From contig DASYUQ010000077.1 of assembly GCA_036001065.1 (NCBI GenBank), forward strand, positions 12,299 to 76,298: a DNA stretch of 64,000 nucleotides, in the 5' to 3' direction. The stretch's first letter is position 1; each line of letters begins with the position of its first letter. Under the pieces are notes generated by a model, which worked only from the letters and a program-made list of their open reading frames with translations, searched no databases and was not told where the DNA came from. Source of the stretch: Candidatus Methylomirabilota bacterium (GTDB lineage: Bacteria; Methylomirabilota; Methylomirabilia; Rokubacteriales; CSP1-6). The position numbers were made by a program, and so were the translations under genes. Of the stretch, positions 1 through 64,000 are shown one piece after another.

Positions 1-1148
1 GAGCACTGCCAGCACAGGTGGCGCTGCGGGTAGTTCACGGCGCCGCAGTCGGCGCACTTCTGGCCGTAGAGCCGAAGGTTCTGCCGTTCCTCCCGCACCA
101 GCGTCGGGACGCTCGAGAACGAGCGGATGACCTCGGTGTCGACGTGGCGGCGGAATCGCAGGAACTTGCCGTAATGCCCGAGCGCCCGGCCGGCGGCGAG
201 CTGCCCGCCCACGGGCCGCGGGGGGCGGAAGCCAGCGATCGCATCCGTCGCCTCGAAGAGCAACGCCTCCGCCCCGTTGCCGTACGACACCACCAGGATC
301 TGATCGTGAGGCTTCGCCTCCTCCATGACGGAGGCCAGCTCCAGCAGGCAGGAGGCGGCACCCGTGTTGCCGGCCCGCCCGATGACGGGCTCCCCGGGCA
401 CCGCGGCCTCGGGAAACTTCAGCTGGCGGACCAGCGCCGCGTGGGTGCGGGCATCGGGGCCGTAGAGCACGAGCCTGGCGACGTCCTCCCGCTTCCGACC
501 CGTTTTCCGGAGGAGCCCGTCGATGGCCTCGGGGATGTGCTTGTCGAGCCCGTGAGCCTTGATGAACGTCAGATCGGGCAGTGACTGGACGTAGCGCTCG
601 CCATCGTTGCGCCAGAAATCGGTGAACTCGTGGCTGGCCGTGAATGCTCCCTCGAAGGAGGCGATGACGTCGGCGGTCCCGATCAGCGCCGCGCCGGCGC
701 CGTCGCCCACGAGCATCTCCAGCTCGCCGCCGGGCGCGACCGGCCGCATGTCCGCCGCCGCCACCAGCGCCTCGGCCGCCGAGCCCGCCCGCACCGTGTC
801 GAGCGCCAGACGGAGCGCGGTGGTGCCGCAGCGGAGCGATCCCCCGAGATCGGCAGTGAGCACGCCCGCCCCCAGGTCGACGACGCTGGCCAGAAGCGTG
901 GCGCTGGACTTCTCGACGTAGGGCGCGGAGGTCGAGGCGAAGAAGCAGGCGCCGATGCCGGAGACGGCGCGCGCGCCGATGGCGTTGAGGGCCGCCTCGC
1001 AGGCCATGGTAAGGGCGTCCTCGTCGTAGTTGGCCACGGCGCGCCCGCCGCCGCCCCCGCCCCACACCTGCGCGACCGTCTGGCCCGACAGCCGGTAGCG
1101 CGGCACGTAGCCCCCCACGCTCACGAGACCGATCTTCGGATCAGCCAT
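1..1148 (-). CDS. HMG-CoA synthase-family condensing enzyme fused to a C-terminal DUF35 Zn-ribbon/OB-fold domain (5' ATG at 1148, 3' end cut by window start)
   Basis: Minus-strand translation from ATG at 1148 gives MADPKIGLVSVGGYVPRYRLSG...ANYDEDALTMACEAALNAIG...ACFFASTSAPYVEKSSA...LRCGTTALRLA. This matches HMGCS hallmarks (ANxDEDS(I/L)TMA, FATES-like, C-G-(G/T)-T-A-L). The C-terminal part visible before the window edge (YGQKCADCGAVNYPQRHLCWQC) is a DUF35-type C4 Zn ribbon. The gene is not in the ORF track because it runs off the window. It sits 14 bp downstream of the CoA-transferase stop. Confidence 0.6.
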   Translation of the reverse strand, partial: MADPKIGLVSVGGYVPRYRLSGQTVAQVWGGGGGGRAVANYDEDALTMACEAALNAIGARAVSGIGACFFASTSAPYVEKSSATLLASVVDLGAGVLTADLGGSLRCGTTALRLALDTVRAGSAAEALVAAADMRPVAPGGELEMLVGDGAGAALIGTADVIASFEGAFTASHEFTDFWRNDGERYVQSLPDLTFIKAHGLDKHIPEAIDGLLRKTGRKREDVARLVLYGPDARTHAALVRQLKFPEAAVPGEPVIGRAGNTGAASCLLELASVMEEAKPHDQILVVSYGNGAEALLFEATDAIAGFRPPRPVGGQLAAGRALGHYGKFLRFRRHVDTEVIRSFSSVPTLVREERQNLRLYGQKCADCGAVNYPQRHLCWQC

Positions 1149-1162
1149 GGGTGATGTCTCCA

Positions 1163-3040
1163 CTATCCAAGGAAATACCGCCTCGGATCGAAGAGCCGGA
1201 TGAGCCGCAGCTCGTCCGGCGTCGGGGGATCGAAGCGCCGCAGGGCCGGGGCGACCTTCAGCTCCCAGCCGCACGCCTCCCGCGCAGCCCGGACGGCTTC
1301 CGCCTCGGGCGGCCCCGCCAGGACGCCCGTCAGGATCAGCTCGGAGCTCTCGTCGGGCTTCTCGTACACGCCCCGGTCCGACACGACGGTCGTGACGCGC
1401 GTGCCCGGCGCCGTGATGTACGGCGCCTTGTCGACGAAGCGCTCCCGGCTCTGGGCCAGCGTCACGACGACCTCCCGCGCCGACGAGGCGATGTCGTTGG
1501 CTCCGCCCGAGCCCGTGATGTACAGGGTCCCCGGCACGATGGTCGAGTTGATGTTGCCGTGCTTGTCGATCTGCCCCGCCGCCAGCGAGCCGAGGCAGCG
1601 GTTCTCGCTCCCGCCCATGAAGATGCCCATAACGTGGAAGATGTCGGTGAGCATCTTGGACGACGGGAAGTTGCGGAACGAGAAGACGAACGGCTCGGCC
1701 GGGCGCGGCAGATAGCCGACCATCCCCGTCTCGGCCATCAGCTCCACGTCGACGCCGGCGGCCTTCAGCTCGTAGGCGCTGAGCCAGGCGGCCAGGTTCG
1801 AGTTGCCCACGCCGGCCAGGAAGGCGCGATAGCCCCGCGCCCTCACCTTCTCGCCGAGCAGGCGCGCCGCGGCCACCACCATCATCTCCGCTGCGGTGAA
1901 GCCGCCGTCGGCGGGAATGGCGGGCGCGAGCATCTCCAGCTCCCAGACCCAGGCGTCGGTGTGGGCGCGGCCCTTGACCTCCATCAGCCGCTGGTAGCCC
2001 AGCCGGGCGACGTAGGCCCCCTGGTCCGGCACCTCCAGCATCCACTCCTTGATCCAGGCCTCCGCCGTCTCGCGCTTCCGGAAGGCGCGGCGCAGCGTGA
2101 GGATGAAGTCGAGGTCCTCCGCGTATCCCTCCAGCTCGGCGACGTTCATGCCGTACATCCCGGCGGGATGGGCCCCGAACGGCGCCTCCACCACGGCCGC
2201 GACGTACTGTCCCGGCAGTCGCACCAACGGGGCGTGGCGGCGGATGAACTCGGTCGAGACGACCTTCTCGACGCTGACGATGGCGCCCCCGCGGGCGGCC
2301 ATCGCCGCGTAGAAGTTCTCGTTGAGGGGCGCGGCGGCGAGGACGTTGCCGGCGCGGTCGGCGGCCCAGGCGTGAAACAGCGCCACATCCGGCTTGAGCG
2401 AGCGCACGAACCCGACCCTTCGAGCGCCGGCTCCGCCGGCACAACCCTCCGATGGGGAGGTTCGGAGGGGGTCGTGAGGCCCTCTCTGACTAGGGATCTC
2501 GGAGGGGGCCGTAACGTCCGCCCCCTCCGAAAAAAACGGGTCGGGGGCGGCGAGGAAATCGCCATCGCGCGCGTTGTCCTCCTCCATCGAGGAGCCGAGC
2601 AGCGAGCGCGTGGGCATGAAGGGCACGCCCAGCGCGCCCCCGATCAGCCTGAGCGGCATCGTCAGCATCGACCAGTTCTGGACGGCCACCTGGCCGCCGA
2701 GCACGGCGCGGCCGACCAGCGGCTGGGGCGTCGGATAAGGATAGCCCTCGCCGATGAAGGTCGTGACGAGGCGCTCGACGAGGCCGCCCACGACGAACGC
2801 CGTCCAGGGCGAGCCGAACCCGGTCATCGCCAGCGTCCAGCCCGGCCTCCGGCCCCACCACTGGCGGATCACCTCTCGCACCAGCGCGTTCGGGCGGCCG
2901 TGGGCGGCGCCCAGGTAGATGGTCTGGCGCGGCGCGATCAGGCGCCGCACCGCCTCCTCCAGGGTCGTCACCTTGTCCGGCCCTTCGGTGGGCGGCAGCG
3001 CGAGGCGTCGCCCGATCAGCTCCGCGTAGTCCGAGCGCAT
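1163..3040 (-). CDS. Family I CoA-transferase, fused alpha-like + beta-like subunits (GctAB/AtoDA-type), with an about 39-aa in-frame repeat-derived insertion
   Basis: 625-aa ORF. The C-terminal half carries the beta-subunit catalytic-glutamate motif (GGSENRCLGSLAAGQIDKHGNINSTIV). The N-terminal half resembles the alpha subunit. Residues about 168-207 (PFFSEGADVTAPSEIPSQRGPHDPLRTSPSEGCAGGAGARRVG) are encoded by repeat copy A. Confidence 0.65.
   Translation of the reverse strand: MRSDYAELIGRRLALPPTEGPDKVTTLEEAVRRLIAPRQTIYLGAAHGRPNALVREVIRQWWGRRPGWTLAMTGFGSPWTAFVVGGLVERLVTTFIGEGYPYPTPQPLVGRAVLGGQVAVQNWSMLTMPLRLIGGALGVPFMPTRSLLGSSMEEDNARDGDFLAAPDPFFSEGADVTAPSEIPSQRGPHDPLRTSPSEGCAGGAGARRVGFVRSLKPDVALFHAWAADRAGNVLAAAPLNENFYAAMAARGGAIVSVEKVVSTEFIRRHAPLVRLPGQYVAAVVEAPFGAHPAGMYGMNVAELEGYAEDLDFILTLRRAFRKRETAEAWIKEWMLEVPDQGAYVARLGYQRLMEVKGRAHTDAWVWELEMLAPAIPADGGFTAAEMMVVAAARLLGEKVRARGYRAFLAGVGNSNLAAWLSAYELKAAGVDVELMAETGMVGYLPRPAEPFVFSFRNFPSSKMLTDIFHVMGIFMGGSENRCLGSLAAGQIDKHGNINSTIVPGTLYITGSGGANDIASSAREVVVTLAQSRERFVDKAPYITAPGTRVTTVVSDRGVYEKPDESSELILTGVLAGPPEAEAVRAAREACGWELKVAPALRRFDPPTPDELRLIRLFDPRRYFLG
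2420..2537. repeat. GC-rich palindromic repeat element, copy A (forward orientation), inside the CoA-transferase CDS in-frame
   Basis: Sequence: ttcgagcgccggctccgccggc...gatggggaggttcggagggggtcgtgaggccctctctgactagggatctcggagggggccgtaacgtccgccccctccgaaaaaaa. It is near-identical to copy B (32414-32520) and shares 5' and 3' modules with copies C, D, E and F. Internal hairpins: GCCGGCtccGCCGGC and TTCGGAGGGGG...CCCCCTCCGAA. Confidence 0.65.
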
Positions 3041-3046
3041 CTTTCC

Positions 3047-3394
3047 CTAGCGTGGTGAGAAGATGCGGGCCTTGATCCGACCCGGCACCCAGCCGGCCAG
3101 CAGGTGGGCCGCCCGCGCCAGCCGCTCCAGCGACGCGGCGCTCCCCGGCCAGTACTTGAGCAGCAGGGCGCGGTCGACGTAGTTGAGGATCCCGTCGAGG
3201 ATGATCGCCGCCAGCAGGAGATCGTCGAGGTAGCCCAGGAACGGGATGAAGTCGGGGATCAGGTCGATGGGACTGGCCAGGTAGACCGCCGCGGCGGCCA
3301 GGGCGATCTTGGCCGGGCGCGGCAGTACCGGGTCGCCCACGAGCCGGGCGATCAGCCGTACGAGGTCGGGCAGCGCGCGCAGCAGCTCCTTCAC
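3047..3394 (-). CDS. DUF1232 (YkvA-like) small membrane protein
   Basis: 115 aa with the DUF1232 signature PIDLIPDFIPFLGYLDDLLL and hydrophobic segments. Its start ATG overlaps the upstream gene's stop (ATGA). Confidence 0.55.
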   Translation of the reverse strand: MKELLRALPDLVRLIARLVGDPVLPRPAKIALAAAAVYLASPIDLIPDFIPFLGYLDDLLLAAIILDGILNYVDRALLLKYWPGSAASLERLARAAHLLAGWVPGRIKARIFSPR

Positions 3395-5376
3395 TCCAGG
3401 CTCTCCGCCACCAGCTCGCTCACATCTTTGACTTGAAGTCGCTCCTCGGCCCCCTTGACCTTACGGCCCAGGTCGATCATCGCCAGGCAGAAGGGACAGG
3501 CGGTGCCCACCATGGTCGCCTCGGTCTCCAGGGCCTCCTCCACCCGGATGATGTTGACGCGCTTCCGGGACTTCACCTCCATCCACATGTGGCCCCCGCC
3601 CCCGCCGCAGCAGAGCCCGCGTTCGCGGTTGCGCGGCATCTCGATGACCCGGAGACCGGGAAGCGCGCGGGCCACGGCCCGGGGCGCCTCCATGATGCCG
3701 TTGTAGCGTCCGAGATAGCAGGAGTCGTGGAAGGCCAGCGTCGCGTCGAGGGCCTTTTTCGGCTTGATCCGGCCGGCGGCGAGCAGCTCGTTGATGACCA
3801 CCGAGTGGTGGACCACCTCGTAGGTGCCGCCGAACTGGGGGAACTCGTTCTTGATGGTGTTGAAGCAGTGGGGGCAGTGGGTGAGGACCTTCCGGAAGCG
3901 GTACCGGCCCAGCGCCTCGACGTTCTCCTGCTGCACGGTCTGGTACAGGTACTCCTCGCCCAGCCGGCGCGCGACCTCGCCGTGGCAGCGCTCCTCCGGC
4001 ATCACCGCGAAGGACACGCCGGCCGCTTTGAGGATCCTCACCACGGACCGCGCGATCGACTGGTTGCGCTTGTCGTAGGAGGCGGAGCAGCCGACCCAGT
4101 AGAGGTACTCGACCTCTTTGCCCGGCTCCATGAGCGGCACGTCGAGCCCGTGCGCCCAGGCCAGCCGCTCGCTGGCCGGCAGCCCCCAGGGGTTGCCCGC
4201 CCGCTGGATGTTCTGCAGCGATTGCGGCGCCGTCGACGGGAGAGCGCCCTCCGACAGCGCCAGATACCGGCGGAGGTCGATGATGGTGTCGACGATGTCG
4301 ATGAAGGCCGGGCACTCCTGCACGCAGGCCATGCAGGTCGTGCACGCCCACAGCTCCTCGGCCTTGATGAGTTGGCCGTGGATCGGTCCGGGCAGCTCGC
4401 CGTGCAGGTGCCGCTTGAGCTTCACGATGATCTGCTTGGGGGATAGCGCCGTGCCCGCCATGTAGGCGGGGCAGACCGCCTGACAGCGCCCGCACTCCAC
4501 GCACGCGTCGAAGTCTAGCCGTCGCTTCCACGAGAACTCCTCGAGCTTCGAGATGCCGAACGACTCGGCCTCCTCGATGTTCTCGATCTTGGGGATCTCG
4601 CCGCGGGGGCCGAGCTTCGAGAAGAAGATGTTCAGCGGCGTGGTCAGGAGGTGGACGAAGTAGGAGTAGGGGATGACGGCGACGAAGGCCAGGGAGATCG
4701 CCGCGTGGAACAGCCAGGTCCCCAGATGGAGCGCACGCAACGCGCCCTCCGACATCCCGGCCGCCAGCATCGTCCGCCCCAGCGCCCAGCCCACCGGCGA
4801 CCACGGCGCCCACGCCGGCTCGACGACGGCCAGGCGGCAGGCCTCCATGATGAAGCCCGTGAGGTTGATCACGAAGAGCAGGGCCAGCACGCCGGCGAAG
4901 CGCGCCGTGGGATCGAGGCGATCCGGGCGCGCGACGAAGCGCCGCCCCACCGCCATGCCGAGCCCGATGACGAAGAAGAGCCCGAAGAGGTCGAGCACCG
5001 TCTCGTAGAAGAGGTAGAACGGCCCCTGGAGCAGCTTCACGTCGAAGAGCGGCAGCGTGATGTCCCAGTCGATGGTGGCCAGCACGGTGCCCATGAAAAG
5101 GGCGAGGAAGCCCCAGAATATGATCGCGTGCATGACCCCCGGATAGGCCTGGGAGAGTGTGCGGGCCTGGCCGAGCGCGTGCACCAGCACGAGCTTGACG
5201 CGTTCGGGAACCCGGTCGAATCGGTCCTGGGGGCGGCCGGCGCGCCACAGCCGGACGCGCTGCCACATACCGTAGACGAAGACGGCGACGGCCGCGAGGG
5301 CGCCGGCGTAGAGCGCGATCTGAGCCCAGGCCGGAACATTCCAGAAGGTGTCGCGGAACGGAATCTGTCCGGTCAT
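3391..5376 (-). CDS. Membrane-anchored iron-sulfur oxidoreductase: NarI/DsrM-like polytopic N-terminal domain + two 4Fe-4S ferredoxin motifs + two CCG (HdrD/DsrK/GlpC-like) cysteine-rich domains
   Basis: True start is ATG at 5376 (MTGQIPFRDTFWN...), overlapping the meaB stop as ATGA. The track ORF 3391..5925 carries a spurious 183-aa Arg/Gly-rich N-terminal extension. About 5-6 predicted TM helices are followed by CVECGRCQAVCP and CTTCMACVQECP, then the CCG motifs WVGCSASYD and LCCGGGGGHMW...CPFC. The architecture matches DsrMK/HmeCD-type and the membrane FeS oxidoreductases (DUF224) that accompany EtfAB in syntrophs. Confidence 0.65.
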   Translation of the reverse strand: MTGQIPFRDTFWNVPAWAQIALYAGALAAVAVFVYGMWQRVRLWRAGRPQDRFDRVPERVKLVLVHALGQARTLSQAYPGVMHAIIFWGFLALFMGTVLATIDWDITLPLFDVKLLQGPFYLFYETVLDLFGLFFVIGLGMAVGRRFVARPDRLDPTARFAGVLALLFVINLTGFIMEACRLAVVEPAWAPWSPVGWALGRTMLAAGMSEGALRALHLGTWLFHAAISLAFVAVIPYSYFVHLLTTPLNIFFSKLGPRGEIPKIENIEEAESFGISKLEEFSWKRRLDFDACVECGRCQAVCPAYMAGTALSPKQIIVKLKRHLHGELPGPIHGQLIKAEELWACTTCMACVQECPAFIDIVDTIIDLRRYLALSEGALPSTAPQSLQNIQRAGNPWGLPASERLAWAHGLDVPLMEPGKEVEYLYWVGCSASYDKRNQSIARSVVRILKAAGVSFAVMPEERCHGEVARRLGEEYLYQTVQQENVEALGRYRFRKVLTHCPHCFNTIKNEFPQFGGTYEVVHHSVVINELLAAGRIKPKKALDATLAFHDSCYLGRYNGIMEAPRAVARALPGLRVIEMPRNRERGLCCGGGGGHMWMEVKSRKRVNIIRVEEALETEATMVGTACPFCLAMIDLGRKVKGAEERLQVKDVSELVAESLE

Positions 5377-6368
5377 GAGTGTCCCAACGATAGCACGGCG
5401 AGAACGACCTCCGCGGCGGCGTACGGGTCGAGCTGCCCGTCGGCGACCCGATCGAACGTCTGGGCCAGGTCGCCCGAGCGCAGCATCCGCTCCACGCTGT
5501 CCCTGAACTCCTCCACCAGGAGACTCTTGAACTCGTCGCGCCGCCGGGCCCGGCGCCGTTCGGCCAGCGCGCCCGCTCCCTCCAGAGCTGCGCGGTGGCC
5601 GACGACCGTGTCGAGCAGCTCGGCCATCCCGCCGTTGTTCTGGGCCTCCGTCGCCAGCACGGGGATCTCCCAGTCGACGTCGCGCGGCGCGGTGGGGCTG
5701 GTGGAGGCCAGGTGGGCGGCGAACTTCAGCTCCGCCATCAGGGCGGGGGCGCCGGTGCGGTCGGCCTTGTTGACGACGAAGACGTCGGCCGCCTCCATGA
5801 GGCCCGCCTTCATCGTCTGGATGGCGTCGCCCGACTCCGGCACCAGGATGACCACCGTCGTGTCGGCGAGCTTCATGATGTCGAGCTCGGTCTGGCCCAC
5901 GCCCACGGTCTCGATGAGGATCCACGGAAACCCGAACGCGGCCAGGAGCTTGATGACGTCGCCGGTGGCGCGGGCCAGCCCGCCGAAGGCGCCGCGCGTC
6001 GCCATGCTCCGGATGAAGACGCCGGGGTCGAGCGCGTGGGCCTGCATGCGGATGCGATCGCCCAGCACCGCGCCCCCCGTGAACGGACTCGACGGATCCA
6101 CGGCGACGACGCCGACGGTCTGCTCGCGCGCGCGGAGCAGCGCGGTCAGCCGGTCCACGACTGTCGATTTACCGGCGCCGGGTGGCCCCGTCACGCCCAC
6201 GACGTAGGCGCCCTGCGCCCGCGGATGGATCGCGCGCATGATGGCGGGCACCGCCTCCCTGCGGTTCTCGACGTGGGTGATGAGACGCGCCAGCGCCAGC
6301 CGGTCGCCGGCCAGCATGCGCTCGACGAGCGCGTCGATTTTCTGCGGGCGGGTCTTCGGATCAGGCAT
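5373..6368 (-). CDS. meaB: MeaB/ArgK-family G-protein (B12-dependent acyl-CoA mutase metallochaperone)
   Basis: 331 aa with P-loop GVTGPPGAGKST, VETVGVGQ and NKAD. This is typical MeaB. It is the first gene of a 5-gene minus-strand operon. Confidence 0.8.
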   Translation of the reverse strand: MPDPKTRPQKIDALVERMLAGDRLALARLITHVENRREAVPAIMRAIHPRAQGAYVVGVTGPPGAGKSTVVDRLTALLRAREQTVGVVAVDPSSPFTGGAVLGDRIRMQAHALDPGVFIRSMATRGAFGGLARATGDVIKLLAAFGFPWILIETVGVGQTELDIMKLADTTVVILVPESGDAIQTMKAGLMEAADVFVVNKADRTGAPALMAELKFAAHLASTSPTAPRDVDWEIPVLATEAQNNGGMAELLDTVVGHRAALEGAGALAERRRARRRDEFKSLLVEEFRDSVERMLRSGDLAQTFDRVADGQLDPYAAAEVVLAVLSLGHS

Positions 6369-6384
6369 CGGCCGACGGGTCCCC

Positions 6385-6410
6385 GGAATTGTAGCACTCT
6401 GCTAGTATGG
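6385..6410. promoter_or_regulatory. AT-rich divergent promoter island: extended -10 (TGcTACAAT) on the minus strand for meaB, and TAGTAT -10-like on the plus strand for the small membrane ORF
   Basis: The plus strand reads ggaattgtagcactctgctagtatgg. This is the only AT-rich patch in a GC-rich region. Minus-strand gTGcTACAAT lies about 20 nt upstream of the meaB ATG (6368). No convincing -35 is present. Confidence 0.3.
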
Positions 6411-6417
6411 CCGGCTG

Positions 6418-6789
6418 ATGCGGGGCCTCCCCATGCTCGTCGCGCTCGCCGCCGCCGAACAGCCCCTCACGCTGCAGCGGGTATGGCTCGACCGCCTGGC
6501 GATCATCATTCCGGCGACCATGGCGACGCGGTGGCTGCTCCTCGCCGACCTCGCCTGCCTGATCGCGCTGGGGCTGGGGATGCGCCGGCCGCTGCTCGGC
6601 GTGGTCCTCACCCTTGGCGGAGGATTCCTTGTCCTCAACGGCCTCGGCATGGCGCTCACGGATTTCTACCTGGGACTCGCCCTCTTTCACTTCGTCGTCG
6701 GCGTCACCGTGGTCCTGTTCGCGCGCCGCGCGCGCTGGCTGGGCGCGGCGGCGCTGGGACTGGCGCTCGTCCTCGGCGCCCTCACCTGA
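6418..6789 (+). CDS. Small hydrophobic membrane protein (hypothetical)
   Basis: 123 aa with about 4 predicted TM helices (LVALAAA..., LLLADLACLIALGL, VVLTLGGGFLVLNGLGMAL, LALFHFVVGVTVVLF). Plus-strand codon usage is GC3-rich. It is convergent with the cytochrome gene, and an alternative start is at 6433. Confidence 0.4.
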   Translation: MRGLPMLVALAAAEQPLTLQRVWLDRLAIIIPATMATRWLLLADLACLIALGLGMRRPLLGVVLTLGGGFLVLNGLGMALTDFYLGLALFHFVVGVTVVLFARRARWLGAAALGLALVLGALT

Positions 6790-6797
6790 TGACGGCC

Positions 6798-7355
6798 TTA
6801 CATCTCCTTGTGGCACTCCAGGCAGATGGGGACGACGAGCGTCCTGGAGATAAACCGGTTGGTGGCGTCGCTGTCCGTCGTGTGCGTCGTGTGACAGCGC
6901 ACGCAAGCCACCCTCACCGTGTCGTGCTCGCGGATGGCATGGTAGGAGGTGCCTCCCCGGCCTTCGGTCGCCTCCTCGGCCTCGAACTCCGCACCGGGGT
7001 CGACGGCCCGCGCCGGGCTCCCCGCCGCCTCGCCGTCGGCGCGCGACACGCGCAGAATCGGCGTGTGGCACTGGCGGCAGTCGGCGTCGCGCAGCGGCAG
7101 CCGCATGTGCGTCGGCTCCTGATAGGCGCCGGCCAGGAACTTCAGCGTGTCGAACCCCGCCACGGCCCAGACCGTCAAGCGCATCCCGGAATCGGCGCCG
7201 CCGTGACAGGCGATGCACCCGACCGCCGCGTCCTGGCGGTGATGCTGCCCGGCCAGATCGCCAGGCATGGCCGCGGTCAGACCCCCGAACTTCTCATCGT
7301 GCAGGTGGCAGGAGACGCAGAAGCGGTTGTCGCGCTCCTTGGCGGCGAGCGCCAC
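6798..7355 (-). CDS. NapC/NirT/NrfH-family membrane-anchored multiheme cytochrome c (5 CxxCH); likely N-terminal extension to about 7436
   Basis: The ORF from GTG 7355 contains CVSCH, CIACH, CRQCH, CVRCH and CLECH. In-frame upstream codons (no stop back to 7445) encode a TM anchor, IARSFGRSLALWAAGGAGALLLGSLFLVALAAKERDNRFCVSCH. This is the NrfH/NapC arrangement (TM helix, then first heme). The only start-like codon there is ATC at 7436, 8 nt after a GAGAGGAGGA Shine-Dalgarno. Confidence 0.6.
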   Translation of the reverse strand: MALAAKERDNRFCVSCHLHDEKFGGLTAAMPGDLAGQHHRQDAAVGCIACHGGADSGMRLTVWAVAGFDTLKFLAGAYQEPTHMRLPLRDADCRQCHTPILRVSRADGEAAGSPARAVDPGAEFEAEEATEGRGGTSYHAIREHDTVRVACVRCHTTHTTDSDATNRFISRTLVVPICLECHKEM

Positions 7356-7461
7356 CAGGAAGAGCGAACCGAGAAGCAGGGCTCCCGCCCCGCCCGCCGC
7401 CCAGAGTGCGAGAGACCGTCCGAACGACCGGGCGATGGCGGGAGTCCTCCTCTCGCGGGTG

Positions 7462-8268
7462 CTAGCGAACGGTCACCATCACCGGCTTGGCGAACATAAT
7501 GTGCCCCGACGGACCACCGCCACCACCTCGCGGCAGCACCGCGCCGGTCGGCGTCGTCACGGTGCCCACGGACGAGGCCTTCTCGGAGCCGTAGTGGAAG
7601 GCGGCGGTGATCGAGTACGTACCGGGCTCCTGCGGGGCCTTCACGGCCCACACGACCTTGCCCTCGGCCGGCTTCCGGGCGGCCAGATCAGTCTTCTGAT
7701 CGAAGATGACGACGCTATTGAGGTTCTTCTTGAGTCCGGCCGCACGGCTATCCACCCACTTGGTCTGCTCCTGGCCATCGCCGCCCCACGCCTTTGGAGG
7801 ACCGACGATCAGCCAACCGTCGCCCTGGACCGGTCGCGCCTGGAAGCGGAGGTCGGTGTCGACCAGGAACACCCCGACGGCCCCGTGGCCCCCCTTGACC
7901 GTCACCGTGATCTGGGTCTCCTGACCCGGTCGGAGGCTGGTCGGGGCGCTGAGGTTCACCGAGGCGAGCTCGTCCATCAGCTTGACGTCGGCCAGCAGCT
8001 TCTGGCGGTCGGCGGGCTGCATCTGCTGATAGGGGCCCGCGCCATCCTCGATGGCCTTGTAGTGCTTGTTCTCCTTGACCTGGCTGTTGGCGAACGCCTC
8101 CGGCTCGTTCCGTAACTGGTCCTTGGAGACGGACGAGTGGCAGGCGGCACACGTCGGGGCGAGATCGGTAACGTTGCGCAGCGGCCCGCCATTATAGGCG
8201 GCAGCCGGCGGCACGCCGAAGGGAAGCAGCATTGCTGCGAGGCCGAGAACGCTGGCAAATCGTTTCAT
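7462..8268 (-). CDS. Secreted monoheme c-type cytochrome-domain protein
   Basis: True start ATG at 8268 (MKRFASVLGLAAMLLPFGVPPAAAYNGG...) with a GGGGGA RBS. It has a signal peptide, a single CAACH heme motif about 20 aa after the cleavage site, and an about 220-aa C-terminal domain. The upstream 149 aa of track ORF 7462..8715 is an Arg/Ser-rich artefact. Confidence 0.55.
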   Translation of the reverse strand: MKRFASVLGLAAMLLPFGVPPAAAYNGGPLRNVTDLAPTCAACHSSVSKDQLRNEPEAFANSQVKENKHYKAIEDGAGPYQQMQPADRQKLLADVKLMDELASVNLSAPTSLRPGQETQITVTVKGGHGAVGVFLVDTDLRFQARPVQGDGWLIVGPPKAWGGDGQEQTKWVDSRAAGLKKNLNSVVIFDQKTDLAARKPAEGKVVWAVKAPQEPGTYSITAAFHYGSEKASSVGTVTTPTGAVLPRGGGGGPSGHIMFAKPVMVTVR

Positions 8269-8326
8269 CAGGTTTCCCCCGTGACAGCGAAGTGCACTGC
8301 AGTCCAACCCGACACTGATAAACCGA

Positions 8327-8821
8327 TCACCGGTAATGCCGGTTCCCCCGCGACGCCGCGCTCCGGCTGTCCCCCCCCAGGCTCGCCTCCATGACCAGCG
8401 CGTCCTCGCCCGTGTCGTAATAGTAGCCGCGGCGCCGCCCGACGACCCGGAAGCCGAACGACTCGTACAGCGCGCGCGCTTCGGCGTTGCTGGGCCGGAC
8501 CTCCAGGACGACCAGCCGCAGCGCCCGTCCGCGGGCCTCGTCGAGCACCTGACCCAGCAGCGCCCGCCCGATCCCCCGTCGGCGCGCGGACGGGTGCACC
8601 GCGATGTTCGTGATGTGCAACTCGTCCGCGACCTCCCACAGGCAGACGTAGCCGACGAGCCGGCCGTCCTCGCGGATGACGTTGCAGCGCGCCACCCGGT
8701 TCTGCTCCATCTCATAGAGGAAGGCGCCCCGTGACCAGGGCATCGAGAACGAGGCGCGCTCGATGGCGAGCACCTCGTCGAGATCGGCCGGGCTCATCCG
8801 CTCAGTGGACAGTGACGCCAC
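8327..8821 (-). CDS. rimI: Ribosomal-protein-alanine N-acetyltransferase (GNAT)
   Basis: GNAT motifs (ITNIAVHPSARRRGIGRALL) and a conserved tsaB-rimI gene pair. The probable start is ATG at 8797 (MSPADLDEV...). The track start at 8821 is GTG overlapping tsaB. Confidence 0.7.
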   Translation of the reverse strand: MASLSTERMSPADLDEVLAIERASFSMPWSRGAFLYEMEQNRVARCNVIREDGRLVGYVCLWEVADELHITNIAVHPSARRRGIGRALLGQVLDEARGRALRLVVLEVRPSNAEARALYESFGFRVVGRRRGYYYDTGEDALVMEASLGGDSRSAASRGNRHYR

Positions 8822-9509
8822 GGCGCTTCAGCTCCGCTTCGGACGGCCGCAGATAGATCGGAACGAGGTCGGCGACGGCGACGGTATCGCCGGCCAGGAG
8901 CCGGGCGAGCCCCAGGACGCCCACCGAGGCCGGCGACGGGACGCGTCGGTGCGGCGGGGCCGGGCGCGCATGCGGGGTGCGAATGGTGGCCGCCGCGTCG
9001 CCGAGGAGGATGACGGGCTCCGTCATCCGGGCGGCCAGGGCCCCGGGAGCGAGCGCGAGGTAGTCTGACTCCCGCTGCATCGCGGCCCCGTCCCATCGGT
9101 AGAACGCGCAGTAGACCTCCCCCTTACGGGCGTCGAGCACGGGGCACACCGGCAGCGACGCGAAGGGAAGCGATGCCGCCATCGCGTCGAGCGTAGGCAC
9201 CGCCGCGACCGGGATGCCGAGGGCCAGCGCCAGCCCCTTCACCGCGCTCAGCCCGATCCGCAGTCCGGTGAACGAGCCGGGTCCGACAGCGACGGCCAAG
9301 CCCTGCAGGTCGGCCGGCGTCCAGGCGGCGTCGGTCAGCAACCGGTCGATGGCCGGCAGCAGCCGCTCGGAGTGCGTGGCGCTCACGTCGAGCGAGTACT
9401 CGCCGCGGAGCCGCTCGCCGTCCAGCAGGGCCACGCCGCCCGCCAGCGTCGAAGTTTCGACCGCTAGAACGCGCACGGGCGCCAGTCTAGCACGCGGCGC
9501 CAGAGCCAA
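8802..9509 (-). CDS. tsaB: tRNA threonylcarbamoyladenosine biosynthesis protein TsaB (YeaZ)
   Basis: VRVLAVETSTLAGGVALLDG...HSERLLPAIDRLL...GPGSFTGLRIGLSAVKGLALA is canonical inactive-Kae1 TsaB. Confidence 0.75.
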   Translation of the reverse strand: MALAPRARLAPVRVLAVETSTLAGGVALLDGERLRGEYSLDVSATHSERLLPAIDRLLTDAAWTPADLQGLAVAVGPGSFTGLRIGLSAVKGLALALGIPVAAVPTLDAMAASLPFASLPVCPVLDARKGEVYCAFYRWDGAAMQRESDYLALAPGALAARMTEPVILLGDAAATIRTPHARPAPPHRRVPSPASVGVLGLARLLAGDTVAVADLVPIYLRPSEAELKRRGVTVH

Positions 9510-9517
9510 AGCCGGCG

Positions 9518-10231
9518 GTGCGATATAATACGCCCGGGAGGAAGCGGATGAGTGCCGCGCCGAAGAACGATCCCGCCGCCGTCGAGGTGGAGGTCCGTGA
9601 AAAGATCCACCTCGAGATCCTCAAGCGGACGGGTGCCTACCACGCCAACGACCACGTGCTGCTGCCCTCGGGGCAGCACACCAGCGAGTACATCGAGAAG
9701 ACGCTGGTGACGACGGAGCCATCTTTCACCGAAGGGCTCGGCGCCGTCATCGCCAAGCACTTCGCCCAGTGGCCCGTCGATGCCGTGCTCTCCACTGGTC
9801 CGGGCGCCCTCATCCTCTCCCACTGCGTGGCGCGGGCGCACCCTTCACGCCCGATTGTCGTTTATGGCACGAAGGGACTGTCCGGTGGCAAGCGGCGGGT
9901 CACGCTGCCCGTCGAGTTCCAGCGCCTGATCCGGGAGGGCGCGCGCGTCCTGCTGATCGAAGACCTCGTCAGTACCGGCACCACGCTCGACCTCCTGATC
10001 AACCTTGTCGAGCAGTTGGGCGCCGAGGTGGTGGGGATCGGGTGCCTTTGGCGCCGCACGTCTGTGCAACTGAACGGCAAGCCAGTCTTCAGTCTGGTGA
10101 GCAGGGACTTTCCGACCTACGATCCGTCAGATTGTCCTCTATGTAAAAGGGGAATACCACTGAACGAAGAGTTCGTCCGGAGGCGGCACCTGCGGCGTCC
10201 CTCGACCGTACAGGAGCCTAAGACCCCGTAG
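9518..10231 (+). CDS. Phosphoribosyltransferase, orotate-PRTase (PyrE)-like, with C-terminal CxxC tail
   Basis: PRPP-binding motif RVLLIEDLVSTGTTL, and LPSGQHTSEYIEK resembles the PyrE hood region. C-terminal DCPLCKRG. A possible later start is at 9548 (MSAAPKND). Confidence 0.5.
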   Translation: MRYNTPGRKRMSAAPKNDPAAVEVEVREKIHLEILKRTGAYHANDHVLLPSGQHTSEYIEKTLVTTEPSFTEGLGAVIAKHFAQWPVDAVLSTGPGALILSHCVARAHPSRPIVVYGTKGLSGGKRRVTLPVEFQRLIREGARVLLIEDLVSTGTTLDLLINLVEQLGAEVVGIGCLWRRTSVQLNGKPVFSLVSRDFPTYDPSDCPLCKRGIPLNEEFVRRRHLRRPSTVQEPKTP

Positions 10232-10284
10232 TTCCGGCCTTTCAAGCTGTCCGGCCAAGCCCCGCCTCGTCTGTCACCAGGTCT

Positions 10285-10300
10285 TGGCACCCCTCTTGCG
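10285..10300 (+). promoter_or_regulatory. Sigma-54 (RpoN) -24/-12 promoter
   Basis: TGGCACccctcTTGCG matches TGGCAC-N5-TTGCW exactly. It lies 47 nt upstream of the ATG at 10347. Confidence 0.5.
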
Positions 10301-10346
10301 TAGTCACCGTGAGGCGAAACTTCTGGCATCGCCCGAGAGGTGCCTA

Positions 10347-11099
10347 ATGTATAGGCAGGCAATCCCGCTCCTCGGTCTCGTTCTCTCGCTCGCGGTCACG
10401 AGCCTCGCGGACGCCGAGCCGGTGACGGTCCTGTTTCCGGAGGGCGTGACGCGGGCCTTCCCCATCCTACGCTCCATGGACAACGAAAAGCTCGCCCAGG
10501 GTGACCTCAGCCAGGTCGTGCGGGGTGACAAGGTTTACAGCCGCCTGGTGTTCCGCTTCAAGGACGGTTCGATCTACGACGAGAGCGTCGTCTTCACCCA
10601 GCGCGAAGTATTCACCCTCCTGAGCTACCGCATTGTGCAGAAGGGCCCCTCTTTCCCGGAGACGCTGGAGGCGGCCATCGACCGGGACACCGGACGCTAC
10701 CAGGTCCGCTACCGCGCGGACGAGGACAGCCCCGAAGAGGTCCTCACCGGAAAGTTCGCGCTCCCCGACGACGCCTACAACGGGATGCTCTTCCTGATCG
10801 TGAAGAACCTGCCCGCGCGGGCCGGGGAGACGGTTTCGATAGTGGCGTTCACGCCGAAGCCGCGGGCCGTGAAGATGCAGCTCCTGCCGGTGGCCGAAGA
10901 TCGCATGCTGGTCAGCGACTCGCCGATGCAGGCCACCCGCTATCACATCCGGCCGCAGCTCGGCCTGTTCGCCTCGCTCCTGGTGGCCGACATCCCCGAT
11001 CTCCGCATGTGGATTCTTCCCGGGGAGGCTCCGGCGTTCCTGCGCGCGGAGGGTCCGCTCTACTTCATGGGGCCGGTCTGGAGGATCGACCCCTACTAG
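10347..11099 (+). CDS. Secreted hypothetical protein (signal peptide, no lipobox)
   Basis: Start at the second Met of the track ORF (MYRQAIPLLGLVLSLAVTSLADA|EP). There is no recognisable catalytic motif. The local GC is lower than surrounding DNA. Confidence 0.5.
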   Translation: MYRQAIPLLGLVLSLAVTSLADAEPVTVLFPEGVTRAFPILRSMDNEKLAQGDLSQVVRGDKVYSRLVFRFKDGSIYDESVVFTQREVFTLLSYRIVQKGPSFPETLEAAIDRDTGRYQVRYRADEDSPEEVLTGKFALPDDAYNGMLFLIVKNLPARAGETVSIVAFTPKPRAVKMQLLPVAEDRMLVSDSPMQATRYHIRPQLGLFASLLVADIPDLRMWILPGEAPAFLRAEGPLYFMGPVWRIDPY

Positions 11100-11196
11100 A
11101 TTCCTCGGAGGGGGGCTTCGCCCCCCTTCCGAAACCTCCCCCCAGGATCCATTGCGCGGGCTAAGCCCGCGCTCGAGCCGGCCGCCCCCAGAAACT
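11100..11196. repeat. GC-rich palindromic repeat element, diverged copy F (reverse orientation), between convergent genes
   Basis: cggaggggggcttcgccccccttccgaaacctccccccaggatccattgcgcgggctaagcccgcgctcgag parallels copies D and E (cggagggggcctcggcggccccctccgaggcctcccccagga..gatggcgccggcggagccggcgctcgaa). The terminal hairpin is kept by compensatory changes (GCGCGGGCtaaGCCCGCGC versus GCGCCGGCggaGCCGGCGC). Confidence 0.5.
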
Positions 11197-13017
11197 TCAG
11201 GCGGCTTCCCACAGCCCTTCGGCGACGCCGGCGCTCTTGTAGGCGGCTCGGATGCGATCGAGGTTCTGCGTGAAGAGGAGCCCGATCTTCGCGAACGGCT
11301 CGAAGACAGGACCCTGGCCCTCGATCAGCGGGAAGCTGACATTGGGGAGCTTGCCCCACTGGGCGCGCAGCGCGATGTTCACGGTCGCCAGGCGCGCGTA
11401 GAACTCCTCGCGCTCCTTCGCCGCGCGCTTGACGATCGGCGTGATCAGGCAGTCGATGGTCTGGCGCGCCCGCGCCGCCGCGCCCTCGACGGCCGCCTCC
11501 GCCAGCGGCACCACCGTCACGCCCAGCTCGCCCAGGAACCGCTGCAGGAGCCGACCGACCGATTCCTGGAGCAGCACCTCGGGCAGCCCGACCGTCTTCA
11601 GCTCGCGGTGGCCGATCTGCGCAGCCTCCGCGTACAGCTGGTCGCGCAGCCACTGCACGTAGGCGCGGTTCTCCTCGTCCTTCCACCACTGCTTGATCAT
11701 CTTCTTGCCCCAGTAACGGATGGCCACGTAGTAGAGGTCCCGCTTCCAGAGCTTCTTGGCGATCCCCCGCCAGGAGTAGAACTTGGCCATCGCATCGATC
11801 GCCCCCGTCTGGAGCTCGTAGGGCGACATCCGCCGCGGCTGGTGGACCGTGTGGTGGCCGTCGTAAAAGGACCAGTTCCGGTTGATGACGTACTTGTCGC
11901 CCTTGGCGTAGAGGGTGTCCCAGTCGGGCGAGCCCGGGATCGGCGTGAGGATCATGAACTGCACGGAGTCGATGTCGTGCTTCAGCGCGAAGTCGGCGGT
12001 CGCGTCGATCGTCTCGAGGTCGTCCTCGTCCGAGCCGACCACGAACATGCCGTGGATCCGGATTTGGTGGGCGTGGAAGCGCTCGATCGACCGCTCGATC
12101 TTGGCCAGATCCTGCTTCTTCTGGAAGAGCTTGAGCGTGCGGGGATTGATGGACTCGAACCCCACGTACACATTGAAGCAGTTCGAGTCGCGCATGAGCT
12201 CGAGAAGCTCGGGATCGTCCACCGTCTCGGTGCGCACCTGGGCGCCCCACTGGGGCGTGAGCCCGCGCTCGATCATCCCCCGCAAGAGCTCCTTCACGCG
12301 CTTCTTGTTGGCGGTGAAGATGTCGTCGGCGAAGAAGGTGTAGAGGTTGCCCTTGTGCAGCGTCAGCTCCTCCAGCACCCGCGCGACCGAGTGGGTGCGG
12401 AAGGCGTGACCGTACATCCCCGGCACCGAGCAGAAGGTGCAGGAGAAGGGGCAGCCGCGGGAGGTGGCGATGGAGATGACCCCGCCCGGCTTCCAGCCGG
12501 TGATGAGCTGGTAATCGGGGATCGGGTTCACGTCCAGGTTGGGGATCTTCGGGCGCTCGGGGTTGTGCACGGTCCGGCCGTCCGCCTGGTACGAGAGATT
12601 CTGGATCTTCTCGAACCCCTCGCCCCGCTGGATGGCGTCCACCAGCTCCTGGAAGGCGGCCTCCCCCTCGCCCCGGACGACGAAGTCTCCGTGGGCGAGC
12701 CCTTCGTCGGGCATGAAGCTCGTGTGGGTGCCGCCCAGCACGACGATCCCGCCCGCCTGCCTCACCTGGTCGGCGAGGCGATACGACTGGGGGGCCGTGG
12801 AGGTGATGGCGGAGATGCCCACCAGATCGGCCGCGAGCACCTCCGCCATGTCCACGGGTTGGATGTCCTCGATGTAGACGCGGACGTCGTATCCCTTGCT
12901 CCGCATGATCGTGCCCAAGAGCACGGAGCCGAGCCGCGGAATACACACCCGGGTGTACACGTGGAGGTGCGTGGACTTCGGCTCGACAAACACGAGCTTC
13001 TTGAGCGCTCGCTTCAT
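11197..13017 (-). CDS. Cobalamin (B12)-binding domain radical SAM enzyme (class B) with about 180-aa C-terminal extension
   Basis: Start ATG 13017 (MKRALKKLVFVEP...) with RBS GGGGAG. N-terminal B12-binding fold (DLVGISAITS...IVVLGGTHTSF) and CPFSCTFCSVPG (Cx3Cx2C), then a Trp-rich C-terminal extension reminiscent of DUF4070. Confidence 0.75.
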   Translation of the reverse strand: MKRALKKLVFVEPKSTHLHVYTRVCIPRLGSVLLGTIMRSKGYDVRVYIEDIQPVDMAEVLAADLVGISAITSTAPQSYRLADQVRQAGGIVVLGGTHTSFMPDEGLAHGDFVVRGEGEAAFQELVDAIQRGEGFEKIQNLSYQADGRTVHNPERPKIPNLDVNPIPDYQLITGWKPGGVISIATSRGCPFSCTFCSVPGMYGHAFRTHSVARVLEELTLHKGNLYTFFADDIFTANKKRVKELLRGMIERGLTPQWGAQVRTETVDDPELLELMRDSNCFNVYVGFESINPRTLKLFQKKQDLAKIERSIERFHAHQIRIHGMFVVGSDEDDLETIDATADFALKHDIDSVQFMILTPIPGSPDWDTLYAKGDKYVINRNWSFYDGHHTVHQPRRMSPYELQTGAIDAMAKFYSWRGIAKKLWKRDLYYVAIRYWGKKMIKQWWKDEENRAYVQWLRDQLYAEAAQIGHRELKTVGLPEVLLQESVGRLLQRFLGELGVTVVPLAEAAVEGAAARARQTIDCLITPIVKRAAKEREEFYARLATVNIALRAQWGKLPNVSFPLIEGQGPVFEPFAKIGLLFTQNLDRIRAAYKSAGVAEGLWEAA

Positions 13018-13334
13018 GAGTGGTTTCTCCCCGGTTGAAGAGGCCAGAGAATTTCGCAGATGCGCCAACGCTATCACCCGCCTCCGCGGCTTGTCAACGT
13101 ACGCCTGCCCCCTTCTCCCCTAAATATGGTGTTCACGACCCGTCCGGAACCCCCGTATGTTGGATTTGGGGCTTGACAGGATTTCCGGGCCGGCTCTAGC
13201 ATGCCGGTGACGCGCGTCATGCCGCAAGGGAGGTGAGCCGCGCCCTCGAGGCGACCGGCCCTCTCGGCCTTGCGTTCCGGCAGGGCCGCACCCTCTGATG
13301 ATACTGAGTGGGGCGACCCCCCTCAGACCCTGAG

Positions 13335-13392
13335 GATTCTGGCCTGCAGACTCTCCCCCGCAGATTCTCCCCCCGCGAATTCTGCCCGCAAT
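13335..13392. repeat. Four tandem imperfect 14-15 bp direct repeats (GAYTCT-SSCCC-GCA)
   Basis: GATTCTGGCCTGCA / GACTCTCCCCCGCA / GATTCTCCCCCCGC / GAATTCTGCCCGCA. They lie directly 3' of the nrdR stop and about 320 bp upstream of the radical SAM start. A CCTCAGaccCTGAGG palindrome at 13321-13335 abuts them. Confidence 0.4.
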
Positions 13393-13403
13393 CGACGGTC
13401 GAG

Positions 13404-13916
<513 letters not shown>

Positions 13917-13929
13917 GGGAGCCCTCCCC

Positions 13930-15177
13930 TCACTTCACGCGGTCCGGGTAGAGGGGAAACCGACCGGTCAGCTCCTGCACCTCGGCGCGCACCGCCGCCT
14001 CCACCGCCGAGGAGCCGAGCTGGCTCAACACGCGGTCGGTGAGCTCGGCGATCCGCTCCATCTCGGGCTCCCGCATGCCCCGCGTCGTCAGCGCCGGCGT
14101 CCCCAGCCGGATGCCGCTGGTCACCATGGGGCTGCGGGTATCGAAGGGCACGGTGTTCTTGTTCACGGTGATCCAGGCGCGGTCCAGCGCCTCCTGGGCG
14201 TCTTTGCCCGTGATGTCGCGGCTGGTGAGGTCGACCAGGATGAGATGCGTGTCGGTGCCGCCGCTCACCAGGCGATAGCCGCGAGCCAGCAGCGCGGCGG
14301 CGAGCGCCTTGGCATTGCGGACGATCTGCTGCTGGTAGGCGCGCCACTCCGGCGTGAGGGCCTCCTTGAACGCCACCGCCTTGGCGGCGATCACGTGCAT
14401 GAGCGGACCGCCCTGCACTCCCGGCATCACGACTTTGTCCAGCGTCGCCGCGTCCTTGGCCTGGCACAGGATCATGCCGCCCCGAGGGCCGCGCAGGGTC
14501 TTGTGGGTGGTGGTGGTGACGAAGTCGGCGAGGCCGACCGGCGACGGATGCAGCCCCGCCGCGACCAACCCGGCCGGATGGGCGATGTCGGCCATCAGGA
14601 CGGCACCGACTTCGCGCGCGATCTCTGCGAAGGGGCGGAAGTCGATGGCGCGTGGAAAGGCCGAGCCCCCGGCGATGATCAGCTTGGGGTGATGCTGCCG
14701 GGCCAGGTCGCGCACCTGGTCGAGGTCGATCCGCTCGGTGTCCTTGCGGACGCCGTAGGGCACGATCTTGTAGAGCTTCCCCGAGTAGTTCACGGGGCTC
14801 CCGGCCGTCAGGTGGCCGCCGTGCGAGAGGTTGGGCCCCAGGACCGTGTCGCCGGGTTTGAGGACAGCGAAGTAGACGGCCATGTTGGCCTGGGCGCCCG
14901 AGTGAGGCTGGACGTTGGCGTGCTCGGCACCGAACAGCTCCCGGGCGCGGGCGATCGCCAGGTCCTCGGCGATATCGACCACCTCGCAGCCCCCGTAGTA
15001 CCGGCGCCCCGGATAGCCCTCGGCGTACTTGTTGGTCATGACCGAACCGAGCGCCTCCAGCACCGCCTCGGAGACGAAGTTCTCGGAGGCGATCAGCTCG
15101 AGGTTCCGGTTCTGCCGCTGCGCTTCCTCGCGCAGCGTCTTGGCGATGTCGGGGTCGACGTCAGTGAGCCGGGGCAT
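13930..15177 (-). CDS. glyA: Serine hydroxymethyltransferase
   Basis: 415 aa, with the PLP-Lys motif [15 protein letters not shown] and [26 protein letters not shown]. Confidence 0.9.
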
Positions 15178-15343
15178 CGGAAACGCCTGCGCGCGGGATC
15201 ACGCGTTCGAGGGCCGCCCACACGCCGGGAACCTTGTTGGCGGCGATGACCATGCCGAGGGAGTCGGTGCCGACGTCGAGGATCCGGTGGTCTTCCTTGA
15301 GAGGGAAACCGGCGTGGTCGGCGCCGAGGGCGATGACCGTCAT
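15161..15343 (-). pseudogene. rpiB: Degenerate remnant of ribose-5-phosphate isomerase B (rpiB/lacAB family)
   Basis: MTVIALGADHAGFPLKEDHRILDVGTDS | LGMVIAANKVPGVWAALE. It matches the RpiB N-terminus and the ANKVPG segment. The about 45-aa middle (including the catalytic Cys loop) and the about 70-aa C-terminus are missing. The ORF terminates inside the glyA start region. Confidence 0.45.
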
Positions 15344-15412
15344 ACCTGGCTCACCATACTGGTAGGGGCCCGACGTGTCAAGCACACCTAGATGTCGGGG
15401 TCGGGGCACCCG

Positions 15413-16141
15413 TCACGGATACGCGTTCCGGTCGGCGAGAACCGTGCAGCGCGGATGGTTTCTGAGGACGGAGGCGGGGATCTCCGGGCTCACCGGACCG
15501 TCGACGAGCCGCCGGAGCGCGGCGCGCTTGCCGCGGCCGCTCACCAGGACGACGACCTCGCGCGCTGCGGCGATCGTCGAGAGCCCCAGCGTCACCGCGC
15601 GGTCCGCGACGGCGCCCCCGGCCAGCGTCAGGTTGACCTGGTCGGTGAGGATGTACTGCACGGTTTCGGGCAGGAGCGGGACCGGACGGGTCACCGAGTC
15701 GAAGGGTGCCCCCGGCTCGTTGGAGGCCAGGTGGGCGTTCGGTCCGAGCCCCAGCATCACGAGGTCCAACCCGCCCACCTCGACGATGACTTTCTCGTAG
15801 GCCCGGCACATCTCCTCCAGGTCGGCCGCGTCGATCCGAAAGGGATGGCACCGCGCGCCCGGCACGCCCGCCCACTCCAGGAACTCGTGGCAGACCTGCT
15901 GCCAGAAATAGCCGCTGGCGGGCGCCGGGCGACAGAGCTCATCCACCGAGAAGACCCGCAGACGCGAGAAGTCGACGGCCACCGTGGCCTGCAGCTCGCG
16001 CAGCAGCGCGTACATCCGGCGGGGTGTGCGCCCCGCCGGCACGGCCATGGCGAGATCGGGCTTGGCCCCGACGCGCTCGCGTACCAGCGCGGCCGCGGCC
16101 GCAGCCAGCTCCTCGGCCTCGCGAAAGACGATCAGTCGCAT
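15413..16141 (-). CDS. pgl: 6-phosphogluconolactonase (NagB/Pgl family)
   Basis: 242 aa, with LMLGLGPNAHLASNEPG and the family fold. Confidence 0.65.
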   Translation of the reverse strand: MRLIVFREAEELAAAAAALVRERVGAKPDLAMAVPAGRTPRRMYALLRELQATVAVDFSRLRVFSVDELCRPAPASGYFWQQVCHEFLEWAGVPGARCHPFRIDAADLEEMCRAYEKVIVEVGGLDLVMLGLGPNAHLASNEPGAPFDSVTRPVPLLPETVQYILTDQVNLTLAGGAVADRAVTLGLSTIAAAREVVVLVSGRGKRAALRRLVDGPVSPEIPASVLRNHPRCTVLADRNAYP

Positions 16142-17361
16142 CGTCCTCGGAGCGCGCGCGCCCCCTCGGCGGCGGCCCCCGTCGGGAACTCGAAGGTCTC
16201 CAGCGCCGCCCCCTCGACCCCCATCCCGACGAGCCGGGGAATCTCCAGCCGAGCCTCGGCCGCGCGGATCTCATCCGCCGATACGCCCGTCGCCGGGTGC
16301 TTCGGCACGAAGAGCGTGCAACAGTCGGCATCGGGCTCGATCGAGATCTCGAACGTGCCGAGCCGCTGGGCCTCGGCGGTGATCTCCAGCTTGTCCATGC
16401 CGATGAGCGGGCGCAGCACCGGCAGCCCCGCGACCTCGTCGATGCGCGCGATGTTCGTGAGCGTCTGCGACGCGACCTGCCCCAGGCTCTCCCCCGTGGC
16501 CAGCGCCAGCGCGCCCGCTGTCCGGGCCAGCGCCTCGGCGATCCGCACCATCATCCGTCGGTAGACCACCACCCGCACCGGCGGCGGCACGCTCAGCACC
16601 ACCTCGCGCTGGATCTCCCCGAGCGGCACCAGAAGGAGCTGGGACCGGTACTGCCACTCCGTGAGGCGCTCGACCAGCGCCCGCGCCTTGGCCTGGGAGG
16701 TGGCCGGCAGGTACGGCACGCTGTGGAAGTGGACGAACACCACGCGGCAGCCGCGCTTCATCATGCGCCAGGCGGCCACGGGCGAGTCGATGCCGCCCGA
16801 CAGCAGGGCGGCCACGGTGCCGCTCGCCCCCACCGGGAGCCCGCCGGGTCCGGGGACGCGGTCCGCATAGACAAACGTCTCGGCGGGCAGCACCTCGACG
16901 TGGATCTCCAGCTCGGGCTCATTCAGGTCCACCCGCGCGCCCGAGCCCTTGACGCGCTCCAGGACGAACGCGCCCAGCTCACGGTTCAGCTCGACGGAGG
17001 TCATGGGGTACGTCTTGAAGGCTCGGCGCGCCGAGATCCTGAACGACCGGAACGGCCGCCCTTCGATCAGGCCGGCGATGGCGGCCTTCATCGGCTCGAC
17101 CGACGAGGGGACGCGATACGCGAGGGCGACGCTGGCCACGCCGCACACGCGGGCGGCACGGGCGCGGACGACCTCCGGCCGGTCGTGGCCCGCGAGATCG
17201 AGCACGATGCGTCCCGTGAGCTGCTCGACGCCGACCCCGCCCAGATCGGAGGTCGCGCGCGCCAGGTTGCGGGAGAGCTGGCGGAGGAAGAGCGGGCGGT
17301 TGCCCCGCTTCAGGCTGATCTCGTGGTAGTGGACGACCACGGCGGCGCGCAGCCGGCCCAT
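16132..17361 (-). CDS. thiI: tRNA 4-thiouridine(8) synthase ThiI
   Basis: True start ATG at 17361 (MGRLRAAVVVHYHEISLKRGNRP..., aa 121 of the track ORF). THUMP domain + PP-loop SGGIDSPVAAW. Confidence 0.75.
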   Translation of the reverse strand: MGRLRAAVVVHYHEISLKRGNRPLFLRQLSRNLARATSDLGGVGVEQLTGRIVLDLAGHDRPEVVRARAARVCGVASVALAYRVPSSVEPMKAAIAGLIEGRPFRSFRISARRAFKTYPMTSVELNRELGAFVLERVKGSGARVDLNEPELEIHVEVLPAETFVYADRVPGPGGLPVGASGTVAALLSGGIDSPVAAWRMMKRGCRVVFVHFHSVPYLPATSQAKARALVERLTEWQYRSQLLLVPLGEIQREVVLSVPPPVRVVVYRRMMVRIAEALARTAGALALATGESLGQVASQTLTNIARIDEVAGLPVLRPLIGMDKLEITAEAQRLGTFEISIEPDADCCTLFVPKHPATGVSADEIRAAEARLEIPRLVGMGVEGAALETFEFPTGAAAEGARALRGRCD

Positions 17362-17369
17362 CGCTGCCT

Positions 17370-18164
17370 TCAGTACACGCCGCCCGGGAACGTCGAGACC
17401 TCCGGGCGGCGACCGGGCACACGGTACATCTTCACGCCGGAGCCGCCCGCGCCGAACGGCGTGCCGAGGATGCCGTCGTGGATGGCCCAGCTGCGGCCCC
17501 GGATCGAGCCGTCGAACCCCCGTCGCCGGAACGGCGTCGAGTCGTCGAGGCACGCGTGCAGGGCGCCGCCGGGCTGAAAGCCGGCGTGGATGGCGTCCAT
17601 GCGGTCGCGGCCGATGAAGTAGTCGCAGCCGTGGCGCTCGTAGAGGAGCGCCGAGTGATAGAAGAGCGGTTCGACGAGATAGAACTCGCGTCCCAGCAGC
17701 CGGCAGAACGCGTCCATGCACTCCAGCACGCGGCCGATCATGCGGAGGCCCCGGCGAACCTGGCCGGGCGCGAGGCCCGCGGCGAGGGCCCGCGCCTCCT
17801 CACCGAGGTTGCGGCAGGCTGTACCGAGCAGGGTGTCGTGCCCGTGGTCGTCCCGATCGACCCCGTAGCGGGGCGTCTCCGGATCGTTGATCTGAACCAG
17901 CGACAGCTCCGGCGCCCCGAACGCCGACATGCCCATGTCGAGGAGGAGAACCGGGTCGCGATCGTGCTCGCGCGCCCAGAGCTCGATACGCACCCAGGGC
18001 TTCTCGTCCCCGGCGGTGATCCGCACCAGGCGCTCGCCGAGCGGGCCGTGCAGCTGCTGCCGGTCGACCCCGTAGACCACGAGCAGCTCCTCGGGAACGA
18101 GTCGTAGATAGAGCCGGTCGCGGACGTCGAGCGGCAGAGCGTTCAGCGCGACGATGGGGTCCAT
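17370..18164 (-). CDS. Conserved hypothetical protein (no recognisable domain)
   Basis: 264 aa with GC3-rich codon usage, packed between mobA and thiI. There are no diagnostic motifs. Confidence 0.4.
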   Translation of the reverse strand: MDPIVALNALPLDVRDRLYLRLVPEELLVVYGVDRQQLHGPLGERLVRITAGDEKPWVRIELWAREHDRDPVLLLDMGMSAFGAPELSLVQINDPETPRYGVDRDDHGHDTLLGTACRNLGEEARALAAGLAPGQVRRGLRMIGRVLECMDAFCRLLGREFYLVEPLFYHSALLYERHGCDYFIGRDRMDAIHAGFQPGGALHACLDDSTPFRRRGFDGSIRGRSWAIHDGILGTPFGAGGSGVKMYRVPGRRPEVSTFPGGVY

Positions 18165-18225
18165 TACAGGCTCGCCTCGGCCGCGGGGGCCCCAGCCCCC
18201 GGCCGTCCTGCGGCTCGCACGGCCA

Positions 18226-18822
18226 TCAGGCGAGCTCCCGGACCAGCGCCCGCGCGCGCTCCAGCTCCTCGGGCGTATTGACGTTCATGAACACGACGGC
18301 GGGGTCGACGTACCGCGCGATCTCCGCCTCATCGATCACGACGACGCGCACCTTGTCGAAGAACCCCACGATCTTCAGCCGCCCGGCCAGCAACCGCTCC
18401 TCCATGTGCGGTAGGCAGCTCTTCTGGTAGGCGGCGTGCATCGTCTCGTACTGATCGCCCACGCGCGGGATCACGACGTCCCCGAGCGGAGCGTGCTCGA
18501 CGACGAGACGGACGACCTCGCGGCGCAGGAACGGCATGTCACAGGCCACGGTGAACGCCGCCCCGCCGGAGGCCGCCTTGAGGCCCGAGTAGATGCCGCC
18601 CAGGGAGCCGTGATCCGGATAGACGTCGGGCACCATGGGCAGGCCCAGGAAGGCATAGAGCTCCGGCATGTTCGTGACGATCAGCAGGTCGTCCACGGCG
18701 CCCGCGAGCACCCCGGCCACGCGCTCGATGATCCGTCGGCCGCCCAGGTCCATCAGCGCCTTGGGTTGCCCGCCCATGCGGGTGCTCTTGCCACCGGCCT
18801 GGATCACGCCCGTGATTTTCAT
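18226..18822 (-). CDS. mobA: Molybdenum cofactor guanylyltransferase
   Basis: Start ATG 18822 (MKITGVIQAGGKSTRMGGQPKAL...). The first 29 aa of the track ORF are a read-through of repeat copy D. Confidence 0.7.
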   Translation of the reverse strand: MKITGVIQAGGKSTRMGGQPKALMDLGGRRIIERVAGVLAGAVDDLLIVTNMPELYAFLGLPMVPDVYPDHGSLGGIYSGLKAASGGAAFTVACDMPFLRREVVRLVVEHAPLGDVVIPRVGDQYETMHAAYQKSCLPHMEERLLAGRLKIVGFFDKVRVVVIDEAEIARYVDPAVVFMNVNTPEELERARALVRELA

Positions 18823-18896
18823 TCGAAGGGGGCCTCGGCGGCCCCCTCCGAGGCCTCCCCCAGGATCGATGGCGCCGGCAAAGCCGACGCTCGAAC
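18823..18896. repeat. GC-rich palindromic repeat element, copy D (reverse orientation), immediately 5' of mobA
   Basis: cgaagggggcctcggcggccccctccgaggcctcccccaggatcgatggcgccggcaaagccgacgctcgaa is about 90% identical to copy E over about 70 bp. Confidence 0.6.
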
Positions 18897-18919
18897 GCTG
18901 GCCTCGCAACAGCGGGGCG

Positions 18920-19531
18920 TCATATCACGCGCACGGCGCCCTGGCGGATCACGCGCGGCGGATCGACGGTGACGTCGAGCACCGTGGAGGCCAGCCCACC
19001 GGCCGTCGGGCCGCCGTCGAGCACCAGCGCGATCGCGCCGTCCAGATCACGCAGCACCGCGTCTGCAGTCGTCGGCGGAGGATCGTCGGACCGGTTCGCG
19101 CTGGGCGCCGTCACCGGTCCGCCGAGCGCTCGGGCCAAGCCGCGCGCGATCGGATGAAGCGAGAGCCGCACGCCGACCGTGCCCGTCCCCGCCGTGACCT
19201 CCACCGGCACCGACGGCTGGGCGGGCAGCACCAGCGTCAGGGCTCCGGGCCAGTGTTGGGCCATGAGTCGGCGGGCGGGCTCGGAGATGACCGCCAGCCG
19301 CTCGACCATCTCCACCGAGTCGACGAGCACCAGCAGCGGCTTCGATTCGGGGCGGCGCTTGACCTCGAAGATCCGCCTCACCGCCCCCCCATCCAGCGCC
19401 GCGGCGCCGAGGCCGTAGAAGGTCTCGGTGGGATAGGCGACCAGACCGCCCTTCTTCAGCGCGGCCGCCCCGCGCTGGAGCGCAGCGGCGTCAGGGTTCG
19501 CGGGATCGACCTTCAGGACCTCCGTGCCCAT
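18920..19531 (-). CDS. tsaC: L-threonylcarbamoyladenylate synthase (YrdC/Sua5 family)
   Basis: YPTETFYGLGAAA and the YrdC fold, 203 aa. Confidence 0.7.
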   Translation of the reverse strand: MGTEVLKVDPANPDAAALQRGAAALKKGGLVAYPTETFYGLGAAALDGGAVRRIFEVKRRPESKPLLVLVDSVEMVERLAVISEPARRLMAQHWPGALTLVLPAQPSVPVEVTAGTGTVGVRLSLHPIARGLARALGGPVTAPSANRSDDPPPTTADAVLRDLDGAIALVLDGGPTAGGLASTVLDVTVDPPRVIRQGAVRVI

Positions 19532-19546
19532 GCCCTCACGTCCCGG

Positions 19547-20062
19547 TTATTCGCGTGCCTTCATCCGTTCGGCGACGCGGCGCGCCCGCTCGTCGACCTC
19601 GGCGGCCAGGCGCCTTCGGTAGGCCGCCAGGCGCTCGCTCACGGCGGGATCGGCGACGGCCAGAATCTGCGCCGCCAGGATCGCGGCGTTCACCGCGCCC
19701 CAGGTACCGATGGCCACCGTGGCCACGGGCACGCCCTTGGGCATCTGGGCGATCGACAGGAGCGCATCGAGGCCGCCGAGCGGGGTGGAGGCGATGGGCA
19801 CGCCGATGACGGGCAGCGGCGAGGCCGCCGCCAGAACGCCGGGCAGCGCAGCGGCGCCGCCGGCCGCACCGATGAGGACGCCAAGGCCACGCGCATGAGC
19901 CGTCGCCGCGTAGTCGTGGGTCCGCTGGGGCGTGCGATGGGCGGAGGCCACCACCACCTCGCTGCCGATCTCGAGCGCATCGAGGACCTTCACTGCCTCC
20001 AGCATGACCTCGAGGTCCGAATCGCTGCCGAGCACGATGCCGACACGCACAGGTCTATCCAC
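19547..20062 (-). CDS. purE: 5-(carboxyamino)imidazole ribonucleotide mutase
   Basis: GTG start at 20062 with RBS AGGAAGGGG. It overlaps the purD stop as [20 protein letters not shown]...ASAHRTP...[12 protein letters not shown]. Confidence 0.8.
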
Positions 20063-21330
20063 TATCCGATCCCCTTCCTGCCGATGTCGGTGCGATAGTG
20101 CACACCGTCGAAGCGGATCCGCGCCGCCGCCTGGTAGGCGTGTGCGATCGCCTCGCGGAGCGCGGGTGCCGTGGCCGTCACGCTCAGCACGCGCCCGCCG
20201 GCCGTGACGAGCTTGCCGTCGCGCTCGGCCGTCCCCGCGTGGAAGACGCGCACGCCCTCCACCGTCTCGGCGGCGTCGATGCCGTCGATGGGGAGGCCCA
20301 TCGGGTAGCGCTCCGGGTAGCCGGCGGAGGCCAGCGTCACGCACACCGCCGCCTCGGGCCTCCAGGCGACGCGCTCGGGCAGCCGATCACCGCGCGCGGC
20401 GGCCAGCAGAAGCGGCACGAGGTCACTCCCGAGCCGCACCACGAGCGCCTGGCACTCCGGGTCACCGAAGCGGCAGTTGAACTCCAGCACCTTCGGTCCC
20501 TCGCCCGTCATCATCAGCCCGACGAAGAGCACGCCGCGGTAGGGCATACCGTCCTTGGCCAGCGCCGCGATCGTGGGATCGACGATACTCTCCATCACCT
20601 GCTGTTCGGCCGCGGCATCGATCCCCGGCACCGGCGAGTAGGCCCCCATGCCGCCGGTGTTCGGTCCACGGTCGTCGTCGAAGACCGTCTTGTGATCTCG
20701 TGCGGCGCCGAGAGGCACCGCGGCCTGGCCATTGGCCAGGGCGAAAAACGAGACCTCCCCACCACGCAAGAACTCCTCAATCACGACCTTCTTCCCGGCA
20801 TCGCCAAATACCCTGAGTTCCATCGCCGCCGATATGGCCTTGGCCGCTTCCTCGGCCGTCTGACACACGGTCACGCCTTTACCCGCGGCGAGTCCGTCGA
20901 CCTTTACGACCACGGGCTGGCTAAGCCCTCGGCAGTGGTCGATCGCGGCCCTGACGTCGTCAAAGGTCTCAAATCGCGCGGTGGGGATCCGGTAGCGCTT
21001 CATCAGCGACTTCGCGAACGCCTTCGATCCCTCGATCTGCGCCGCGGCCGCGGTCGGCCCGAAGACGGCCAGCCCCCGCGAGGTGAAGCGGTCGGCGAGT
21101 CCGGCGACCAGCGGCCCTTCGGGCCCCACGACGGTGAAGTCGATCCGCTCGCGCTCGGCGAAGGCGAGGAGCTCGTCGTGGGCCTCGGCTTTGATGGGCA
21201 CGCACTTCGCGTGACGCGCGATGCCCGGATTGCCGGGCGCGGCGTAGAGCGTGTCGACCAGCGGGCTCTGCGCGAGCTTCCAGGCCAGCGCGTGCTCCCG
21301 TCCCCCACCGCCCACCAGCAGCAGCTTCAT
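20062..21330 (-). CDS. purD: Phosphoribosylamine--glycine ligase
   Basis: Start ATG 21330 ([19 protein letters not shown]...) with an ATP-grasp domain. Confidence 0.85.
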
Positions 21331-22229
21331 TCGGGCGGGCCCCCTCCAGGCGGCTCCACGACTTCCAGGTGCGCGCGGGCGATGCGGGCCCACGGGCTAC
21401 CCGAGTCCAGCTCGAGGTACCGCTGCCAGTGCGCGACCGCTTCCGCGTTGCGGCCGGCCCGGGCGAGCGCCGCCGCCAGGTTGAAGTGAGCGTCGGCGTA
21501 GTCGGGCGACAGCTCGAGCGCGCGCCGGTAATGGACGATCGCCTGCTCGGCATCGCCGCAGTCCTCGTCGAGCGATCCCAGGTTGTAGGCGGCCTCGGCG
21601 CACCGGGGGTCCTGCTCCAGCGCGGCCGTGTACGCCGCCCGCGCCTCCTCGTATCGTCCCATCCGGTGCAGGAGGAGCCCGAGGTTGTTCCAGGCGGCGG
21701 CGTAGGTCGGATCGAGGGCCACCACGCGGCGATAGGCATCGATGGCGTCCTCCCAGTGCCCGGGATCGGCATCCCACTCGCTGGCCCGCTCGAACCAGGT
21801 CTCCGCCTGGGCGGCGGGCGGATACAGCGGCCGGACCAGCCCCGTGGCGAGGGTCGCCGCCGCGTCCTTGGTGAGGCCGCCGGCGTCGAGCGCGAGCACC
21901 GTCTGCCCGGTGCGGGGATCGAAGCGGACGCGCTCGGACTGAGCGAGGAGGCGATCGCCCTCGACGATGAAGCGCACCTCCGCCAGCGGGCTCTCCAGAT
22001 CGGGGTCCTGCTTCCGGAGCGCCAGCAGCGCCTCGCGGATCTGGCGTACCGATGCGCCCGCGTCCAGCAGCGCGGTGGCCGCCTTGAGCGCCAGGAGGTC
22101 GCGGAAGGTGTAGCCGGCGTCGCCGCGGAGCAGATCGAGCCGCCGGAGTTGGGCCAGCCGCCGGGGCGTGAGGCTCAGAATCCGGGTCAGATCCCGGAGC
22201 CCATAGATCCGTTCGGGACCCCGTGCCAT
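21327..22229 (-). CDS. MerR-like HTH + TPR-repeat protein embedded in the pur operon
   Basis: N-terminal IYGLRDLTRILSLTPRRLAQLRRLDLL (MerR-type HTH) followed by several TPR units (AAWNNLGLLLHRMGRYEEARAAY...). Its stop and start overlap purD and purH. Confidence 0.5.
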   Translation of the reverse strand: MARGPERIYGLRDLTRILSLTPRRLAQLRRLDLLRGDAGYTFRDLLALKAATALLDAGASVRQIREALLALRKQDPDLESPLAEVRFIVEGDRLLAQSERVRFDPRTGQTVLALDAGGLTKDAAATLATGLVRPLYPPAAQAETWFERASEWDADPGHWEDAIDAYRRVVALDPTYAAAWNNLGLLLHRMGRYEEARAAYTAALEQDPRCAEAAYNLGSLDEDCGDAEQAIVHYRRALELSPDYADAHFNLAAALARAGRNAEAVAHWQRYLELDSGSPWARIARAHLEVVEPPGGGPPE

Positions 22230-22234
22230 CGCGG

Positions 22235-23920
22235 TCAGTGGCGGAAGTGACGGATGCCGGTGAAGACCATCGCCACCCCGCGCTCGTCGGCCGCCGCGAT
22301 GACCTCCTGATCCCGGAGCGAGCCGCCCGGCTGGATGACGGCCGTGACCCCGGCCTGAGCCACGACGTCGAGACCGTCGCGGAACGGGAAGAACGCGTCG
22401 GAGGCGCAGACGCTGCCTTCGGTGCCGAGCCCGGCCTCGCGCGCCCGCATGACGGCCAGGCGCGCGGAGTCCAGGCGATTCATCTGCCCGGCCCCGACGC
22501 CGACCACCTGATCGCCTGTGGTCAGCACGATGGCGTTCGATTTGACGTGCTTGGCCACCCGCCAGGCGAAGCCGAGCGCGGCCATCTCGTCGGGAGTGGG
22601 CGCGCGCCGGGTGACCGTCTTGAGGGTCTTCTCATCGAGGTCGACCGCGTCCGCCGCCTGCACCAGCAGACCACCGAGCACGCTCCGGTACTCGACGAGC
22701 CGCGGGAGCCGTTCGCACGGTACCTGGAGCACACGGCACTTCTTCTTCGTCCGCCTGAGCTCCTCCAGCGCCTCGGGAACGAAGGCGGGCGCGAAGAGGA
22801 TCTCGACGAAGATGCCGGCGAGCTCCCGGACGACGGCCGGGTCGAAGGCGCGGTTGACGCCGACGATCCCGCCGTAGATCGATACCGGATCCGACGCTTT
22901 CGCCTTGGCCATGGCGGCGCCGGCGGTGGCGGCGACCGCGGCACCGCACGGGTTGGTGTGCTTGACGACGACGGCCGCCGGCTCGGCGAACTCGAGCAAC
23001 AGCCCCAGGGCCGCCGAGAGGTCGAGCAGATTGTTGTAACCGAGCTCGGGCCCGTGCAGCTGCCGCATGGCGCCGAGCCCGAAGGGGAACCCGCCGAGGA
23101 GGCGGTAGAACGCCGCCGCCTGGTGGGGGTTCTCGCCGTACCTCAGACCGAGCGCCCGCTCGGCCTCGAGCCGCAGCCGCTCCGGAAACTGCTCCGTTCG
23201 AGCGCCGGCTTCGCCGGCGCAATCCGTCCTGGGGGAGGTCTCGGAGGGGACCGTCGCGCCCTCCGGGCGCGCCTGTGGAGTCGCCCCCTCCGACCGGGAT
23301 GGGAGGCGAAGCCCCCCTCCGAGGGAGGCGGCCCCCTCCGAAGAAAAATGAGCGGCGATCGCCGCGTCGTATTCGGCCGTCCGCCGGAACGCTTGCTGGG
23401 CCAGACGAGCGCGCGTCTCGTCGCTAAGCGCGCCGCCGCTGGCCCGCAGCTCTCCCAGGACCTCCGCGTACTGCGAGGGATCGGTGACGACGGCCACGCT
23501 CGCGTGGTTCTTGGCGGCGGCGCGAATCATGGCCGGACCCCCGATGTCGATCTGCTCGATCGCCTCGGCGCGCGTGACGCCGGGCCGCGCCACCGTGGCC
23601 TCGAACGGGTAGAGCGCCACGACGACGAGGTCGATCGGCGGGATCCCGTGCTGCTCGAGCGCGGCCGCATGCTCGGGGGAGTCCCGGCGGGCCAGGATGC
23701 CTCCGTGAATCTTGGGATGGAGCGTCTTGACACGACCGTCGAGCATCTCGGGAAACCCGGTGACGTCGGCGACCTCGCGCACCGGCACCCCCGAGTCCCG
23801 GAGCAGCCGAGCCGTCCCGCCCGTCGAGAGGAGCTCCACCCCCAGCTCCCGGAGGGCTCTGGCCAGCTCGACCACACCGGTCTTGTCGTGAACGCTCACG
23901 AGCGCACGCCGGACCTTCAT
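22235..23920 (-). CDS. purH: Bifunctional AICAR transformylase / IMP cyclohydrolase, with repeat-derived about 50-aa insertion in the interdomain linker
   Basis: MGS-like N-domain (VRRALVSVHDKTG...) and AICARFT C-domain. The linker segment SSEGAASLGGGLRLPSRSEGATPQARPEGATVPSETSPRTDCAGEAGARTEQ is encoded by repeat copy C. Confidence 0.85.
   Translation of the reverse strand: MKVRRALVSVHDKTGVVELARALRELGVELLSTGGTARLLRDSGVPVREVADVTGFPEMLDGRVKTLHPKIHGGILARRDSPEHAAALEQHGIPPIDLVVVALYPFEATVARPGVTRAEAIEQIDIGGPAMIRAAAKNHASVAVVTDPSQYAEVLGELRASGGALSDETRARLAQQAFRRTAEYDAAIAAHFSSEGAASLGGGLRLPSRSEGATPQARPEGATVPSETSPRTDCAGEAGARTEQFPERLRLEAERALGLRYGENPHQAAAFYRLLGGFPFGLGAMRQLHGPELGYNNLLDLSAALGLLLEFAEPAAVVVKHTNPCGAAVAATAGAAMAKAKASDPVSIYGGIVGVNRAFDPAVVRELAGIFVEILFAPAFVPEALEELRRTKKKCRVLQVPCERLPRLVEYRSVLGGLLVQAADAVDLDEKTLKTVTRRAPTPDEMAALGFAWRVAKHVKSNAIVLTTGDQVVGVGAGQMNRLDSARLAVMRAREAGLGTEGSVCASDAFFPFRDGLDVVAQAGVTAVIQPGGSLRDQEVIAAADERGVAMVFTGIRHFRH
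23199..23349. repeat. GC-rich palindromic repeat element, long copy C (forward orientation), in-frame inside purH
   Basis: The 5' module ttcgagcgccggcttcgccggcgcaatccgtcctgggggaggtctcggagggga matches the reverse complement of copy E's 3' end (A and C share the core TTCGAGCGCCGGCTYCGCCGGC and GGGGAGG-YCGGAGGGG). The 3' module ggccccctccgaagaaaaa matches copies A and B. Confidence 0.6.
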
Positions 23921-23924
23921 TCGA

Positions 23925-24539
23925 TCACCATCCCACGATCACTCTCCTGCCGACGATCCTAAGCCGCCCTTCCGCGAAGAGCCGCACCGCCTGCGGATAG
24001 AGCCGGTGCTCCTCGGCGAGGATCCGTGCCGCCAGCGTCTCCTCGGTGTCGTCGGGCTGCACGGGGACGCTCGATTGTAAGATGATCGGGCCGGTGTCCA
24101 CGCCTTCGTCGACGAAGTGGACGGTGGCGCCCGAGATCTTCACGCCATGGTCGAGCGCCTGGCGCTGGGCGTTCAGCCCGGGGAAGGCCGGCAGCAGCGA
24201 GGGGTGGATGTTCATGATCCGCCCCGTCCACGCCCGGACGAACGCCGGTCCGAGGACACGCATGAAGCCGGCCAGGCAGACGAGCCCGACCTGATGCGCC
24301 TCGAGGACCTTGGTGATGGCGGCGTCGTAGGCCTCGCGGGCGCCGAAGTCCTTGGGGTTCAGGAGCACGGCCGGCACCCCCCGCTCGGCGGCGATCTTCA
24401 GCGCCCGGGCGCCCTCGCGATCGGAGACGACCACGGCGACCCGGGCCGGAAAGTCGGTGCGCGCGCTGGCGTCGAGGATCGCCTGGAGGTTCGAGCCGCG
24501 ACCGGAGGCGAGCACGCCGACCCGGAGAAGCTCCTTCAC
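23925..24539 (-). CDS. purN: Phosphoribosylglycinamide formyltransferase
   Basis: VGVLASGRGSNLQAIL...HPSLLPAFPG. Confidence 0.8.
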   Translation of the reverse strand: MKELLRVGVLASGRGSNLQAILDASARTDFPARVAVVVSDREGARALKIAAERGVPAVLLNPKDFGAREAYDAAITKVLEAHQVGLVCLAGFMRVLGPAFVRAWTGRIMNIHPSLLPAFPGLNAQRQALDHGVKISGATVHFVDEGVDTGPIILQSSVPVQPDDTEETLAARILAEEHRLYPQAVRLFAEGRLRIVGRRVIVGW

Positions 24540-25834
24540 GCGGCGTCGCGCTCCTTGGGGGCGGCGGCGTGAAGGGCGCAGATCGGGCAGCGTGGCACCT
24601 GTCGCATGATGGCCGAGTCCCGCGGGAAGAAGCGGGCCAGGGACCAGTCGAGCGCCACCTGGAGTTGCTTGCGGACGCCGACCAACTTCAGGAGGTGGAG
24701 CGCGTTCCAGAAGAGCCAGGCCGGGTAGCCGGAGAACCGGAACCCCATGACCTCGACCACGGCGTCCTTCTCGCCCAGCGACACCAGCATCCCGCGCGGC
24801 GCAAAGTCGATCGGCCGCAGCGCGCGGCCGGCGAGGTCGGCCACGATGTTCTCGGCGACCAGGCGCCCGTGGGCCAGCGCCGCCGGGATGATGGGAATGG
24901 AGGCTTGGGGCTTGCCCTCGATGCTGACCGCGTCCCCGGCGCCGTAGACCTCCGGATGGCCGGGAATCTGGAGGAAGCTGTTGACGACGATCCGCCCCAG
25001 TCGATCGTGGCCGACGGGGAGGTGGGCCAGTGCCGGGTGGCCCTTGACGCCCGCGGCCCAGACGATCAGGCCCGCCGCGATCGACTCGCCACCCCCTACC
25101 TCGACGACGCCGGGCAGCACCCGCGTGACGCGCGTTCGGGTCTTGACCTCGATGCCCTCGCGGTGCAGCCGCCGGTGCGCTCGTTCCGCGAGCGCGGGAT
25201 GGACGCCGCGCAGGATCTCCTCGCCCGCCTCGAGGACGACCAGGCGGTAGTCGCCGGCCTCGATGCCGCGGTAGCGCGGCACCACATACGAATGGAAGAA
25301 GTCGTGCAGCTCCGCCACCAGCTCGACGCCGGTGTAGCCGCCGCCAACGACGCAGACCGTCAGCATGCGCCGACGGACGTCGGGATCGGGCTCGTGATCG
25401 GCGTGCTCGGCGAGGTCGATCAGATGATCGCGCAGGAGGATGGCGTCGTCGAGGTGCTTGTACGGGAGCGCGTGCTCCTCGACGCCGGGGATCCCGAAGC
25501 TCGGCGTCGTTCCGCCGAGCGCGATCACCAGACGGTCATAGGCCACGGTCCCCTCGGCGAGGACGACCCGACGCGCGGCCAGATCGATGTCGAGCACCTG
25601 GTCGCGGCGGAAGCGGAATCGGCGGGCCCCGCGGAGGTCGCGGATCGGTTGGATGATGTGGCGCGGCTCGACGAGCGAGGAGGCCACCTGGGGCAGCAGC
25701 GGGGTGAACAGCAGATAGTTGCGGTCGCTCACCAGGAGCAGCTCGACATCCTGCCGGGGGCCCAGCCGGCGATCCAGCACGCGGATCGCCTCCAGCCCGG
25801 CGAAGCCGCCGCCCAGCACCGCGATGCGGCTCAC
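24536..25834 (-). CDS. ndh: Type II NADH:quinone oxidoreductase (NDH-2)-family flavoprotein, embedded in the pur operon
   Basis: GTG start 25834 (VSRIAVLGGGFAGLEA...). It has two Rossmann GxGxxG motifs (the second is VVGGGYTGVE). GTGA overlap with the purM stop and ATGA overlap with the purN start. Confidence 0.6.
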   Translation of the reverse strand: MSRIAVLGGGFAGLEAIRVLDRRLGPRQDVELLLVSDRNYLLFTPLLPQVASSLVEPRHIIQPIRDLRGARRFRFRRDQVLDIDLAARRVVLAEGTVAYDRLVIALGGTTPSFGIPGVEEHALPYKHLDDAILLRDHLIDLAEHADHEPDPDVRRRMLTVCVVGGGYTGVELVAELHDFFHSYVVPRYRGIEAGDYRLVVLEAGEEILRGVHPALAERAHRRLHREGIEVKTRTRVTRVLPGVVEVGGGESIAAGLIVWAAGVKGHPALAHLPVGHDRLGRIVVNSFLQIPGHPEVYGAGDAVSIEGKPQASIPIIPAALAHGRLVAENIVADLAGRALRPIDFAPRGMLVSLGEKDAVVEVMGFRFSGYPAWLFWNALHLLKLVGVRKQLQVALDWSLARFFPRDSAIMRQVPRCPICALHAAAPKERDAA

Positions 25835-26862
25835 GCCACCAGCTCCACGCCGCGCTCGCCGGCCACGATCTCGCCCAGCCGGTGCACCGTCTCGCCGGCG
25901 ACGGCGAGCGCCGCTCCGGCGGCCTCGGCGTGCGGCGCCGGCACGACGACCACGTAGCCGATCCCCATGTTGAAGGTCCTGAACATCTCCGCGTCGGCCA
26001 CCCGGCCGGCCCGCTGCAGCGTCTCGAACACGGCCGGCACCTGCCACGACTTGCGGTGGATCAGGGCGCGACACCCCTCGGGCAGCACGCGGGGAACGTT
26101 CCCGACGATCCCGCCGCCCGTGATGTGCGCCATCGCTCCCACCTCCATCCGCTCCAGCAAGGCGAGGATCGGGCGCACGTAGATCCGCGTCGGCTCCAGC
26201 AGCTCGGCGGCGACGGCGCGGCCCGTTCCGGGCAGCTCGGCGTCGATCGACAGCTTGAGGACGTCGAAGACGATCCGGCGCGCCAAAGAGTAGCCGTTCG
26301 AGTGGAGGCCGGACGATGCCAACCCGAGCAGGATGTCTCCCGGTCGCACGCGAGCGCCGTCGACGATGCGGCTCTGCTCCACGACGCCCACGGCGAACCC
26401 GGCCAAATCGTATTCTCCCGGCCCGTAGAGGTCGGGCAGCTCGGCGGTCTCCCCCCCGATCAGCGCGCAGCCCGCCCGCCGGCACCCCTCGACCACCCCG
26501 CGCACGATCGTCTCCACCCGCGCGGGGTCCAGGCGCGCGATGCCGATGTAATCCAGAAAGTAGAGGGGCTCGGCGCCGTGGACGAGAAGGTCGTTGACGC
26601 CCATGGCCACCAGGTCGATGCCCACGGTCTGGTGGCGGTCGGCCATGAAGGCCACTTTGAGCTTCGTGCCCACGCCGTCCGTCGACGACACCAGCACCGG
26701 CTCGCGGAACTTCTGGGGCACCCTGACGAACCCCGCGAAGGCCCCGATGCCGCCGATGACCTCCGGCCGGAAGGTGGTACGGGCCAGCGGCGCGATGCGG
26801 CGAACCGCCTCGTCGCCGGCCTCGATGTCGACGCCGGCGTCACGGTAGGTCGGTCGATCCAT
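25831..26862 (-). CDS. purM: Phosphoribosylformylglycinamidine cyclo-ligase (AIR synthetase)
   Basis: Start ATG 26862 (MDRPTYRDAGVDIEAGDEAV...). The first 45 aa of the track ORF are read-through of repeat copy E. Confidence 0.85.
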   Translation of the reverse strand: MDRPTYRDAGVDIEAGDEAVRRIAPLARTTFRPEVIGGIGAFAGFVRVPQKFREPVLVSSTDGVGTKLKVAFMADRHQTVGIDLVAMGVNDLLVHGAEPLYFLDYIGIARLDPARVETIVRGVVEGCRRAGCALIGGETAELPDLYGPGEYDLAGFAVGVVEQSRIVDGARVRPGDILLGLASSGLHSNGYSLARRIVFDVLKLSIDAELPGTGRAVAAELLEPTRIYVRPILALLERMEVGAMAHITGGGIVGNVPRVLPEGCRALIHRKSWQVPAVFETLQRAGRVADAEMFRTFNMGIGYVVVVPAPHAEAAGAALAVAGETVHRLGEIVAGERGVELVA

Positions 26863-26877
26863 CGGCGGCGCTAGCTC

Positions 26878-26952
26878 AGTCGGAGGGGGCCTCGGCGGCC
26901 CCCTCCGAGGCCTCCCCCAGGAAGGGATGGCGCCGGCGGAGCCGGCGCTCGA
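26878..26952. repeat. GC-rich palindromic repeat element, copy E (reverse orientation), in the purF-purM intergenic spacer
   Basis: agtcggagggggcctcggcggccccctccgaggcctcccccaggaagggatggcgccggcggagccggcgctcgaa. Its 3' 22 nt are the exact reverse complement of copy A's 5' 22 nt (ttcgagcgccggctccgccggc). Confidence 0.6.
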
Positions 26953-27000
26953 AACAGCGAGCAGTGGCCGGAGTAAGCTGGCGCCATTCGCCAACAACCG

Positions 27001-28413
27001 CTAGTCGTCGAACAGCCTGAGCTGCGGGCTCGGCTCGGGCGCGATCCCCACCCGGTAATTGCCGGTGAAGCAGGCGTGGCAGAAGTGGCTGGGGTCCGCG
27101 CCGGTGGCCTTCAGCATGCCCTCGAGCGAGAGGTATCCGAGCGAATCGGCGCCGACATACCGGCGGATCTCTTCGACGTTGTGACTGGCGCCGATCAGCT
27201 CCCTCCGGGTCGGGGTGTCGATGCCGTAGTAGCAGGGCCACTTGATCGGCGGCGACGAGATCCGCATGTGGACCTCGCGGGCGCCGGCGTTCCGGATCAT
27301 CCTCACGATCTTGCGGCTGGTGGTGCCGCGGACGATCGAGTCGTCGACGACCACGACCCGCCGCCCCTCCAGCATCTCCCGCATCGGGTTGAGCTTCACC
27401 TTGACGCCGAAGTGGCGGATGCCCTGCTTGGGCTCGATGAACGTGCGGCCCACGTAGTGGTTGCGGATGAGGCCCATCTCGTAGCGCACCCCCGACTGCT
27501 CGGAGAAGCCGAGCGCCGCGCTGGTGCCCGAGTCCGGCACCGGGATGACGATGTCGGCCTCCACCGGGTGCTCGCGAGCCAGCTCCCGCCCGAGCGCCTT
27601 GCGGACGGTGTGCACGTTGCGGCCCCAGAGGACGGAGTCGGGCCGCGCGAAGTAAACGTACTCGAAGACGCAGTGCAGGCGCTCCCCGGCGGGGGCGTAG
27701 CGGCGAGATTGCACGCCGGCCTCCGAGATGACGACGATCTCCCCCGGCTCGACCTCGCGCTCGTACTTCGCCTCGATGAGGTCGAGCGCGCACGTCTCCG
27801 AGGCGACCACCCACGAGTCGGTGAGCCTCCCCAGTCCCAGCGGCCGGAAGCCATTCGGGTCGCGCACGGCGTACATGGCGTCCGGCGTGAGGATCAGCAG
27901 CGAGTATGCCCCCGTCACCTGCCGGAGCGCATGCGGGAGTTGCTCCGCCAGCGTCCCGGCGGGGGCGCGCGCGAGGAGGTGGAGGATGACCTCGGTGTCG
28001 GAGTTGGACTGGAAGATGGCGCCCTCCCGCTCCATCTCCCTCCGCAGCGCCTCGGCGTTGGTCAGGTTGCCGTTGTGGGCGATGGCGATCGGGCCGCGGG
28101 CGGTGTTGGCCGTGATGGGCTGGGCGTTGCGGAGCTTCGAGGAGCCGGCCGTCGAGTAGCGGACGTGACCGATGGCGCGGTGGCCGGGAAGCCGGCGCAG
28201 GCGCTCGGGGCCGAAGACGTCGGCGACCCATCCCATCGCCTTCTCGGTGTGGAAGCTCTGCCCGTCGGTCGCGGCGATCCCCGCGGACTCCTGCCCGCGG
28301 TGCTGGAGCGCGTAGAGACCGAGGTAGGCGACGTTGGCGGCCTCCGGATGATTCCAGATGCCGAACACCCCACACTCGTCGTGGAACTTGTCGTCACGCC
28401 AGGTGACGCTCAA
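27001..28413 (-). CDS. purF: Amidophosphoribosyltransferase
   Basis: Short propeptide, then CGVFGIW (Ntn Cys), a PRTase domain, and C-terminal Fe-S cysteines. Confidence 0.85.
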
Positions 28414-30616
28414 AGCCCCTCCTCCAAGCCTGTTCGAGGCTCTCGATCGCGGCGTCGATCACCGTCGTCGACCCGCAGCGAACTCTCAGCCGCTCGCTCC
28501 CCGTGGTCCCGATCCAGCGCCACGGAATGGCCGACTCCGCCATCAGCCCCTCGAACTCCAGGACCCGCGCCGGGTCGACGGAGACGACCACCCGCGACGG
28601 TCCTTCGCCGAAGAGCATGAGATCGGCCCGCGCTCCCTCGGGCAGCGTCACGCTACATCCCACCGGCTCCCGGCCGGTGACGCAGCCCTCCGCCAGCGCC
28701 ACCGCCAGGCCGCCCTCGGCGCAATCGTGCGCGGAGAGCACGAGCCCGGCGCCGATCGCCGCCTGGACGGCCGACTGTACCCGCCGCTCCCGCCCCAGGT
28801 CCAGCGGCGCCAGCGGCCCGGCGAGGCGGCGGTGGAGCATCCACAGGTACTCGCTTCCCCCCAGGCTGACGGCGTCGGGACCCAGCAGGGCGAGACGGTG
28901 GCCCGCCCCCTTGAACCACTGCGTGACCGCCCGCCCCGCCTCCGCGAGCACGCCGACCACGCCCACGACGGGCGTGGGGAGAATGGCCTGCCCGTTGGTT
29001 TCATTGTAGAAGGAAACGTTGCCGCCCACTACCGGCAGATCGAGGGCGCGGCAGGCCTCGGCGAGGCCGTCGATCGCCTCGGCGAACTGCCAGAGGATCT
29101 CGGGCCGCTCGGGCGAGCCGAAATTCAGGCAGTCCGTGACGCCCAGCGGTCGACCACCCGCGCAGGAGACGTTCCGCGCCGCCTCGCAGACCGCCATGGC
29201 CGCTCCGCGACGGGGATCGAGAAACACTTGCCGGCCGTTGCCGTCGGTCGAGATCGCCAGGGCGCGGCGCGTGCCCTTCACTCTCAGCACCGCCGCGTCG
29301 GAGCCCGGCAGCACCAGGGTGTTGATCCCGACCTGCTGGTCGTACTGGCGGAACGCCCACTCCTTGGAGCCGATGGTCGGCGACCCCAGGACCGCCAGCA
29401 GCGCCTCCTCGTAATCCGCCGGCTCCGGCAGGGCCAGGGGATCGAAGGCCCGTAGCTCGGCCAGCCACGGGGGCGGCGCGGTCGGCTTCTCGTAGCGAGG
29501 CGCCTCGGCCAGCGCCTTCACTGGCACGCGGGCGGCGATCTCCCCGTGGTGGCGCACGGTCAGGTTGCCGTCGTCGGTGACCCGTCCGATCTCGACGGCG
29601 TCCAGCTCCCACTTGGCGAAGACCCGCCGCACCTCCTCCTCGCGGCCGCGCGCCACGACCAGCAGCATGCGCTCCTGCGACTCCGAAAGAAGGATCTCGT
29701 AGGGGGTCATCTCGATCTCGCGCTGGGGCACGCGCGACAGCTCCACCTCCATGCCGGTGCCGGCCCGCGCCGGCATCTCCGAGGTGCAGCAGGCCAGCCC
29801 GGCCGCGCCCATGTCCTGGATCCCCACCACGGCGCCGGTCTGCATGAGCTCCAGACAAGCCTCGAGGAGCAGCTTCTCCGTGAAGGGATCGCCCACCTGC
29901 ACCGTCGGGCGGCGCTCCTGGGCACGCTCGTCGAACGTCGACGAGGCCATCGTGGCGCCGTGGATGCCGTCGCGCCCCGTCTTGTTGCCGACGTAGAACA
30001 CGGGATTCCCCACCCCCTCGGCGCGGGCGCGGAAGATCCGGTCGGCCCGGACGAGCCCCACGCACATCACGTTGACGAGGGGGTTGCCCGCATACTCGGG
30101 GGCGAAGGCGATCTCGCCGCCGACGGTGGGGCAGCCGAAGCAGTTGCCGTACCAACTGATGCCGGACACGACCCCCTCGATCAGCCGGCGCGTCCGGGGG
30201 TCGTCCGGCTCGCCGAAGCGGAGGGAATCGAGGATGGCGATGGGGCGGGCGCCCATCGTAAAGATGTCCCTCAGGATTCCGCCCACCCCGGTGGCGGCGC
30301 CCTGGAAGGGCTCGATGAACGAGGGGTGATTGTGGCTCTCGATCTTGAACACGACGGCCCAGCCGTCGCCGATGTCGACGACACCGGCGTTCTCGCCGGG
30401 CCCCTGCAGCACATGCGGCCCCGCTTGGGGCAGCCGGGCCAGGAACACGCGCGAGTGCTTGTAGGCACAGTGCTCCGACCAGAGGGCGGAGAACAGCCCC
30501 AGTTCGGTGTAGGTGGGCTCGCGACCGAGCCGCTCGATGATCCGGTCGTATTCGTCGGCAGTGAGGCCCAGTTCGCGCGCGAGGTCCGGTGTCGCCTTCG
30601 GCTCCGACCCCGTCAA
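28394..30616 (-). CDS. purL: Phosphoribosylformylglycinamidine synthase subunit PurL (FGAM synthase II)
   Basis: 740 aa with [12 protein letters not shown]. It overlaps purF by 20 nt. Confidence 0.85.
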
Positions 30617-30630
30617 TCCGCCTCCAGCGG

Positions 30631-31344
30631 TTACCGCTTCAAGAAGCCGCCGTCCTCGACGAGGCTGCCGAGGAGGGACTGGAAGATCAGCAGCCCGTCG
30701 GTGCTACCCATCGCCGGCTCGGCCGCCCGCTCGGGATGCGGCATGAGTCCCAGCACGGTCCCCTCCTCGTTGACGACGCCGGCGATGCTCTCCAGGGAGC
30801 CGTTGGGATTGGCCGCCCGCGTGACCTGGCCTTCGGCCGTCGCGTAGCGGAACACGATCTGGCCGTTCTTCCTGAGCTTCGCCAGCGCCCCGGCGTCGGC
30901 ATAGTACTTGCCCTCGCCGTGGGAAATCGGCATCGTCAACACCTGCCCCACGCGCAGACCCCGAGTGAAGGGCGTGTCCACGTTCTCGACCACGAGATGC
31001 GTCTGCTGGCAGCGATACTGCAGGCACTCGTTGCGCATGAGCGCGCCGGGCAGGAGGCCGGCCTCGCACAGGATCTGAAACCCGTTGCAGGAGGCGAGCA
31101 CATGCCCGCCGCGCGCGACGAAGTCACCCAGCGCCTCCACCACCGGCGAGCGGCCGGCCACGGCGCCGGCTCTCAAGTAATCGCCGTAGGAGAAGCCGCC
31201 CGGCAGGATGACGCAGTCGAAGTCATCGAGGTTCCGGTCGCGGTGCCAGATGTACTTGACCGGCTGCCGCAGGACTTCCGAGACCACGTAGTGGAAGTCG
31301 CAGTCGCTCCAAGTCCCCGGGAACACGACCACGCCGAATCTCAT
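30631..31344 (-). CDS. purQ: Phosphoribosylformylglycinamidine synthase glutaminase subunit
   Basis: [16 protein letters not shown]..., a class I glutamine amidotransferase. Confidence 0.85.
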
Positions 31345-31414
31345 GGAGTCGATTCTCCTCTCGAGGCAGGACTATCTTACCGCTGCCAGGCGGCACCGAG
31401 CAAGCGAAGCGCGC

Positions 31415-31648
31415 TCACTCGATCGTGTACTCCTCGAGCAGGGGGTTGGCGAGGAGCCGGCGGCACATCTCGTCGGCGCGGGCGCGGGCCTGCGCGGCCG
31501 TGGGAGCCTCCAGCTCGACCTCGATCACCTTGCCCACCCGCAGGTCGGCCACGTCGGTGAAGCCGAGGCCCATCAACGCGCGCTTGACGGCCGCGCCCTG
31601 AACGTCGAGGATGCCCGGCTTGAGCCGGACGAGCACGCGCACTTTCAT
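31415..31648 (-). CDS. purS: Phosphoribosylformylglycinamidine synthase subunit PurS
   Basis: Start ATG 31648 (MKVRVLVRLKPGILDVQG...), about 77 aa. ATGA overlap with the purC stop. Confidence 0.75.
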   Translation of the reverse strand: MKVRVLVRLKPGILDVQGAAVKRALMGLGFTDVADLRVGKVIEVELEAPTAAQARARADEMCRRLLANPLLEEYTIE

Positions 31649-32388
31649 GTCCGCGGCGCGCCGCCTTCGACGAGACGCCGGAACACTTCCTGGTAGGCGT
31701 CCTCCACGCCCCCCAGATCCTGGCGGAAGCGGTCCTTGTCCAGCTTGGCGCGGGTCCGGGCGTCCCACAGGCGGCAGGTGTCGGGTGAGATTTCGTCGCC
31801 CAGGTAGAGCCGGCCGCGGGCACGCCCGAACTCGAGCTTGAAGTCGACCAGCAGGAGCCCCCGGCGCGCCATGTGCGGCCGGAGTACGCGATTGATCCGG
31901 AGGGCCATCCGCCGGAGCCAGGCCAGCTCCCGGGGTGTGGCCAGCCCCAGCAGCCGCACGTGGTCGTCGGTGATCATGGGATCACCGAGCGGATCCGACT
32001 TGTAGTAGAGCTCCACGATCGGCTGCTTGATCGGAGTCCCTTCCTCGAACCCGGTGCGCTTGGCCAGGCTGCCGGCCACGATGTTGCGGACGATCGTCTC
32101 GATGCGGATGATCTCGAGCCGCCGGCAGAGCATCTCGCGGTCGGAGAGGGTGGCCAGATAGTGGGTGGGCACCCCCGCCCGCTCGAGCCGCTGGAACAGC
32201 GCCGCCGACATCCGGTTGTTCACCACGCCCTTGCCGACGATGGTCCCGCGCTTGAGCGCGTTGAAGGCGGTGGCGTCGTCCTTGAAGTACTGGATGATCA
32301 GATCCGGCCGGCTGGTCGCGTAGACGATCTTCGCCTTGCCTTCGTAGAGCTTCTCGCCCTGCTCGACCTCCGGAATCGCCCTCTTCAT
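31645..32388 (-). CDS. purC: Phosphoribosylaminoimidazole-succinocarboxamide synthase
   Basis: Start ATG 32388 (MKRAIPEVEQGEKLYEGKAKIVY...). Confidence 0.85.
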   Translation of the reverse strand: MKRAIPEVEQGEKLYEGKAKIVYATSRPDLIIQYFKDDATAFNALKRGTIVGKGVVNNRMSAALFQRLERAGVPTHYLATLSDREMLCRRLEIIRIETIVRNIVAGSLAKRTGFEEGTPIKQPIVELYYKSDPLGDPMITDDHVRLLGLATPRELAWLRRMALRINRVLRPHMARRGLLLVDFKLEFGRARGRLYLGDEISPDTCRLWDARTRAKLDKDRFRQDLGGVEDAYQEVFRRLVEGGAPRT

Positions 32389-32413
32389 CGCTCTACCCTC
32401 TATTTCGCGCTTT

Positions 32414-32520
32414 TCGAGCGGCGGCTTTGCCGCCGCGATCCTATGGGGTGGTTCGGAGGGGGCCGCGAGGCCCCCTCTGACTAGGGATCCCGGAGGGGGC
32501 GGCGCCCCCCTCCGACAAAA
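32414..32520. repeat. GC-rich palindromic repeat element, copy B (forward orientation), overlapping the purB 3' end
   Basis: ttcgagcggcggctttgccgccgcgatcctatggggtggttcggagggggccgcgaggccccctctgactagggatcccggagggggcggcgcccccctccgacaaaa. It is near-identical to copy A. The 5' hairpin has compensatory changes (GCGGCGGCtttGCCGCCGC versus GCCGGCtccGCCGGC). Confidence 0.65.
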
Positions 32521-33808
32521 GTCCGGCCCGCCTGAAGATCGCGTCGACATGACGGAGGTACCACGCCGGATCGAAGCACGCCTTCAGCTCGTCCGGCCCG
32601 ACTCGCTCGGTGATCGCCGGGTCGGCGGCGAGAAGCTCCAGGAATGACCGCCGCTCCCGCCAGGCCTGCATGGCGTTGCGCTGCACGATCTCGTAGGCCG
32701 CCTGGCGCGCCAGCCCCGTCTCGGTGAGCTTGAGCAGCACCCGCTGGGAGTAGACGAGGCCGTAGCTCCGCTCGAGGTTCTCCGCCATGCGAGCCGGGTC
32801 GACCTCGAGGCCCTCGACGACGAACGTCGTCAGATCGAGCAGGTAGTCGACGAGGATGGTCGAGTCCGGCAGGATGACGCGCTCGACGGAGGAGTGGCTG
32901 ATGTCGCGCTCGTGCCACAGCGCGACATTCTCGAGCGCGGCCAGCGCGTTGGTCCTGACGAGCCGCGCCAGCCCGCAGATGCGCTCGGTCAGCTCGGGGT
33001 TGCGCTTGTGGGGCATGGCGCTGGAGCCCTTCTGGCCCTCGGCGAAGGGCTCCTGGGCCTCCAGGATCTCCGTCCGCTGGAGGCCCCGGATCTCCAGGGC
33101 GATCTTCTCGAGGGAGGCGGCGGCGACGGCGAGCCCCGTAGAGAACTCCGCGTGGCGGTCGCGCTGGACGATCTGGGTGGAGACGGCCGCCGGCTCCAGG
33201 CCCAGCTCCCGGCAGACCTCCTCCTCGATCTCGGGCTCGACGTGGGCGAAGTTGCCGACGGCTCCCGACAGCTTGCCCACGGCGACGGCCGCCCGCGCCC
33301 GGCGGAGGCGCTCGAGGTTCCGCCCGGCCTCCGTGTACCACACCGCCACCTTCAGGCCGAACGTCGTCGGCTCGGCGTGAACGCCGTGAGTCCGGCCGAC
33401 GATTAGGGTGTCCTTGTGGCGGCGGGCCAGCTCGCCGAGTGCCGCGCGCAACCGCTCCTGGCCGGCGATGAGGAGGTCGGCGGCCTCGCGAAGCTGGAGG
33501 GCCAGCGCCGTGTCCCACACGTCGTTGGTGGTGAGCCCGATGTGGACGAAGCGGGAGTCCGCGCCCAGCTGCTCCTCGAGGCTGGTGAGGAGCGCGATCA
33601 TCTCGTGCTTGACCCGCCGCTGGATCTCGAGGATCCGGTCGACGTCGACGCGAGCCTTGGCCCGGACGCGGGCCAAGGCCTCGACCGGGATGCGGCCGCG
33701 GCGGGCATAGGCCTCGCACACGGCCAGCTCCACGCGCAGCCAGGTGGCGTACTTGGACTCCTCGCTCCAGATTCGCCCCATGGCCGGACGCGTGTACCGC
33801 TCGATCAC
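32441..33808 (-). CDS. purB: Adenylosuccinate lyase, with C-terminal about 25 aa and stop codon supplied by a repeat element
   Basis: Canonical PurB through ...WYLRHVDAIFRRAGL. It then reads LSEGGAAPSGIPSQRGPRGPLRTTP* from repeat copy B. The same repeat-encoded peptide frame is seen in the CoA-transferase (SEIPSQRGPHDPLRTSP). Confidence 0.85.
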   Translation of the reverse strand: MIERYTRPAMGRIWSEESKYATWLRVELAVCEAYARRGRIPVEALARVRAKARVDVDRILEIQRRVKHEMIALLTSLEEQLGADSRFVHIGLTTNDVWDTALALQLREAADLLIAGQERLRAALGELARRHKDTLIVGRTHGVHAEPTTFGLKVAVWYTEAGRNLERLRRARAAVAVGKLSGAVGNFAHVEPEIEEEVCRELGLEPAAVSTQIVQRDRHAEFSTGLAVAAASLEKIALEIRGLQRTEILEAQEPFAEGQKGSSAMPHKRNPELTERICGLARLVRTNALAALENVALWHERDISHSSVERVILPDSTILVDYLLDLTTFVVEGLEVDPARMAENLERSYGLVYSQRVLLKLTETGLARQAAYEIVQRNAMQAWRERRSFLELLAADPAITERVGPDELKACFDPAWYLRHVDAIFRRAGLLSEGGAAPSGIPSQRGPRGPLRTTP

Positions 33809-33955
33809 GCCCTCACCTTAAAGGAAAACCCGGGCAAGGGAAAGCGGCAAGCCGGGCCGGACAACGAGCCAGACGAGGCCCGAAGGAGGAGCCCACCGGA
33901 GCGTACGTGTTTGTACGTGAGGATGGGCGACGACTGAGAACGAAGTCTGGCGACG

Positions 33956-35216
33956 TTATCCGGCCCGGCTCAGTTCGCGGGGGAGATTGCGCCGGTCCAG
34001 CGGGCCGTAGGTCGTCAGCGCCAGCCGGTCCTCGTCCAGGAGCTGGCTGACGAGCACCTGGACCTCCTCGTGGCGGACGGCGTCGATGGCTGCGAGCATG
34101 GCGGCCATCGTGAGGAACGAGCCGAAGTGCAGCTCGTGCTTGGCCAGCCGGTTCATCCGGCTCGAGGTGGACTCCAGCGACAGCATGAGGCTGCCCTTGA
34201 GGTGATCCTTGGCGCGCCGCAGCTCGTCCTCCCGCACGCCGTGCTTCTTGAGATCCCGGATCTCCTTGAGGATCGACTTGAGCACCTTCGAGAAGTTGGG
34301 CGCGTCGGTCGCCGCGTAGATGTAGAGGGTGCCCGTGTCGCGGAAGGCCTGGGCGCCGGAGTGGATGGAGTAGACCAGCCCCTGACGTTCGCGGACCTCC
34401 TGGAAGAGGCGGGAGGACATGCTGCCGCCGATGATGTCGTTGAGGAGGAAGAGCGCGTACCGCTCGGGTGCGGAGTGGCTGAGCCCGGGGAAGCCCATCA
34501 CCACGTGGACCTGCTCCAGCTCCTTCTGGACGATGTTCACACCCGGCTTCATCACCGGCACCGTGTTCGGGCGCTCGATCGGCTGGCGGCGGAAACCGTC
34601 GAAGCCGGCGCCGAACAGTTCCAGCACTCGGTCGTACGTGACATTGCCGGCCACGGCGATGATGATCTTGGGGGGCGCGTAGTGCTCCACGAAGTGCGTG
34701 TGGATGGCGTCCCGCCCGTAGCCGATGACGGCCTCCCGGGTGCCCAGGATCGGCCGCCCCAGCGGGTGCCCTTCCCAGACGTGCGCGGCGAAAAGATCGT
34801 GGATGAGGTCGTCGGGCGTGTCCTCGACCATCTTGATCTCCTGCAGCACCACGGACTTCTCCCGCTCCAGCTCCTCGGCGTCGAAGAGCGGGTGCAGGAG
34901 GATGTCGGTGAGCAGGTCCACGGCCAGGGGTAGATGCTCGTCGAGGACCTGCACGTAGAAGCAGGTGTGCTCCTTCGTGGTGAAGGCGTCCATCTGCCCG
35001 CCCACGGAATCCATGGTGCGGGCGATCATCTCGGCGCTGCGCGTCGCCGTGCCCTTGAAGACCAGGTGCTCGATGAGGTGGGACATGCCGGCCCGGCCCT
35101 CGGGCTCGTGGCGGGAGCCGGTCTCCACCCAGACGCCGACGGCCACCGACCGGACGTGGGACATCCGCTCGGTGACGACGCGGATGCCGTTCGGCAGCAG
35201 GCCCTTCCGGTATTCT

Positions 35217-35224
<8 letters not shown>
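33956..35224 (-). CDS. M16-family zinc metallopeptidase (insulinase-like)
   Basis: Inverted zincin motif HLIEHLVFKGT...E, 422 aa. Confidence 0.7.
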
Positions 35225-37358
<2,134 letters not shown>

Positions 37359-37464
37359 ACAAATGCTCGTCCTCGCGTGTCGGCCGGAGTCCGGCGAACG
37401 CCGTGTGGCGCGGGACGTGTCGCCCGCGCAGGGGCCCCCGGAACCGTTCCGTCCGAGGACCTGT

Positions 37465-37494
37465 CGTGAAAAGCGAGACCGCCGTCACCGGCGG
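37465..37494 (-). terminator. Stem-loop overlapping the rpsO stop (CCGCCG-gtga-CGGCGG) followed by a uCuCGCUUUUC tract; rpsO terminator / pnp leader hairpin
   Basis: The minus strand reads ATC CGC CGG TGA CGGCGG TCTCGCTTTTCAC. This mirrors the rpsO-pnp intergenic organisation in other bacteria. Confidence 0.45.
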
Positions 37495-37754
37495 ATTCCG
37501 AGCTTCTCGATGATGGCGCGATATCGCTCGGAGTCTTTGTTGCGCAGATACTCGAGGAGCCCGCGGCGCTTGCCGATCAGCATGAGCAGGCCGCGTCGCG
37601 AGTGGTGGTCTTTCGTGTGCTGCTTGAAGTGCTCGGTCAGTCCGTTGATCCGCTCCGACAGGAGCGCGATCTGAACCTCCGGCGAGCCCGTATCGCCCTC
37701 GTGAACACGGAACTGCTCGATCAGGCTTCGCTTCTTGTCGATGGACAGCGGCAT
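37485..37754 (-). CDS. rpsO: 30S ribosomal protein S15
   Basis: Start ATG 37754 ([32 protein letters not shown]...) with RBS GGAGGAGGG. Confidence 0.9.
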
Positions 37755-37815
37755 CGGGAGGCCCTCCTCCAATCGCCACGCTCCGGGGAGGACACCTCCG
37801 CCAGAACGGGTTCCC

Positions 37816-37847
37816 AAAAACCTCTTTCCCCCTGTAATTACAGGGGG
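37816..37847 (-). terminator. Intrinsic-terminator-like hairpin (CCCCCTGTAAT/ATTACAGGGGG) + U-tract between ribF and rpsO
   Basis: The minus strand reads CCCCCTGTAATTACAGGGGG AAAGAGG TTTTT. A perfect 10-bp palindrome. Confidence 0.45.
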
Positions 37848-37885
37848 AATCCTATCACCGAAACGCCGCCGAGTAAAGCCGGCGG

Positions 37886-38803
37886 TCAAAGACGCCGGCG
37901 GGCCGCCGCGATGTCGAGGCCGATCTGCTCCCTGAGCGCTTCCGGCCCGGGGAACTTTCGCTCATCCCTGAGCCGGCAGACGAACGCCAGGCGGATCGCA
38001 TGACCGTACAAAGAGCCCGAAAAATCGAGGAGATGGGCCTCGATGACCAGACGTCCTTCCTCGAACGTCGGCCGCACACCGATGTTGACGACGGCCGGAT
38101 GGCTCTCTCCGTCGACCTGGGCACGGCAGGCGTAGACGCCGGGCGGCACGAGCAAGGGCCGGTTGGGTCGGAGGTTCGCCGTCGGGAAGCCCAGGGTCCG
38201 ACCACGCCCGGCGCCCTGCACGACCTCGCCTCCGACCGCGTAGGGCCTGCCCAGGTACCGGTTGGCCCGCTCGACCTCGCCCGCCTTCAGCGCGGCGCGG
38301 ATCTCGGAGGAGGAGACGGCGACGCCGTCGATCATCAGCGGCGGCACGACGTGGCAGCGGAAGCCCATCCGCGGGCTGAGCGCCTGGAGGAGCCGCGCGC
38401 TGCCCCGCGCTCCGCGGCCGAAGGTGTGGTCGAACCCGACGACGATCTCGCGGGCGCGCAGCCGTTCGAGCAGCACGTCTTTCACGAAAGCCTCAGGCTC
38501 GACCGCGGCCAGGTCGGAGGTGAAGGCCAGCACGACGGTCGCGTCGACGTCCGTTTGAGCGATCAACGCCAGTCGCTCGTCCAGCGTGGAGATCAGCGCG
38601 GGGGCCTGCCCGGGCTGAAGCACCTCGGCGGGGTGGGGATCGAAGGTGCAGGCCAGCGCCTGCAGCCCCGAGGCCCGCGCCCGCGCCACCGCAGTCGCCA
38701 GGATCGCGCGATGGCCGAGATGGACGCCGTCGAAGACGCCGAGCGCGACCGTCGTCGCGGGCGCCTCAGGCGGGTAGGACTCGAGGCCCCGGACGATCCG
38801 CAT
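37886..38803 (-). CDS. ribF: Bifunctional riboflavin kinase / FMN adenylyltransferase
   Basis: [17 protein letters not shown] and a C-terminal riboflavin kinase domain. Confidence 0.8.
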
Positions 38804-39698
38804 GCAGAATCCGCGCGGGCCTGACGCGGCCGCCGTCGGCCATCAGCTCCCCGACCCCAAAGAACCCGCCCTCGGCCGCGTGCACGGCCACGAATCGTCC
38901 GCTCCGACCGAGGGGCGGCATCACCTCCGCCGCCTGCCCCTGAAGAAAGCGCAACGCGGCTGGCGCGTCGAGGCGGATCACCGGCCAGCCAGCCAGGGTC
39001 GCCTCCGGCGGCAGGACCCGCCGCCACAGGGCGTCCGCTACGGCCCCGCTGATCTCCGAGGATGCGACGGCCTCGCCCAGCCCGAAGGGGCCGACCCGAC
39101 TGCGCACCAGGCGCTCGATGGCGGCGCCACAGCCGACCGCCTCCCCCAGGTCCGCGGCGAGGGTCCGGACGTAGGTGCCCTTGCCGCAGACGATCCTCAG
39201 CATCGCCGTCGGGGGGACCACTTCCTCGACCGTGATGGCATGGACCATCACCTCGCGCGGGGCCCGCACCACCTCGAGGCCCCGCCGCGCCAGCTCGTAG
39301 AGGCGCCGCCCCTCGTGGTGGAGCGCCGAGTACATCGGCGGCACCTGCTTGATCCGGCCGACGAAGGCGCGCGTGATCCGGATCAGGACGTCGCGGTCCA
39401 GCGGCGGCACCGGTGAGGTCGCGATCACACGCCCGTCGAGATCGAGGGTGTCGGTCCGGACCCCGAAGCGCAGTGTGGCGAGGTACTCCTTGTCCATATC
39501 TTGCAGGTAGGGCATGAGCTTGGTGGCCTCGCCGATGAGGACGGGCAGGACGCCGACGGCGCCGGGATCCAGGGTGCCGGCATGACCCACCCGCCGGGGC
39601 CGCAGCCGGCGGCGCACCAGCGCGACCACGTCGAAGGATGTTATGCCGGCGGCCTTGTCCACCACCAGCACGCCGGAGCGGGGGGCGCTCTCGGTCAT
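38766..39698 (-). CDS. truB: tRNA pseudouridine(55) synthase
   Basis: Start ATG 39698 (MTESAPRSGVLVVDKAAGITSFDVV...GHAGTLDPGAVGVLPV). Confidence 0.85.
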   Translation of the reverse strand: MTESAPRSGVLVVDKAAGITSFDVVALVRRRLRPRRVGHAGTLDPGAVGVLPVLIGEATKLMPYLQDMDKEYLATLRFGVRTDTLDLDGRVIATSPVPPLDRDVLIRITRAFVGRIKQVPPMYSALHHEGRRLYELARRGLEVVRAPREVMVHAITVEEVVPPTAMLRIVCGKGTYVRTLAADLGEAVGCGAAIERLVRSRVGPFGLGEAVASSEISGAVADALWRRVLPPEATLAGWPVIRLDAPAALRFLQGQAAEVMPPLGRSGRFVAVHAAEGGFFGVGELMADGGRVRPARILHADRPGPRVLPA

Positions 39699-40660
39699 CG
39701 CGCCTCGAGCGCGGCGCGAATGGCCGTCAGCACGTCGCGCGTGACCCGCTCGAGCGGTCCCTGCACGGTGCACCCCGCGGCGTTGGGGTGTCCTCCTCCG
39801 CCGAACCGCGCCGCGATGCGGCTCACGTCGACGTCGCCCTTGCCGCGCAGGCTCACCTTCACCGCTCCGTCCCGCTCGCGCAGCAGGCAGGCCACCCGCA
39901 CCGACTCGACGGAGCGCGGATAGGTCACGAGATCTTCGGACTCGATGATCATCTCCGGGACCGCGCCCGCCGGCAGCGCCAGCCACCCCACGCGCCCGTC
40001 GGGGCTCACCTCGATGCGGGCGAGGGCCTGGCCCAGCCACCGGAGCGCCTCCACGGACCGTCGCTCATAGAGCTGGCCCGAGACGAACGCGGGGTCGGCG
40101 CCCGCCGCCACCAGCGCGCCCGCGATGCGGAAGGTCGTGGGCGTCACGTTGGAGTAGCGGAACGACCCCGTGTCCATGTGGATCGCAGTGAAGAGGTTCG
40201 TGGCGATGGCCGGTGTGATCGGGGCGCCCAGCGCCAGCAGCAGCTCGTAGATCATCTCGCCCGTCGCCGCCGCCCCCGGCTCGATCCAGTTCACGTCGCC
40301 GTAGCCGCGGTTGTCGTGGTGGTGGTCGATGTTGACGATCGCCGCTCCCGTCCGCCGCGCCTGGTCGAGAAGACCCTCGGTGCGCTCGGGGTTGGGGCAG
40401 TCGGTCAGCACGGCCACGTCGAGCGGCCCCTCCACGCGCTCCAGGCGCGCGTACCGGTCGATGCCGGGCAGGAAGGCCAGCATCGGCGGCGCGGGGTGAG
40501 GCCCGCCCCACCTCACCGTCCAGCCGCGATTGCCCAGCGCCAGGCCGAGCGCGAGCAACGTGCCGAGAACGTCGGCGTCGGGGTGGACGTGGCCCAGCAT
40601 GAGCGCGCGCTGCGGACGCTTGAAGGCGGCCAGGACTTCATTGGTGACGGTCACCGGCAC
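39695..40660 (-). CDS. nrnA: DHH/DHHA1 phosphoesterase (NrnA-like bifunctional oligoribonuclease/pAp phosphatase)
   Basis: HVHPDADVLGT, DHHHDN and GGGHPNAAG motifs. Confidence 0.6.
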   Translation of the reverse strand: MPVTVTNEVLAAFKRPQRALMLGHVHPDADVLGTLLALGLALGNRGWTVRWGGPHPAPPMLAFLPGIDRYARLERVEGPLDVAVLTDCPNPERTEGLLDQARRTGAAIVNIDHHHDNRGYGDVNWIEPGAAATGEMIYELLLALGAPITPAIATNLFTAIHMDTGSFRYSNVTPTTFRIAGALVAAGADPAFVSGQLYERRSVEALRWLGQALARIEVSPDGRVGWLALPAGAVPEMIIESEDLVTYPRSVESVRVACLLRERDGAVKVSLRGKGDVDVSRIAARFGGGGHPNAAGCTVQGPLERVTRDVLTAIRAALEAR

Positions 40661-40666
40661 CCCCTT

Positions 40667-41014
40667 TCAGCGCTCGCCGGAGAGCTGCTTGAGCAGCTGC
40701 TGGATGCGCGCCGCGTGCTCCAGCGACCGGTCCGCCCGGAAGTCGAGCTCGGGCGTGACGCGCAGCTCGAGATGCTCCCGCAGCCAGTTGCGGATGAACC
40801 CCCGGGCGTGGACGAGCGCCGCCAGCGACGAGGCCCACTGCGGGTCATCGCCGAGAACCGAGACGAAAACCTTCGCCGACCGGAGGTCCTTGGTCGTCTC
40901 CACCTCGGTGATGGTCACGAAGCCCAGGCGGGGATCCTTGAGCTCGCGCTGGAGCAGCAGTGAAATCTCCTCGCGGATCAGCTGGTTCACGCGATCGAGC
41001 CGCTTGCCCTGCAT
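40667..41014 (-). CDS. rbfA: Ribosome-binding factor A
   Basis: Start ATG 41014 (MQGKRLDRVNQLIREEIS...). Confidence 0.85.
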   Translation of the reverse strand: MQGKRLDRVNQLIREEISLLLQRELKDPRLGFVTITEVETTKDLRSAKVFVSVLGDDPQWASSLAALVHARGFIRNWLREHLELRVTPELDFRADRSLEHAARIQQLLKQLSGER

Positions 41015-41304
41015 CAGAGTATCTCCACGCTCGTGTCGATGACGGAGCCGTCGATACTGGCTTCGATGAAGTCCATGGCCTTGGATACGACCTCGTTGGC
41101 GTGGCGGGAGTCGTGCGAGACGCACGCGACGGCGAGCGTGGCCCGCTGCCAGATGTCGTGATGGTCGACCTCGGCGACCGCCACCTCGAACCGGGCGCGG
41201 ACACGCTCCTTCAGCCCTTTGAGAACGTGTCGCTTGCCCTTCAGCGAATCGACGCCTGAAAGGTGCAGCTCAATCGTGCCGACAGCGACGCGCGCTCGGG
41301 ACAC
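41014..41304 (-). CDS. DUF503 (YlxP-like) protein
   Basis: 96 aa, in the conserved infB-DUF503-rbfA position. Confidence 0.55.
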   Translation of the reverse strand: MSRARVAVGTIELHLSGVDSLKGKRHVLKGLKERVRARFEVAVAEVDHHDIWQRATLAVACVSHDSRHANEVVSKAMDFIEASIDGSVIDTSVEIL

Positions 41305-41316
41305 GGCCCTCCGCCA

Positions 41317-43854
41317 TCACAACGTGCGCGCGATTTCCTCGGTGGCGTAGACCTCCAGGATGTCCCCGGGCTGGATCCCCTTCACCGCATCCACGCCGAT
41401 GCCGCACTCGAGGCCCGCCGCCACCTCGCGGACGTCCTCCTTGAAGCGCTTGAGCGAGGTGACCGTGCCTTCACCCACGACCGTGTCGCCCCGCCGCACC
41501 CGGACCTTGGCGTTCCGCACGATCTTGCCTTCCTGGACGTGGCTCCCGGCGATGGGCCCCAGCTTGGAGATGACGAAGATCTGGCGCACCTGGGCCCGGC
41601 CCAGCGTCGTCTCCCGGATCTCGGGCGCCAGCAGGCCGGCCAGCGCGGCCCTGACGTCGTTGATCACCTCGTAGATGACGTTGTAGTAGCGTACGTCCAC
41701 GCCGTTGGCCTGGGCCTGGCTGGCCGCCTTCGGCTCCGCCTTGACGTTGAAGCCGATGACGATGGCGTTCGAGGCCGAGGCGAGCATCACGTCGCTCTCG
41801 TTGATGGCGCCCACCGAGGCGTGGATGACCTTCAGCTTGACCTCCTCCGTCGAGAGCCGCTCCAGCGATTCCGTCAGCGCCTCCACCGAGCCCTGGACGT
41901 CGGCCTTGAGCACGAGCCGCAGTTCCTTGATCTCGCCGCTCTCGATCTGCCGGTGCAGCCCCTCGAGCGTGATGCGCTCCGCGGTCTTGACCTTGGCCTT
42001 CTCCCGCTCGAGCCGCATCTGCGCGATCTGGCGCGCCTTGCGCTCGTCCGACACGGCGACGAGCACGTCGCCGGCCGACGGCACGCCCGAGAGTCCGAGG
42101 ATCTCAACGGGATCCGACGGCCCCGCCGATTTGACCTTCCGCCCGCTCGGGTCGATCAGCGCGCGGATGCGGCCGGAGTGCGAGCCCAGGACGACGGCGT
42201 CGCCTTCCTTGAGCGTGCCATTCTGCACCAGCGCGGTGGCCACCGGGCCGCGCCCGCGGTCCAGCCGACCCTCGATGATGACGCCTTTGGCCGCGCGGTT
42301 GGGGTTGGCCTTGAGCTCGAGGATCTCGGCCTGGAGCGCCGTCATCTCCAGGAGATGGTCGATGCCGGTGCCCTTCTTCGCCGACGTGTTGACGAAGATG
42401 GTCTGCCCGCCCCACTCCTCGGGCACCAGGTCGTGGTTGCTGAGCTCGCGCTTGACCCGGTCCGGGTCCGCCTCCGGCTTGTCGATCTTGTTGAGGGCGA
42501 CGATGATGGGCACGTTCGCCGCCCGCGCGTGATTGATCGCCTCGATCGTCTGGGGCATCACGCCGTCGTCGGCCGCCACCACCAGGATCACGATGTCCGT
42601 GGCCTGGGCGCCGCGCGCGCGCATGGCCGTGAAAGCTTCGTGCCCGGGGGTATCGAGGAACGTCACTTTGCCGTGCGACGTCATGACTTGATAGGCGCCG
42701 ATGTGCTGGGTGATCCCGCCGAACTCCTTCTCGGCGACCTTCGACTTCCTGACCGCGTCCAGGAGCGAGGTCTTGCCGTGGTCGACGTGGCCCATGACGG
42801 TTACTACCGGGGGCCGGAGCACGAGCTGCGAAGGATCGACCTCGTCCTCTTCGAGGATGTCGCCTTCCACCGATCGGACCTCGACGTCGAAGCCGAACTT
42901 GTCGGCGACCAGCTTGGCCGCGGTGGGGTCCAGCAGCTCGTTCACCGTCGCCATCACGCCCAGCTCGAGGAGCGCCTTGATCACCTCGCCGGACTTGCGG
43001 CGCATCTTTTCGGCCAGCTCCGCGACCGTGACCGACTCCGGCACCCGGACCAGCTCGCGCTTGACGTCGGCCAGGGGCTCGGGCGGCGCTTCGATGGTCG
43101 CGACAGAAGCCGGCTTGGGCGGCGCGACCTCGACCGACGCCGTCCCGGCGGCAGCGGCCGGGGCTGCCGGCTCGACGCGGCGAAGCTCGCGCGGAGGTGC
43201 CGGTCGCGGCGGCGCCGGCGTGATACGAGGCTGCGCGAAGGGAGGCGCGGGATGACGCTGCGCCGGACGCGACGGAGGCGGCGGCGCTGGCCGCTCGATC
43301 GGTCGGAACGGGACGATCCTGGGCTCGGGCTTTTTCGCGGGGGCGGCCGGTGTCGAGGCGGGGCTCCCCACGAGCGGCTTGGGCGGCGCGGGCAGCACCG
43401 GCTCCGGTGGCGGCGCGATAGCGGGCTTGGGTTCGGGGATCGCCTCCGCCACGGGCCTGAGCGGCTCCAGCGCTTCGGCCGGCGCCTCCGCCGGCTTCTC
43501 GACCGGCTTCGGCTTGACGATCGTCGCCGCCGGGCGGAGCTCGACGGGCGCCGGCGCCTCTTCGGACGGCTGAACCTTCGCCTTCCGCGGGCGCGCGGCG
43601 GGCTTCGCCGCCTCTCCCTCCTCGGCCGCGGGCTTGAGCGTCCGGGGCCGCGAGGGGCGCTGCGGCTTCGTCTCTTCCGGAAGCTCCCGCCCTTTGCCGA
43701 GCTTGAGCCTCAGCGCGTTAGCAAGCGTCGTGTCGAGAGGGGTCATGGCGCGGACGCCCTTCTTGCCCATCTCTTCGGCTGCCAGCATCAAATCCTTGCT
43801 GGTCACGCCGAGCTCCTTCGCCAACTCGATGACCTTTATCTTTGCCGCTGCCAC
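41317..43854 (-). CDS. infB: Translation initiation factor IF-2
   Basis: 845 aa. It has a Pro/Ala-rich N-terminal region and a GTPase domain ([30 protein letters not shown]). Confidence 0.9.
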
Positions 43855-43861
43855 AGCCCCC

Positions 43862-44192
43862 TCACCTCCTACGATCTACGATACGTTTCCCGCTCGCCTC
43901 GGGCGCAGGGGCCCCTGGCTGCCCTGCGGCTCGCACCGCGGCCCCCGGCCGTCCTGCGGCTCGCACGACCATCTCCAGACTGGCCCCAGCCTCGCACGGT
44001 TTCCTGAACGCCTGCGCGAATCTCCCTGACTTCATCGCGCGCTCGAGACAGCCCGGGTCCGCGCACAGGTAGGCGCCACGGCCGACTCCCGTGGGGTCGT
44101 GGACGACGACGCCGTCCGGACGGCGAACCAACCGCACCAGCTCCAGCTTGGGTCGCACCTGCCGGCATCCCACGCACGTGCGCCGAGGACCT

Positions 44193-44209
<17 letters not shown>
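43862..44209 (-). CDS. ylxR: YlxR/RnpM family (DUF448) RNA-binding protein
   Basis: RTCVGCRQVRPKLELVRLV... in the conserved nusA-ylxR-infB position. The start is taken at Met17 of the track ORF. Confidence 0.55.
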
Positions 44210-45517
<1,308 letters not shown>

Positions 45518-45521
<4 letters not shown>

Positions 45522-45991
45522 CCCTCTCCCCGCCTCGGCCAGGGCACCTCCGCGTCCAGGCGCGCCTTGGTGACAACCGCCCGCGGCAACTCCACCCGCT
45601 CGCCCTCGCGCTCCAGCACCAGGCACTCCGGCACCACCTCGGCGAGCCGGCCGCGCACCTCGGCCCCACCGGCCAGCCAGCAACGCACGCGCTTGCCGGT
45701 CGCCCAGCGGTACTCGCGCTCGGTGCGCAGCTGCCGGTCCAGCCCGGGCGACGACACCTCCAGATCGTAGGACTCGGCGATCAGTCCCGCGACGTCCAGC
45801 AGATCGCCGACCTCGCGGCTCAGCCGCTCGCAGTCCCCGATGGCGACGCCGCCTGGCTTGTCGATGAACACGCGCAGCACCGCCCGGGGGCGGCGCGGAC
45901 GCCATTCGAGGTCCACCAACTCGAGCCCGTGGTCGTGGAGCACCGGCTGAATGACCTCCTCGATCTGGGCGCTCCGCTCCTCGTCCTGCAT
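45518..45991 (-). CDS. rimP: Ribosome maturation factor RimP
   Basis: Start ATG 45991 (MQDEERSAQIEEVIQPVL...). Confidence 0.7.
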
Positions 45992-46011
45992 CGTGACCAA
46001 CCCGCTAAAGT

Positions 46012-46038
46012 AAAAAACTGGGCAAGGCCCAGTTTTTT
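46012..46038. terminator. Bidirectional intrinsic terminator/attenuator hairpin (A6-CTGGGC-aag-GCCCAG-T6) between proS and rimP
   Basis: aaaaaactgggcaaggcccagtttttt, with a perfect 6-bp stem flanked by A- and T-runs. It lies only 20 nt upstream of the rimP ATG, so it may be an attenuator for the rimP-nusA-infB operon. Confidence 0.55.
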
Positions 46039-46072
46039 GAGACTTTAGCACGTGCATCCGGCGGAGGCAAGC

Positions 46073-47770
46073 TCATCCGGGCATTTTCAGCGCCCCGCTG
46101 GACTTGATGGCCGCCGCTACCTCGGCCTTGGCCACCCGGCTCTCCCGCCGGGTGCGGCGCTCCCGGATCTCCACGATGCCGTCTTTGACGAAGGCGTTGC
46201 CGACCGTCACCCTGAGCGGCATGCCCAGCAGGTCGGCGTCCTTGAACTTGACGCCCGGCCGCTCGTCGCGGTCGTCCAGCAGGGCCTCGATCCCGTGGCG
46301 ACAGCATTCCGCGTAGACCTCCTCGGCCGCGGTCGCCTGGGCCGCATCGCGGACGTTCACGGCGACGATGTGAACCTGGAAGGGCGCGATGGATGGGGGC
46401 CAGACGATCCCGTCGGCGTCGGCGAGCTGTTCGATCGCCGCCGCCGCGATCCGAGCCGGCCCGATGCCGTAGCTGCCCATCACGATCGGCTGCTGGCGGC
46501 CCTGCTCGTCCAGGTAGGCGGCGCCGAGCGGCGCCGAGTACTTCGTGCCGAGCTTGAAGATGTTGCCGACCTCGATCACGCGCTCGACGGCGAGGGGCTT
46601 GCCGCACTCGGGGCACGCCTCGCCCGCGGCCACTGTGTGCAGGTCGACGAAGCGGCAGCGAAAGTCGCGGCCCGGGCTGACGCCGCGGATGTGGACGCCC
46701 TCGCGGTTGGCGCCGACGACGTAGGTCCCGGTCTCGAGCGCCTCGTCGGCGAGCACGGGCACGCGCGCGCCCAGCGGTCCGATCGATCCCGCCGGGGCTC
46801 CCAGCAGCGCCTGGACCTCGTCGGGACGGGCGGGCCGGAACTCCTCGCCGAGCGCGCGCGCCAGCTTCCGCTCGTGCAGCGCGTGGTCGCCCCGCACCAG
46901 CGCCAGGACCGGGCCCATCTTCGCCGCGATGTAGAGCAGCGACTTGATCGTCAGCCGGGGATCGATCTTGAGCAACGCGGAGACTTCGGCGATCGTGCGC
47001 GCATTCGGCGTGGCCACCTCCTCGCGCGTCCAGGCTGGAAAGTCGGGTGGGGCCGGAACGCCCCGGGCGAGCTCAACGTTGGCCGCGTAGCCGCAGCCGC
47101 CACAGAGCGCGATCTCGTCCTCGCCGGCGGCGCTGGGCGCCATGAACTCGTGGGAGCCGAGCCCGCCCATCATCCCCGTATCGGACCGGACGACGTGGTA
47201 GGCCAGGCCGCAGCGGTCGAAGATCCGGCGATAGGCCCGCTCGTGAGCGGCGTAGGAGCGCTCCAGAGCTTCCAGGTCGGGATCGAGCGTGTACGAGTCC
47301 TTCATGAGGAACTCGCGGGTGCGAAGCACGCCCGAGCGCGGGCGCGCCTCGTCGCGCTCCTTGGTCTGGATCTGGTACCAGATCTGGGGCAGGTCGCGGT
47401 AGGAGCGGATCTCCCGGGCCGCCAGCCAGGCCACCACCTCCTCGTGCGTCATGCCCAGGCACATGTCGGCGCCCTTGCGGTCCTTCAGCTTGAACATTTC
47501 GGGAATACCGTCCCACCGGCCGGTCTTCTGCCAGATCTCGGCGGGCTGGAGCACCGGCATGGTGATCTCCTGCCCACCGATGGCGTTCATCTCCTCTCGG
47601 ATGATCGCGTTGATCTTGTCGATCACGCGCTGCCCGAGGGGGAGATAGACGTAGATTCCGGCCGCCAGCTGTCTGACCAGCCCGGCCCGCAGCATCAGCT
47701 TGTGGCTGAGGGCCTCGGCCTCGGCAGGGTCCTCCCGCAGCGTGGCGACGAGCGCTTTGCTGAGGCGCAT
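46073..47770 (-). CDS. proS: Proline--tRNA ligase
   Basis: 565 aa, a class II aaRS with an editing insertion. Confidence 0.9.
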   Translation of the reverse strand: MRLSKALVATLREDPAEAEALSHKLMLRAGLVRQLAAGIYVYLPLGQRVIDKINAIIREEMNAIGGQEITMPVLQPAEIWQKTGRWDGIPEMFKLKDRKGADMCLGMTHEEVVAWLAAREIRSYRDLPQIWYQIQTKERDEARPRSGVLRTREFLMKDSYTLDPDLEALERSYAAHERAYRRIFDRCGLAYHVVRSDTGMMGGLGSHEFMAPSAAGEDEIALCGGCGYAANVELARGVPAPPDFPAWTREEVATPNARTIAEVSALLKIDPRLTIKSLLYIAAKMGPVLALVRGDHALHERKLARALGEEFRPARPDEVQALLGAPAGSIGPLGARVPVLADEALETGTYVVGANREGVHIRGVSPGRDFRCRFVDLHTVAAGEACPECGKPLAVERVIEVGNIFKLGTKYSAPLGAAYLDEQGRQQPIVMGSYGIGPARIAAAAIEQLADADGIVWPPSIAPFQVHIVAVNVRDAAQATAAEEVYAECCRHGIEALLDDRDERPGVKFKDADLLGMPLRVTVGNAFVKDGIVEIRERRTRRESRVAKAEVAAAIKSSGALKMPG

Positions 47771-47774
47771 GGGC

Positions 47775-48110
47775 TCAGCGAGCGCCCGGCTTCTTGTTCG
47801 CTCCCTTCACACCGGGTTTGTAGAGGAGGCGCTCGACGGGCTTGCCGCCGAGAATGTGGGACTCGAAGATCTCCTGGAGATCGGACTCCTGGACGCCCGC
47901 GTACCACACGTCGTCAGGATAGACGACCATCATTGGCCCGTGGCCGCACTGCGAGAAGCAGCCGGCCTTGTTGACGCGGACCTCCGTCTTGAGACCGGCC
48001 CTGGCGCACTCGCCGCGCAGGTACTTCACGAACTGCTCGACGTCGCCCTGGGTCGGGCAGGTGTCGCCGCTCGTGCACACGAAGACGTGGGTGCGGTACT
48101 GGCCCATCAA
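47775..48110 (-). CDS. Thioredoxin-like [2Fe-2S] ferredoxin
   Basis: VFVCTSGDTCPTQG...CFSQCGHGP, 111 aa. Confidence 0.6.
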   Translation of the reverse strand: MMGQYRTHVFVCTSGDTCPTQGDVEQFVKYLRGECARAGLKTEVRVNKAGCFSQCGHGPMMVVYPDDVWYAGVQESDLQEIFESHILGGKPVERLLYKPGVKGANKKPGAR

Positions 48111-49207
48111 TCTGACGCGGCCGGCGCCGCCGCCCGGGCCGCCTTGCGCTCGGCGATGAACTTGTCGACCTCCTCGCGCATCGCCTTCACGATGTCTTTT
48201 TCGGAGACCTTCCGGATCACCTCACCGTTCTTGAAGATGAGGCCGATGCCCCGCCCGCCGGCGACGCCGATGTCGGCGGCGCGCGCCTCCCCGGGACCGT
48301 TCACCTCGCAGCCCATCACCGCGATGTGGATCTCCTCGTTGAGGCCGCGGAACTCGTCCTCGACCTCCTTGGCCAGCTTGACGAGGTCCACGTCGGCGCG
48401 GCCACACGAGGGGCAGGATACGAAGGTGAGCCCGCCCGTGCGCAGGCCGAGCGCTTTGAGGATATCGATCCCCACCCGGACTTCCTCGGTGGGGTCGGCG
48501 CTGAGCGAGACGCGGACCGTGTCACCGATCCCCTCGGAGAGCAGCGCGCCGAGGCCGACCGCCGACTTGATCGTCCCCACCCCCGGCGTGCCGGCCTCGG
48601 TGACGCCGAGGTGGAATGGATAGTCGACCTGATCGGCGAGCATCCGGTAGGCCTCGATCATCATCCGGGGGTCGGACGCCTTGAGCGAGACCTTCATCTC
48701 CGGGTAGTTCAGTTCCTCGAGGATCCGGATGTGCCGGAGCGCGGACTCGACCATGCCCTGGGCGGTGGGGCCATTGTACTTGGCGAGCAGGTCCTTTTCC
48801 AGCGAGCCCGCGTTGACGCCGATACGGATGGGTATCCACTTGTCCTTGGCCAGGTTGACGACCTCCTGGACGAAGTGCTTGCCCCCGATGTTGCCCGGAT
48901 TGAGCCGCAGCCCGTCGACCCCCTGCTCCAGCGCGATGAGGGCCAGCTTGTAGTTGAAGTGGATGTCGGCGACCAGCGGGATGCGAATCTGCCGCTTGAT
49001 CTCGCCGAGCTTCTCGGCCGCCTCCCGGACGGGGACCGCACAGCGGACGATCTCGCACCCGGCCGCCTCCAGCGACCAGATCTCCAGCAGCGTGGCCTCG
49101 ACGTCGCGCGTGTCGGTCTTGGTCATGGACTGCACGGTGATCGGCGAATCGCCGCCGATCTTGACCGTGCCGATCTGGATCTGCCGGGTCTGGCGCCGTT
49201 TGATCAT
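48107..49207 (-). CDS. ispG: 4-hydroxy-3-methylbut-2-en-1-yl diphosphate synthase (flavodoxin)
   Basis: 366 aa; canonical GcpE. Confidence 0.9.
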   Translation of the reverse strand: MIKRRQTRQIQIGTVKIGGDSPITVQSMTKTDTRDVEATLLEIWSLEAAGCEIVRCAVPVREAAEKLGEIKRQIRIPLVADIHFNYKLALIALEQGVDGLRLNPGNIGGKHFVQEVVNLAKDKWIPIRIGVNAGSLEKDLLAKYNGPTAQGMVESALRHIRILEELNYPEMKVSLKASDPRMMIEAYRMLADQVDYPFHLGVTEAGTPGVGTIKSAVGLGALLSEGIGDTVRVSLSADPTEEVRVGIDILKALGLRTGGLTFVSCPSCGRADVDLVKLAKEVEDEFRGLNEEIHIAVMGCEVNGPGEARAADIGVAGGRGIGLIFKNGEVIRKVSEKDIVKAMREEVDKFIAERKAARAAAPAASD

Positions 49208-49216
49208 GTCCAGGTC

Positions 49217-50590
49217 CTATTTGAAGAATCGGAATGCGTCGATGCGCACAAGGTCATTGTAGAGCGCCAGCACCATGATCAGCATCAGCAGCGCGAAACC
49301 CAGCTGCTGGGCCAGCTCGCGCTTCCTCACCGACAGCGGCCGGCCCAGGACGGCCTCGATGAGGAAGAAGAACAGGTGACCCCCGTCGAGCATCGGCACC
49401 GGCAGCAGGTTGAGCACGGCCAGGTTCACGCTGATGACCGCCGTGAACACCGCCAGCGGCGCGGCGCCCTCCTGGGCCTGCCGGCCGGTCTCGGAGGCGA
49501 TCTGCACCGGCCCCCCCAGGTTCGAGAGCGGGATCTGGCCGGTGACGATCTTCCAGAAGCCCTTGGTCGTCAGCACCGTCATGTCCCAGGTCTTCATCGC
49601 CCCCTGCCACACGGCGGCGGGCGGCGAGTACGGCGCGTAGGTGACGGTACGGGTGACGATGGAGACGCCGATCCGGCCGACCTCGATCTCCTGCCCCGTC
49701 GGGCCCTTCTCCCTGACGACGTTGGCCGTGACCGGGAGCGTGTGGGACGTGCCGCCGCGCTCGACCGTCACCTCGAAGGACTGGCCGGCCCGCTTCTGGA
49801 TGGCCTGCATCAACTCTTCGGGCGTGAAGACCGGTTGACCGGCCACCGCCACCACGTGGTCGCCCGCCTTGAGGCCGGCCCGTTCGGCCGGCGAGTCCGG
49901 GTTCACGGCCCCGATCTGGGGCGTCAGCCGGGGGCCCACCCCGAGGTCCCACACGTCTTTGGCGTCCTTGAAGATCGGATCGCGGACCGTCGTGAGCCGC
50001 GGCGTGACAACCACCGTCGGCTCGGCGCCCCCCCGCCGAAGGCGCAGCGCCAGGGGCCGGCCGCCCGAGGCGGCGACGGCGTGCTCCAGGTCCTCCCAAT
50101 GCGCGACGGCGCGCCTGTCGATCGCGGCCACCACGTCCCCCGTCCTCACTCCGGCCGCGGCGGCCGGACCGGCCGGCGCCACGCGGCCGATCACCGCCGG
50201 CCATACCGGCCGGCCGATCGTCGCCAGCACGACGACGAAGATCGCGGCGGCCAGGACGAAGTTCATCCCCGGGCCGGCGAAGACGATGAGGAAGCGGATC
50301 CACAGCGGCTTGAGGGCGAAGGCCTTGCCCGGATCATAGGGCAGGGCCGCCCCGCTCTCGAGCGGGTTCTCCTCGCCCATCATCTTGACGTAGCCGCCCA
50401 TGGGGATGACGCTCAGGCAGTACTCGGTCTCCCTCCCCCGCCAGCGGGCCAGCACGGGGCCGAAGCCGATCGAGAAGCGCTCGACCCCGACGCCGGCCCA
50501 GCGCGCCACCAGAAAATGGCCCAGCTCGTGGATCAGGATGAGAACGCCGATGACGACGACGAACGAAACGACGGTGGTCACGTGAGTCAC
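49217..50590 (-). CDS. rseP: RIP metalloprotease RseP (site-2 protease)
   Basis: GTG start at 50590 (GTGA overlap with the dxr stop) or at 50581. HELGHFLVAR HExxH in TM1, a PDZ domain, and LDGG. Confidence 0.75.
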   Translation of the reverse strand: MTHVTTVVSFVVVIGVLILIHELGHFLVARWAGVGVERFSIGFGPVLARWRGRETEYCLSVIPMGGYVKMMGEENPLESGAALPYDPGKAFALKPLWIRFLIVFAGPGMNFVLAAAIFVVVLATIGRPVWPAVIGRVAPAGPAAAAGVRTGDVVAAIDRRAVAHWEDLEHAVAASGGRPLALRLRRGGAEPTVVVTPRLTTVRDPIFKDAKDVWDLGVGPRLTPQIGAVNPDSPAERAGLKAGDHVVAVAGQPVFTPEELMQAIQKRAGQSFEVTVERGGTSHTLPVTANVVREKGPTGQEIEVGRIGVSIVTRTVTYAPYSPPAAVWQGAMKTWDMTVLTTKGFWKIVTGQIPLSNLGGPVQIASETGRQAQEGAAPLAVFTAVISVNLAVLNLLPVPMLDGGHLFFFLIEAVLGRPLSVRKRELAQQLGFALLMLIMVLALYNDLVRIDAFRFFK

Positions 50591-51756
50591 TTTCCTCCGG
50601 CGAGGGTGTCGACGGACCGCTGCACTCGGCGCCGCGCCTCGGCGTCGATCGCCACGCACTCCTCGATCGACCGGAGCTCGCCGGGGGAAACCTCCACCAG
50701 CGCGCGCTCGATCAATTCCGGAATGCGGGTGAAGCCGATTCTGCGGTCGAGAAACGCGGCCACCGCCACCTCGTTCGCCGCATTGAGCACCACCGGCGCC
50801 GAGCCGCCGCACTCGAGAGCGGCGCGCGCCAGGCGGAGACAGGGGAACCGTTCCGTGTCGGGCTCGAAGAAGGTCAACTGGCCGATGCAGGTCAGATCCA
50901 GCCGCGCCGCCGGGGTCGGACGCCGCTCCGGATAGGTGAGCGCGTAGAGAATCGGCACGCCCATGTCGGCGACGCCGAGCTGGGCGATCACGGAGCCGTC
51001 GATGTACTCGACCATCGAGTGGACGATCGACTGCGGATGCACGAGCACCTGGACCTGGTCGGGCTCGAGGTCGAACAGCCAGCGCGCCTCGATGATTTCC
51101 AGGCCCTTGTTCATCAGCGTCGCCGAGTCGATCGTGATCTTCGCGCCCATCTTCCACGTGGGGTGCCGGAGCGCGTCCTCCACCGTGACGTGCGCGAACT
51201 GCTCCTTGGGCAGCTCCCGGAACGGGCCCCCGGACGCCGTCAGGAGAATGCGGTGGACGTCACCCTTGTTGTGACCGACCAGGCACTGGAAGACGGCGCT
51301 GTGCTCCGAGTCGACGGGCAGCAACGGCACGCCGCGCCGCCGGGCGGCGGCCGTCATCAGGCTGCCCGCCATCACCAGCGTCTCCTTGTTGGCCAGGGCG
51401 ACGGTGCGGCCGGCCTCGATGGCGGCCATGGTCGGCAACAGCCCGGCGCCGCCGACGAGCGCCGAGACCACGATGTCGGCCTCGATGTCACGCGCCAGCG
51501 CGACGAGCCCCTGCGGCCCGGAGAGCAGCTCGGGCCGGGGCGGGGGCAGGAGGCGGGCGAGCCTATCGACGGCCCCATCGTTGAGCACCGCGACGGCGCG
51601 CGGCGCGTACTTGCGGCAGAGGTCGGCGATCAGCTCCACGTTCGATCCGCGCGCCGCCAGCCCCGCCACCGAGAACTCCTCGGACAAGCTCGAGACCAGC
51701 TCGAGCGTGCGGAGGCCGATGGACCCCGTGGCGCCCAGCAGCGTGATCCGCTTCAC
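50587..51756 (-). CDS. dxr: 1-deoxy-D-xylulose 5-phosphate reductoisomerase
   Basis: GTG start 51756 (VKRITLLGATGSIG...), RBS GGAGG, GTGA overlap with the cdsA stop. Confidence 0.85.
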   Translation of the reverse strand: MKRITLLGATGSIGLRTLELVSSLSEEFSVAGLAARGSNVELIADLCRKYAPRAVAVLNDGAVDRLARLLPPPRPELLSGPQGLVALARDIEADIVVSALVGGAGLLPTMAAIEAGRTVALANKETLVMAGSLMTAAARRRGVPLLPVDSEHSAVFQCLVGHNKGDVHRILLTASGGPFRELPKEQFAHVTVEDALRHPTWKMGAKITIDSATLMNKGLEIIEARWLFDLEPDQVQVLVHPQSIVHSMVEYIDGSVIAQLGVADMGVPILYALTYPERRPTPAARLDLTCIGQLTFFEPDTERFPCLRLARAALECGGSAPVVLNAANEVAVAAFLDRRIGFTRIPELIERALVEVSPGELRSIEECVAIDAEARRRVQRSVDTLAGGK

Positions 51757-52610
51757 GCGCCGCCTCCCAGCGCCGCGTAGTAGTAGAGGGCAGGCGCGTT
51801 GAAGAGCAGGCCGTCCACCCGGTCGAGCACGCCCCCGTGGCCGGGGATGAGGCCGCCCGTGTCCTTGACGCCGACGCTCCGCTTCATCACCGACTCCGCG
51901 AGGTCGCCGATCTGCCCGACCAGCCCCAGGAGCGCGCCGGCCACCAGGAGGCGCGGCGCCTGCCAGTTCAGGAGCCACGCGCCCAGCACCAGCGCGGCCA
52001 GCCCGGATGCGAGCAACTGAGCGACGGCACCCTCGACCGTCTTGTTGGGGCTGATCATCGGCGCCAGCTTGTGGCGCCCGAGCGCCGAGCCCACCAGATA
52101 CGCCGCCGACTCGCCGATCCACGTCACGCCCACCAGGAACAGGATGAGGTCCGCCCCATCCGGCAGCCGGTGGAGCAGCAAGGCATGGCCCAGGAACCAG
52201 CTCACGTAGACCAGCCCGAGCAGCGCCAGGGCCACCGGCTCGGTGGCCGGCCGGGCCGGGCTCCACACCGGCGCGCTGAGCAACGCGGCAACCGCCAGCG
52301 ACAGGACCAGCATAGGTAGGGCCGGACCCACCGCGTCCGCCGGCACCGCGAAGCTCGCGGTCACTGCGATTCCCGCGCCCACGCCCAGCCGCGTGTAGGT
52401 CGGCACGCCCGCCTGCTCGAACATCCGCGCCAGCTCCCAGGAAGCCGCGGCGCCCACCCCGATGACGAAGAGGACGAAGACCCATTCGGGGGCACGCATC
52501 ACCATCCAGACGAACACCGGGATGGCGATGACGGCGGTGGCCACGCGCTTGAGCAGGCCCGTGGCGCCGCCGCCCAGCGTCATCGTCGCCGAGTCCACCT
52601 CAGACTCCAC
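51753..52610 (-). CDS. cdsA: Phosphatidate cytidylyltransferase
   Basis: C-terminal signature PGHGGVLDRVDGLLFNAP, polytopic. Confidence 0.75.
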   Translation of the reverse strand: MESEVDSATMTLGGGATGLLKRVATAVIAIPVFVWMVMRAPEWVFVLFVIGVGAAASWELARMFEQAGVPTYTRLGVGAGIAVTASFAVPADAVGPALPMLVLSLAVAALLSAPVWSPARPATEPVALALLGLVYVSWFLGHALLLHRLPDGADLILFLVGVTWIGESAAYLVGSALGRHKLAPMISPNKTVEGAVAQLLASGLAALVLGAWLLNWQAPRLLVAGALLGLVGQIGDLAESVMKRSVGVKDTGGLIPGHGGVLDRVDGLLFNAPALYYYAALGGGA

Positions 52611-53382
52611 CGAACCGTCGCGTACGCCCCTGGAAATCGGCGACGGCCCGGTAGAGATCGACCGGGCGAAAATCCGGCCAGAGGGTCGAAGTGATCCACA
52701 GCTCGGTGTAGGCGATCTGCCACAGAAGGAAGTTCGACACGCGCATCTCGCCGCTGGTGCGGATCAGCAGGTCGGGATCGGGCGTCTCGGCCGTGTACAG
52801 CGCCCTGCTCACGTCGGCCTCGGAGATGTCGTCGGGCTTGAGCTCGCCCGCGGCCACCCGGCGTGCCAACGTCCGGAAGGCGTCGATCAGCTCGTCGCGG
52901 CCGCCGTAGTTGAAGGCCATCAAGAGGTGCAGCCCGGTGTTGTCGCGCGTCGCTTCCACGACCCGGTCGATGCCGCGGCGGATCGGCACCGGCACGCCGT
53001 TGGCGCGACCGATGATCAGGAGCCGCACGTTGCGCTCCATGAGCTCGGGCAGCTCCCGGTAGATCGACTCCTCCAGCAGCTTCATCAGCATCGAGACTTC
53101 GTCCTCGGGCCGGCTCCAGTTCTCCGTCGAGAAGGCGTAGAGGGTCAGGTAGCGAAGCCCGAGGTCGCCGGCGGCCCGCACGATCGCCCGCGCAGCCTTG
53201 ACCCCTTCCCGATGGCCGGCCACGCGGGGCAACCCGCGCCGCGTCGCCCAGCGCCCGTTGCCGTCCATGATAATGGCCACGTGCTGGGGCAGCGGCTGCG
53301 TGCGCACCAGGGCCAGCAGCTCGGTCTCGGTGGGCGTCGGCAGCTCGGCGCGCGGCGTCTCGCTAGGCGATCTCAGGGCCAT
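52600..53382 (-). CDS. uppS: Undecaprenyl diphosphate synthase
   Basis: HVAIIMDGNGRWA... Confidence 0.85.
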   Translation of the reverse strand: MALRSPSETPRAELPTPTETELLALVRTQPLPQHVAIIMDGNGRWATRRGLPRVAGHREGVKAARAIVRAAGDLGLRYLTLYAFSTENWSRPEDEVSMLMKLLEESIYRELPELMERNVRLLIIGRANGVPVPIRRGIDRVVEATRDNTGLHLLMAFNYGGRDELIDAFRTLARRVAAGELKPDDISEADVSRALYTAETPDPDLLIRTSGEMRVSNFLLWQIAYTELWITSTLWPDFRPVDLYRAVADFQGRTRRFGGV

Positions 53383-53396
53383 CGGCTCTCATCGTA

Positions 53397-53951
53397 TTAG
53401 AAAGAGAGGATCTCCTGCTCCTTTTTCTTGAGGAGCTCGTCCACCTTGGCAATGAACTTGTCGGTGGTCTTCTGGATCTGGTCGTGCCCTCGGCGCTCCT
53501 CGTCCTCGGAGACCTTCTTGTCCCGGGACATCGCCTTGAGCTTGTCGTTGGCCTCGCGACGGATGTTGCGGATCGCGACGCGGCCGTCCTCGGCGAGCTT
53601 GTGGACGGTCTTGGCCAGCTGCTTGCGCCGCTCCTCGGTGAGCGGCGGCATCACCAGCCGGATGGTCTTGCCGTCGTTGACGGGAGTCAGACCGAGGTCC
53701 GACTTCATGATCGCCTTCTCGATGGCTCCCAGCTGCGACGCCTCCCACGGCTGGATCGCCAGCGTACGGGCGTCGGGCACCGACACCGACGCCATCTGGG
53801 TCACCGGCGTGGGGGTGCCGTAGTAGTCGACGCGGATCGTGTCGAGCAGGCCGGTCGACGCCCGGCCCGTCCGAACCGACGCGAACTCGCGCCCGAGCGT
53901 GTCGAGCGCCGCGTTCATGCGGACCTCGATGTCCTTCAAGAGCGCCTGCAT
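53397..53951 (-). CDS. frr: Ribosome recycling factor
   Basis: 184 aa; canonical. Confidence 0.9.
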
Positions 53952-53972
53952 GGCCCCTCCTTCCCGCCGCGG

Positions 53973-56079
<2,107 letters not shown>

Positions 56080-56084
56080 GAATC

Positions 56085-56165
56085 CTCCTTCGGTTGTTCC
56101 CTCCGCTGTGCTTTCGGAGCCGACTTCATTCTTCGGCTCCGCACCGATGCGGCGCACAGCGTGCG
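56085..56165 (-). promoter_or_regulatory. Structured rpsB leader / argJ-rpsB spacer with three consecutive hairpins (no U-tract)
   Basis: The minus strand reads CGCACgctGTGCG, CCGCAtcggTGCGG, GGAGCCGAagaatgaagTCGGCTCC, then the SD. Confidence 0.35.
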
Positions 56166-56175
56166 TGATGGTGAG

Positions 56176-57432
56176 TTACGTCGTGTACTTGGCATTGATC
56201 CGCACGTATTCCTCGCTCAGGTCGCACGTCCACACCCGGTCCTCGCCCCGGCCGAGGCCCAGGTCGACGGTGATCGTGTACTCCGACCTCCCCATGATCT
56301 CGCGAATACGGTCCAGACGCGCGCCTTCCCGGATCGCGCCCCGCTCGACCAGCGGCTCGTCCTCGAAGAGGATCCCCACCCGGTCCGGCTCCACCTTCGC
56401 CGCCGACTTGCCGAGCGCCATCATGAGGCGGCCCCAGTTGGGGTCCTGCCCGTTGAGCGCGGTCTTCACCAGGAGCGAGTTGGCGACGCTCCGGGCCGCC
56501 AGCCGGGCGTCTTTCCTCGTCGTCGCCCCCCGCACCGCGATGGTGACGAGCTTCGTCGCGCCCTCGCCGTCGCTCACCAGCATCCGCGCCAGCCGCGCCG
56601 TCAGCGCGTCGAGGCCGCGGGCGAACTGCCGGAGGCCGCGCCCCCCCGTCTCCAGCGGAGCGTTCTCGGCCAGGCCGTTGGCCAGCACGGCCACCGTGTC
56701 GCTGGTGGACTGATCGCCGTCCACCGTGATCCGGTTGAAGGAGCGATCGACGCTGCCACGCAGCGCGCTCCCGAGCACCCCCGTCCCGATGACGGCGTCG
56801 GTCGTGATGAAGCAGAACATCGTCGCCAGGTGAGGCTCGACCATCCCCACCCCCTTGGCGATCGCGCCGATGGTCACCGGTCGGCCGTTGACCTCGACTC
56901 GCAGCGCGGCTTCCTTGGGTCGCGTGTCGGTCGTCATGATGGCCTCGGCCGCCGCCCGGCCGCCCTGCGGTGACAGCGCCTTCACCAGCTTCGGCAAGGC
57001 CGTGCGGATCTTGTCCATCGGCAGGGGCGGCCCGATGACTCCGGTGGCGCCGATCAGCACGTGCTTGGCCGGGATCCTCAGCAGCTCCCCCACCAGCCGG
57101 GTGATCTCCCGTGCGTCACGAAGGCCCTGCTCGCCGGTGCAGACGTTGGCGCAACCGCTGGAGGCCACGATGGCCTGGGCCACCCCGCCGCGGACGTGCT
57201 CCAGGGAGACGAGGACCGACGCTCCCTTCACCTGATTGGAGGTGAAGAGCGCCGCTGCCCGCGCCGGCGCCGATGAGTAGACCAGGGCGAGATCCTTCTT
57301 GCTGCTGGGCTTGATGCCGGCGGCCACCCCGCCGGCGAGGATGCCGGGGACGGCGGTGACGCCGCCCTCCAGCCACTCGATGTCGCCCGACTTGCTCTCG
57401 GGCCTGGCGCCGGAGACCGTGGTGCCGGGCAC
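56176..57432 (-). CDS. argJ: Bifunctional glutamate N-acetyltransferase / amino-acid acetyltransferase
   Basis: GTG start 57432, overlapping the argC stop by 1 nt. A threonine-autoproteolysis ATML-type site appears as LATMFCFITTDA. Confidence 0.75.
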   Translation of the reverse strand: MPGTTVSGARPESKSGDIEWLEGGVTAVPGILAGGVAAGIKPSSKKDLALVYSSAPARAAALFTSNQVKGASVLVSLEHVRGGVAQAIVASSGCANVCTGEQGLRDAREITRLVGELLRIPAKHVLIGATGVIGPPLPMDKIRTALPKLVKALSPQGGRAAAEAIMTTDTRPKEAALRVEVNGRPVTIGAIAKGVGMVEPHLATMFCFITTDAVIGTGVLGSALRGSVDRSFNRITVDGDQSTSDTVAVLANGLAENAPLETGGRGLRQFARGLDALTARLARMLVSDGEGATKLVTIAVRGATTRKDARLAARSVANSLLVKTALNGQDPNWGRLMMALGKSAAKVEPDRVGILFEDEPLVERGAIREGARLDRIREIMGRSEYTITVDLGLGRGEDRVWTCDLSEEYVRINAKYTT

Positions 57433-58496
57433 TAGGGGTACACCGGCGGCGCTTCGAGACCCGTGCGCTCGTTCCACCCGCACAGGATGTTGAGGTCCTG
57501 GACTCCGTTCGCCGCCCCCCCCTTGCCGAGGTTGTCGAGCGCCGAGAGGCACACCGCCCGGCCCGTGCGGGCGTCCGCCACCACGGTCAGGTCGCAGTAG
57601 TTGGAGCCGACGACGGCGCGCGTGGTGGGCCGCTCACCCTCGGCGAGCACCCGCACGAACGGCTCGCCGGCGTAGAACTCCCGGTAGAGGGCGACGAGGT
57701 CGGCCGTCACCATCGTCGTTGCCAGCGGCACGACGGCCGTGGTGAAGAGGCCGCGATTCAACGGCGCCAGATGGGGCGTGAAGGTGACGCGGACCGGCCC
57801 ACCGGCGAGGGCCCCCAGCTCCTGCTCGATCTCGGGCGTGTGCCGGTGCGACGCGATGGCGTAGGCCTGGATGTTCTCGTTGGCTTCCGTGTAGAGGTAC
57901 ATCGGATCGAGCTTCCGGCCCTGGGCGCCCGCGCCGCTGACGCCTGACTTGCCGTCGATGACGATCCCCTCCAGGCGCGCCAGGCCGGCCCTGACGAGCG
58001 GCGCCGTGGCCAGGATCGCGCCGACCGGGTAGCAGCCCGGCGCGGCAACGAGCGCCGCCGAGGCGATGGACTTGCGGTGCAGTTCCGGCAGCCCGTACAC
58101 GGCCTCGGCGAGCCCCTCGGGATCGATGTGGGGCGCCTTGTACCACACCGTGTAATCGTTGGCGTCATGCAGCCGGTAGTCGGCGGAGAGGTCGATGGCC
58201 CTGACGCGCCGGCCGCGCAGCACCGGCAGCACCCTCTGGGACTCCAGGTGCGGCAACGCGAGGAAGACGACGTCCGCCATTTCGGCCAGCCACAGGGGCT
58301 CGAGGTCGTGGAACGCGAGATCGGTGAGGGTCCGGAGATGAGGGTACACCTTGGCCAGCGGCTCGCCGGCCAGGCGCTCGGAGGTGACGCCGGTCACTTC
58401 GACGTGCGGATGCCGGAGGAGCAGGCGCAGCAGCTCGGCGCCGATGTAGCCGCTGGCGCCAGCGACGGCAACGCGGATCGCTTTCGAGCCCACCAC
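57432..58496 (-). CDS. argC: N-acetyl-gamma-glutamyl-phosphate reductase
   Basis: IRVAVAGASGYIGAELLRLL and a catalytic Cys. Confidence 0.8.
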   Translation of the reverse strand: MVGSKAIRVAVAGASGYIGAELLRLLLRHPHVEVTGVTSERLAGEPLAKVYPHLRTLTDLAFHDLEPLWLAEMADVVFLALPHLESQRVLPVLRGRRVRAIDLSADYRLHDANDYTVWYKAPHIDPEGLAEAVYGLPELHRKSIASAALVAAPGCYPVGAILATAPLVRAGLARLEGIVIDGKSGVSGAGAQGRKLDPMYLYTEANENIQAYAIASHRHTPEIEQELGALAGGPVRVTFTPHLAPLNRGLFTTAVVPLATTMVTADLVALYREFYAGEPFVRVLAEGERPTTRAVVGSNYCDLTVVADARTGRAVCLSALDNLGKGGAANGVQDLNILCGWNERTGLEAPPVYP

Positions 58497-58500
58497 CGAC

Positions 58501-58896
58501 CTACCGCTTGGAGTACTGGAACTTCTGGCGCGCGCCGGGCTGACCGTATTTCTTGCGCTCGCGCATCCGGGGATCGCGCGTCAGGAGTCCGGCCTTCTTC
58601 AGAGGCAGGCGGAGCTTGTCGTCGAACTGCACGAGGGCCCGCGCAATTCCGTGGCGCACCGCGCCGGCCTGGCCCGAGGGGCCGCCACCGGCGACGCTGA
58701 CGAGCACGTCGAATTGTTCCGCGGTGTTCGTCAACTGCAGCGGCTGCGCGATGATCATCCGCAGCGTCTCGCGAGGGAAGTAGTCCTCGAAGGGCCGGCG
58801 GTTGACGACGATCCGCCCCGCCCCCGGCCGGATCCACACCCGCGCCACGGAGGTCTTCCGCCGGCCGGTCCCGTAGAAGCGATCGAGAACGGCCAT
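58501..58896 (-). CDS. rpsI: 30S ribosomal protein S9
   Basis: Start ATG 58896 ([20 protein letters not shown]...). Confidence 0.9.
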
Positions 58897-59351
58897 CAGC
58901 GGCCTCCCGTCTTCGGCCCGAGGCCCGCCGGCAGCGGGGCAGGCTGCTGCGCCTGATGGGGATGCGCCGCGCCGCGGTAGACCTTCAGCTTTTTGGCCAT
59001 CGCCCGCCCCAACCGGTTCTTCGGCAGCATGCCCTGCACGGCCCACTCGATCACGCGCTCGGGATGGGTCCTGAGCATCTTTTCCGCATTCACCTCGCGC
59101 AGATGGCCGATATAGCCCGTGTGCCAGCGGTACATCTTGTCGCGCAGCTTGCGTCCGGTGAGGTGCACCTTCTCGGCGTTCACCACCACCACATGGTCGC
59201 CGACGTCGAGATGGGGCGTGAAGGTCGGCTTGTGCTTGCCGCGCAGAATTGCCGCGACGCGGCTCGCCAGGCGCCCGAGCACCTGGCTGTCGGCGTCGAC
59301 GACAAACCATTTCCGTTCGATCTCACTCTCCTTCGGCATCGGCGTCGGCAT
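58896..59351 (-). CDS. rplM: 50S ribosomal protein L13
   Basis: ...[20 protein letters not shown]... Confidence 0.9.
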
Positions 59352-59399
59352 CGTTTCCTCTTGGTGTCAGGACCGGCTAAGTAGGCCTGAGAACGGCAA

Positions 59400-59440
59400 A
59401 ATTGCAACGTCATAGCGTAACGGAAAACCCCGATCCTGTC
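59400..59440 (-). promoter_or_regulatory. Candidate sigma-70-like promoter for rplM-rpsI (TTGACA-17-TACGCT), overlapping a weak nth terminator hairpin
   Basis: The minus strand reads cgattcgTTGACAggatcggggttttccgtTACGCTatg. The -10 is a poor match. Confidence 0.3.
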
Positions 59441-59454
59441 AACGAATCGGCCCG

Positions 59455-60108
59455 TCATCCGCGCGTCTTGTCGGGCCACGGACAGAGCGTCCGCACCGGG
59501 CAGGCGGGGCAAAGGGGCTTGCGCGCCGTGCAGGTCCGGCGGCCGTGGGCCTGGAAGAGGTGGCAGGTGCGCGTCCACTGGGCCCGGGGCAGCACCTCCC
59601 GGAGCTGGTCATGGATCTGGTCGGGGTCCTTCGACTGCGCCAGCCCCAGGCGCTGCGACACGCGGAAGACGTGGGTGTCGACGGCGATGGCCTGCTCGCC
59701 GAAGGCGTTGCCCAACACGACGCTGGCGGTCTTCAGACCGACCCCGGGCAGCGCCACGAGCGCTTCGCGCGAGCGCGGGACCTCGCCGCCGTGCTTGTCC
59801 ACGAGCGCCCTCGCCATGCCGATGATCGCCCGGGCCTTGGCGCGGAAGAAGCCGGTGGACCGGACTTCGCGCTCGAGGGTCGCCTGATCCGCTCGCGCGT
59901 AGTCTTCCGCACGACGGTACTTGCGAAACAGCGACCGCGTGACGATGTTGACCCGCTCGTCCGTGCATTGCGCGGAGAGGATGGTGGCCGCCAGCAGCTC
60001 GAGCGGAGTGCTGAACTCCAGCGCGATCTTCGCGTCCGGATACGCTCGCTCGAGCGCGGCGATGATCTTCCGGGCGCGCGCCTTCTTCGCCTCCCTGGAC
60101 TCCCGCAT
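59455..60108 (-). CDS. nth: Endonuclease III
   Basis: HhH-GPD (LPGVGLKTASVV) and a C-terminal 4Fe-4S Cx6Cx2Cx5C. Confidence 0.85.
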   Translation of the reverse strand: MRESREAKKARARKIIAALERAYPDAKIALEFSTPLELLAATILSAQCTDERVNIVTRSLFRKYRRAEDYARADQATLEREVRSTGFFRAKARAIIGMARALVDKHGGEVPRSREALVALPGVGLKTASVVLGNAFGEQAIAVDTHVFRVSQRLGLAQSKDPDQIHDQLREVLPRAQWTRTCHLFQAHGRRTCTARKPLCPACPVRTLCPWPDKTRG

Positions 60109-60126
60109 GACGCGGGACCTATGCCC

Positions 60127-60546
60127 TCAGCGCGCCAGCCGACTGCGGATGAGCGTGATGCGCTCGCCCAGCGCGGCGGCCGTCAGCCGCCGCGGCTCGT
60201 GGTCCACGCGCCAGGCCGGTCCCCCGGGGGCGGGATCGCCCGCGAGACGGGGGATGAGGTGCCAGTGGATGTGCGGCACCTGATTGCCCAGCAGCTCGTA
60301 GTTCAGCTTCACGGCGTCGAACGCCGCCGCCAGCGCGCGCGCGATGTCCGTCACCTCTTCGATGAGCTGGGCGCGCTCATCGCGACTGAGGTCGAACAGC
60401 TCCGTCGCGTGCCGCTTGAGCACCAGCACCGTCCAGCCGACAAAGAACTGATCGTCGTGCAGGTAGACCACCGACAGACCCAGGTCGGCGATCCGATGGT
60501 CCTCACGGGGCCACGCTCCCGTGCACGCCGGACAGTCGGCCTTCAC
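60127..60546 (-). CDS. HIT-family hydrolase
   Basis: GTG start 60546 (GTGA overlap). Histidine triad HIHWHLIPR. Confidence 0.6.
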   Translation of the reverse strand: MKADCPACTGAWPREDHRIADLGLSVVYLHDDQFFVGWTVLVLKRHATELFDLSRDERAQLIEEVTDIARALAAAFDAVKLNYELLGNQVPHIHWHLIPRLAGDPAPGGPAWRVDHEPRRLTAAALGERITLIRSRLAR

Positions 60547-61700
60547 GCGCGCGCGGCCAGGAAGCGTCCCAGCCGACACAGTCCCTCCTGGATGCGCGGG
60601 AGCGAGGCGGCATAGGAAAAGCGCAGGTAGCCCTCGGCGTTGGCGCCGAACGCCGCCCCCGGCGTGACGGCGACGTGACACCCCTCGAGGATCTCGAAGG
60701 CGAAGCGCGTGGAGTCGCTGGTGTACCGGCGCGCGTTGGCCAGAACATAGAAGGCGCCGGTGGGCTCGAAGCCCACGCCGAGCCCGACGGCCCGCAGCCC
60801 GGCGATCATGGCGCGCCGCCGCTCGTCGAAGATCTGCCGGAACCGGCGGGTGTCCTCACCGGCCTCGCGCAGGGCCGCCACCCCCGCCCACTGGACGAAC
60901 TCGTTCGTCGAGATGAAGAAGTTGCCGAAGATCTTCTGGAGCGAGCGAATGTGGTCGGGGGGCGCGATGAGGTAACCCAGGCGCCAGCCGGTCATGGCGA
61001 AGGCCTTCGAGAAGCCGTTGAGCACGAAGGCGCGGTCCGTGTATTCCAGAATGGAGCGGTCGCGATCCGCGTAGGAGAGGCCATGGTAGATCTCGTCCGA
61101 GATGACGACGAGGTCCCGCCCCTGGGTCAGCTCCGCGATCGCCGCCATACGCTCGGGTGAGAGGACCGTCCCGGTGGGGTTCGCCGGCGAGTTGATGAGG
61201 ATCCCCCTGGTGCGCGGGCCGAGGCGCTCCCGGATGGCCTCCGGCCGGTACTGGAACGCGTCCTCCTCGGTCACGCTGACATAGGCGGGCACGCCGTCGG
61301 CGTAGCGGATGAAGTTCGGGTAACAGGCATAGTACGGATCCGAGAGCACCACCTCGTCGCCGGGGTCGAGGAGGTGGCCGAACAGCAGGAGCATCGCCGG
61401 CGAGGTGCCCGGGGTGACGAGGATCTGGTCGGGCGAGACCTCGATGTCGTAGGTCTGGGCGTAGTGCTCGGCGATCGCCTCGCGCAGGGGCAGGATGCCG
61501 AGGCTGGCCGCGTAACGGGTGCGGCCGTCCTTGATCGCCCGCTCCACCGCCTCGACGATCACCGGCGGCGTGTCGAAGTCCGGCTCGCCGAACTCCAGGT
61601 GCACGATGTCAGCGCCCGCGCGCTCCAACGCCTGGGCCCGCTCGAAGACCTCGACGGCCAGGAACGGCTCAATCTGCTCGATCCGCCGCGACGGCCTCAC
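60543..61700 (-). CDS. Class I/II PLP-dependent aminotransferase (AspC-like)
   Basis: 385 aa with SKAFAMTGWRLGY (PLP Lys). Confidence 0.75.
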   Translation of the reverse strand: MRPSRRIEQIEPFLAVEVFERAQALERAGADIVHLEFGEPDFDTPPVIVEAVERAIKDGRTRYAASLGILPLREAIAEHYAQTYDIEVSPDQILVTPGTSPAMLLLFGHLLDPGDEVVLSDPYYACYPNFIRYADGVPAYVSVTEEDAFQYRPEAIRERLGPRTRGILINSPANPTGTVLSPERMAAIAELTQGRDLVVISDEIYHGLSYADRDRSILEYTDRAFVLNGFSKAFAMTGWRLGYLIAPPDHIRSLQKIFGNFFISTNEFVQWAGVAALREAGEDTRRFRQIFDERRRAMIAGLRAVGLGVGFEPTGAFYVLANARRYTSDSTRFAFEILEGCHVAVTPGAAFGANAEGYLRFSYAASLPRIQEGLCRLGRFLAARA

Positions 61701-62419
61701 GCGGCTCTTCCAATACGCAGCCGCGTCAGCACGATCTCACAGAGCATCCGGGGGCCGCTCTTGAGGACACCGGTCTTGCTGCCCGCCTGGTCAGTCCAGT
61801 TCACCGGCACTTCGACGATGCGGTACCCGTGAGCGCGCGACAGCAAGAGCAGCTCGACGTCGAAGCCGAAGCCGGCGGTCTGCAGACGCGGGAACAGGTC
61901 TCTGGCGGCGGCGGCCGTGACGGCGTTGAATCCGCACTGCGAGTCGGCGATCACCCCGAGCCCGAGCCGGGCCACAATCCAATTGAAGAGGCGCCCCGCC
62001 GCCACGCGGTGGCGCCGCGCATTGACCGACACGCCTCGATGGGGCAGCCACCGCGAGCCGATGGCGATGTCGGCCCCCGACACCAAGGCGTTCTCGAGCC
62101 GCTCCACCTCGGCGATGGGGGTCGCCCCATCGGCGTCCGTGAGGAGCCGGAGGGCGCCGCGGGCCGCCAGCATACCCTGGCGCACCGTGGCACCCTTGCC
62201 CCGGTTGCCCTCGCTGCGGAACAGCCGCACCGTCCGATGCGCGCGAGCGGCCGCCTCGACCACGCCGGCGGTCCGGTCGGTGCTCCCGTCGTCCACGACC
62301 AGCACCTCGTAGGGCTCCCCCCGCCCTGCGAAGAAGTCCGCGACCTCCTCCGGGTATCTCGTCAGACGCAGCGCCTCGTTGAAGGCCGGGATGACGACGG
62401 ACCAGCGCGGTGGACTCAC
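61697..62419 (-). CDS. GT2 glycosyltransferase (dolichol-phosphate mannosyltransferase-like)
   Basis: VVIPAFNEA...VLVVDDGSTDRT... Confidence 0.7.
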   Translation of the reverse strand: MSPPRWSVVIPAFNEALRLTRYPEEVADFFAGRGEPYEVLVVDDGSTDRTAGVVEAAARAHRTVRLFRSEGNRGKGATVRQGMLAARGALRLLTDADGATPIAEVERLENALVSGADIAIGSRWLPHRGVSVNARRHRVAAGRLFNWIVARLGLGVIADSQCGFNAVTAAAARDLFPRLQTAGFGFDVELLLLSRAHGYRIVEVPVNWTDQAGSKTGVLKSGPRMLCEIVLTRLRIGRAA

Positions 62420-63852
62420 TTGACTCCGAAAACGTCGACGCGCCGGCGTCGACGGGCGGTCCCCGTCTCATGGGAGGCGCGGGCCACGCCGGCCGCCACC
62501 GCCAGCGCCACGTTCTTGTTGAAAACGCTGGGAATGATGTACTCCGAGCTGAGCTCGCTCCGCGTCACGCATCCGGCGATGGCGCGCGCCGCCGCCAGTT
62601 TCATCTCGTCGTTCACCGTCCGCGCCCGCGAGTCCAGGAGGCCGCGGAAGAACCCCGGAAAGCAGAGCACATTGTTGATCTGGTTCGGGTAATCGGACCG
62701 GCCCGTCGCCATCACGCGCACGTGTCGCTCGGCCTCCTCGGGCTGGATCTCGGGGACGGGGTTCGCCATGGCGAAGACGATCGGATCGCGGGCCATACGC
62801 TTGATGTCGCGGAGGGTCAGGATGCCGGGGACGCTGAGCCCGATGAAGACATCCGCCCGCTGGAGCGCGTCGCCGAGGCGCCCCTTCACCTGGCGGGGGT
62901 TCGTGGCGGAGGCAACCCATCGCTTCATGAAGTCCAGGCCCTCCGGGCGGCCGCGGTAGATCGTCCCGTGCTCGTCGACGCCGATGATGTCCCGCACCCC
63001 GCACGACAGGAGGATCTTGATCGTCGCCGTGCCCGCCGCCCCTACCCCCGTCACCACCACGCGGATCTTGTCGAGATGTTTGCGCACGATCTTCAGCGCG
63101 TTGAGCAAGGCGGCCAGGACCACGACCGCGGTGCCGTGCTGATCGTCGTGAAAGACCGGGATGTCGAGGTCCTTGCGCAGCCGGGTCTCGATCTCGAAGC
63201 ATCGGGGAGCGGCGATGTCCTCGAGATTCACGCCTCCGAAGGCCGGCGCCACCAACTTGACCGTCTCGACGATCTTGTCCACGTCCCTGGTCGCCAGGCA
63301 GAGGGGGAAGGCGTCCACGTTGGCGAACTCCTTGAAGAGCATCGCCTTGCCTTCCATGACCGGCAGGGCCGCCTCCGGTCCGATGTCACCCAGGCCGAGG
63401 ACGGCCGTCCCGTCGGTGACGACGGCGACGGTGTTGTGCTTGATGGTCAGCGCGAAGGCGCGCTCCCGGTCGTCCCGGATGGCCAGGCAGACGCGGGCGA
63501 CGCCGGGCGTGTAAGCCATCGACAGGTCGTCGCGCGTGCGAACGGGGACCTTGTTGTGGATCTCGATCTTGCCGCCCAGGTGCAACAGGAACGTCCGGTC
63601 CGAGACGTTGCTGACGCGGATGCCCGGCAGGCGGCGCAGGCTACTGACGATTTCCTGGCCGTGGACGCTGTCGCGAGCCTTGATCGTGATGTCGCGGACG
63701 ATGCGATCGCGGTGCGATTCCACGAGGTCCACAGCGCCGATGTCGCCGCCGGCCTGTCCGATCGCCGAGGCCACCCGGCCCAGCATCCCCGGGCGATTCT
63801 TGATCTCGAGCCGGAGAGTGAGGCTGTAGCTCGCACTGGGCGCGACAGCCAT
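62416..63852 (-). CDS. NAD(P)-dependent malic enzyme with N-terminal ACT domain
   Basis: Start ATG 63852 (MAVAPSASYSLTLRLEIKNRPGMLGRVAS...). The malic-enzyme NAD domain follows. Track ORF starts at 63876. Confidence 0.75.
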   Translation of the reverse strand: MAVAPSASYSLTLRLEIKNRPGMLGRVASAIGQAGGDIGAVDLVESHRDRIVRDITIKARDSVHGQEIVSSLRRLPGIRVSNVSDRTFLLHLGGKIEIHNKVPVRTRDDLSMAYTPGVARVCLAIRDDRERAFALTIKHNTVAVVTDGTAVLGLGDIGPEAALPVMEGKAMLFKEFANVDAFPLCLATRDVDKIVETVKLVAPAFGGVNLEDIAAPRCFEIETRLRKDLDIPVFHDDQHGTAVVVLAALLNALKIVRKHLDKIRVVVTGVGAAGTATIKILLSCGVRDIIGVDEHGTIYRGRPEGLDFMKRWVASATNPRQVKGRLGDALQRADVFIGLSVPGILTLRDIKRMARDPIVFAMANPVPEIQPEEAERHVRVMATGRSDYPNQINNVLCFPGFFRGLLDSRARTVNDEMKLAAARAIAGCVTRSELSSEYIIPSVFNKNVALAVAAGVARASHETGTARRRRRVDVFGVK

Positions 63853-64000
63853 CGCGCGCCTACCCGGCTGCCGCATCGACGCCGAGGCGGGAGACCCCCT
63901 CGCGCCGGCCCCCCACCCCCGCCGGGGTTTCCACTGCAGCGCCGGGCAGAGCGTCCTTCCCGGAGCTCAGAGCGTCTGGGGTTCCAGGCGTGTAAAAACG

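Follow-up and report, generated by a model that had tools for sequence, protein, structure and literature searches.

REP/BIME sequences (the REPIN-RAYT system of enterobacteria and pseudomonads) lack inverted terminal repeats and duplications, are tied to RAYT genes, and are known for effects on transcripts, including a proposed role as mRNA stabilisers. Correia elements (CREE/NEMIS) of Neisseria carry 26-bp inverted repeats, a TA duplication, an IHF site and promoters, and their long repeat-repeat helix is cleaved by RNase III. MIRU of Mycobacterium and BOX of pneumococcus are modular, intercistronic and crossed by open frames, MIRU being tandem minisatellites with small ORFs that overlap the flanking stop and start codons, and BOX being assembled from boxA, boxB and boxC modules. 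One account describes REPs as single 20-40 nt palindromes bearing a GTAG or CGTC tag (PMC3733652). Correia elements lie within or next to transcription units, are co-transcribed and influence the expression of neighbouring genes, and effects on transcripts are documented for ERIC as well as Correia (PMC10969869). The insertion sequence IS5 duplicates Py-T-A-Pu, mostly CTAG (PMC5493358).

In the window, by which we mean the whole 64,000-nt stretch of DNA that was analysed, a profile search recovered six copies (A to F) of one repeat family. Copies D and E most likely each represent an insertion of a small MITE-like mobile element, non-coding and rich in hairpins, and the "extended" N-termini that they create are most likely artefactual. 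Both lie between co-directional minus-strand genes, D between Sua5/YrdC (18920-19531) and mobA (18226-18822) and E between purF (27001-28413) and purM (25831-26862), with the following features.

18226..18822, minus strand: mobA-like NTP transferase gene, start assigned at ATG 18822, 198 aa.
18819..18822, minus strand: right ATGA of D, including the mobA start ATG (18820-18822); possible right copy of a 4-bp duplication.
18823..18919, minus strand: copy D, whole element, 97 nt, 75% GC, nhmmer E=1e-19.
18823..18851, minus strand: hairpin H2 of D, 12-bp stem and 5-nt loop, UCGGAGGGGGCC-GCCGA-GGCCCCCUUCGA, from the fold and pair conservation.
18854..18865, minus strand: linker of D, UCCUGGGGGAGG, predicted single-stranded, with a Shine-Dalgarno-like GGAGG, 2 nt 5' of H2.
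18872..18890, minus strand: hairpin H1 of D, GCGUCGGC-UUU-GCCGGCGC, with one G-U pair.
18920..18923, minus strand: left ATGA of D, including the Sua5 stop TGA (18920-18922); possible left copy of the 4-bp duplication.
25831..26862, minus strand: purM, start assigned at ATG 26862, 343 aa.
26871..26874, minus strand: right CTAG of E, duplicated target or element terminus, 8 nt upstream of the purM ATG.
26875..27000, minus strand: copy E, whole element, 126 nt, 73% GC, nhmmer E=9e-18.
26880..26908, minus strand: hairpin H2 of E, 12-bp stem.
26930..26948, minus strand: hairpin H1 of E, 8-bp stem GCGCCGGC/GCCGGCGC.
27001..27004, minus strand: left CTAG of E, including the purF stop TAG (27001-27003).

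The two copies are 96% identical over their first 47 nt and about 89% identical over a 78-nt core, and they share the 38-mer GGGGGCCTCGGCGGCCCCCTCCGAGGCCTCCCCCAGGA (18828-18865 and 26885-26922), which has no third occurrence and gave matches in 0 of 100 shuffles. Stop-free frames cross both, in agreement with the initial annotation, which had taken D and E for copies of a dispersed structured repeat in operon spacers. As it also claimed, D adjoins the mobA ATG, the H2 foot (18823) being next to the A of the start codon at 18822. Copy E was correctly placed in the purF-purM spacer, but its distance to the purM ATG, given as 16 nt, is 17 nt when counted from the H2 foot (26880) to ATG 26862, and the element had been drawn too small: D and E occupy nearly whole spacers, the Sua5-mobA spacer being filled entirely by D.

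The element comprises a left arm, an 8-bp hairpin (H1), a GGGGGAGG linker and a 12-bp hairpin (H2), and a tight consensus is common to 119 distinct copies. The sense orientation of D, read in this order, is the minus strand, the same as that of the flanking genes. Imperfect terminal inverted repeats with a GTCGGAG core were seen in the long and medium forms only, which also carry the left-end motif CTAG-N5-TGTCGGAG; the right end reads CTCCGA-N4-5-CTAG, and CTAG tetranucleotides are common at the element's flanks. Copy E is of the long-left-arm form (CGGTTGTTGGCGAATGG...H1...H2...GACTGAG). A full copy would run from (C)TAG through a left terminal repeat GAGCCTGTCGGAG, a variable left arm, H1, the linker CCTGGGGGAGG, H2 and 2-5 nt to (C)TAG, with CTCCGAC in the 3' arm of H2 serving as the right terminal repeat; in D, the H2 foot touches the mobA AUG and the core of this repeat lies within the 3' arm. 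H2 base pairs are retained at 96-99% in the 119 copies, and 97.8% of cells in hairpin columns are paired, with 28-29 CG<->GC double changes at two H1 pairs (0 of 500 shuffles as high). The predicted spacer folds reach -68.7 kcal/mol for D (z -2.2) and -93 kcal/mol for E (z -3.3), and both copies are probably co-transcribed within the long minus-strand pur operon, each as two stable predicted hairpins. The element had no match in Rfam, and a scan found no promoter-like or terminator-like sites at D or E.

Among the matches listed, more than 120 loci carry the element, almost all of these from Rokubacteria/Methylomirabilota MAGs. D and E were rightly described as reverse-oriented, since they run opposite to A, C and F and the same way round as B, the other copies in the window being:

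2416..2530, plus strand: copy A, opposite orientation, with an extra H2-like module, within a CoA-transferase ORF.
11100..11178, minus strand: copy B, between convergent genes; the plus-strand gene has its stop codon in CTAG 11096-11099.
23194..23340, plus strand: copy C, with extra H2-like modules, in frame in the purH interdomain linker.
32408..32520, plus strand: copy F, with an extra H2-like module, providing the last 24 codons and the stop of purB.

A target preference is evident at the flanks. CTAG occurs within 12 nt of the H2 foot in 37 of 127 copies against 0.34 expected, and YTAR in 18 more. TAG is the stop codon of 45 of the 73 genes that border the H2 foot, compared with 32% overall (p=2e-7), and of 25 of 47 genes on the H1 side (p=0.003); 45% of all CTAGs are stop codons and only 14% fall within genes. 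In the sampled loci, copies occupy 37 of 82 convergent, 89 of 685 co-directional and 2 of 84 divergent spacers (Fisher 8e-12). Only ~18% of copies show an unambiguous left terminal repeat next to a flanking tetranucleotide, most left ends being short or decayed, and NTAN plus the repeat core was found at 21 of 116 left flanks versus 3% in the background. The tetranucleotides on the left and right match in 8 of 16 cases, a rate not above that of shuffled pairs given the predominance of CTAG, so that a 4-bp duplication and a CTAG target joined to an element-borne CTAG are statistically inseparable. Copy D is flanked by ATGA...ATGA, not CTAG, and its left repeat has diverged.

Orthologous junctions provide the empty counterparts of these sites. 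About 30 related pur operons lack the element at both junctions, with purF-purM and Sua5-mobA mostly 0-10 nt apart or overlapping. Comparison of the purF-purM junction in 32 relatives (68-78% PurM identity) revealed the element in the spacer of two only, L131 and L144, a third (L136) carrying one elsewhere; the other relatives mostly have 1-10 nt from the purF stop to the purM start, and the few longer spacers hold other sequence. The empty site gacgtCTAGcgcgATG (L129 and L130) corresponds to the filled site gacgaCTAG[126 nt]CTAGcgccgccgATG of the window, and the insertions in L131 (sense) and L144 (antisense) are independent. The Sua5-mobA junction in 12 relatives ranges from a 4-nt overlap (GTGA) through spacers of 0-8 nt to ~110 nt, and no copies of the element were found in the longer spacers of these 12.

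We consider it probable that D and E are insertions of a non-autonomous MITE-like element of ~95-130 bp, widespread in Candidatus Rokubacteria and targeting CTAG/stop codons, and that the real starts of mobA and purM are the short ATGs. Insertion would take place at CTAG-like targets, and since CTAG is very rare in these 70% GC genomes and lies mostly in TAG stops, copies would pile up at gene ends. The flanking repeat would preserve the upstream stop codon and, at an ATGA overlap, the downstream start as well. E would have entered the CTAG holding the purF stop, widening the gap to the purM start from a few nt to 138 nt, and D would have entered the Sua5/mobA junction and come into contact with the mobA ATG. 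Tight, probably translationally coupled junctions may thereby have been exchanged for long structured spacers, and the hairpins in the operon mRNA and the lost coupling are likely side effects; any influence on mRNA decay or on translation of mobA or purM would be a by-product of insertion, not the reason for the element's presence. The mover is most likely an IS5-type DDE transposase acting in trans, although neither an autonomous element with these ends nor a transposase was found in the 1.8 Mb examined.

Of the described systems, IS5-family MITEs share with this element a small, gene-less body, many dispersed copies, imperfect terminal inverted repeats, CTAG/CTAA/TTAG flanks and filled versus empty orthologous sites. 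Points of difference are the failure to find a matching autonomous IS, a left end that can be recognised in just one-fifth or so of copies and the ATGA flanks of D, and we know of no described MITE with sequence similarity to the element. Correia elements are alike in size (~100-150 bp) and great abundance, but the present element has ~7-8 nt repeats and a CTAG target, promoter motifs were not found in it, and its stems, at 8-12 bp, fall short of the length of classical RNase III substrates. With REP/BIME it shares GC-rich extragenic palindromes in transcribed spacers and at gene 3' ends and rarity in promoter regions, yet it is built of two unrelated hairpins plus arms, with CTAG flanks and without the REP tag. 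Compared by description, MIRU and BOX resemble it in their place in operon spacers, in the open frames that cross them and in modularity, as H2-like modules repeat in copies A, C and F, but neither has its sequence or CTAG flanks. Copies other than D and E recall the Rickettsia palindromic elements (RPEs) in having in-frame translated members (PMC10969869), whereas only ~3% of the copies surveyed here are ORF-internal, as most RPEs are, and phylum, base composition and sequence are unrelated.

A role as a portable ribosome-binding site seems unlikely. Here the single-stranded GGGGGAGG would act as Shine-Dalgarno sequence in sense copies ending at a start codon, such as D, the folded H2 bringing it within a few nt of the AUG and rescuing translation after displacement of the native site. 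Hairpin-bridged ribosome-binding sites are known from phage T4 genes 38 and 25. D has the order GGAGG, CC, 29-nt H2 and AUG and no other Shine-Dalgarno motif; the downstream start lies ≤9 nt from the H2 foot in ~8 of 31 sense copies, leaving no room for a separate site, and copies with more distant starts usually have their own GGAGG-like motif. However, the mechanism is inapplicable to E (17 nt spacing plus the hairpin), insertion at the stops of tight junctions already explains nearness to starts, and within operons antisense copies slightly outnumber sense ones (49 versus 30; p=0.04), the reverse of the bias that it would favour.

We likewise doubt that the same mobile element is moved by a single-strand Y1 transposase (RAYT, or an IS200/IS605-type 'PATE'), inserting 3' of a CTAG target, bearing a CTAG cleavage site of its own on the right and producing no true duplication. 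Subterminal hairpins at both ends, CTAG fixed 4-5 nt past the H2 foot, the chance-level tetranucleotide agreement and a left inverted repeat unrecognisable in most copies would all suit such a route. On the other hand, cut-and-paste transposition with duplication agrees with GTCGGAG cores that are inverted between the two ends and with D's ATGA/ATGA flanks. The left and right hairpins of IS608 are near-identical, whereas H1 is unrelated to H2; copies show only a weak preference for one direction relative to genes (62:38), and no Y1 transposase was seen.

That the hairpins form a selected REP/BIME-like RNA element, governing how stable the segments of the polycistronic mRNA are or how the flanking cistrons are processed or translated, along the lines suggested by the initial annotation, is in our view quite improbable. 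In its favour, stable structures are predicted, compensatory changes accompany the conservation of the hairpins, and nearly all copies lie in spacers that are probably transcribed, few being found in divergent promoter spacers; REP/BIME, ERIC and Correia offer precedents, and the strong conservation and covariation that H1 and H2 show in many species could alternatively mean a selected host function. Yet hairpin conservation is equally expected under transposase recognition of structures, and CTAG/stop-codon targeting accounts for the spacer bias. Nearly all relatives lack the element at these junctions with genes intact and tightly spaced, both orientations occur within operons, even at one junction (L131 versus L144), and the REP hallmarks are absent, neither the GTAG or CGTC tag nor a RAYT link having been seen. 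Judged from the sequences, placement follows from the target preference, so a REP/BIME-like function is not needed to explain the position of D and E.

Real N-terminal extensions, produced when ribosomes that finish at the purF or Sua5 stop re-initiate at the nearby TTG and read through the element in frame, possibly beside the short forms, have a similarly poor prospect. The peptides quoted earlier, SVGFAGAIDPGGGLGGGRRGPLR and SAGSAGAIPSWGRPRRGPP, are correct in-frame translations, and choosing the longest ORF does carry the genes upstream to TTG 18909 and TTG 26997; this does not hold for every ORF finder, as the JGI gene caller kept the short starts (PurM 343 aa, MobA 198 aa, from contigs encoding an identical PurM protein). 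TTG 26997 lies 3 nt past the purF stop and TTG 18909 10 nt past the Sua5 stop, the frames are open, the 17 nt from H2 to the purM start contain no Shine-Dalgarno motif, and the ancestral purM junction suggests coupling. In L131 and L144 no ATG, GTG or TTG follows the element before PurM, so it must be translated there within PurM, and an extended PurM begun at TTG 26997 may therefore exist as well; by its frames the family is also read in the PurH linker and PurB tail and apparently in the CoA-transferase ORF of copy A. In the window, however, the canonical ATGs are kept exactly at conserved positions: the MobA start is the same in 12 relatives (M-[KR]-[IV]-T-G-V-I-Q), that of PurM in most of ~30 ([MV]-[KD]-P-L-T-Y-R), and in most relatives an upstream stop 0-10 nt from the start makes an extension impossible. 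For mobA the codon-position GC signal has its onset precisely at 18822, and for purM at 26841, ~20 nt within the called ORF, and it does not reach upstream into D or E. The H2 half is read in different frames in D and E, giving unrelated Gly/Arg/Pro-rich peptides, and neither TTG is preceded by a Shine-Dalgarno motif. Open frames cross the element because, at ~75% GC, it has no stop codon, and ~100 nt of such DNA is expected to be open by chance; these frames are not conserved as coding sequence. The MobA and PurM extensions are thus most likely reading-frame artefacts, as the initial annotation held, with the real starts at ATG 18822 and ATG 26862.

Intrinsic terminator or attenuator hairpins splitting the pur operon into separate transcription units are very improbable: the stems are G+C-rich, some terminators of high-GC bacteria lack U-tracts and 45% of convergent spacers in the sampled loci hold a copy, but U-tracts are missing after both H1 and H2 whichever way the element is read, no terminator-like site was found at D or E, downstream genes would lose transcription with no promoter-like site following, and relatives manage without the element.

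Copies D and E, two of the six window copies (A-F) of a dispersed hairpin-rich repeat and both sense on the minus strand, lie between genes of a window with 69.7% GC in which nearly all genes are on that strand. D sits in the 97-nt Sua5-mobA spacer, where it touches the mobA ATG as the initial annotation had it, and E in the 138-nt purF-purM spacer.

Genes bordering copies D and E in the window (Pfam)
18226-18822, minus strand: MobA-like NTP transferase
18920-19531, minus strand: Sua5/YrdC
25831-26862, minus strand: PurM
27001-28413, minus strand: PurF

The core 38-mer occurred at exactly two sites, 18828-18865 and 26885-26922, with no match in 100 shuffles. Repeat finding added four more copies (near 2416, 11100, 23194 and 32408), and an nhmmer profile found all six window copies with E values of 1e-15 to 1e-19. 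D (97 nt) and E (126 nt) have 73-75% GC, are about 89% identical across a 78-nt core, and neither confines a start-to-stop ORF.

A family scan of one genome per species, using a motif of 21 specified bases from the element, returned at least 120 loci in more than 25 MAGs, nearly all of them Candidatus Rokubacteria/Rokuibacteriota/Methylomirabilota from soil, groundwater and lakes; the window itself originates from JGI soil-type metagenomes, with source samples 3300036850, 3300036860, 3300036861 and 3300036864. Alignment of 119 distinct copies gave the consensus GTTCGAGCGCCGGCTTTGCCGGCGCAATCnnTCCTGGGGGAGGCnTCGGAGGGGGCCGTCGAGGCCCCCTCCGA, with hairpin H1 (8-bp stem, preceded by TTCGA) and hairpin H2 (12-bp stem, preceded by CC or TC), and a mean column identity of 72%, the conservation of the central motif being partly by construction since that motif was the bait. 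Neither H1 nor the 3' half of H2 was in the bait. In the alignment 97.8% of cells were paired, and CG-to-GC or GC-to-CG switches at two H1 pairs occurred in 28-29 sequences, pairing and switch values that none of 500 shuffles reached. The repeat is also stop-free in all six frames. Local amplification was seen at L086:6310-6430, which holds three tandem H1 modules, and copies A, C and F carry one to three extra H2-like hairpins beyond a CTAG; such amplification could reflect insertion of the repeat into a CTAG from an earlier copy, or slippage.

Flank comparison showed that the element extends beyond H1 and H2 on both sides. On the H2 side, 4-5 variable nt separate the foot CTCCGA from a tetranucleotide that is very often CTAG: among 127 right flanks, 37 had CTAG, 18 another YTAR (CTAA or TTAG) and 14 another CTA, and the 37 CTAGs compare with 0.34 expected from a background of 0.3 CTAG per kb, an enrichment of about 100-fold. 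On the H1 side, long and medium forms have an arm of 28-67 nt beginning CTAG/GAGCCTGTCGGAG(T)AA. The terminal cores of these forms read ...TGTCGGAG on the left and CTCCGACA... on the right, with GTCGGAG at the left and its inverse CTCCGAC at the right end, which together make putative imperfect terminal inverted repeats. E belongs to the long forms and reads gacgaCTAG/CGGTTGTTGGCGAATGG...H1...H2...GACTGAG/CTAG/cgccgccgATG, its left CTAG containing the purF stop codon. D, of medium form, has a diverged left repeat (CGCCCCGCTGTTGCGAGG...; TGTTGCGAGG); ATGA lies at either end of the element, with the Sua5 stop inside the left one and the mobA start inside the right one.

The CTAG/YTAR preference of the right flanks matches the target of IS5, which duplicates Py-T-A-Pu, most commonly CTAG (PMC5493358), and an IS5-type transposase acting in trans is therefore the simplest source of the element. 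A clear left end with a flanking NTAN was present in only 21 of 116 copies (background 3%), and left and right tetranucleotides were identical in 8 of 16 cases against 7.4 expected in a permutation test, a comparison that is uninformative because CTAG dominates the set. Single-strand Y1 transposition, with the CTAG carried by the element itself, is a minority alternative to the IS5-type source. We searched the 1.8 Mb of fetched loci for inverted terminal-motif pairs 0.7-3 kb apart with YTAR-like flanks and compared the loci by all-against-all BLAST; no autonomous IS with matching ends was found there, BLAST for IS-like repeats returned orthologous matches only, and the sole inverted-pair match was judged spurious.

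Orthologous junctions in relatives provided filled and empty sites. A PurM metagenome scan yielded 80 loci with flanks of up to 10 kb, and 32 of these encode a PurM 68-78% identical to that of the window and therefore represent related Rokubacteria. The element was absent from the purF-purM junction in 30 of the 32. In most element-free loci, 1-10 nt separate the purF stop from the purM start (TGAcGTG and CTAGcgcgATG are examples), and in a few relatives a longer spacer is filled by other sequence. The empty site of two relatives, L129 and L130, reads gacgtCTAGcgcgATG with a single CTAG, and the filled window site reads gacgaCTAG[126 nt]CTAGcgccgccgATG, the element and a single CTAG being the whole difference between the two states. 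Separate insertions were found at the same junction in L131 (sense) and L144 (partial, antisense). At the Sua5-mobA junction, none of the 12 relatives covering it had a copy; the Sua5 stop overlaps the mobA start (GTGA) in L129 and L150 and lies 0-8 nt upstream of it in several others. The family thus shows insertion polymorphism, with filled and empty orthologous sites, as MITEs do. Judging from the one D site, insertion would have duplicated an ancestral ATGA overlap of Sua5 and mobA, which would explain both the ATGA...ATGA bounds of D and the intactness of the two genes.

These junctions also hold other variation. In another sample of the same strain (L003:9342-9583), a 122-nt tandem duplication lies upstream of mobA, its unit consisting of the last 18 nt of Sua5, D and ATGAA; a mini-ORF of 8 codons results. 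The duplication is a genuine structural variant or else an artefact of assembly at the repeat. A second, unrelated GC-rich repeat (GTGCGAGCCGCAGGACGGCCGGGGGCTGGGGCCCCCGCGGCCGAGGCGAGC) fills the spacer directly downstream of mobA (window 18165-18225), stands twice in tandem near 43.9 kb (43900-43975), is also found in L028 and L041, and occupies the Sua5-mobA spacer, the junction of D, in L130, L137 and L147. In L154-L156, from another lineage, two copies of a third repeat, gtggc(a/c)cttcgagc(t/g)ga...gaggcgagggctgag, take up the purF-purM spacer. The operon junctions purF-purM and Sua5-mobA look like hot spots shared by several repeat families.

We classified the genomic context of 139 non-edge copies with a custom gene finder based on codon-position GC, which reproduced the JGI starts of mobA and purC exactly and that of purM within about 20 nt.

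Context of 139 non-edge copies, and spacer occupancy in the sampled loci
Antisense in co-directional spacers: 49 copies
Convergent spacers: 37 copies
Sense in co-directional spacers (the D and E type): 30 copies
Divergent spacers: 2 copies
Inside ORFs: 4 copies
One or both neighbouring genes unresolved: 17 copies
Occupancy of convergent spacers: 37/82 (45%)
Occupancy of co-directional spacers: 89/685 (13%)
Occupancy of divergent spacers: 2/84 (2.4%)

Occupancy differed between divergent and convergent spacers (Fisher's test, 8e-12), and its order tracks the number of stop codons per spacer, with two in convergent, one in co-directional and none in divergent spacers. In antisense copies, the stop codon of the approaching gene lies 0-8 nt from the H2 foot. 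Stop codons on the H2 side were TAG in 45 of 73 cases, compared with 32% of all genes (p=2e-7), and those on the H1 side in 25 of 47 (p=0.003). Coding sequence makes up 91% of the loci, yet no more than 14% of their CTAGs fall within genes, and 45% serve as stop codons; an element that seeks CTAG must therefore land at gene ends. The family clearly exemplifies how target preference alone, when the target is a rare tetranucleotide coinciding with stop codons, can gather a mobile element where operon genes meet and where convergent genes end, thereby imitating the 'functional' pattern of REP-like elements.

The initial annotation had also proposed that ORF finders extend mobA and purM through the elements into artefactual N-termini. 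Its observation on D and E is confirmed, and the peptides that it quoted are the right in-frame translations, with one correction: a longest-ORF listing does extend the genes to TTG 18909 and TTG 26997, whereas the JGI calls use the short starts. On contigs with an identical PurM protein, JGI calls PurM at 343 aa and MobA at 198 aa, with the N-termini MDRPTYR and MKITGVIQAGGK in the short forms. Most relatives have a PurM start codon at the position of the window's ATG ([MV]-[KD]-P-L-T-Y-R), and the mobA start position is common to 12 relatives (M-[KR]-[IV]-T-G-V-I-Q-A-G-G). The codon-position GC signal begins exactly at 18822 for mobA and at 26841 for purM, about 20 nt inside the called ORF, and hence does not reach upstream into D or E. 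The H2 half is read in different frames in the two copies (GGGLGGGRRGPLR in D, SWGRPRRGPPRPPP in E), and an open frame over about 100 nt is expected by chance at 73-75% GC. With conserved starts, no room upstream in relatives, differing frames and short JGI starts, the extended N-termini are very probably artefactual. A TTG does stand 3 nt past the purF stop in frame with purM, and the family is translated elsewhere, in PurH, PurB and the PurM of L131 and L144; yet the conserved starts downstream of D and E, and the lack of space for an extension in relatives, make a protein initiated at such an upstream start improbable.

Translated copies occur both in the window and in relatives. Copy C (23194-23340, plus extra H2-like modules) lies in frame inside purH (22235-23920, minus strand) and adds 38 aa (EGAASLGGGLRLPSRSEGATPQARPEGATVPSETSPRTDCAGEAGAR) to the linker joining the IMPCH and AICARFT domains, an insertion that more than 15 relatives lack. 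The same spot holds a different tandem insertion (EPQARPTAA repeats) in L137 and yet another in L127. At the 3' end of purB (window 32441-32520), copy F encodes the last 24 PurB residues (SEGGAAPSGIPSQRGPRGPLRTTP) and the stop codon, and PurB of most relatives aligns only to residue 421-422. Copy A (2416-2530) lies inside a fused two-domain CoA-transferase ORF (1163-3043, minus strand), in the antisense frame used in PurH and PurB (..IPSQRGP..PLRTSPSEGCAGGAGAR); it occupies the gap that separates two blocks aligned with glutaconate CoA-transferase 1poi_A, which suggests an insertion within the enzyme, the PDB alignment not being decisive. Finally, the element lies within the first purM codons at L131:9297-9376 (sense) and L144:4966-5029 (antisense). 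No ATG, GTG or TTG follows it at purM in either locus, so both PurM proteins must begin at an upstream GTG and must include 26-40 element-encoded residues.

Because the repeat lies at gene boundaries and is open in all six frames, gene calling on Rokubacteria MAGs that is permissive or takes the longest ORF will yield spurious N-terminal extensions and ORF fusions, and the true in-frame insertions (PurH linker, PurB tail, PurM of some lineages) risk being dismissed as errors.

Among known systems, the element behaves like a MITE, with IS5-type derivatives as its nearest counterparts; it is small (<~300 bp), has no coding capacity of its own and exists as many similar dispersed copies. It shares with REP/BIME an extragenic position in probably transcribed regions and rarity in divergent promoter spacers (2.4%), but it differs from them in defining respects, since these are single imperfect palindromes of 20-40 nt with a conserved GTAG or CGTC head, which it lacks, and its insertion unit is 97-126 nt with two unrelated hairpins. 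Like Correia and ERIC sequences, which are co-transcribed with genes (PMC10969869), it would be co-transcribed, as deduced from gene arrangement. It resembles RPE in occasional in-frame insertions (PMC10969869), as in copies C and F and the PurM of L131 and L144; D and E differ from RPE in that conserved starts lie downstream of them. Rfam gave no match at gathering score over the whole window and nothing at D or E in 18000-28000 at E<=1, and a literature search on Rokubacteria repeats found nothing specific. A tRNA-like origin of the TTCGAG motif had no support; an integron attC site was ruled out because orientations are mixed and no cassette array exists, CRISPR because copies are not arrayed, and a small RNA gene or riboswitch because copies take both orientations relative to genes and some are intragenic.

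More tentatively, and with considerable doubt, the element may be a stop-codon-homing MITE shaped to near-neutrality in gene-dense, high-GC genomes. Its duplicated CTAG (or TGA/ATGA) target would rebuild the upstream stop, and the downstream start at ATGA overlaps, so that it could colonise operon junctions with the genes unbroken; its right arm, by setting a GGAGG across a hairpin beside the displaced start codon, would act as a portable ribosome-binding site, and the stop-free Ser/Glu/Ala/Gly/Pro antisense frame would be recruited time and again as protein linkers and tails.

At the RNA level, a sigma-70 promoter scan of 18000-28000 found no promoter-like site, and an intrinsic-terminator scan of both strands found none at D or E, where the sequence after H2 is AAUGAAAAUC and CUGAGCUAGC, respectively. 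The single terminator-like site of the scan lies inside purH and is unrelated to the elements. Since the genes from purB to mobA are also co-directional with short gaps, both copies are probably within the pur operon mRNA. The predicted spacer folds, comprising H1 and H2, reach -68.7 kcal/mol for D (z -2.2) and -93 kcal/mol for E (z -3.3). The insertions would have turned tight, probably translationally coupled junctions into long structured spacers. In this uncultured phylum, such gene pairs, split by 100-140 nt of structured RNA, offer natural experiments on mRNA decay and translational coupling.

A selected role as RNA processing, stability or translational determinants, which the initial annotation had suggested by reference to REP/BIME, is speculative and not required, and several observations count against it: relatives lack the element, copies are found in either orientation, and target choice accounts for their position. 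For mobA, Shine-Dalgarno-like motifs are borne by the element only, including one GGAGG 2 nt 5' of H2, and the H2 foot of D touches the AUG. Hairpin-bridged ribosome-binding sites are known for T4 genes 38 and 25, and by analogy D could possibly supply one for mobA. About 8 of 31 sense copies share this tight GGAGG-H2-start geometry, which E does not fit. If the hairpin-bridged GGAGG of D does drive mobA translation, a mobile element would have been put to a new use.

The pur operon also has two unexpected passengers, a gene for an NDH-2-like pyridine-nucleotide disulfide oxidoreductase between purM and purN (window ~24536-25834; L001 11029-12327) and one for a TPR-repeat protein between purH and purD (window 21327-22208; L001 14634-15536).

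Follow-up and report, generated by a model that had tools for sequence, protein, structure and literature searches.

A Rokubacteria purine biosynthesis cluster with two embedded non-pur genes and no purK

Why does a cluster of purine genes carry, in its midst, the genes of an NDH-2-family flavoprotein and of an HTH/TPR protein, and why does it hold purE without purK? The window is the whole stretch of DNA analysed, 64,000 nucleotides in length. Its host is assigned to Candidatus Rokubacteria (Methylomirabilota), as an uncultured soil bacterium. The closest homologues of the NDH-like and TPR proteins carry the names Rokubacteria or Methylomirabilota. The explanation favoured for the whole, and considered fairly probable, is an inherited Rokubacteria pur cluster with a candidate regulator, a passenger flavoprotein and a class I PurE.

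Gene order, junctions and setting

Thirteen tightly packed genes occupy positions 19547-33808 of the minus strand in the order purB-C-S-Q-L-F-M-NDH-purN-H-HTH/TPR-purD-E (Table 1). GC3 and frame analysis served to call the genes, Pfam and NCBIfam to identify them. The eleven pur genes and two embedded non-pur genes of the sequence-only reading were all recovered, 13 of 13, at the stated positions and on the minus strand. The overlapping stops and starts that it described are read at several junctions and are kept in relatives.

Table 1. Features of the cluster and its neighbours, in the direction of transcription
Feature	Coordinates	Strand	Product and length	Matches or remarks	Junction with next gene
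PNPase	35217-37358	-		upstream neighbour	
M16 peptidase	33956-35224	-		upstream neighbour of purB	
M16-purB spacer	33809-33955	-	147 nt		
purB	32441-33808	-	adenylosuccinate lyase, 455 aa	Lyase_1 + ADSL_C; TIGR00928 516 bits (cut-off 326)	52-nt gap
purC	31645-32388	-	SAICAR synthetase, 247 aa	PF01259 E 1e-84; ATG at 32388	ATGA overlap
purS	31415-31648	-	PurS, 77 aa	PF02700 E 1e-28	70-nt gap
purQ	30631-31344	-	FGAM synthase glutaminase subunit	GATase_5 E 2e-41	14-nt gap
purL	28394-30616	-	small type, 740 aa	TTG start; FGAR-AT_linker + two AIRS/AIRS_C pairs	20-nt overlap
purF	27001-28413	-	amidophosphoribosyltransferase	TIGR01134 571 bits (cut-off 350)	138-nt spacer
purF/purM spacer	26863-27000	-	138 nt		
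purM	25831-26862	-	AIR synthetase, 343 aa	from ATG at 26862; AIRS + AIRS_C	GTGA overlap, 4 nt
NDH	24536-25834	-	NDH-2-family flavoprotein, 432 aa	Pyr_redox_2 E 1e-44; NDH2_C 35.3 bits (cut-off 27.7)	GTGA overlap, 4 nt
purN	23925-24539	-	GAR transformylase, 204 aa	GTG start; Formyl_trans_N E 1.5e-58	4-nt gap
purH	22235-23920	-	PurH, 561 aa	NF002049 706 bits; MGS + AICARFT_IMPCHas	5-nt gap
HTH/TPR	21327-22229	-	HTH/TPR protein, 300 aa		ATGA overlap
purD	20062-21330	-	GAR synthetase, 422 aa	GARS_N, GARS_A, GARS_C	1-nt overlap (TAGTG)
purE	19547-20062	-	class I type, 171 aa	AIRC E 2e-56; TIGR01162 181 bits (cut-off 149.6)	15 nt
Sua5/TsaC	18920-19531	-		downstream, 15 nt after purE	
MobA-like	18226-18909	-	NTP transferase	downstream neighbour	

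Co-orientation is weak evidence here, since nearly every ORF passing the GC3 filter is on the minus strand: all 40 minus-strand ORFs passed, and only one plus-strand ORF, which is inside a longer minus-strand ORF. Tight same-strand packing runs on past the cluster, to pnp and the M16 peptidase gene on one side and to the Sua5/TsaC and MobA-like genes downstream, so the operon ends are not definable from sequence. The arrangement is not due to chance; more than 20 related contigs share it. The same cluster with the same neighbours is present in L001, L003, L004, L006, L008, L009, L049, L050, L052, L055, L058-L060, L066 and L080; the downstream order of Sua5/TsaC and MobA-like genes is also found in relatives. 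The wider same-strand cluster includes glyA and ribF.

The purine de novo cluster would be passed on vertically in Rokubacteria. Lying within a long same-strand housekeeping run, it most likely forms a single transcription unit or a small number of long ones; it is spacing and the lack of terminator-like sites that point to co-transcription. A scan gave three terminator-like sites, against 4.2 expected by chance. Promoter-like sites were not above chance in a consensus scan of sigma-70-type sites.

The M16-purB spacer is 10 to 221 nt long among relatives, and in some the M16 peptidase gene is just 10 nt off purB. Close relatives conserve only its last ~40 nt, CTTTCC-N17-TAAGGT-N6-GTG. Comparison across relatives found no conserved palindrome in it, and an Rfam search of the region upstream of purB gave no match and no purine riboswitch. 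On these grounds the functional purB leader proposed earlier (146 nt there, 147 measured) is not upheld. The purF/purM spacer contains a REP-like GC-rich palindrome (26882-26906) and is only ~10-14 nt long in relatives. The last ~24 aa of PurB are read-through of two REP-like palindromes; PurB of relatives has 431-432 aa. PurL is identical in length in L001 and L003, PurM in L001. Residues 2-561 of PurH map to 4-510 of the 510-position model NF002049, the excess of ~40-50 aa over the model being due to a low-complexity linker.

The pur operon of B. subtilis has the order purEKBCSQLFMNHD. Shared with it are ten consecutive genes in order (purB-C-S-Q-L-F-M-N-H-D), split PurS/PurQ/small PurL, and closely packed genes whose stops and starts overlap. 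Unlike it, the present cluster has purE at the 3' instead of the 5' end, lacks purK, holds two inserted non-pur genes, is without a riboswitch or other Rfam element upstream, and is joined to pnp/M16 on its upstream side and to tsaC on its downstream side. As a Bacillus-type pur cluster without purK, in which a candidate regulator gene is conserved and a respiratory-type flavoprotein gene is specific to a lineage, it is regarded as a variant of a well-known operon and not as a new system. A Bacillota MAG locus (L010) has the order purE-purB-purC-purF-purM.

The two embedded genes

The flavoprotein is similar to NDH-2 over its full length (E 1e-46 to 1e-49; PDB matches 9mqy, E 1.7e-49, and 4nwz, E 1.5e-46). 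Like NDH-2 it has a pair of GxGxxG Rossmann motifs, the second followed by an acidic residue, and an NDH2_C membrane-anchor domain. It is unlike NDH-2 in the replacement of both AQxAxQ glutamines (IPAALA), in an extra invariant C-terminal RCxxC and in a Cys, specific to its clade, that precedes the second Rossmann motif. Its subfamily, marked by APxA in place of AQxAxQ and by CxxC at the C-terminus (RCPIC here), spans multiple phyla. AQxAxQ is the NDH-2 quinone-site motif (PMC6167311); with both glutamines missing, quinone reduction is not assured. The protein is predicted to be a membrane-associated NADH-dependent (quinone-related) oxidoreductase.

Coupling on both sides, claimed earlier, holds as 4-nt overlaps with purM and purN, but the purN junction is GTGA and not ATGA. 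The overlaps are kept in every orthologue with gene calls. All orthologues of at least 75% identity with a recovered upstream flank lie between purM (or purF) and purN; that of L056 was seen on the purN side only. GC and GC3 of the gene are like those of its neighbours. In a purN-seeded sample, unbiased for NDH, the gene is present in 3 of ~19 relatives (L050, L052, L056), and purM and purN are adjacent in about 15. In a bootstrapped five-protein tree the clade of NDH gain is supported at 100%, the trio without NDH (L006/L009/L049) joins L008 (98%), and monophyly of NDH-bearing loci has 0%. On this evidence a single insertion brought the gene into the operon, in one sub-lineage of Rokubacteria, and a nested lineage later lost it cleanly. 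Conservation in the pur operons of relatives, raised as a question before, applies to this sub-lineage and is not general. In other phyla the subfamily occurs in the unrelated contexts PNPOx-NDH-FIST, SpoU-NDH and UbiA-NDH, and none of the members examined outside Rokubacteria is beside pur genes. We read the flavoprotein as a co-expressed passenger and no purine enzyme; its gene would ride on a constitutively expressed housekeeping operon, outside the steps of purine synthesis.

The HTH/TPR protein comprises a MerR-type winged HTH (residues ~1-75), a small four-strand beta subdomain (~86-113), a disordered linker (~112-137) and a TPR domain of four repeats (~138-290). The best structural matches of its N-terminus are DNA-bound minimal MerR-type domains (TnrA, GlnR, TipAN, RacA, CarA), with Foldseek probabilities up to 0.98. 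The MerR assignment of the sequence-only reading is borne out by fold and not by the Pfam match, as MerR_1 is below threshold (E 0.0036; 17.8 bits, cut-off 21.6). Wherever a TPR orthologue was aligned, in 15 of 15 relatives' loci, the gene stands between purH and purD, and orthologues with as little as 58% identity are still collinear over every domain. More distant pur clusters, e.g. L072, L082, L084, L089 and L092, lack it. Of the two embedded genes, the TPR gene is by this comparison the conserved one, and Rokubacteria-type operons all have it as a constant member of the cluster.

TnrA and GlnR, minimal MerR-type proteins of Bacillus nitrogen metabolism, are only 15-16% identical to it; ~80-130 aa long, they end in a short C-terminal tail where this protein has the beta subdomain and TPR array. 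An N-terminal HTH with a C-terminal TPR sensor in one polypeptide is also found in the RNPP regulators (PlcR, NprR, Rap-like, PrgX), a likeness of architecture only; their HTH is XRE-type, and they sense secreted peptides in Firmicutes. By the logic of TnrA/GlnR and the RNPP-type architecture, the protein is the strongest candidate for a regulator specific to the cluster. It may bind DNA via the winged helix and take a protein or peptide signal through the TPR domain. An operator was not found; the spacer upstream of purB is conserved only beside the start codon.

Independent insertion of both genes, each with its own promoter and terminator and unconnected to operon expression, is very improbable. 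Gaps of 4-5 nt and overlaps flank them and leave no space for terminators, their junctions are kept in relatives, and terminator-like sites are at or below chance; promoters internal to coding sequence are possible, the scan having been limited to the sigma-70-type consensus. Somewhat less so, yet still improbable, is a flavoprotein functionally tied to purine synthesis, its embedding adaptive and not incidental; it might reoxidise NAD(P)H from one-carbon supply and IMP oxidation, or have an intermediate or cofactor of the pathway as its substrate. That many lineages have strictly retained the gene with its 4-nt overlaps could mean such a tie, and conservation of 76-91%, at least that of the flanking PurM and PurN, a non-canonical quinone site with an invariant CxxC tail, and glyA and ribF in the wider cluster are in its favour. 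Against it are the restriction to one sub-lineage, purM-purN adjacency in most Rokubacteria-type operons, clean loss in a nested lineage, and subfamily members of other phyla that never adjoin pur genes, one adjoining a UbiA prenyltransferase gene. We know of no purine step that requires such a flavoprotein, and a literature search gave no link between the two. For the HTH/TPR protein, a role as a protein-protein adaptor or chaperone-type modulator with a MerR-like fold, as CbpM, and not as a transcription factor, is unlikely but the most serious of these alternatives; it might directly organise or control Pur enzymes. The MerR coiled-coil dimerisation helix is missing, TPR domains are protein-binding modules, and the sub-threshold MerR_1 match and the lack of a conserved operator agree with such a role. 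The DNA-bound top structural matches, the Arg/Lys-rich helices (residues 11-30) invariant in orthologues, and the standing of HTH-plus-TPR as an established regulator architecture in the RNPP family speak for a regulator.

PurE without a neighbouring purK

Absence of purK from the cluster is confirmed and extends to the whole 64 kb, in which tblastn (E<=10) gave no homologue of E. coli PurK. The gene was not found in the loci of relatives either. Nor was it found in ~0.4 Mb of Rokubacteria DNA examined, which is mostly the same region and hence weak evidence. PurE is classed by sequence as a class I (N5-CAIR mutase-type) protein. That it is a class II AIR carboxylase, an explanation offered earlier for the missing purK, would fit the lack of the gene in the window and in all relatives' loci but is hardly credible: nearly all class I structures match at E 8e-46 to 1e-38 in a PDB search, those of class II (2h31 of human PAICS, 3rg8 of T. 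denticola, 4ja0, 5c5d) only at E 4.5e-6 to 6e-5, the score for TIGR01162 (N5-CAIR mutase) is above cut-off, and the signature GGAAALPG is one residue (His-to-Ala) off class I GGAAHLPG.

The His-to-Ala change is present in 9 of 9 relatives' PurEs besides that of the window, and in 8 methanogen-type archaeal PurEs. Among purE genes adjoining purK, the His is kept in 13 of 13. [quoted passage not shown] Since the Ala is common to PurEs of such organisms, PurK-independent CAIR formation is possible; a class I-type PurE working without PurK, as in methanogens, is a third option, not in the sequence-only reading, and a real possibility. In common are a sequence of class I type, the lack of purK in the vicinity, and an Ala where the signature has its second His (SAALPG or AAALPG in methanogens). 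The window's PurE is only 45-51% identical to theirs, which makes convergence the probable origin of the Ala, and Rokubacteria are soil bacteria, not of high-CO2 habitats. PurE of T. maritima retains the signature His; if that organism is PurK-independent, as has been discussed, the correlation of His and Ala with PurK is not absolute.

The purK gene is elsewhere in the genome or absent. An ordinary N5-CAIR mutase with purK elsewhere and a neutral His-to-Ala change has about an even chance. The Ala variant never occurs with an adjacent purK (0 of 13) and is common to methanogen PurEs reported without purK (PMC3261824), and the Rokubacteria DNA searched, mostly the one region, weakly argues the same way. 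On the other side, 16 loci of other phyla have a His-type purE without adjacent purK, and purE is mobile here: the clusters of L001, L052, L055, L058, L066 and L080 lack it. Mutants of A. aceti PurE at the corresponding residue, His89, were reportedly crystallised, with entries among the PDB matches, and retain some activity.

Gene content and organisation of the pur cluster

The pur cluster is an operon of a known kind with three lineage-specific twists. It consists of thirteen consecutive genes at 19547–33808, all on the minus strand. Pfam and NCBIfam identify purB, purC, purS, purQ, small purL, purF, purM, purN, purH, purD and purE. The two non-pur genes encode a flavoprotein with Pyr_redox_2 and NDH2_C domains (NDH-like, between purM and purN) and a TPR protein whose MerR_1 match falls below threshold (HTH/TPR, between purH and purD). 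The G+C content of the window is 70%, and raw ORF lists are swamped by spurious frames. ORFs were filtered by the third-position G+C (GC3) of stop-to-stop frames, which leaves, over 64 kb, 40 minus-strand ORFs and one plus-strand ORF nested in a longer minus-strand ORF. The extent of the cluster in the earlier sequence-only reading proves exact by ORF/GC3 analysis, Pfam and NCBIfam; the description given there is sound, and its interpretation holds in part. Genes overlap at six of the 12 junctions (see the table); two other gaps measure just 4–5 nt. The same reading gave the NDH-like gene a GTGA overlap with purM, which holds, and an ATGA overlap with purN, which is GTGA instead.

The pur operon of B. 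subtilis is purEKBCSQLFMNHD. Ten genes (purB-C-S-Q-L-F-M-N-H-D), on one strand and with small gaps, have the same order in the window, so that as a pur operon the cluster is a known kind of object. It differs in having purE last, at the 3' end, instead of a 5' purE–purK pair, and in missing purK. The leader control element of the B. subtilis type (PurBox or purine riboswitch) has no Rfam counterpart in the window. As a pur operon it is a textbook case, with leads from three points: a candidate regulator, a possible marker of PurK-independence and a traceable remodelling of the operon. Two leads are worth following: the His-to-Ala signature of PurE and the fixed MerR-fold/TPR gene. To our knowledge, the host phylum has no cultured members.

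Upstream, a same-strand housekeeping run comprises proS, infB, a DHH phosphoesterase gene, ribF, pnp and an M16 peptidase gene. Downstream, the run continues with tsaC/sua5, a mobA-like gene, pgl, glyA and nrdR. For both embedded proteins, the nearest homologues carry the label Candidatus Rokubacteria, Rokuibacteriota or Methylomirabilota (identity 91% for the NDH-like protein, 98% for the TPR protein). Genes of a multihaem cytochrome c and of a B12-binding radical SAM protein also belong to the same-strand run, and nrdR overlaps glyA. The ORF located 3' of the mobA-like gene is without Pfam or NCBIfam match; it has a conserved counterpart in two relatives' loci (L001 and L004), again without Pfam match. 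The lone plus-strand frame is short, and strand bias is extreme across the 64 kb.

Positions of features in the window and overlaps at junctions of the pur cluster
Feature	Position	Strand	Overlap
REP-like palindrome	2501–2528		
Multihaem cytochrome c gene	6798–7472	minus	
B12-binding radical SAM gene	11197–13119	minus	
Lone plus-strand frame	11912–12343	plus	
nrdR overlapping glyA	13404–15198	minus	
ORF 3' of mobA-like gene	17370–18164		
HTH/TPR gene	21327–22229	minus	
NDH-like gene	24536–25834	minus	
REP-like palindrome	26882–26906		
REP-like palindrome	32455–32478		
REP-like palindrome	32492–32513		
purC/purS junction			ATGA
purL/purF junction			20 nt
purM/NDH junction			GTGA
NDH/purN junction			GTGA
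TPR/purD junction			ATGA
purD/purE junction			1 nt

PurE variant and absence of purK

As the sequence-only reading had it, purK is absent from the cluster: tblastn with E. coli PurK finds no match across the 64 kb of the window, nor in the Rokubacteria loci of the comparison. That reading offered two options, a purK elsewhere or a PurE that is a class II AIR carboxylase. The class II option is ruled out by strong class I matches (E 8e-46 to about 1e-38 against class I PDB structures), by the passing of TIGR01162 (181 bits, cut-off 149.6) and by class II similarity about 40 orders of magnitude weaker, from E 4.5e-6 for PAICS (2h31) to 6e-5, with 1.7e-5 for T. denticola PurE (3rg8).

In PurE, the SAHRTP motif with the catalytic His is present; the His of the SAHR(T)P motif is universally conserved (PMC9376930). 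The second signature His is replaced by Ala: instead of the class I signature GGAAHLPG, the window PurE and 9 of 9 related PurEs have GGAAALPG. This second His is reportedly important, from studies of A. aceti H89; a literature search on its role found nothing relevant. The E. coli PurK query does find purK beside purE in 13 loci of other phyla, and all 13 of these purE genes keep the His. Ala occupies the position also in 8 PurEs from methanogen-type archaea and in two other bacterial loci without adjacent purK. The pattern covers only three or four independent lineages, with the caveat that T. maritima PurE retains His.

Methanogens are reported to be without purK, and the same paper argues that a missing purK need not mean an unknown enzyme (PMC3261824). 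The His-to-Ala replacement goes together with the lack of a linked purK, recurs in methanogens and could mark PurK-independent CAIR synthesis. On these alignments it is conceivable, though on balance rather unlikely, that Rokubacteria make CAIR without PurK, via a class I-derived PurE variant (GGAAALPG) whose substitution arose independently in methanogens. If true, PurE would have a third functional type, recognisable by this variant. [quoted passage not shown]

At the cluster end, purE is missing in relatives' loci L001 (14622–16530), L052, L055, L058, L066 and L080, where purD is followed by sua5/tsaC; the location of purE is therefore variable within the phylum. An immediate succession of purE and Sua5/TsaC is seen in the window (18920–20062) and also in the unrelated proteobacterial loci L021, L023, L025, L026 and L027. 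In these Proteobacteria, the PurE motif is an AAHLAG variant, and purK does not lie beside purE.

HTH/TPR gene and purB upstream spacer

The HTH/TPR gene is the conserved one of the two embedded genes. It is located between purH and purD in 15 of 15 relatives' loci with an alignable orthologue. Alignments are collinear across all domains, down to 58% identity. More distant pur clusters lack the gene.

Pfam is confident of the TPR repeats only (TPR_11, TPR_1 and TPR_2, E 1e-26 to 1e-31). Foldseek matches the TPR part to consensus TPR and to the TPR of OGT (E 6e-10, TM 0.9 on target). The MerR model PF13411 (MerR_1) gives E 0.0036 and 17.8 bits, below the threshold of 21.6. The best match of an N-terminal profile search against PDB sequences is the MerR-type CvkR (7xn2) at just E 0.11, so that sequence alone is insufficient and a fold comparison is needed. 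AlphaFold models of the full-length protein (pLDDT 80) and of residues 1–118 (pLDDT 82) show a beta-a1-a2-beta-a3-a4 winged helix, a four-strand beta subdomain (86–113), a disordered linker and four TPR repeats. MerR-family regulators typically dimerise through a long coiled-coil helix at the C-terminus, which comes with an effector site, and bind a palindromic operator whose promoter has a long spacer of 19–20 bp. Unlike canonical MerR, the model is without the coiled-coil helix and has the beta subdomain, linker and TPR instead. The earlier MerR assignment stands for the modelled winged-helix fold and fails on the PF13411 score and the coiled coil.

The best analogues are the minimal MerR-type regulators TnrA and GlnR, which are controlled through contact with an enzyme. 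With such analogues, a regulator reading a protein signal via its TPR domain is a reasonable mechanism, and by analogy we infer that the HTH/TPR protein may sense a protein signal in this way. The proposal that the embedded gene encodes the operon's own regulator is plausible, and the predicted structure supports it at the level of the fold. An adaptor without DNA binding, as CbpM, is a live rival.

Rfam at gathering thresholds gives no match over the whole window, and at E ≤ 1 only a spurious miRNA match in the operon; known riboswitches, whether for purines, ZTP or another ligand, are therefore absent. Promoter-like and terminator-like sites in a window scan are not above chance. Among relatives, the spacer upstream of purB measures between 10 and 221 nt, and no conserved palindrome is found upstream of purB in 10 relatives. 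Its sole conserved block, CTTTCC-N17-TAAGGT-N6-GTG, lies right at the purB start (33809–33850 in the window, and in relatives). Judged by its sequence, this block may be either the promoter of a leaderless mRNA (-10 box) or a ribosome-binding region. The TAAGGT-N6-GTG spacing suits a -10 box of a leaderless mRNA and a Shine-Dalgarno region equally well. Because the spacer varies so in length, without a conserved palindrome and with only the start-codon block in common, the regulator is proposed here as a candidate. As such, the MerR-fold/TPR protein, fixed in the Rokubacteria-type pur clusters examined, would represent a novel type of regulator for the purine pathway, and this in organisms whose pur locus shows no recognisable purine riboswitch. 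A literature search for MerR/TPR proteins with purine operons found nothing relevant.

NDH-like flavoprotein and remodelling of the purF–purN interval

The flavoprotein is a genuine member of the NDH-2 family. PF07992 (153 bits) and PF22366 (NDH2_C; 35.3 bits, cut-off 27.7) both match above Pfam cut-offs. Structure matches are mycobacterial Ndh (9mqy, E 1.7e-49) and NDH-2 of Caldalkalibacillus thermarum (4nwz, E 1.5e-46). The protein has its two Rossmann motifs and its C-terminal anchor domain (NDH2_C) intact; in the translation aligned to 4nwz, the first GxGxxG motif, near residue 8, reads GGGFAG and the second, near residue 165, GGGYTG. The conserved quinone-site motif of NDH-2 is AQxAxQ, with Q317 and Q321 in the C. 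thermarum enzyme (PMC6167311). It aligns with IPAALA in the NDH-like protein, both glutamines being replaced, and this is invariant in 16 of 16 sampled clade members. A C-terminal RCxxC motif is also invariant. A survey seeded with the nearest outgroup gives an alignment of 117 sequences, counting that of the window; 116 of them have the CxxC tail and most have APxA. The subfamily ranges over Acidobacteria, Dormibacteraeota, Xenobia, Thermodesulfobacteriota and 'bacterium HR37'. APxA in place of AQxAxQ, together with the C-terminal RCxxC, defines a large multi-phylum NDH-2 subfamily, which appears uncharacterised. One member of the set (proteins P0241, P0391–P0507) bears the automatic label NdbB.

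In Rokubacteria, all orthologues of at least 75% identity with a recovered upstream flank (window, L001–L004, L008, L050, L052, L131–L134) lie between purM (or purF) and purN, and the overlaps are conserved among them. The short contig L056 covers the purN side of the gene only. A PurE-seeded scan of the genome collection gave at least four Rokubacteria loci; hence the frequency of the gene was taken from a purN-seeded metagenome sample, which is independent of its presence. Here it occurs in 3 of about 19 Rokubacteria-type operons, and in the others purM adjoins purN. Conservation of the ndh-like gene in relatives' pur operons, a point raised by the sequence-only reading, therefore holds for site and overlaps in one sub-lineage and not for Rokubacteria-type operons at large.

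In a neighbour-joining tree of PurF, PurN, PurH, PurD and TPR (1840 columns, 500 bootstrap replicates), one clade contains all NDH-bearing operons with 100% support. The NDH-less trio L006/L009/L049 groups with the NDH-bearing L008 (98% support). A single gain without loss is ruled out by 0% bootstrap support for monophyly of NDH-bearing operons, and recent horizontal transfer by composition (GC 0.712, GC3 0.915), which is like that of the neighbours. One insertion followed by one clean loss is the simplest history. A functional tie of the flavoprotein to the purine pathway is very improbable: the gene is present in just one sub-lineage, and contexts of the subfamily outside Rokubacteria are unrelated (PNPOx-NDH-FIST, SpoU-NDH, UbiA prenyltransferase-NDH). 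A literature search on NDH-2 in pur operons found nothing relevant. The gene is concluded to be, as far as sequence comparison goes, probably a long-resident co-expressed passenger and no component of the pathway. It offers a phylogenetically traceable case of remodelling: the gene entered an essential operon once, was long kept there with overlaps of the translational-coupling type and was then cleanly lost. It also draws attention to the large subfamily with the APxA site and C-terminal CxxC.

In L004 (8572–11299) and L008 (2796–5552), purM is missing from the cluster and the order is purF-NDH-purN; in L051 (2–1328), purN follows purF directly. The purF/purN interval is thus a hot spot of rearrangement and of gene gain and loss. 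The purF–purM spacer of the window exceeds that of relatives by about 125 nt and contains a REP-like element.

REP-like GC-rich palindromes of the form GGAGGGGGC-N-GCCCCCTCC number four in the window, against about 0.1 expected, and three of the four are located at pur gene boundaries. They may stabilise transcripts or promote rearrangement. A REP-like element is repeated in the M16–purB spacers of relatives, at about 3006–3205 in L004 and about 1561–1783 in L049; the L004 spacer has about three direct copies of a unit of about 43 nt. PurB has 455 aa, about 24 aa more than the 431–432 aa of relatives, and its frame (32441–32515) passes two REP-like palindromes before the stop codon. In PurH, the MGS domain is joined to the AICARFT domain by a low-complexity linker rich in Ser, Gly, Ala and Pro (residues about 193–245, about 23186–23344). 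PurH exceeds the family model by about 40–50 aa, and in relatives it varies from 521 to 544 aa.

Follow-up and report, generated by a model that had tools for sequence, protein, structure and literature searches.

A probable in-frame copy of a small palindromic repeat in the interdomain linker of PurH from Candidatus Rokubacteria (Methylomirabilota)

Palindromic repeats that are translated in-frame are already known from Rickettsia, where the Rickettsia palindromic elements (RPE; Ogata et al. 2000 Science, 2002 Genome Res), ~100-150 bp in length, occur within housekeeping genes of these AT-rich obligate intracellular bacteria, nearly half of the copies of some families being located in ORFs (PMC10969869). 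Intragenic REP and BIME sequences (Di Nocera et al. 2013), short GC-rich imperfect palindromes positioned mostly downstream of coding regions, sometimes supply stop codons or C-terminal residues and occasionally lie wholly within ORFs; different REPs occupy about the same recB site in two Xanthomonas species, and neutrality of intragenic REPs has been suggested for "flexible linkers or loops" (PMC3733652). Bacterial MITEs (ERIC, BOX and others) are likewise small non-autonomous repeats, the insertion of which can create translational fusions, and a 2024 review treats in-frame palindromic repeats outside Rickettsia as conjecture (PMC10969869). Our literature search found no paper on repeats in Rokubacteria. 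Non-autonomous elements of the IS200/IS605 type possess subterminal hairpins rather than inverted repeats, generate no target duplication and take a strand- and orientation-specific position beside a short target. By analogy with RPEs and intragenic REPs, the Rokubacterial family described below is a further example of such repeats.

The window analysed, i.e., the whole stretch of 64,000 nt from a Candidatus Methylomirabilota bacterium, contains on its minus strand a purH CDS (22235..23920; 561 aa) for the bifunctional IMP cyclohydrolase / AICAR transformylase, identified by its ORF, Pfam and PDB matches, synteny and catalytic columns. The deduced protein harbours an extra segment which is very probably an in-frame translated copy of a small, non-coding, REP/RPE-like palindromic repeat family of Candidatus Rokubacteria (Methylomirabilota), tolerated at permissive sites. 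Two Pfam domains, an N-terminal MGS domain (PF02142, 3.5e-25) and a C-terminal AICARFT_IMPCHas domain (PF01808, 2.9e-105), flank this segment, and the protein aligns over its full length to PDB PurH entries, including M. tuberculosis PurH 3zzm (E=7e-134). The gene order purN-purH-TPR-purD is common to the window and the recovered orthologous loci, and the closest relatives bear the names Candidatus Rokubacteria/Rokuibacteriota or Methylomirabilota. The motifs GRVKTLHP, LYPF, IDIGGP, AAKNH and KHTNPCG are retained, and the columns K64, Y103, D124, K136, K319 and H320, taken to be catalytic as in ATIC, are invariant among 83 orthologues including the window protein. Judging from these sequences, the enzyme, presumably an essential one, probably remains active with the insert.

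The extra segment spans residues 193-244 (SSEGAASLGGGLRLPSRSEGATPQARPEGATVPSETSPRTDCAGEAGARTEQ; 23189..23344, minus strand), delimited by translation, by pLDDT and by the lack of a counterpart in solved PurH structures: in phmmer alignments, query positions 193-244 are left unmatched, while 3zzm jumps from 196 to 209 and 9ou7 from 191 to 195. The linker at this position thus counts 3-12 residues in the solved structures versus about 50 extra residues in the window PurH, in agreement with the short linker that an earlier note on this DNA had ascribed to other PurH proteins. The reading quoted there was exact, as the minus-strand ORF translates as ...DAAIAAHFS[SEGAAS...GARTEQ]FPERLRLEAE. As for the coordinates 23199-23349 proposed for the repeat, the locus is right and the ends are 5-10 nt off, the recognisable repeat DNA within purH running from 23197 to 23341.

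The repeat belongs to one dispersed two-hairpin family with six copies in the window, designated A, B, Bb, C (the purH copy), D and E. The motif GCCCCCTCCGA occurs 18 times in the window against 6.3 expected occurrences, a count reached in 0 of 100 shuffles. The unit is ~73 nt long, with a long variant of 97 nt and a GC content of ~75%, and is composed, in order, of an A/T-rich tail, hairpin 2 (TCGGAGGGGGCC-loop-GGCCCCCTCCGA), a spacer formed by CCTCCCCCAGGA and 6-7 further nucleotides, hairpin 1 (GCGCCGGC-loop-GCCGGCGC) and a terminal TCGAA. Predicted folding energies of the hairpins range from -42 to -94 kcal/mol (z -2.2 to -4.6), and the stem variants among copies are compensatory. In the alignment of 67 copies, the consensus ends are TCGGAGG... 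and ...GGCGCTCGAA. The flank at the hairpin-2 end (positions -8 to -1) has 57% A+T versus a background of 31% (p ~5e-24). This tract stays at the hairpin-2 end in a copy of reversed orientation, found in locus L208, and because it moves with that copy, we regard it as part of the element and not of the target. Analysis of flanks and ends of the 67 copies revealed neither terminal inverted repeats nor a consistent target-site duplication, Rfam 15 at gathering threshold gave no match anywhere in the window, and no transposase was detected among the 30 window ORFs scanned with Pfam. For want of a transposase, terminal inverted repeats and a consistent duplication, we infer mobility of the family from the distribution of its copies only. 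A 13-nt direct repeat flanks the element at one locus, L090, and is not general.

The purH copy contains hairpin 2, the CCTCCCCCAGGA spacer, hairpin 1 and TCGAA in this same order, and a leave-one-out nhmmer profile built from the other five window copies matches it at 23197-23261 (E=4.4e-13). Read along the minus strand, its core is a 97-nt unit of the "long hairpin-2" subtype (23197..23293), supported by the leave-one-out profile and by 92/97 (95%) identity to an element lying, in opposite orientation, inside the CoA-transferase gene of L208, a different organism; at the evolutionary distance of this pair, the host genes are only ~76% identical. Within the core, hairpin 1 forms the 3' end of the element (GCGCCGGC-gaa-GCCGGCGC followed by TCGAA; 23197..23220, minus strand) and has compensatory stem variants in other copies. 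The spacer (GACCTCCCCCAGGACGGATT; 23221..23240, minus strand) is conserved in all family copies, and the long form of hairpin 2, with the nested palindrome GGCGCGCC (23241..23293, minus strand), represents a subtype also encoded in P0122, P0123, P0135, P0019 and L208. Two additional hairpin-2-like modules adjoin this core on the same strand. The module H2-b (TCGGAGGGGGGCTTCGCCTCCCATCC; 23297..23322) is 93% complementary to positions 11103-11130 of copy B and is common to L081, L082 and L086, while the truncated module H2-a (23323..23341) lacks 12 nt compared with the full module of L081 and L082. The T-rich left flank CATTTTTCT (23342..23350, minus strand), an example of the A/T-rich tract that accompanies the hairpin-2 end in most copies, encodes the residues H-F-S. 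The insert is accordingly a composite of one 97-nt unit and two extra hairpin-2-like modules; the "150-bp element" of the earlier note stands as a repeat and not as a single element, since it consists of the 97-nt unit with accreted hairpin modules.

Outside purH, copy A (2417..2537, minus strand; nhmmer E=3.5e-16), with two hairpin-2 modules and hairpin 1, is read in-frame by a CoA-transferase gene (1163..3040), as confirmed by translation. Three further copies, all on the plus strand and identified by nhmmer, are intergenic: copy B (11105..11177), 5 nt past the stop codon of the gene 10284..11099; copy Bb (18823..18895), directly upstream of the start of a MobA-like gene; and copy D (26880..26953), between purF and purM, with an orthologous copy in L082 and L083. 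With copy E, which contributes the C-terminus of PurB, two of the six window copies are read through and one forms a C-terminal tail. A wider survey, in which metagenome contigs were scanned by an exact consensus pattern, yielded at least 120 loci (675 kb), at least 137 copies and at least 100 unique contexts; such a sample favours consensus-like copies, so that older coding copies may be under-represented. Among the matches listed, the 81 classifiable contexts comprised 77 intergenic positions, four C-terminal tails and no read-through, the classifier having correctly called A and C as read through and E as a tail when checked on the window. Again among the matches listed, 33/62 copies have their hairpin-2 end 0-21 nt (mode 4) past a same-strand stop codon, and in 9/63 a convergent gene end lies at most 25 nt away. 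In-frame copies are rare exceptions for this repeat family.

Compared with the described systems, the Rokubacterial family resembles RPEs in that small palindromic repeats stand in-frame in functional housekeeping genes, encode a peptide judged compatible with the fold and have non-coding copies as well. It differs from them in its host, a free-living soil phylum with 70% GC, in its unit of 73-97 nt, and in its distribution, as the high share of RPE copies in ORFs is contrasted here by 0/81 read-through contexts and four tails among the matches listed, with the usual site just past a stop codon; the CGTC tag reported for RPEs is also absent from the consensus ends. Given the base composition, homology between the two is unlikely. 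The preference for sites downstream of coding regions (33/62 past a stop codon and 9/63 convergent, among the matches listed) is shared with REPs, whereas the consensus of the 67 aligned copies lacks the GTAG/CGTC terminal tetranucleotide, the unit has two fixed hairpins and a conserved spacer instead of a single 20-40 bp palindrome, no gene for a REP-associated tyrosine transposase (RAYT) was found among the 30 window ORFs, and recurrence at the same site, seen in 67 of 121 PurH orthologues, exceeds the cited cases. CGTC was seen, on the other strand, in the single variant copy Bb (GACGCTCGAA). MITEs are similar in being small repeats capable of in-frame fusion, but the 15-30 bp terminal inverted repeats and target-site duplications that define them were not seen in the 67 copies. 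The features of IS200/IS605-type elements given above also resemble those of the Rokubacterial repeat and offer a lead only, as the DNA examined yielded neither a TnpA nor a RAYT gene, and no tetra- or pentanucleotide stands out as a constant target.

Comparison of 120 PurH homologues (73-88% identity, 510-559 aa) placed almost all length variation in the interdomain linker. As an independent check, 83 intergenic copies were translated in six frames and the resulting 5-mers counted along PurH, giving 0.171 repeat 5-mers per residue in the linkers versus 0.0016 in the rest of the protein, a ~100-fold enrichment. Repeat-derived linker peptides, taken as those with at least three such 5-mers, occur in 67 of the 121 Rokubacterial PurH proteins and none was found in 36, and the insert is consequently not private to the window genome. 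The earlier note had also envisaged that the segment might be common to all orthologues irrespective of the repeat; it is the repeat that they have in common, and 36 do without it. The repeat-derived linkers differ among orthologues in subtype, frame and length, with the recurring strings SEGAS..APSETSPR.DGAGKAGARTE and GGGLRPPS, the frame-shifted string ETSPQEG.ARAKPALEP, partial remnants such as SSEGASTVKAGARTE, and empty linkers such as GADAAGGER. In L001 and L087 the linker is occupied by a different hairpin pair ("family 2", PPSSRVDRAEGSI), of which no further copy was found in the DNA examined. The useful PurH matches among genome contigs were L001 (Rokuibacteriota) and L039, the remainder being generic PurH. 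A representative-library search with the 52-aa insert returned four matches, two of them unrelated repetitive proteins; this query, being short and of low complexity, is weak for a census.

The syntenic orthologue L084 has an empty linker of 9 aa, and the outgroup L039 is likewise devoid of an insert; because syntenic orthologues with an empty linker exist, the PurH segment is derived. In the linker-masked tree, empty linkers are mixed in among remnants and the various types of insert. The alleles of the window, L081 and L082 are 92.6-93.9% identical outside the linker, and each has its own core subtype (long hairpin 2, D-type and B-type, respectively). They are distinguished by whole-module indels of -12, +36 and +24 nt, all PurH allele differences in the linker being multiples of 3 nt. 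Given these module indels, the mixed subtypes and the interleaved tree, the insert is not only derived but also older than the window genome and still subject to remodelling under frame constraint. The linker may reflect one ancient insertion followed by diversification, or repeated insertion; the two are not fully separable, because the tree is a neighbour-joining one and not robust. The possibility that two ancestrally separate parts of purH became fused across an intergenic element was considered and rejected, as the insert-free fused orthologues and the outgroup speak against it. An intein or intron was similarly discarded, there being no motifs and no Rfam match, and the frame being simply read through.

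A second enzyme shows the same behaviour. Copy A is translated in the CoA-transferase as DPFF[SEGADVTAPSEIPSQRGPHDPLRTSPSEGCAGGAGARR]VGF, while the short empty-site form DPF-xxxx-RVGF is present in 83 of 121 aligned rows (120 orthologues and the window protein). At the same spot, the basic unit is found in some of the other orthologues and the B-subtype, the long hairpin-2 subtype or remnants in the rest, and the CoA-transferase P0142 has a reverse-orientation copy, with a DNA match on the opposite strand (E=1.3e-15). As read from these sequences, copies in opposite orientations prove at least two independent events at one loop. Comparison with the empty site of L209 indicates that the element replaces a 4-codon loop, with no clean target duplication.

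Tolerance of the insert is consistent with the AlphaFold model computed with 83 orthologues, in which both PurH domains are confident and residues 197-244, located between the helix 166-197 and the strand 252-259, have pLDDT <50 and no secondary structure; the insert peptide is thus predicted to be disordered. At 70% GC, 57% of arbitrary 150-nt frames in the window are free of stop codons, and the repeat unit is open in 5-6 of its six frames. Since most frames are open, read-through can occur without special adaptation, provided that the net length is divisible by three and the site permissive. The insert is probably nearly neutral. Of the earlier suggestion of selection for frame-compatible insertions at flexible linkers, the permissive site is therefore retained and the special adaptation of frame is dropped. 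The central claim of that note, a dispersed repeat copy in-frame in the PurH linker and tolerated there, is supported by the leave-one-out match, the empty linker of L084, the predicted disorder and the analogous case in the CoA-transferase. The home position of the element is a few nucleotides past the stop codon of a same-strand gene, as for REP elements. According to the mechanism that we propose, copies would occasionally enter a coding sequence and, where the net length is divisible by three, be read through; the survivors would be found only at sites that tolerate a disordered loop rich in Ser, Glu, Gly, Ala, Pro and Arg, the PurH interdomain linker being one such site. Hairpin modules would afterwards be gained, lost and swapped in multiples of 3 nt, which would account for the PurH linkers of 9 to ~52 residues across the phylum. 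Spread could proceed by a trans-acting activity, probably a hairpin-recognising enzyme, or by ectopic recombination.

Several other readings of the locus were weighed against such tolerated passage. Resemblance to the repeat through GC-richness alone, the linker being a native low-complexity sequence of this clade, might be proposed from the similar peptides in many orthologues and from the short linkers, which often start with GGGL; this reading is effectively refuted by the leave-one-out E value, the 97-nt match, at 95% identity, with a copy located in a different gene, the preserved module order and hairpins, the ~100-fold enrichment of repeat 5-mers relative to the rest of PurH, and the empty site in syntenic orthologues. 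A repeat-induced chimera or a collapsed repeat would be a natural concern for a metagenome-derived window with an abundant repeat family, and although the exact allele is present on two other contigs, the one compared, L085, matches the window without a difference over 7.7 kb and for that reason does not confirm the assembly independently. Inserts of a related multi-module build were nevertheless recovered at this codon from other projects and samples, namely L081 (NCBI GCA_036820235.1), L082 and L083 (two JGI samples) and L086 (ENA), the reading frame is intact, and allele differences come only in multiples of 3 nt, all of which makes an assembly artefact highly improbable.

Greater, though still limited, weight can be given to readings in which the site or the insert has a meaning of its own. 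The PurH linker and the CoA-transferase loop might offer a sequence or structure that is recognised by the insertion machinery, as opposed to random landing filtered by selection. Various subtypes in both orientations fall within ~6 codons of the DPF motif of the CoA-transferase, several subtypes and an unrelated hairpin pair occupy a single PurH linker, the A/T-rich left flank is far from random, and the distance past stop codons has a tight mode of 4 nt among the matches listed. However, the A/T-rich tract, by moving with the reversed copy, looks like element rather than target, the empty sites have no common motif beyond a Phe codon, and filtering alone, with hundreds of lineages sampled, can yield recurrence at a few permissive sites; we therefore consider targeting unlikely, while giving it more credit than any other alternative. 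It is improbable that the insert is functional, either through mRNA hairpins that modulate translation or mRNA processing, or through a disordered peptide that tunes linker length or interactions. In favour of function, a highly stable structure is predicted for the insert within the purH mRNA (-93.7 kcal/mol, z -3.3), a repeat-derived linker has been kept in over half of the orthologues (67/121), and between the window and L086 the insert DNA is 83.5% identical versus 76.5% for the rest of the gene, an excess that is marginal and could be accounted for by gene conversion from other copies. Against function, 36 of the 121 orthologues lack the insert, its length, frame and subtype vary freely, the element is also present in unrelated proteins and mostly in intergenic DNA, and the peptide, predicted to be disordered, shows no conserved motif other than those imposed by the palindromic DNA. 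A broader version, with the element repeatedly retained at domain boundaries and loops as a tunable module acting via mRNA hairpins or disordered peptide, seems to us a little less probable again. If it were true, ribosome pausing between the IMPCH and AICARFT halves might, for instance, aid co-translational folding, or linker length might be set, and the repeats of Rokubacteria, instead of being passengers, would supply adaptive variation in proteins and mRNA.

Read as a tolerated in-frame repeat copy, the locus would extend the occurrence of palindromic repeats within housekeeping genes to an uncultured phylum of free-living soil bacteria with a high GC content. In over 100 orthologues of two enzymes, the same site is found empty, filled, partly deleted, shifted in frame or inverted, a natural experiment suited to testing permissive against targeted sites, the turnover of repeat arrays under frame constraint, and the linker length tolerated by a two-domain enzyme. 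For annotation, loops and C-terminal tails encoded by repeats, and hence foreign to the native domains, are to be expected in Rokubacterial proteins. Such a tail is encoded by copy E (32413..32516, minus strand; nhmmer), located between purB and purC, which gives PurB (32441..33808) its last 25 aa and its stop codon; of the 455 residues of the window protein, positions 1-430 align with residues 1-430 of B. subtilis PurB (431 aa).

The two-hairpin repeat is read through in-frame at one further place, copy A (positions 2417-2537, minus strand), located within the CDS 1163..3040, which encodes a fused CoA-transferase. Most CoA-transferase orthologues have an empty site at the corresponding position, and the orthologue in the compared locus L208 carries this repeat in reverse orientation in the same loop of the protein. 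The host sequence bracketing copy A contains an 8-bp inverted repeat, CCCGACCC / GGGTCGGG (2409-2416 and 2538-2545), which lengthens the predicted stem around the whole copy. Coding sequence is also supplied by copy E (32413-32516), which overlaps purB (32441..33808) and provides both the stop codon of PurB and its 25-aa C-terminal tail (LSEGGAAPSGIPSQRGPRGPLRTTP). The 446-aa PurB of locus L082 likewise overlaps a repeat copy; the 431-aa PurB of locus L086 is encoded without such an overlap.

Most copies of the family are accompanied, beside the hairpin-2 end, by an A/T-rich tract of approximately 4-9 nt, as seen in the window at 23342-23350, 2538-2543 and 18815-18822, and in L208 at 3607-3616. 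Where the copies are intergenic, this tract often includes the stop codon of the upstream gene, and the stop-to-element distance has a sharp mode at 4 nt. The tract may be a part of the element or, alternatively, may reflect a target preference.

In other Rokubacteria the PurH linker is filled by hairpins of another kind, a pair made up of GGGGGG..CCCCCC together with GTCGATCGAGCC-gag-GGCTCGATCG (L001, 6560-6660; L087, 10590-10660); the window and the compared contigs yielded no further copy of this pair. Among the neighbouring genes, the purM-purN interval (window 24536-25830 region) harbors a gene for an NDH-2-type pyridine-nucleotide disulfide oxidoreductase. Its presence varies among Rokubacterial genomes: it occurs in the window, L081, L082 and L087 and is absent from L084 and L086.

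Tandem repeats of 14-15 nt (GATTCTCCCCCGCA) lie at 13335-13387, between an NrdR-like gene and a B12-binding radical SAM gene, and had no match in Rfam. A second dispersed repeat of 38 nt (…CCCCCGGCCGTCCTGCGGCTCGCAC…), unrelated to the two-hairpin family, was identified at 18190-18227 and as a tandem pair at 43906-43943 and 43936-43973, with a weak match at 8903-8922 (four matches versus 0.06 expected by chance). The 38-nt repeat is also present in the compared loci L132 and L174.

Follow-up and report, generated by a model that had tools for sequence, protein, structure and literature searches.

A dispersed hairpin repeat at the purB-purC junction of a Rokubacterial genome appears to give PurB a tolerated C-terminal tail

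In the stretch of Rokubacterial DNA analysed here (64 kb, hereafter the window), adenylosuccinate lyase (PurB) ends in a tail that is encoded by one copy of a dispersed hairpin repeat. We consider it likely, with a probability of about 0.8, that this copy (copy B) is a member of a non-coding, selfish repeat family of the REP/MITE type, that it inserted at the purB-purC junction and that the tail is a tolerated, disordered by-product. According to this reading, a basic unit with the layout TTCGA-GCGCCGGC hairpin-AATCC..TCCTGGGGGAGG-TCGGAGGGGGCC..GGCCCCCTCCGA hairpin would spread as a selfish, non-autonomous element, and its insertion at purB-purC would have pushed the native end of purB downstream and out of frame. 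Translation of purB would then carry on through two element hairpins, or 24 codons, and would halt at a TAG made by a copy-specific change in the spacer ahead of the third hairpin. The family matters more than the single PurB copy, as one repeat feeds protein sequence into at least three housekeeping enzymes within one 64-kb window of an uncultured, abundant soil phylum. Searches of the literature turned up no account of a repeat of this kind from Rokubacteria.

The purB reading frame encodes a protein that ends in ...HVDAIFRRAGLLSEGGAAPSGIPSQRGPRGPLRTTP directly before the stop codon (Table 1). No exact database match was found for this form; the shorter form with the later start (P0001) is present in the databases. 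The closest proteins are from Rokubacteria (Methylomirabilota). Among the 120 closest homologues, 65 terminate in ...FKRIGLL, about 20 more have other ...GLL endings, and most are 431 aa long, or 422 aa by a later start call. The Pfam profile ADSL_C is matched in full (residues 350-428, profile positions 1-79 of 79), and Bacillus subtilis PurB (PDB 1f1o, 431 aa) aligns over 1-430 onto residues 1-430 of the window protein. The complete domain, the alignment to residue 430 and the homologues that end in GLL together indicate that PurB is complete to L431, the last residue of ...FRRAGLL, and that the extension comprises residues 432-455. PurB thus keeps an intact native C-terminus, and its stop codon alone is displaced. 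An earlier note on this DNA had described PurB as canonical up to ...HVDAIFRRAGL and then continued by 25 aa from the repeat, which would replace the native C-terminus and stop. The repeat-encoded tail was confirmed, but it is one residue shorter, with L431 part of the native end, and the C-terminus proved to be retained rather than replaced. The reading frame has been cut off from its native stop, and the ancestral end of purB now lies farther downstream in another frame. The comparison with the C-termini of relatives, which the same note had proposed, bears out that the window protein is longer, and its claim that PurB ends at a TAG inside the element holds, the codon lying between hairpins B and A.

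Table 1 Features of the purB-purC junction and the six repeat copies in the window.
Feature	Position	Strand	Remarks
Copy A, in frame in CoA-transferase ORF 1163..3040 (-)	2419..2530	+	Residues ~171-206
Copy D, between convergent genes	11105..11177	-	TAG stop of ORF 10164..11099 (+) ~5 nt from hairpin-B end
Copy E, between tsaC-like and mobA-like genes	18823..18895	-	ATG of mobA-like gene abuts element end (read from the sequence)
Copy C, in frame in purH (22235..23920 -)	23197..23341	+	Linker between two domains
Copy F, between purF and purM	26880..26953	-	Site empty in L084, L087 and L004
purC (SAICAR synthetase)	31645..32388	-	ATG at 32388, 52 nt downstream of purB end
purC Shine-Dalgarno GAGGG	32396..32400	-	Within GAGGGTAGAGCGATGA, displaced remnant of ancestral purB end and purC start
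Copy B, three-hairpin subfamily	32413..32521	+ (model orientation)	Read in reverse by purB
Hairpin A, GCGGCGGC-TTT-GCCGCCGC	32418..32436	.	Untranslated, between purB stop and purC ribosome-binding site
TAG stop in current use by purB	32441..32443	-	Copy-B-specific variant CCCCATAGGATC in spacer between hairpins B and A
purB ORF, present form	32441..33808	-	455 aa; other ATG at codon 10 gives 446-aa call P0001
PurB tail, 24 codons, element-encoded	32444..32515	-	SEGGAAPSGIPSQRGPRGPLRTTP; predicted disordered
Hairpin B, TCGGAGGGGGCC-GCGA-GGCCCCCTCTGA	32453..32480	.	Translated QRGPRGPLR
CTAG, usual terminal motif of the family	32481..32484	.	Internal in copy B, out of frame for purB
Hairpin C, extra G-rich, common to copy A	32491..32514	.	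Translated SEGGAAPS; first bases TCGGAGGG = purC Shine-Dalgarno region of relatives
Native PurB, residues 1-431	32516..33808	-	Ends ...HVDAIFRRAGLL; canonical C-terminus complete

On the purB strand, copy B reads TTTTG-TCGGAGGGGGGCGCCGCCCCCTCCG (hairpin C), GGATCCCTAG, TCAGAGGGGGCCTCGCGGCCCCCTCCGA (hairpin B), ACCACCCCATAGGATC, GCGGCGGCAAAGCCGCCGC (hairpin A) and TCGAA. Over 62 nt, copy B matches positions 2448-2509 of copy A at 90% identity (repeat family D12). The TCGGAGGG on its purB side could be the native Shine-Dalgarno sequence or part of the element, which leaves the boundary uncertain by about 8 nt.

Runs of G and repeated hairpins are error-prone in both sequencing and assembly, and a frameshift or mis-join at the GC-rich repeat might produce a false PurB extension. 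The window has close counterparts in two independent JGI metagenome assemblies: L081 matches it at 99.98% identity over 21 kb, and L082 at 99.94% over 9.8 kb. Both share its exact purB junction and tail, and the differences, at 4 and 6 positions, lie elsewhere. A tail that is identical in two further assemblies is not the product of a sequencing frameshift, such as one near 32520 that would restore a purB stop upstream of the element, which the earlier note had named as its refutation. Nor does the native position offer a stop in any frame: past L431, the first stop in one of the two other frames is the element's own CTAG, and in the other our reading of the sequence gives none before purC. 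Moreover, two further purB loci, L083 and L209, carry related yet different filled sites. An artefact is hence extremely improbable.

We then compared the junction among relatives. In a scan of genome contigs, four of the six Rokubacterial purB loci among the matches listed had purS, not purC, after purB, and these were not used for the junction. At empty sites, purB ends directly after ...GLL or 4-6 codons further on. L087 contains TTATGAcggagccaaacacccgATG and reads ...CTG TTA TGA cggagccaaacacccg ATG, and L084 reads ...CTC CTC TAA followed by a 35-nt spacer. In L088, CTT TTG TCG GAG GGA AAG GGA TGA encodes LLSEGKG and stop, with an ATGA overlap with the purC ATG and GGAGGG as the purC Shine-Dalgarno sequence. 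L210 has ATC CCG GAG GGG AAG CGA TGA (LIPEGKR and stop), again with an ATGA overlap with purC, and L211 has GCG CCG GAG GGT GCC TGA (LLAPEGA and stop), with the purC ATG two bases past the stop. In these last three loci the Shine-Dalgarno sequence of purC lies inside the short PurB tail.

Two filled sites allow a comparison with the window. L083, whose PurB core is 95.8% identical to that of the window, carries a two-hairpin element that is 36 nt shorter and has no hairpin B; its PurB reads through the whole element to a TAG just ahead of the purC ribosome-binding site and so gains a 27-aa tail, PEGGFRPPSGTSPRGSRQQSRRSKRAK, unlike that of the window. The ancestral end GAGGGTAGAGCGATGA persists out of frame, downstream of the element, in both the window and L083. 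L209 holds a canonical unit of about 69 nt as a clean in-frame insertion, CCC/TCGGAG...GCTCGA/GAGGGAGAGCGATGA, with GAG GGA GAG CGA TGA directly after the element; the insertion leaves both the native stop and the ATGA overlap in place, and alignment with L210 and L088 shows no target duplication. In a neighbour-joining tree of the PurB core, the window and L083 stand beside the empty L087 and L211, and L209 falls in another clade beside the empty P0071 and L088. Because these filled sites lie in separate clades next to empty ones, the purB-purC site appears, from this single-protein tree, to have been occupied at least twice. As a side observation, purB and purC are translationally coupled in L088, L210 and L209, with an ATGA overlap and the purC Shine-Dalgarno sequence in the last purB codons (...SEGKG and ...PEGKR before the stop in the empty sites). 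The window lineage would have lost this coupling through the insertion, and purC translation could change there as a result.

According to a second alternative, selection maintains the 24-aa tail because it has a function in PurB, such as that of a degron, localisation signal or interaction peptide. The same reading frame does recur in many proteins, and the tail is kept short by a copy-specific stop. These points are outweighed by the sister protein of L083, in which the tail differs in both length and sequence, and by the relatives, most of which have no tail at all. The peptide is, besides, a plain translation of a DNA palindrome, and it is rich in G, P, S and R and predicted to be disordered. 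An AlphaFold2 model built with 25 homologues places the final PurB helix at 421-427 and gives residues 435-455 as coil without secondary structure (pLDDT <50). We regard a selected function as very unlikely. The tail, presumably made as protein, is more probably a tolerated disordered appendage, and the effect on PurB is probably small, with an intact enzyme carrying 24 floppy residues. The tryptic peptide AGLLSEGGAAPSGIPSQR bridges the native and the element-encoded parts.

The stop codon of PurB is peculiar to copy B. Its spacer variant CCCCATAGGATC gives the TAG; in copy A, although nearly identical, the spacer is CCCCATCGGAGG and has to remain open inside the CoA-transferase frame, and the other window copies have CCCCCAGGA. 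The frame used by purB contains no stop in 76 of 82 units, and most other tails derived from the element reach their stop codon 0-18 nt past its end. The recurrent (C)TAG at the gene-proximal end of the element is out of frame in PurB (ATC CCT AGT). The earlier suggestion that the element can donate a stop codon is accordingly true of copy B in the literal sense but does not describe a family trait.

The repeat has a basic unit of about 75 nt, TTCGA-GCGCCGGC-TTCG-GCCGGCGC-AATCC..TCCTGGGGGAGG..TCGGAGGGGGCC-loop-GGCCCCCTCCGA, to which some copies add G-rich hairpins in tandem; in its sequence, the family is modular. A profile built from the window copies recovers six copies in the window (Table 1). 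Copy F has CTAGCG on both flanks and, as a separate observation, an extra stretch of about 50 nt that separates the purF stop from hairpin A. Several metagenome loci (L114, L119, L190, L191, L200 and others) carry an extra conserved (G)AATGTTCCGC just ahead of hairpin A, upstream of TTCGAGCG. Among the Rokubacterial purB loci compared, the family occurs in L083, L004 and L005, as well as in L081 and L082, which represent the window's own population, and is absent from the other nine. A metagenome scan with the hairpin-A pattern found it on at least 120 contigs with a mean GC content of 0.69, mostly from soil by sample name. In the combined set of 139 copies (window, L083, L004, L005 and metagenome loci L089-L208), most copies are intergenic, and an open reading frame reads into the element in about 22 of about 250 copy-by-orientation tests. 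Filled and empty orthologous sites were seen at purB-purC, at purF-purM and in the purH linker.

Of the six copies in the window, three form part of reading frames, as the PurB tail, an insertion in a CoA-transferase and the PurH linker, and all three are entered from the G-rich end with hairpin A in the same phase. A fused CoA-transferase of 625 aa carries copy A in frame within its CoA_trans domain, and the peptides of copies A and B in the same orientation and frame are SEIPSQRGPHDPLRTSP and SGIPSQRGPRGPLRTTP, which upholds the earlier observation that the PurB tail shares its frame with the CoA-transferase insertion. Most of 120 CoA-transferase homologues are 593 aa long, and about 30 have insertions or remnants at one loop. 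Many of these insertions clearly stem from the element and mostly share its frame in copy A, as does FHSEGASTAPSDASPRRGGAGKAGAR; short remnants such as AGEAGARS also occur, and one homologue, P0138, has an insertion in the opposite orientation. In PurH, copy C forms the linker between the MGS/IMPCH and AICARFT domains (...SSEGAASLGGGLRLPSRSEGATPQARPEGATVPSETSPRTDCAGEAGART...). The same linker holds a basic unit in L005 and is short and plain in L004, L006 and L002; by eye, that of L084 seems to contain a different hairpin sequence. Metagenome reading frames also gain tails from the element, including SEGASTAPSEASPGNRVAPAKPALE (L167), SEGASTAPSETSPRT and stop (L117) and QSEGASAAPTEASPESETAPAKPALE (L140), and so does L204.

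To quantify this bias in frame, we searched the window, together with 123 Rokubacterial loci, for reading frames with at least 300 nt of stop-free upstream sequence and coding-type GC3. Of 11 that read through a G-rich hairpin, 10 use the frame TCG GAG GGG (SEG[A/G]...APSE), the eleventh being the second hairpin of the PurB tail. The favoured frame yields a peptide rich in Ser, Glu, Gly, Ala and Pro, and one alternative frame yields RRGPRRPPP. The earlier note had also proposed that the family carries a preferred readable frame. The preference stands, but readability is not its reason, since each of the six frames is stop-free in 93-98% of full-length units. The same figures dispose of the idea that the unit has only one open frame. 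A terminal TAG that closes the other frames was considered as a sufficient cause and rejected: the CTA offsets of 0-7 nt close the three frames in 10, 19 and 10 of 39 cases. We infer that the preference stems from selection on the encoded peptide, and the mechanism of insertion might also account for it.

The placement of the copies relative to genes is strongly oriented. With the G-rich (hairpin-B) end facing the 3' end of a gene, a stop codon lies 0-5 nt away in 32 of 126 evaluable copies, and none is found in the opposite orientation; in 16 further copies of the 126, the stop in this same orientation lies inside or beyond the element start. Of 35 such element-adjacent stops, 26 are TAG (background frequency 34%, p = 1.6e-6), and CTAG itself is about 9-fold depleted in the copy-bearing loci (251 observed, 2159 expected). 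In 39 of 76 copies, CTA(G) occurs 0-7 nt past the hairpin-B end, and no copy has it at 8-24 nt. It often serves as the stop of the neighbouring gene, at variable spacing from the hairpin, and also turns up away from gene ends, for instance at copy F and, internally, within copies A and B. The motif may be part of the element or its target site. An IS630-type model, with a CTAG target and TA duplication, was set aside, as the hairpin-A end has no CTA enrichment (12 of 131 copies). In E. coli, REPs less than about 15 nt from a stop codon reportedly lower expression through ribosome stalling.

We infer from the sequences that the family spread by transposition. The element ends, TTCGAG... and ...CTCCGA, have only an imperfect inverted similarity of 5-6 nt and do not amount to terminal inverted repeats. 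Non-autonomous (palindrome-associated) elements derived from IS200/IS605 have subterminal hairpins, no terminal inverted repeats and no target duplication. The Rokubacterial element resembles them in its asymmetric ends and in a short conserved motif at one end, so that a mechanism is suggested by comparison. Hairpins just inside both ends, the lack of terminal inverted repeats, the clean site of L209 with no duplication and the one-end motif together favour mobilisation by a single-strand HUH/Y1 enzyme (IS200/IS605 or RAYT-like) rather than movement as a DDE-type MITE. A tblastn search of about 1.1 Mb of loci with approximate IS200 TnpA and E. coli RAYT queries, a weak test, returned no match to a transposase.

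It is also conceivable that the element acts mainly at the RNA level, through protection of the upstream mRNA from 3' exonucleases, attenuation of transcription, or uncoupling and tuning of purB/purC translation, the overlap with coding sequence being incidental. E. coli REPs have effects of this kind, and terminator-like repeats with a comparable role include SPRITE and the mycobacterial TRIT. The RNA of copy B folds into three strong hairpins (-73.3 kcal/mol), but the z-score against shuffles of the same GC-rich sequence is just -2.3. Pairing is preserved by compensatory change: the variable pair of hairpin A, two positions left free in the search pattern, is complementary in 120 of 121 hits, which indicates that hairpin A is maintained, and hairpin B has the compensated variants GGGGGCC/GGCCCCC and GGGGGGC/GCCCCCC. 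Such conservation, however, would be equally expected of a DNA hairpin recognised by a transposase. The orientation-specific place right after stop codons, described above, likewise speaks for a role in RNA, and so does the presence of two copies at pur operon junctions (purB-purC and purF-purM) that in relatives are overlapping or 7 nt long; a third, copy C, lies within purH. Yet the element is absent at purB-purC and purF-purM in most relatives, and the number of hairpins differs between the orthologous copies of the window and L083. A U-tract is also lacking; the T-run precedes the hairpin in the purB sense, which does not make an intrinsic terminator (GC-rich hairpin and U-tract), and no promoter-like or terminator-like site was found near the purB-purC junction, with the terminator scan covering 31500-34000. 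Rfam gave nothing at the gathering threshold across the whole window and only chance-level hits locally (E <1), and a tRNA/tmRNA scan found no genes. A main role in RNA thus seems unlikely, although it would be compatible with a selfish repeat.

Element-derived C-terminal extensions and in-frame insertions are already known in other bacteria, according to PMC5896051 and PMC10969869. The QMITE1 and QMITE2 copies of Coxiella burnetii reach into functional genes at the 3' end, where they provide C-terminal residues, the stop codon or both, and EnhC of the Dugway strain gains 33 aa from QMITE2 with a stop just downstream (PMC5896051). The PurB tail is an event of this kind. QMITEs have terminal inverted and direct repeats, whereas the Rokubacterial element has only the imperfect end similarity given above and no duplication at L209. 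It shares with MITEs that it is small, non-coding and multi-copy and differs in presence or absence between relatives.

Like REP/BIME sequences mobilised by RAYTs (PMC2817692), the Rokubacterial copies are GC-rich imperfect palindromes, numerous and dispersed, and lie mostly just downstream of genes; some Pseudomonas REPs resemble the element itself (GTGGGAGGGGGCTTGCCCCCGAT) (PMC2817692). The family thus shares with REPs a short GC-rich palindrome kept as a hairpin and many, mainly extragenic, copies. A TAG-containing head stands beside the palindrome in about half of the copies; the REP head is an abutting GTAG and the Rokubacterial one a (C)TAG at a variable distance of 0-7 nt. REPs also occur in inverted doublets (REPIN/BIME), whereas the Rokubacterial unit is a fixed two-hairpin composite in one order. 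By this comparison, REPs with their RAYTs are the closest structural analogue.

Rickettsia palindromic elements (RPEs) are found as in-frame insertions in numerous genes (Ogata et al. 2000, summarised in PMC10969869). On that summary, RPEs and the Rokubacterial element are alike as short palindromic repeats that are found both between genes and in frame in unrelated housekeeping genes, with a tolerated recurrent peptide. The hosts of the Rokubacterial insertions are PurB (tail), PurH (linker) and the CoA-transferase (loop), and in-frame insertion with the recurrent peptide extends to the unrelated genes at L204, L117, L140 and L167. RPEs belong to an AT-rich, obligate intracellular genus and the first described were about 150 bp long, whereas the Rokubacterial unit, of about 75 nt, resides in a free-living soil phylum of about 70% GC and is mostly intergenic, close against stop codons. 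The likeness appears to be one of behaviour only, as membership by sequence is implausible on grounds of composition and host.

A broader proposal would make the family a Rokubacteria-wide counterpart of RPEs, in free-living soil bacteria whose genomes are large, that inserts beside TAG/CTAG stops and at TCGGAGGG, which resembles a Shine-Dalgarno sequence, without target duplication, repeatedly remodels C-termini, inter-domain linkers and surface loops in one tolerated frame (SEGASTAPSEASPR...) and perhaps fuses genes and breaks operon coupling, all by way of a single-strand transposase. We put this forward as tentative, and doubtful in its full extent. The element recurs at the same sites in different lineages, and its orientation-specific placement right after TAG stops offers a handle on the insertion mechanism. 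It may serve as a second independent system on how selfish palindromes become tolerated in proteins. The annotation of Rokubacterial metagenome-assembled genomes is affected as well, through odd C-termini, apparent gene fusions and low-complexity loops.

Three cases at gene starts or between coding sequences deserve mention. Copy E ends in ...GGCCCCCTTCGA directly ahead of ATGAAAATCACGGGC, the likely start of the mobA-like gene, and on inspection of the sequence there is no obvious Shine-Dalgarno sequence outside the hairpin, which suggests that the element can reshape translation-initiation regions. At purF-purM in L005 (12565-12690), a truncated copy is followed by no start codon before the conserved ...LTYRDAGV, and PurM appears to start upstream (ATGATGGGC...), with the element as an N-terminal extension in the orientation opposite to that of the C-terminal cases. 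In L204, the C-terminus of a [2Fe-2S] CoxS-like protein (CRCTGYRKIVEAI) and a possible CoxL-like start are linked in frame, as judged by eye, by a fragment of the element, ASPHDPIAPAKPALE (699-742), and this arrangement may represent an element-mediated gene fusion.
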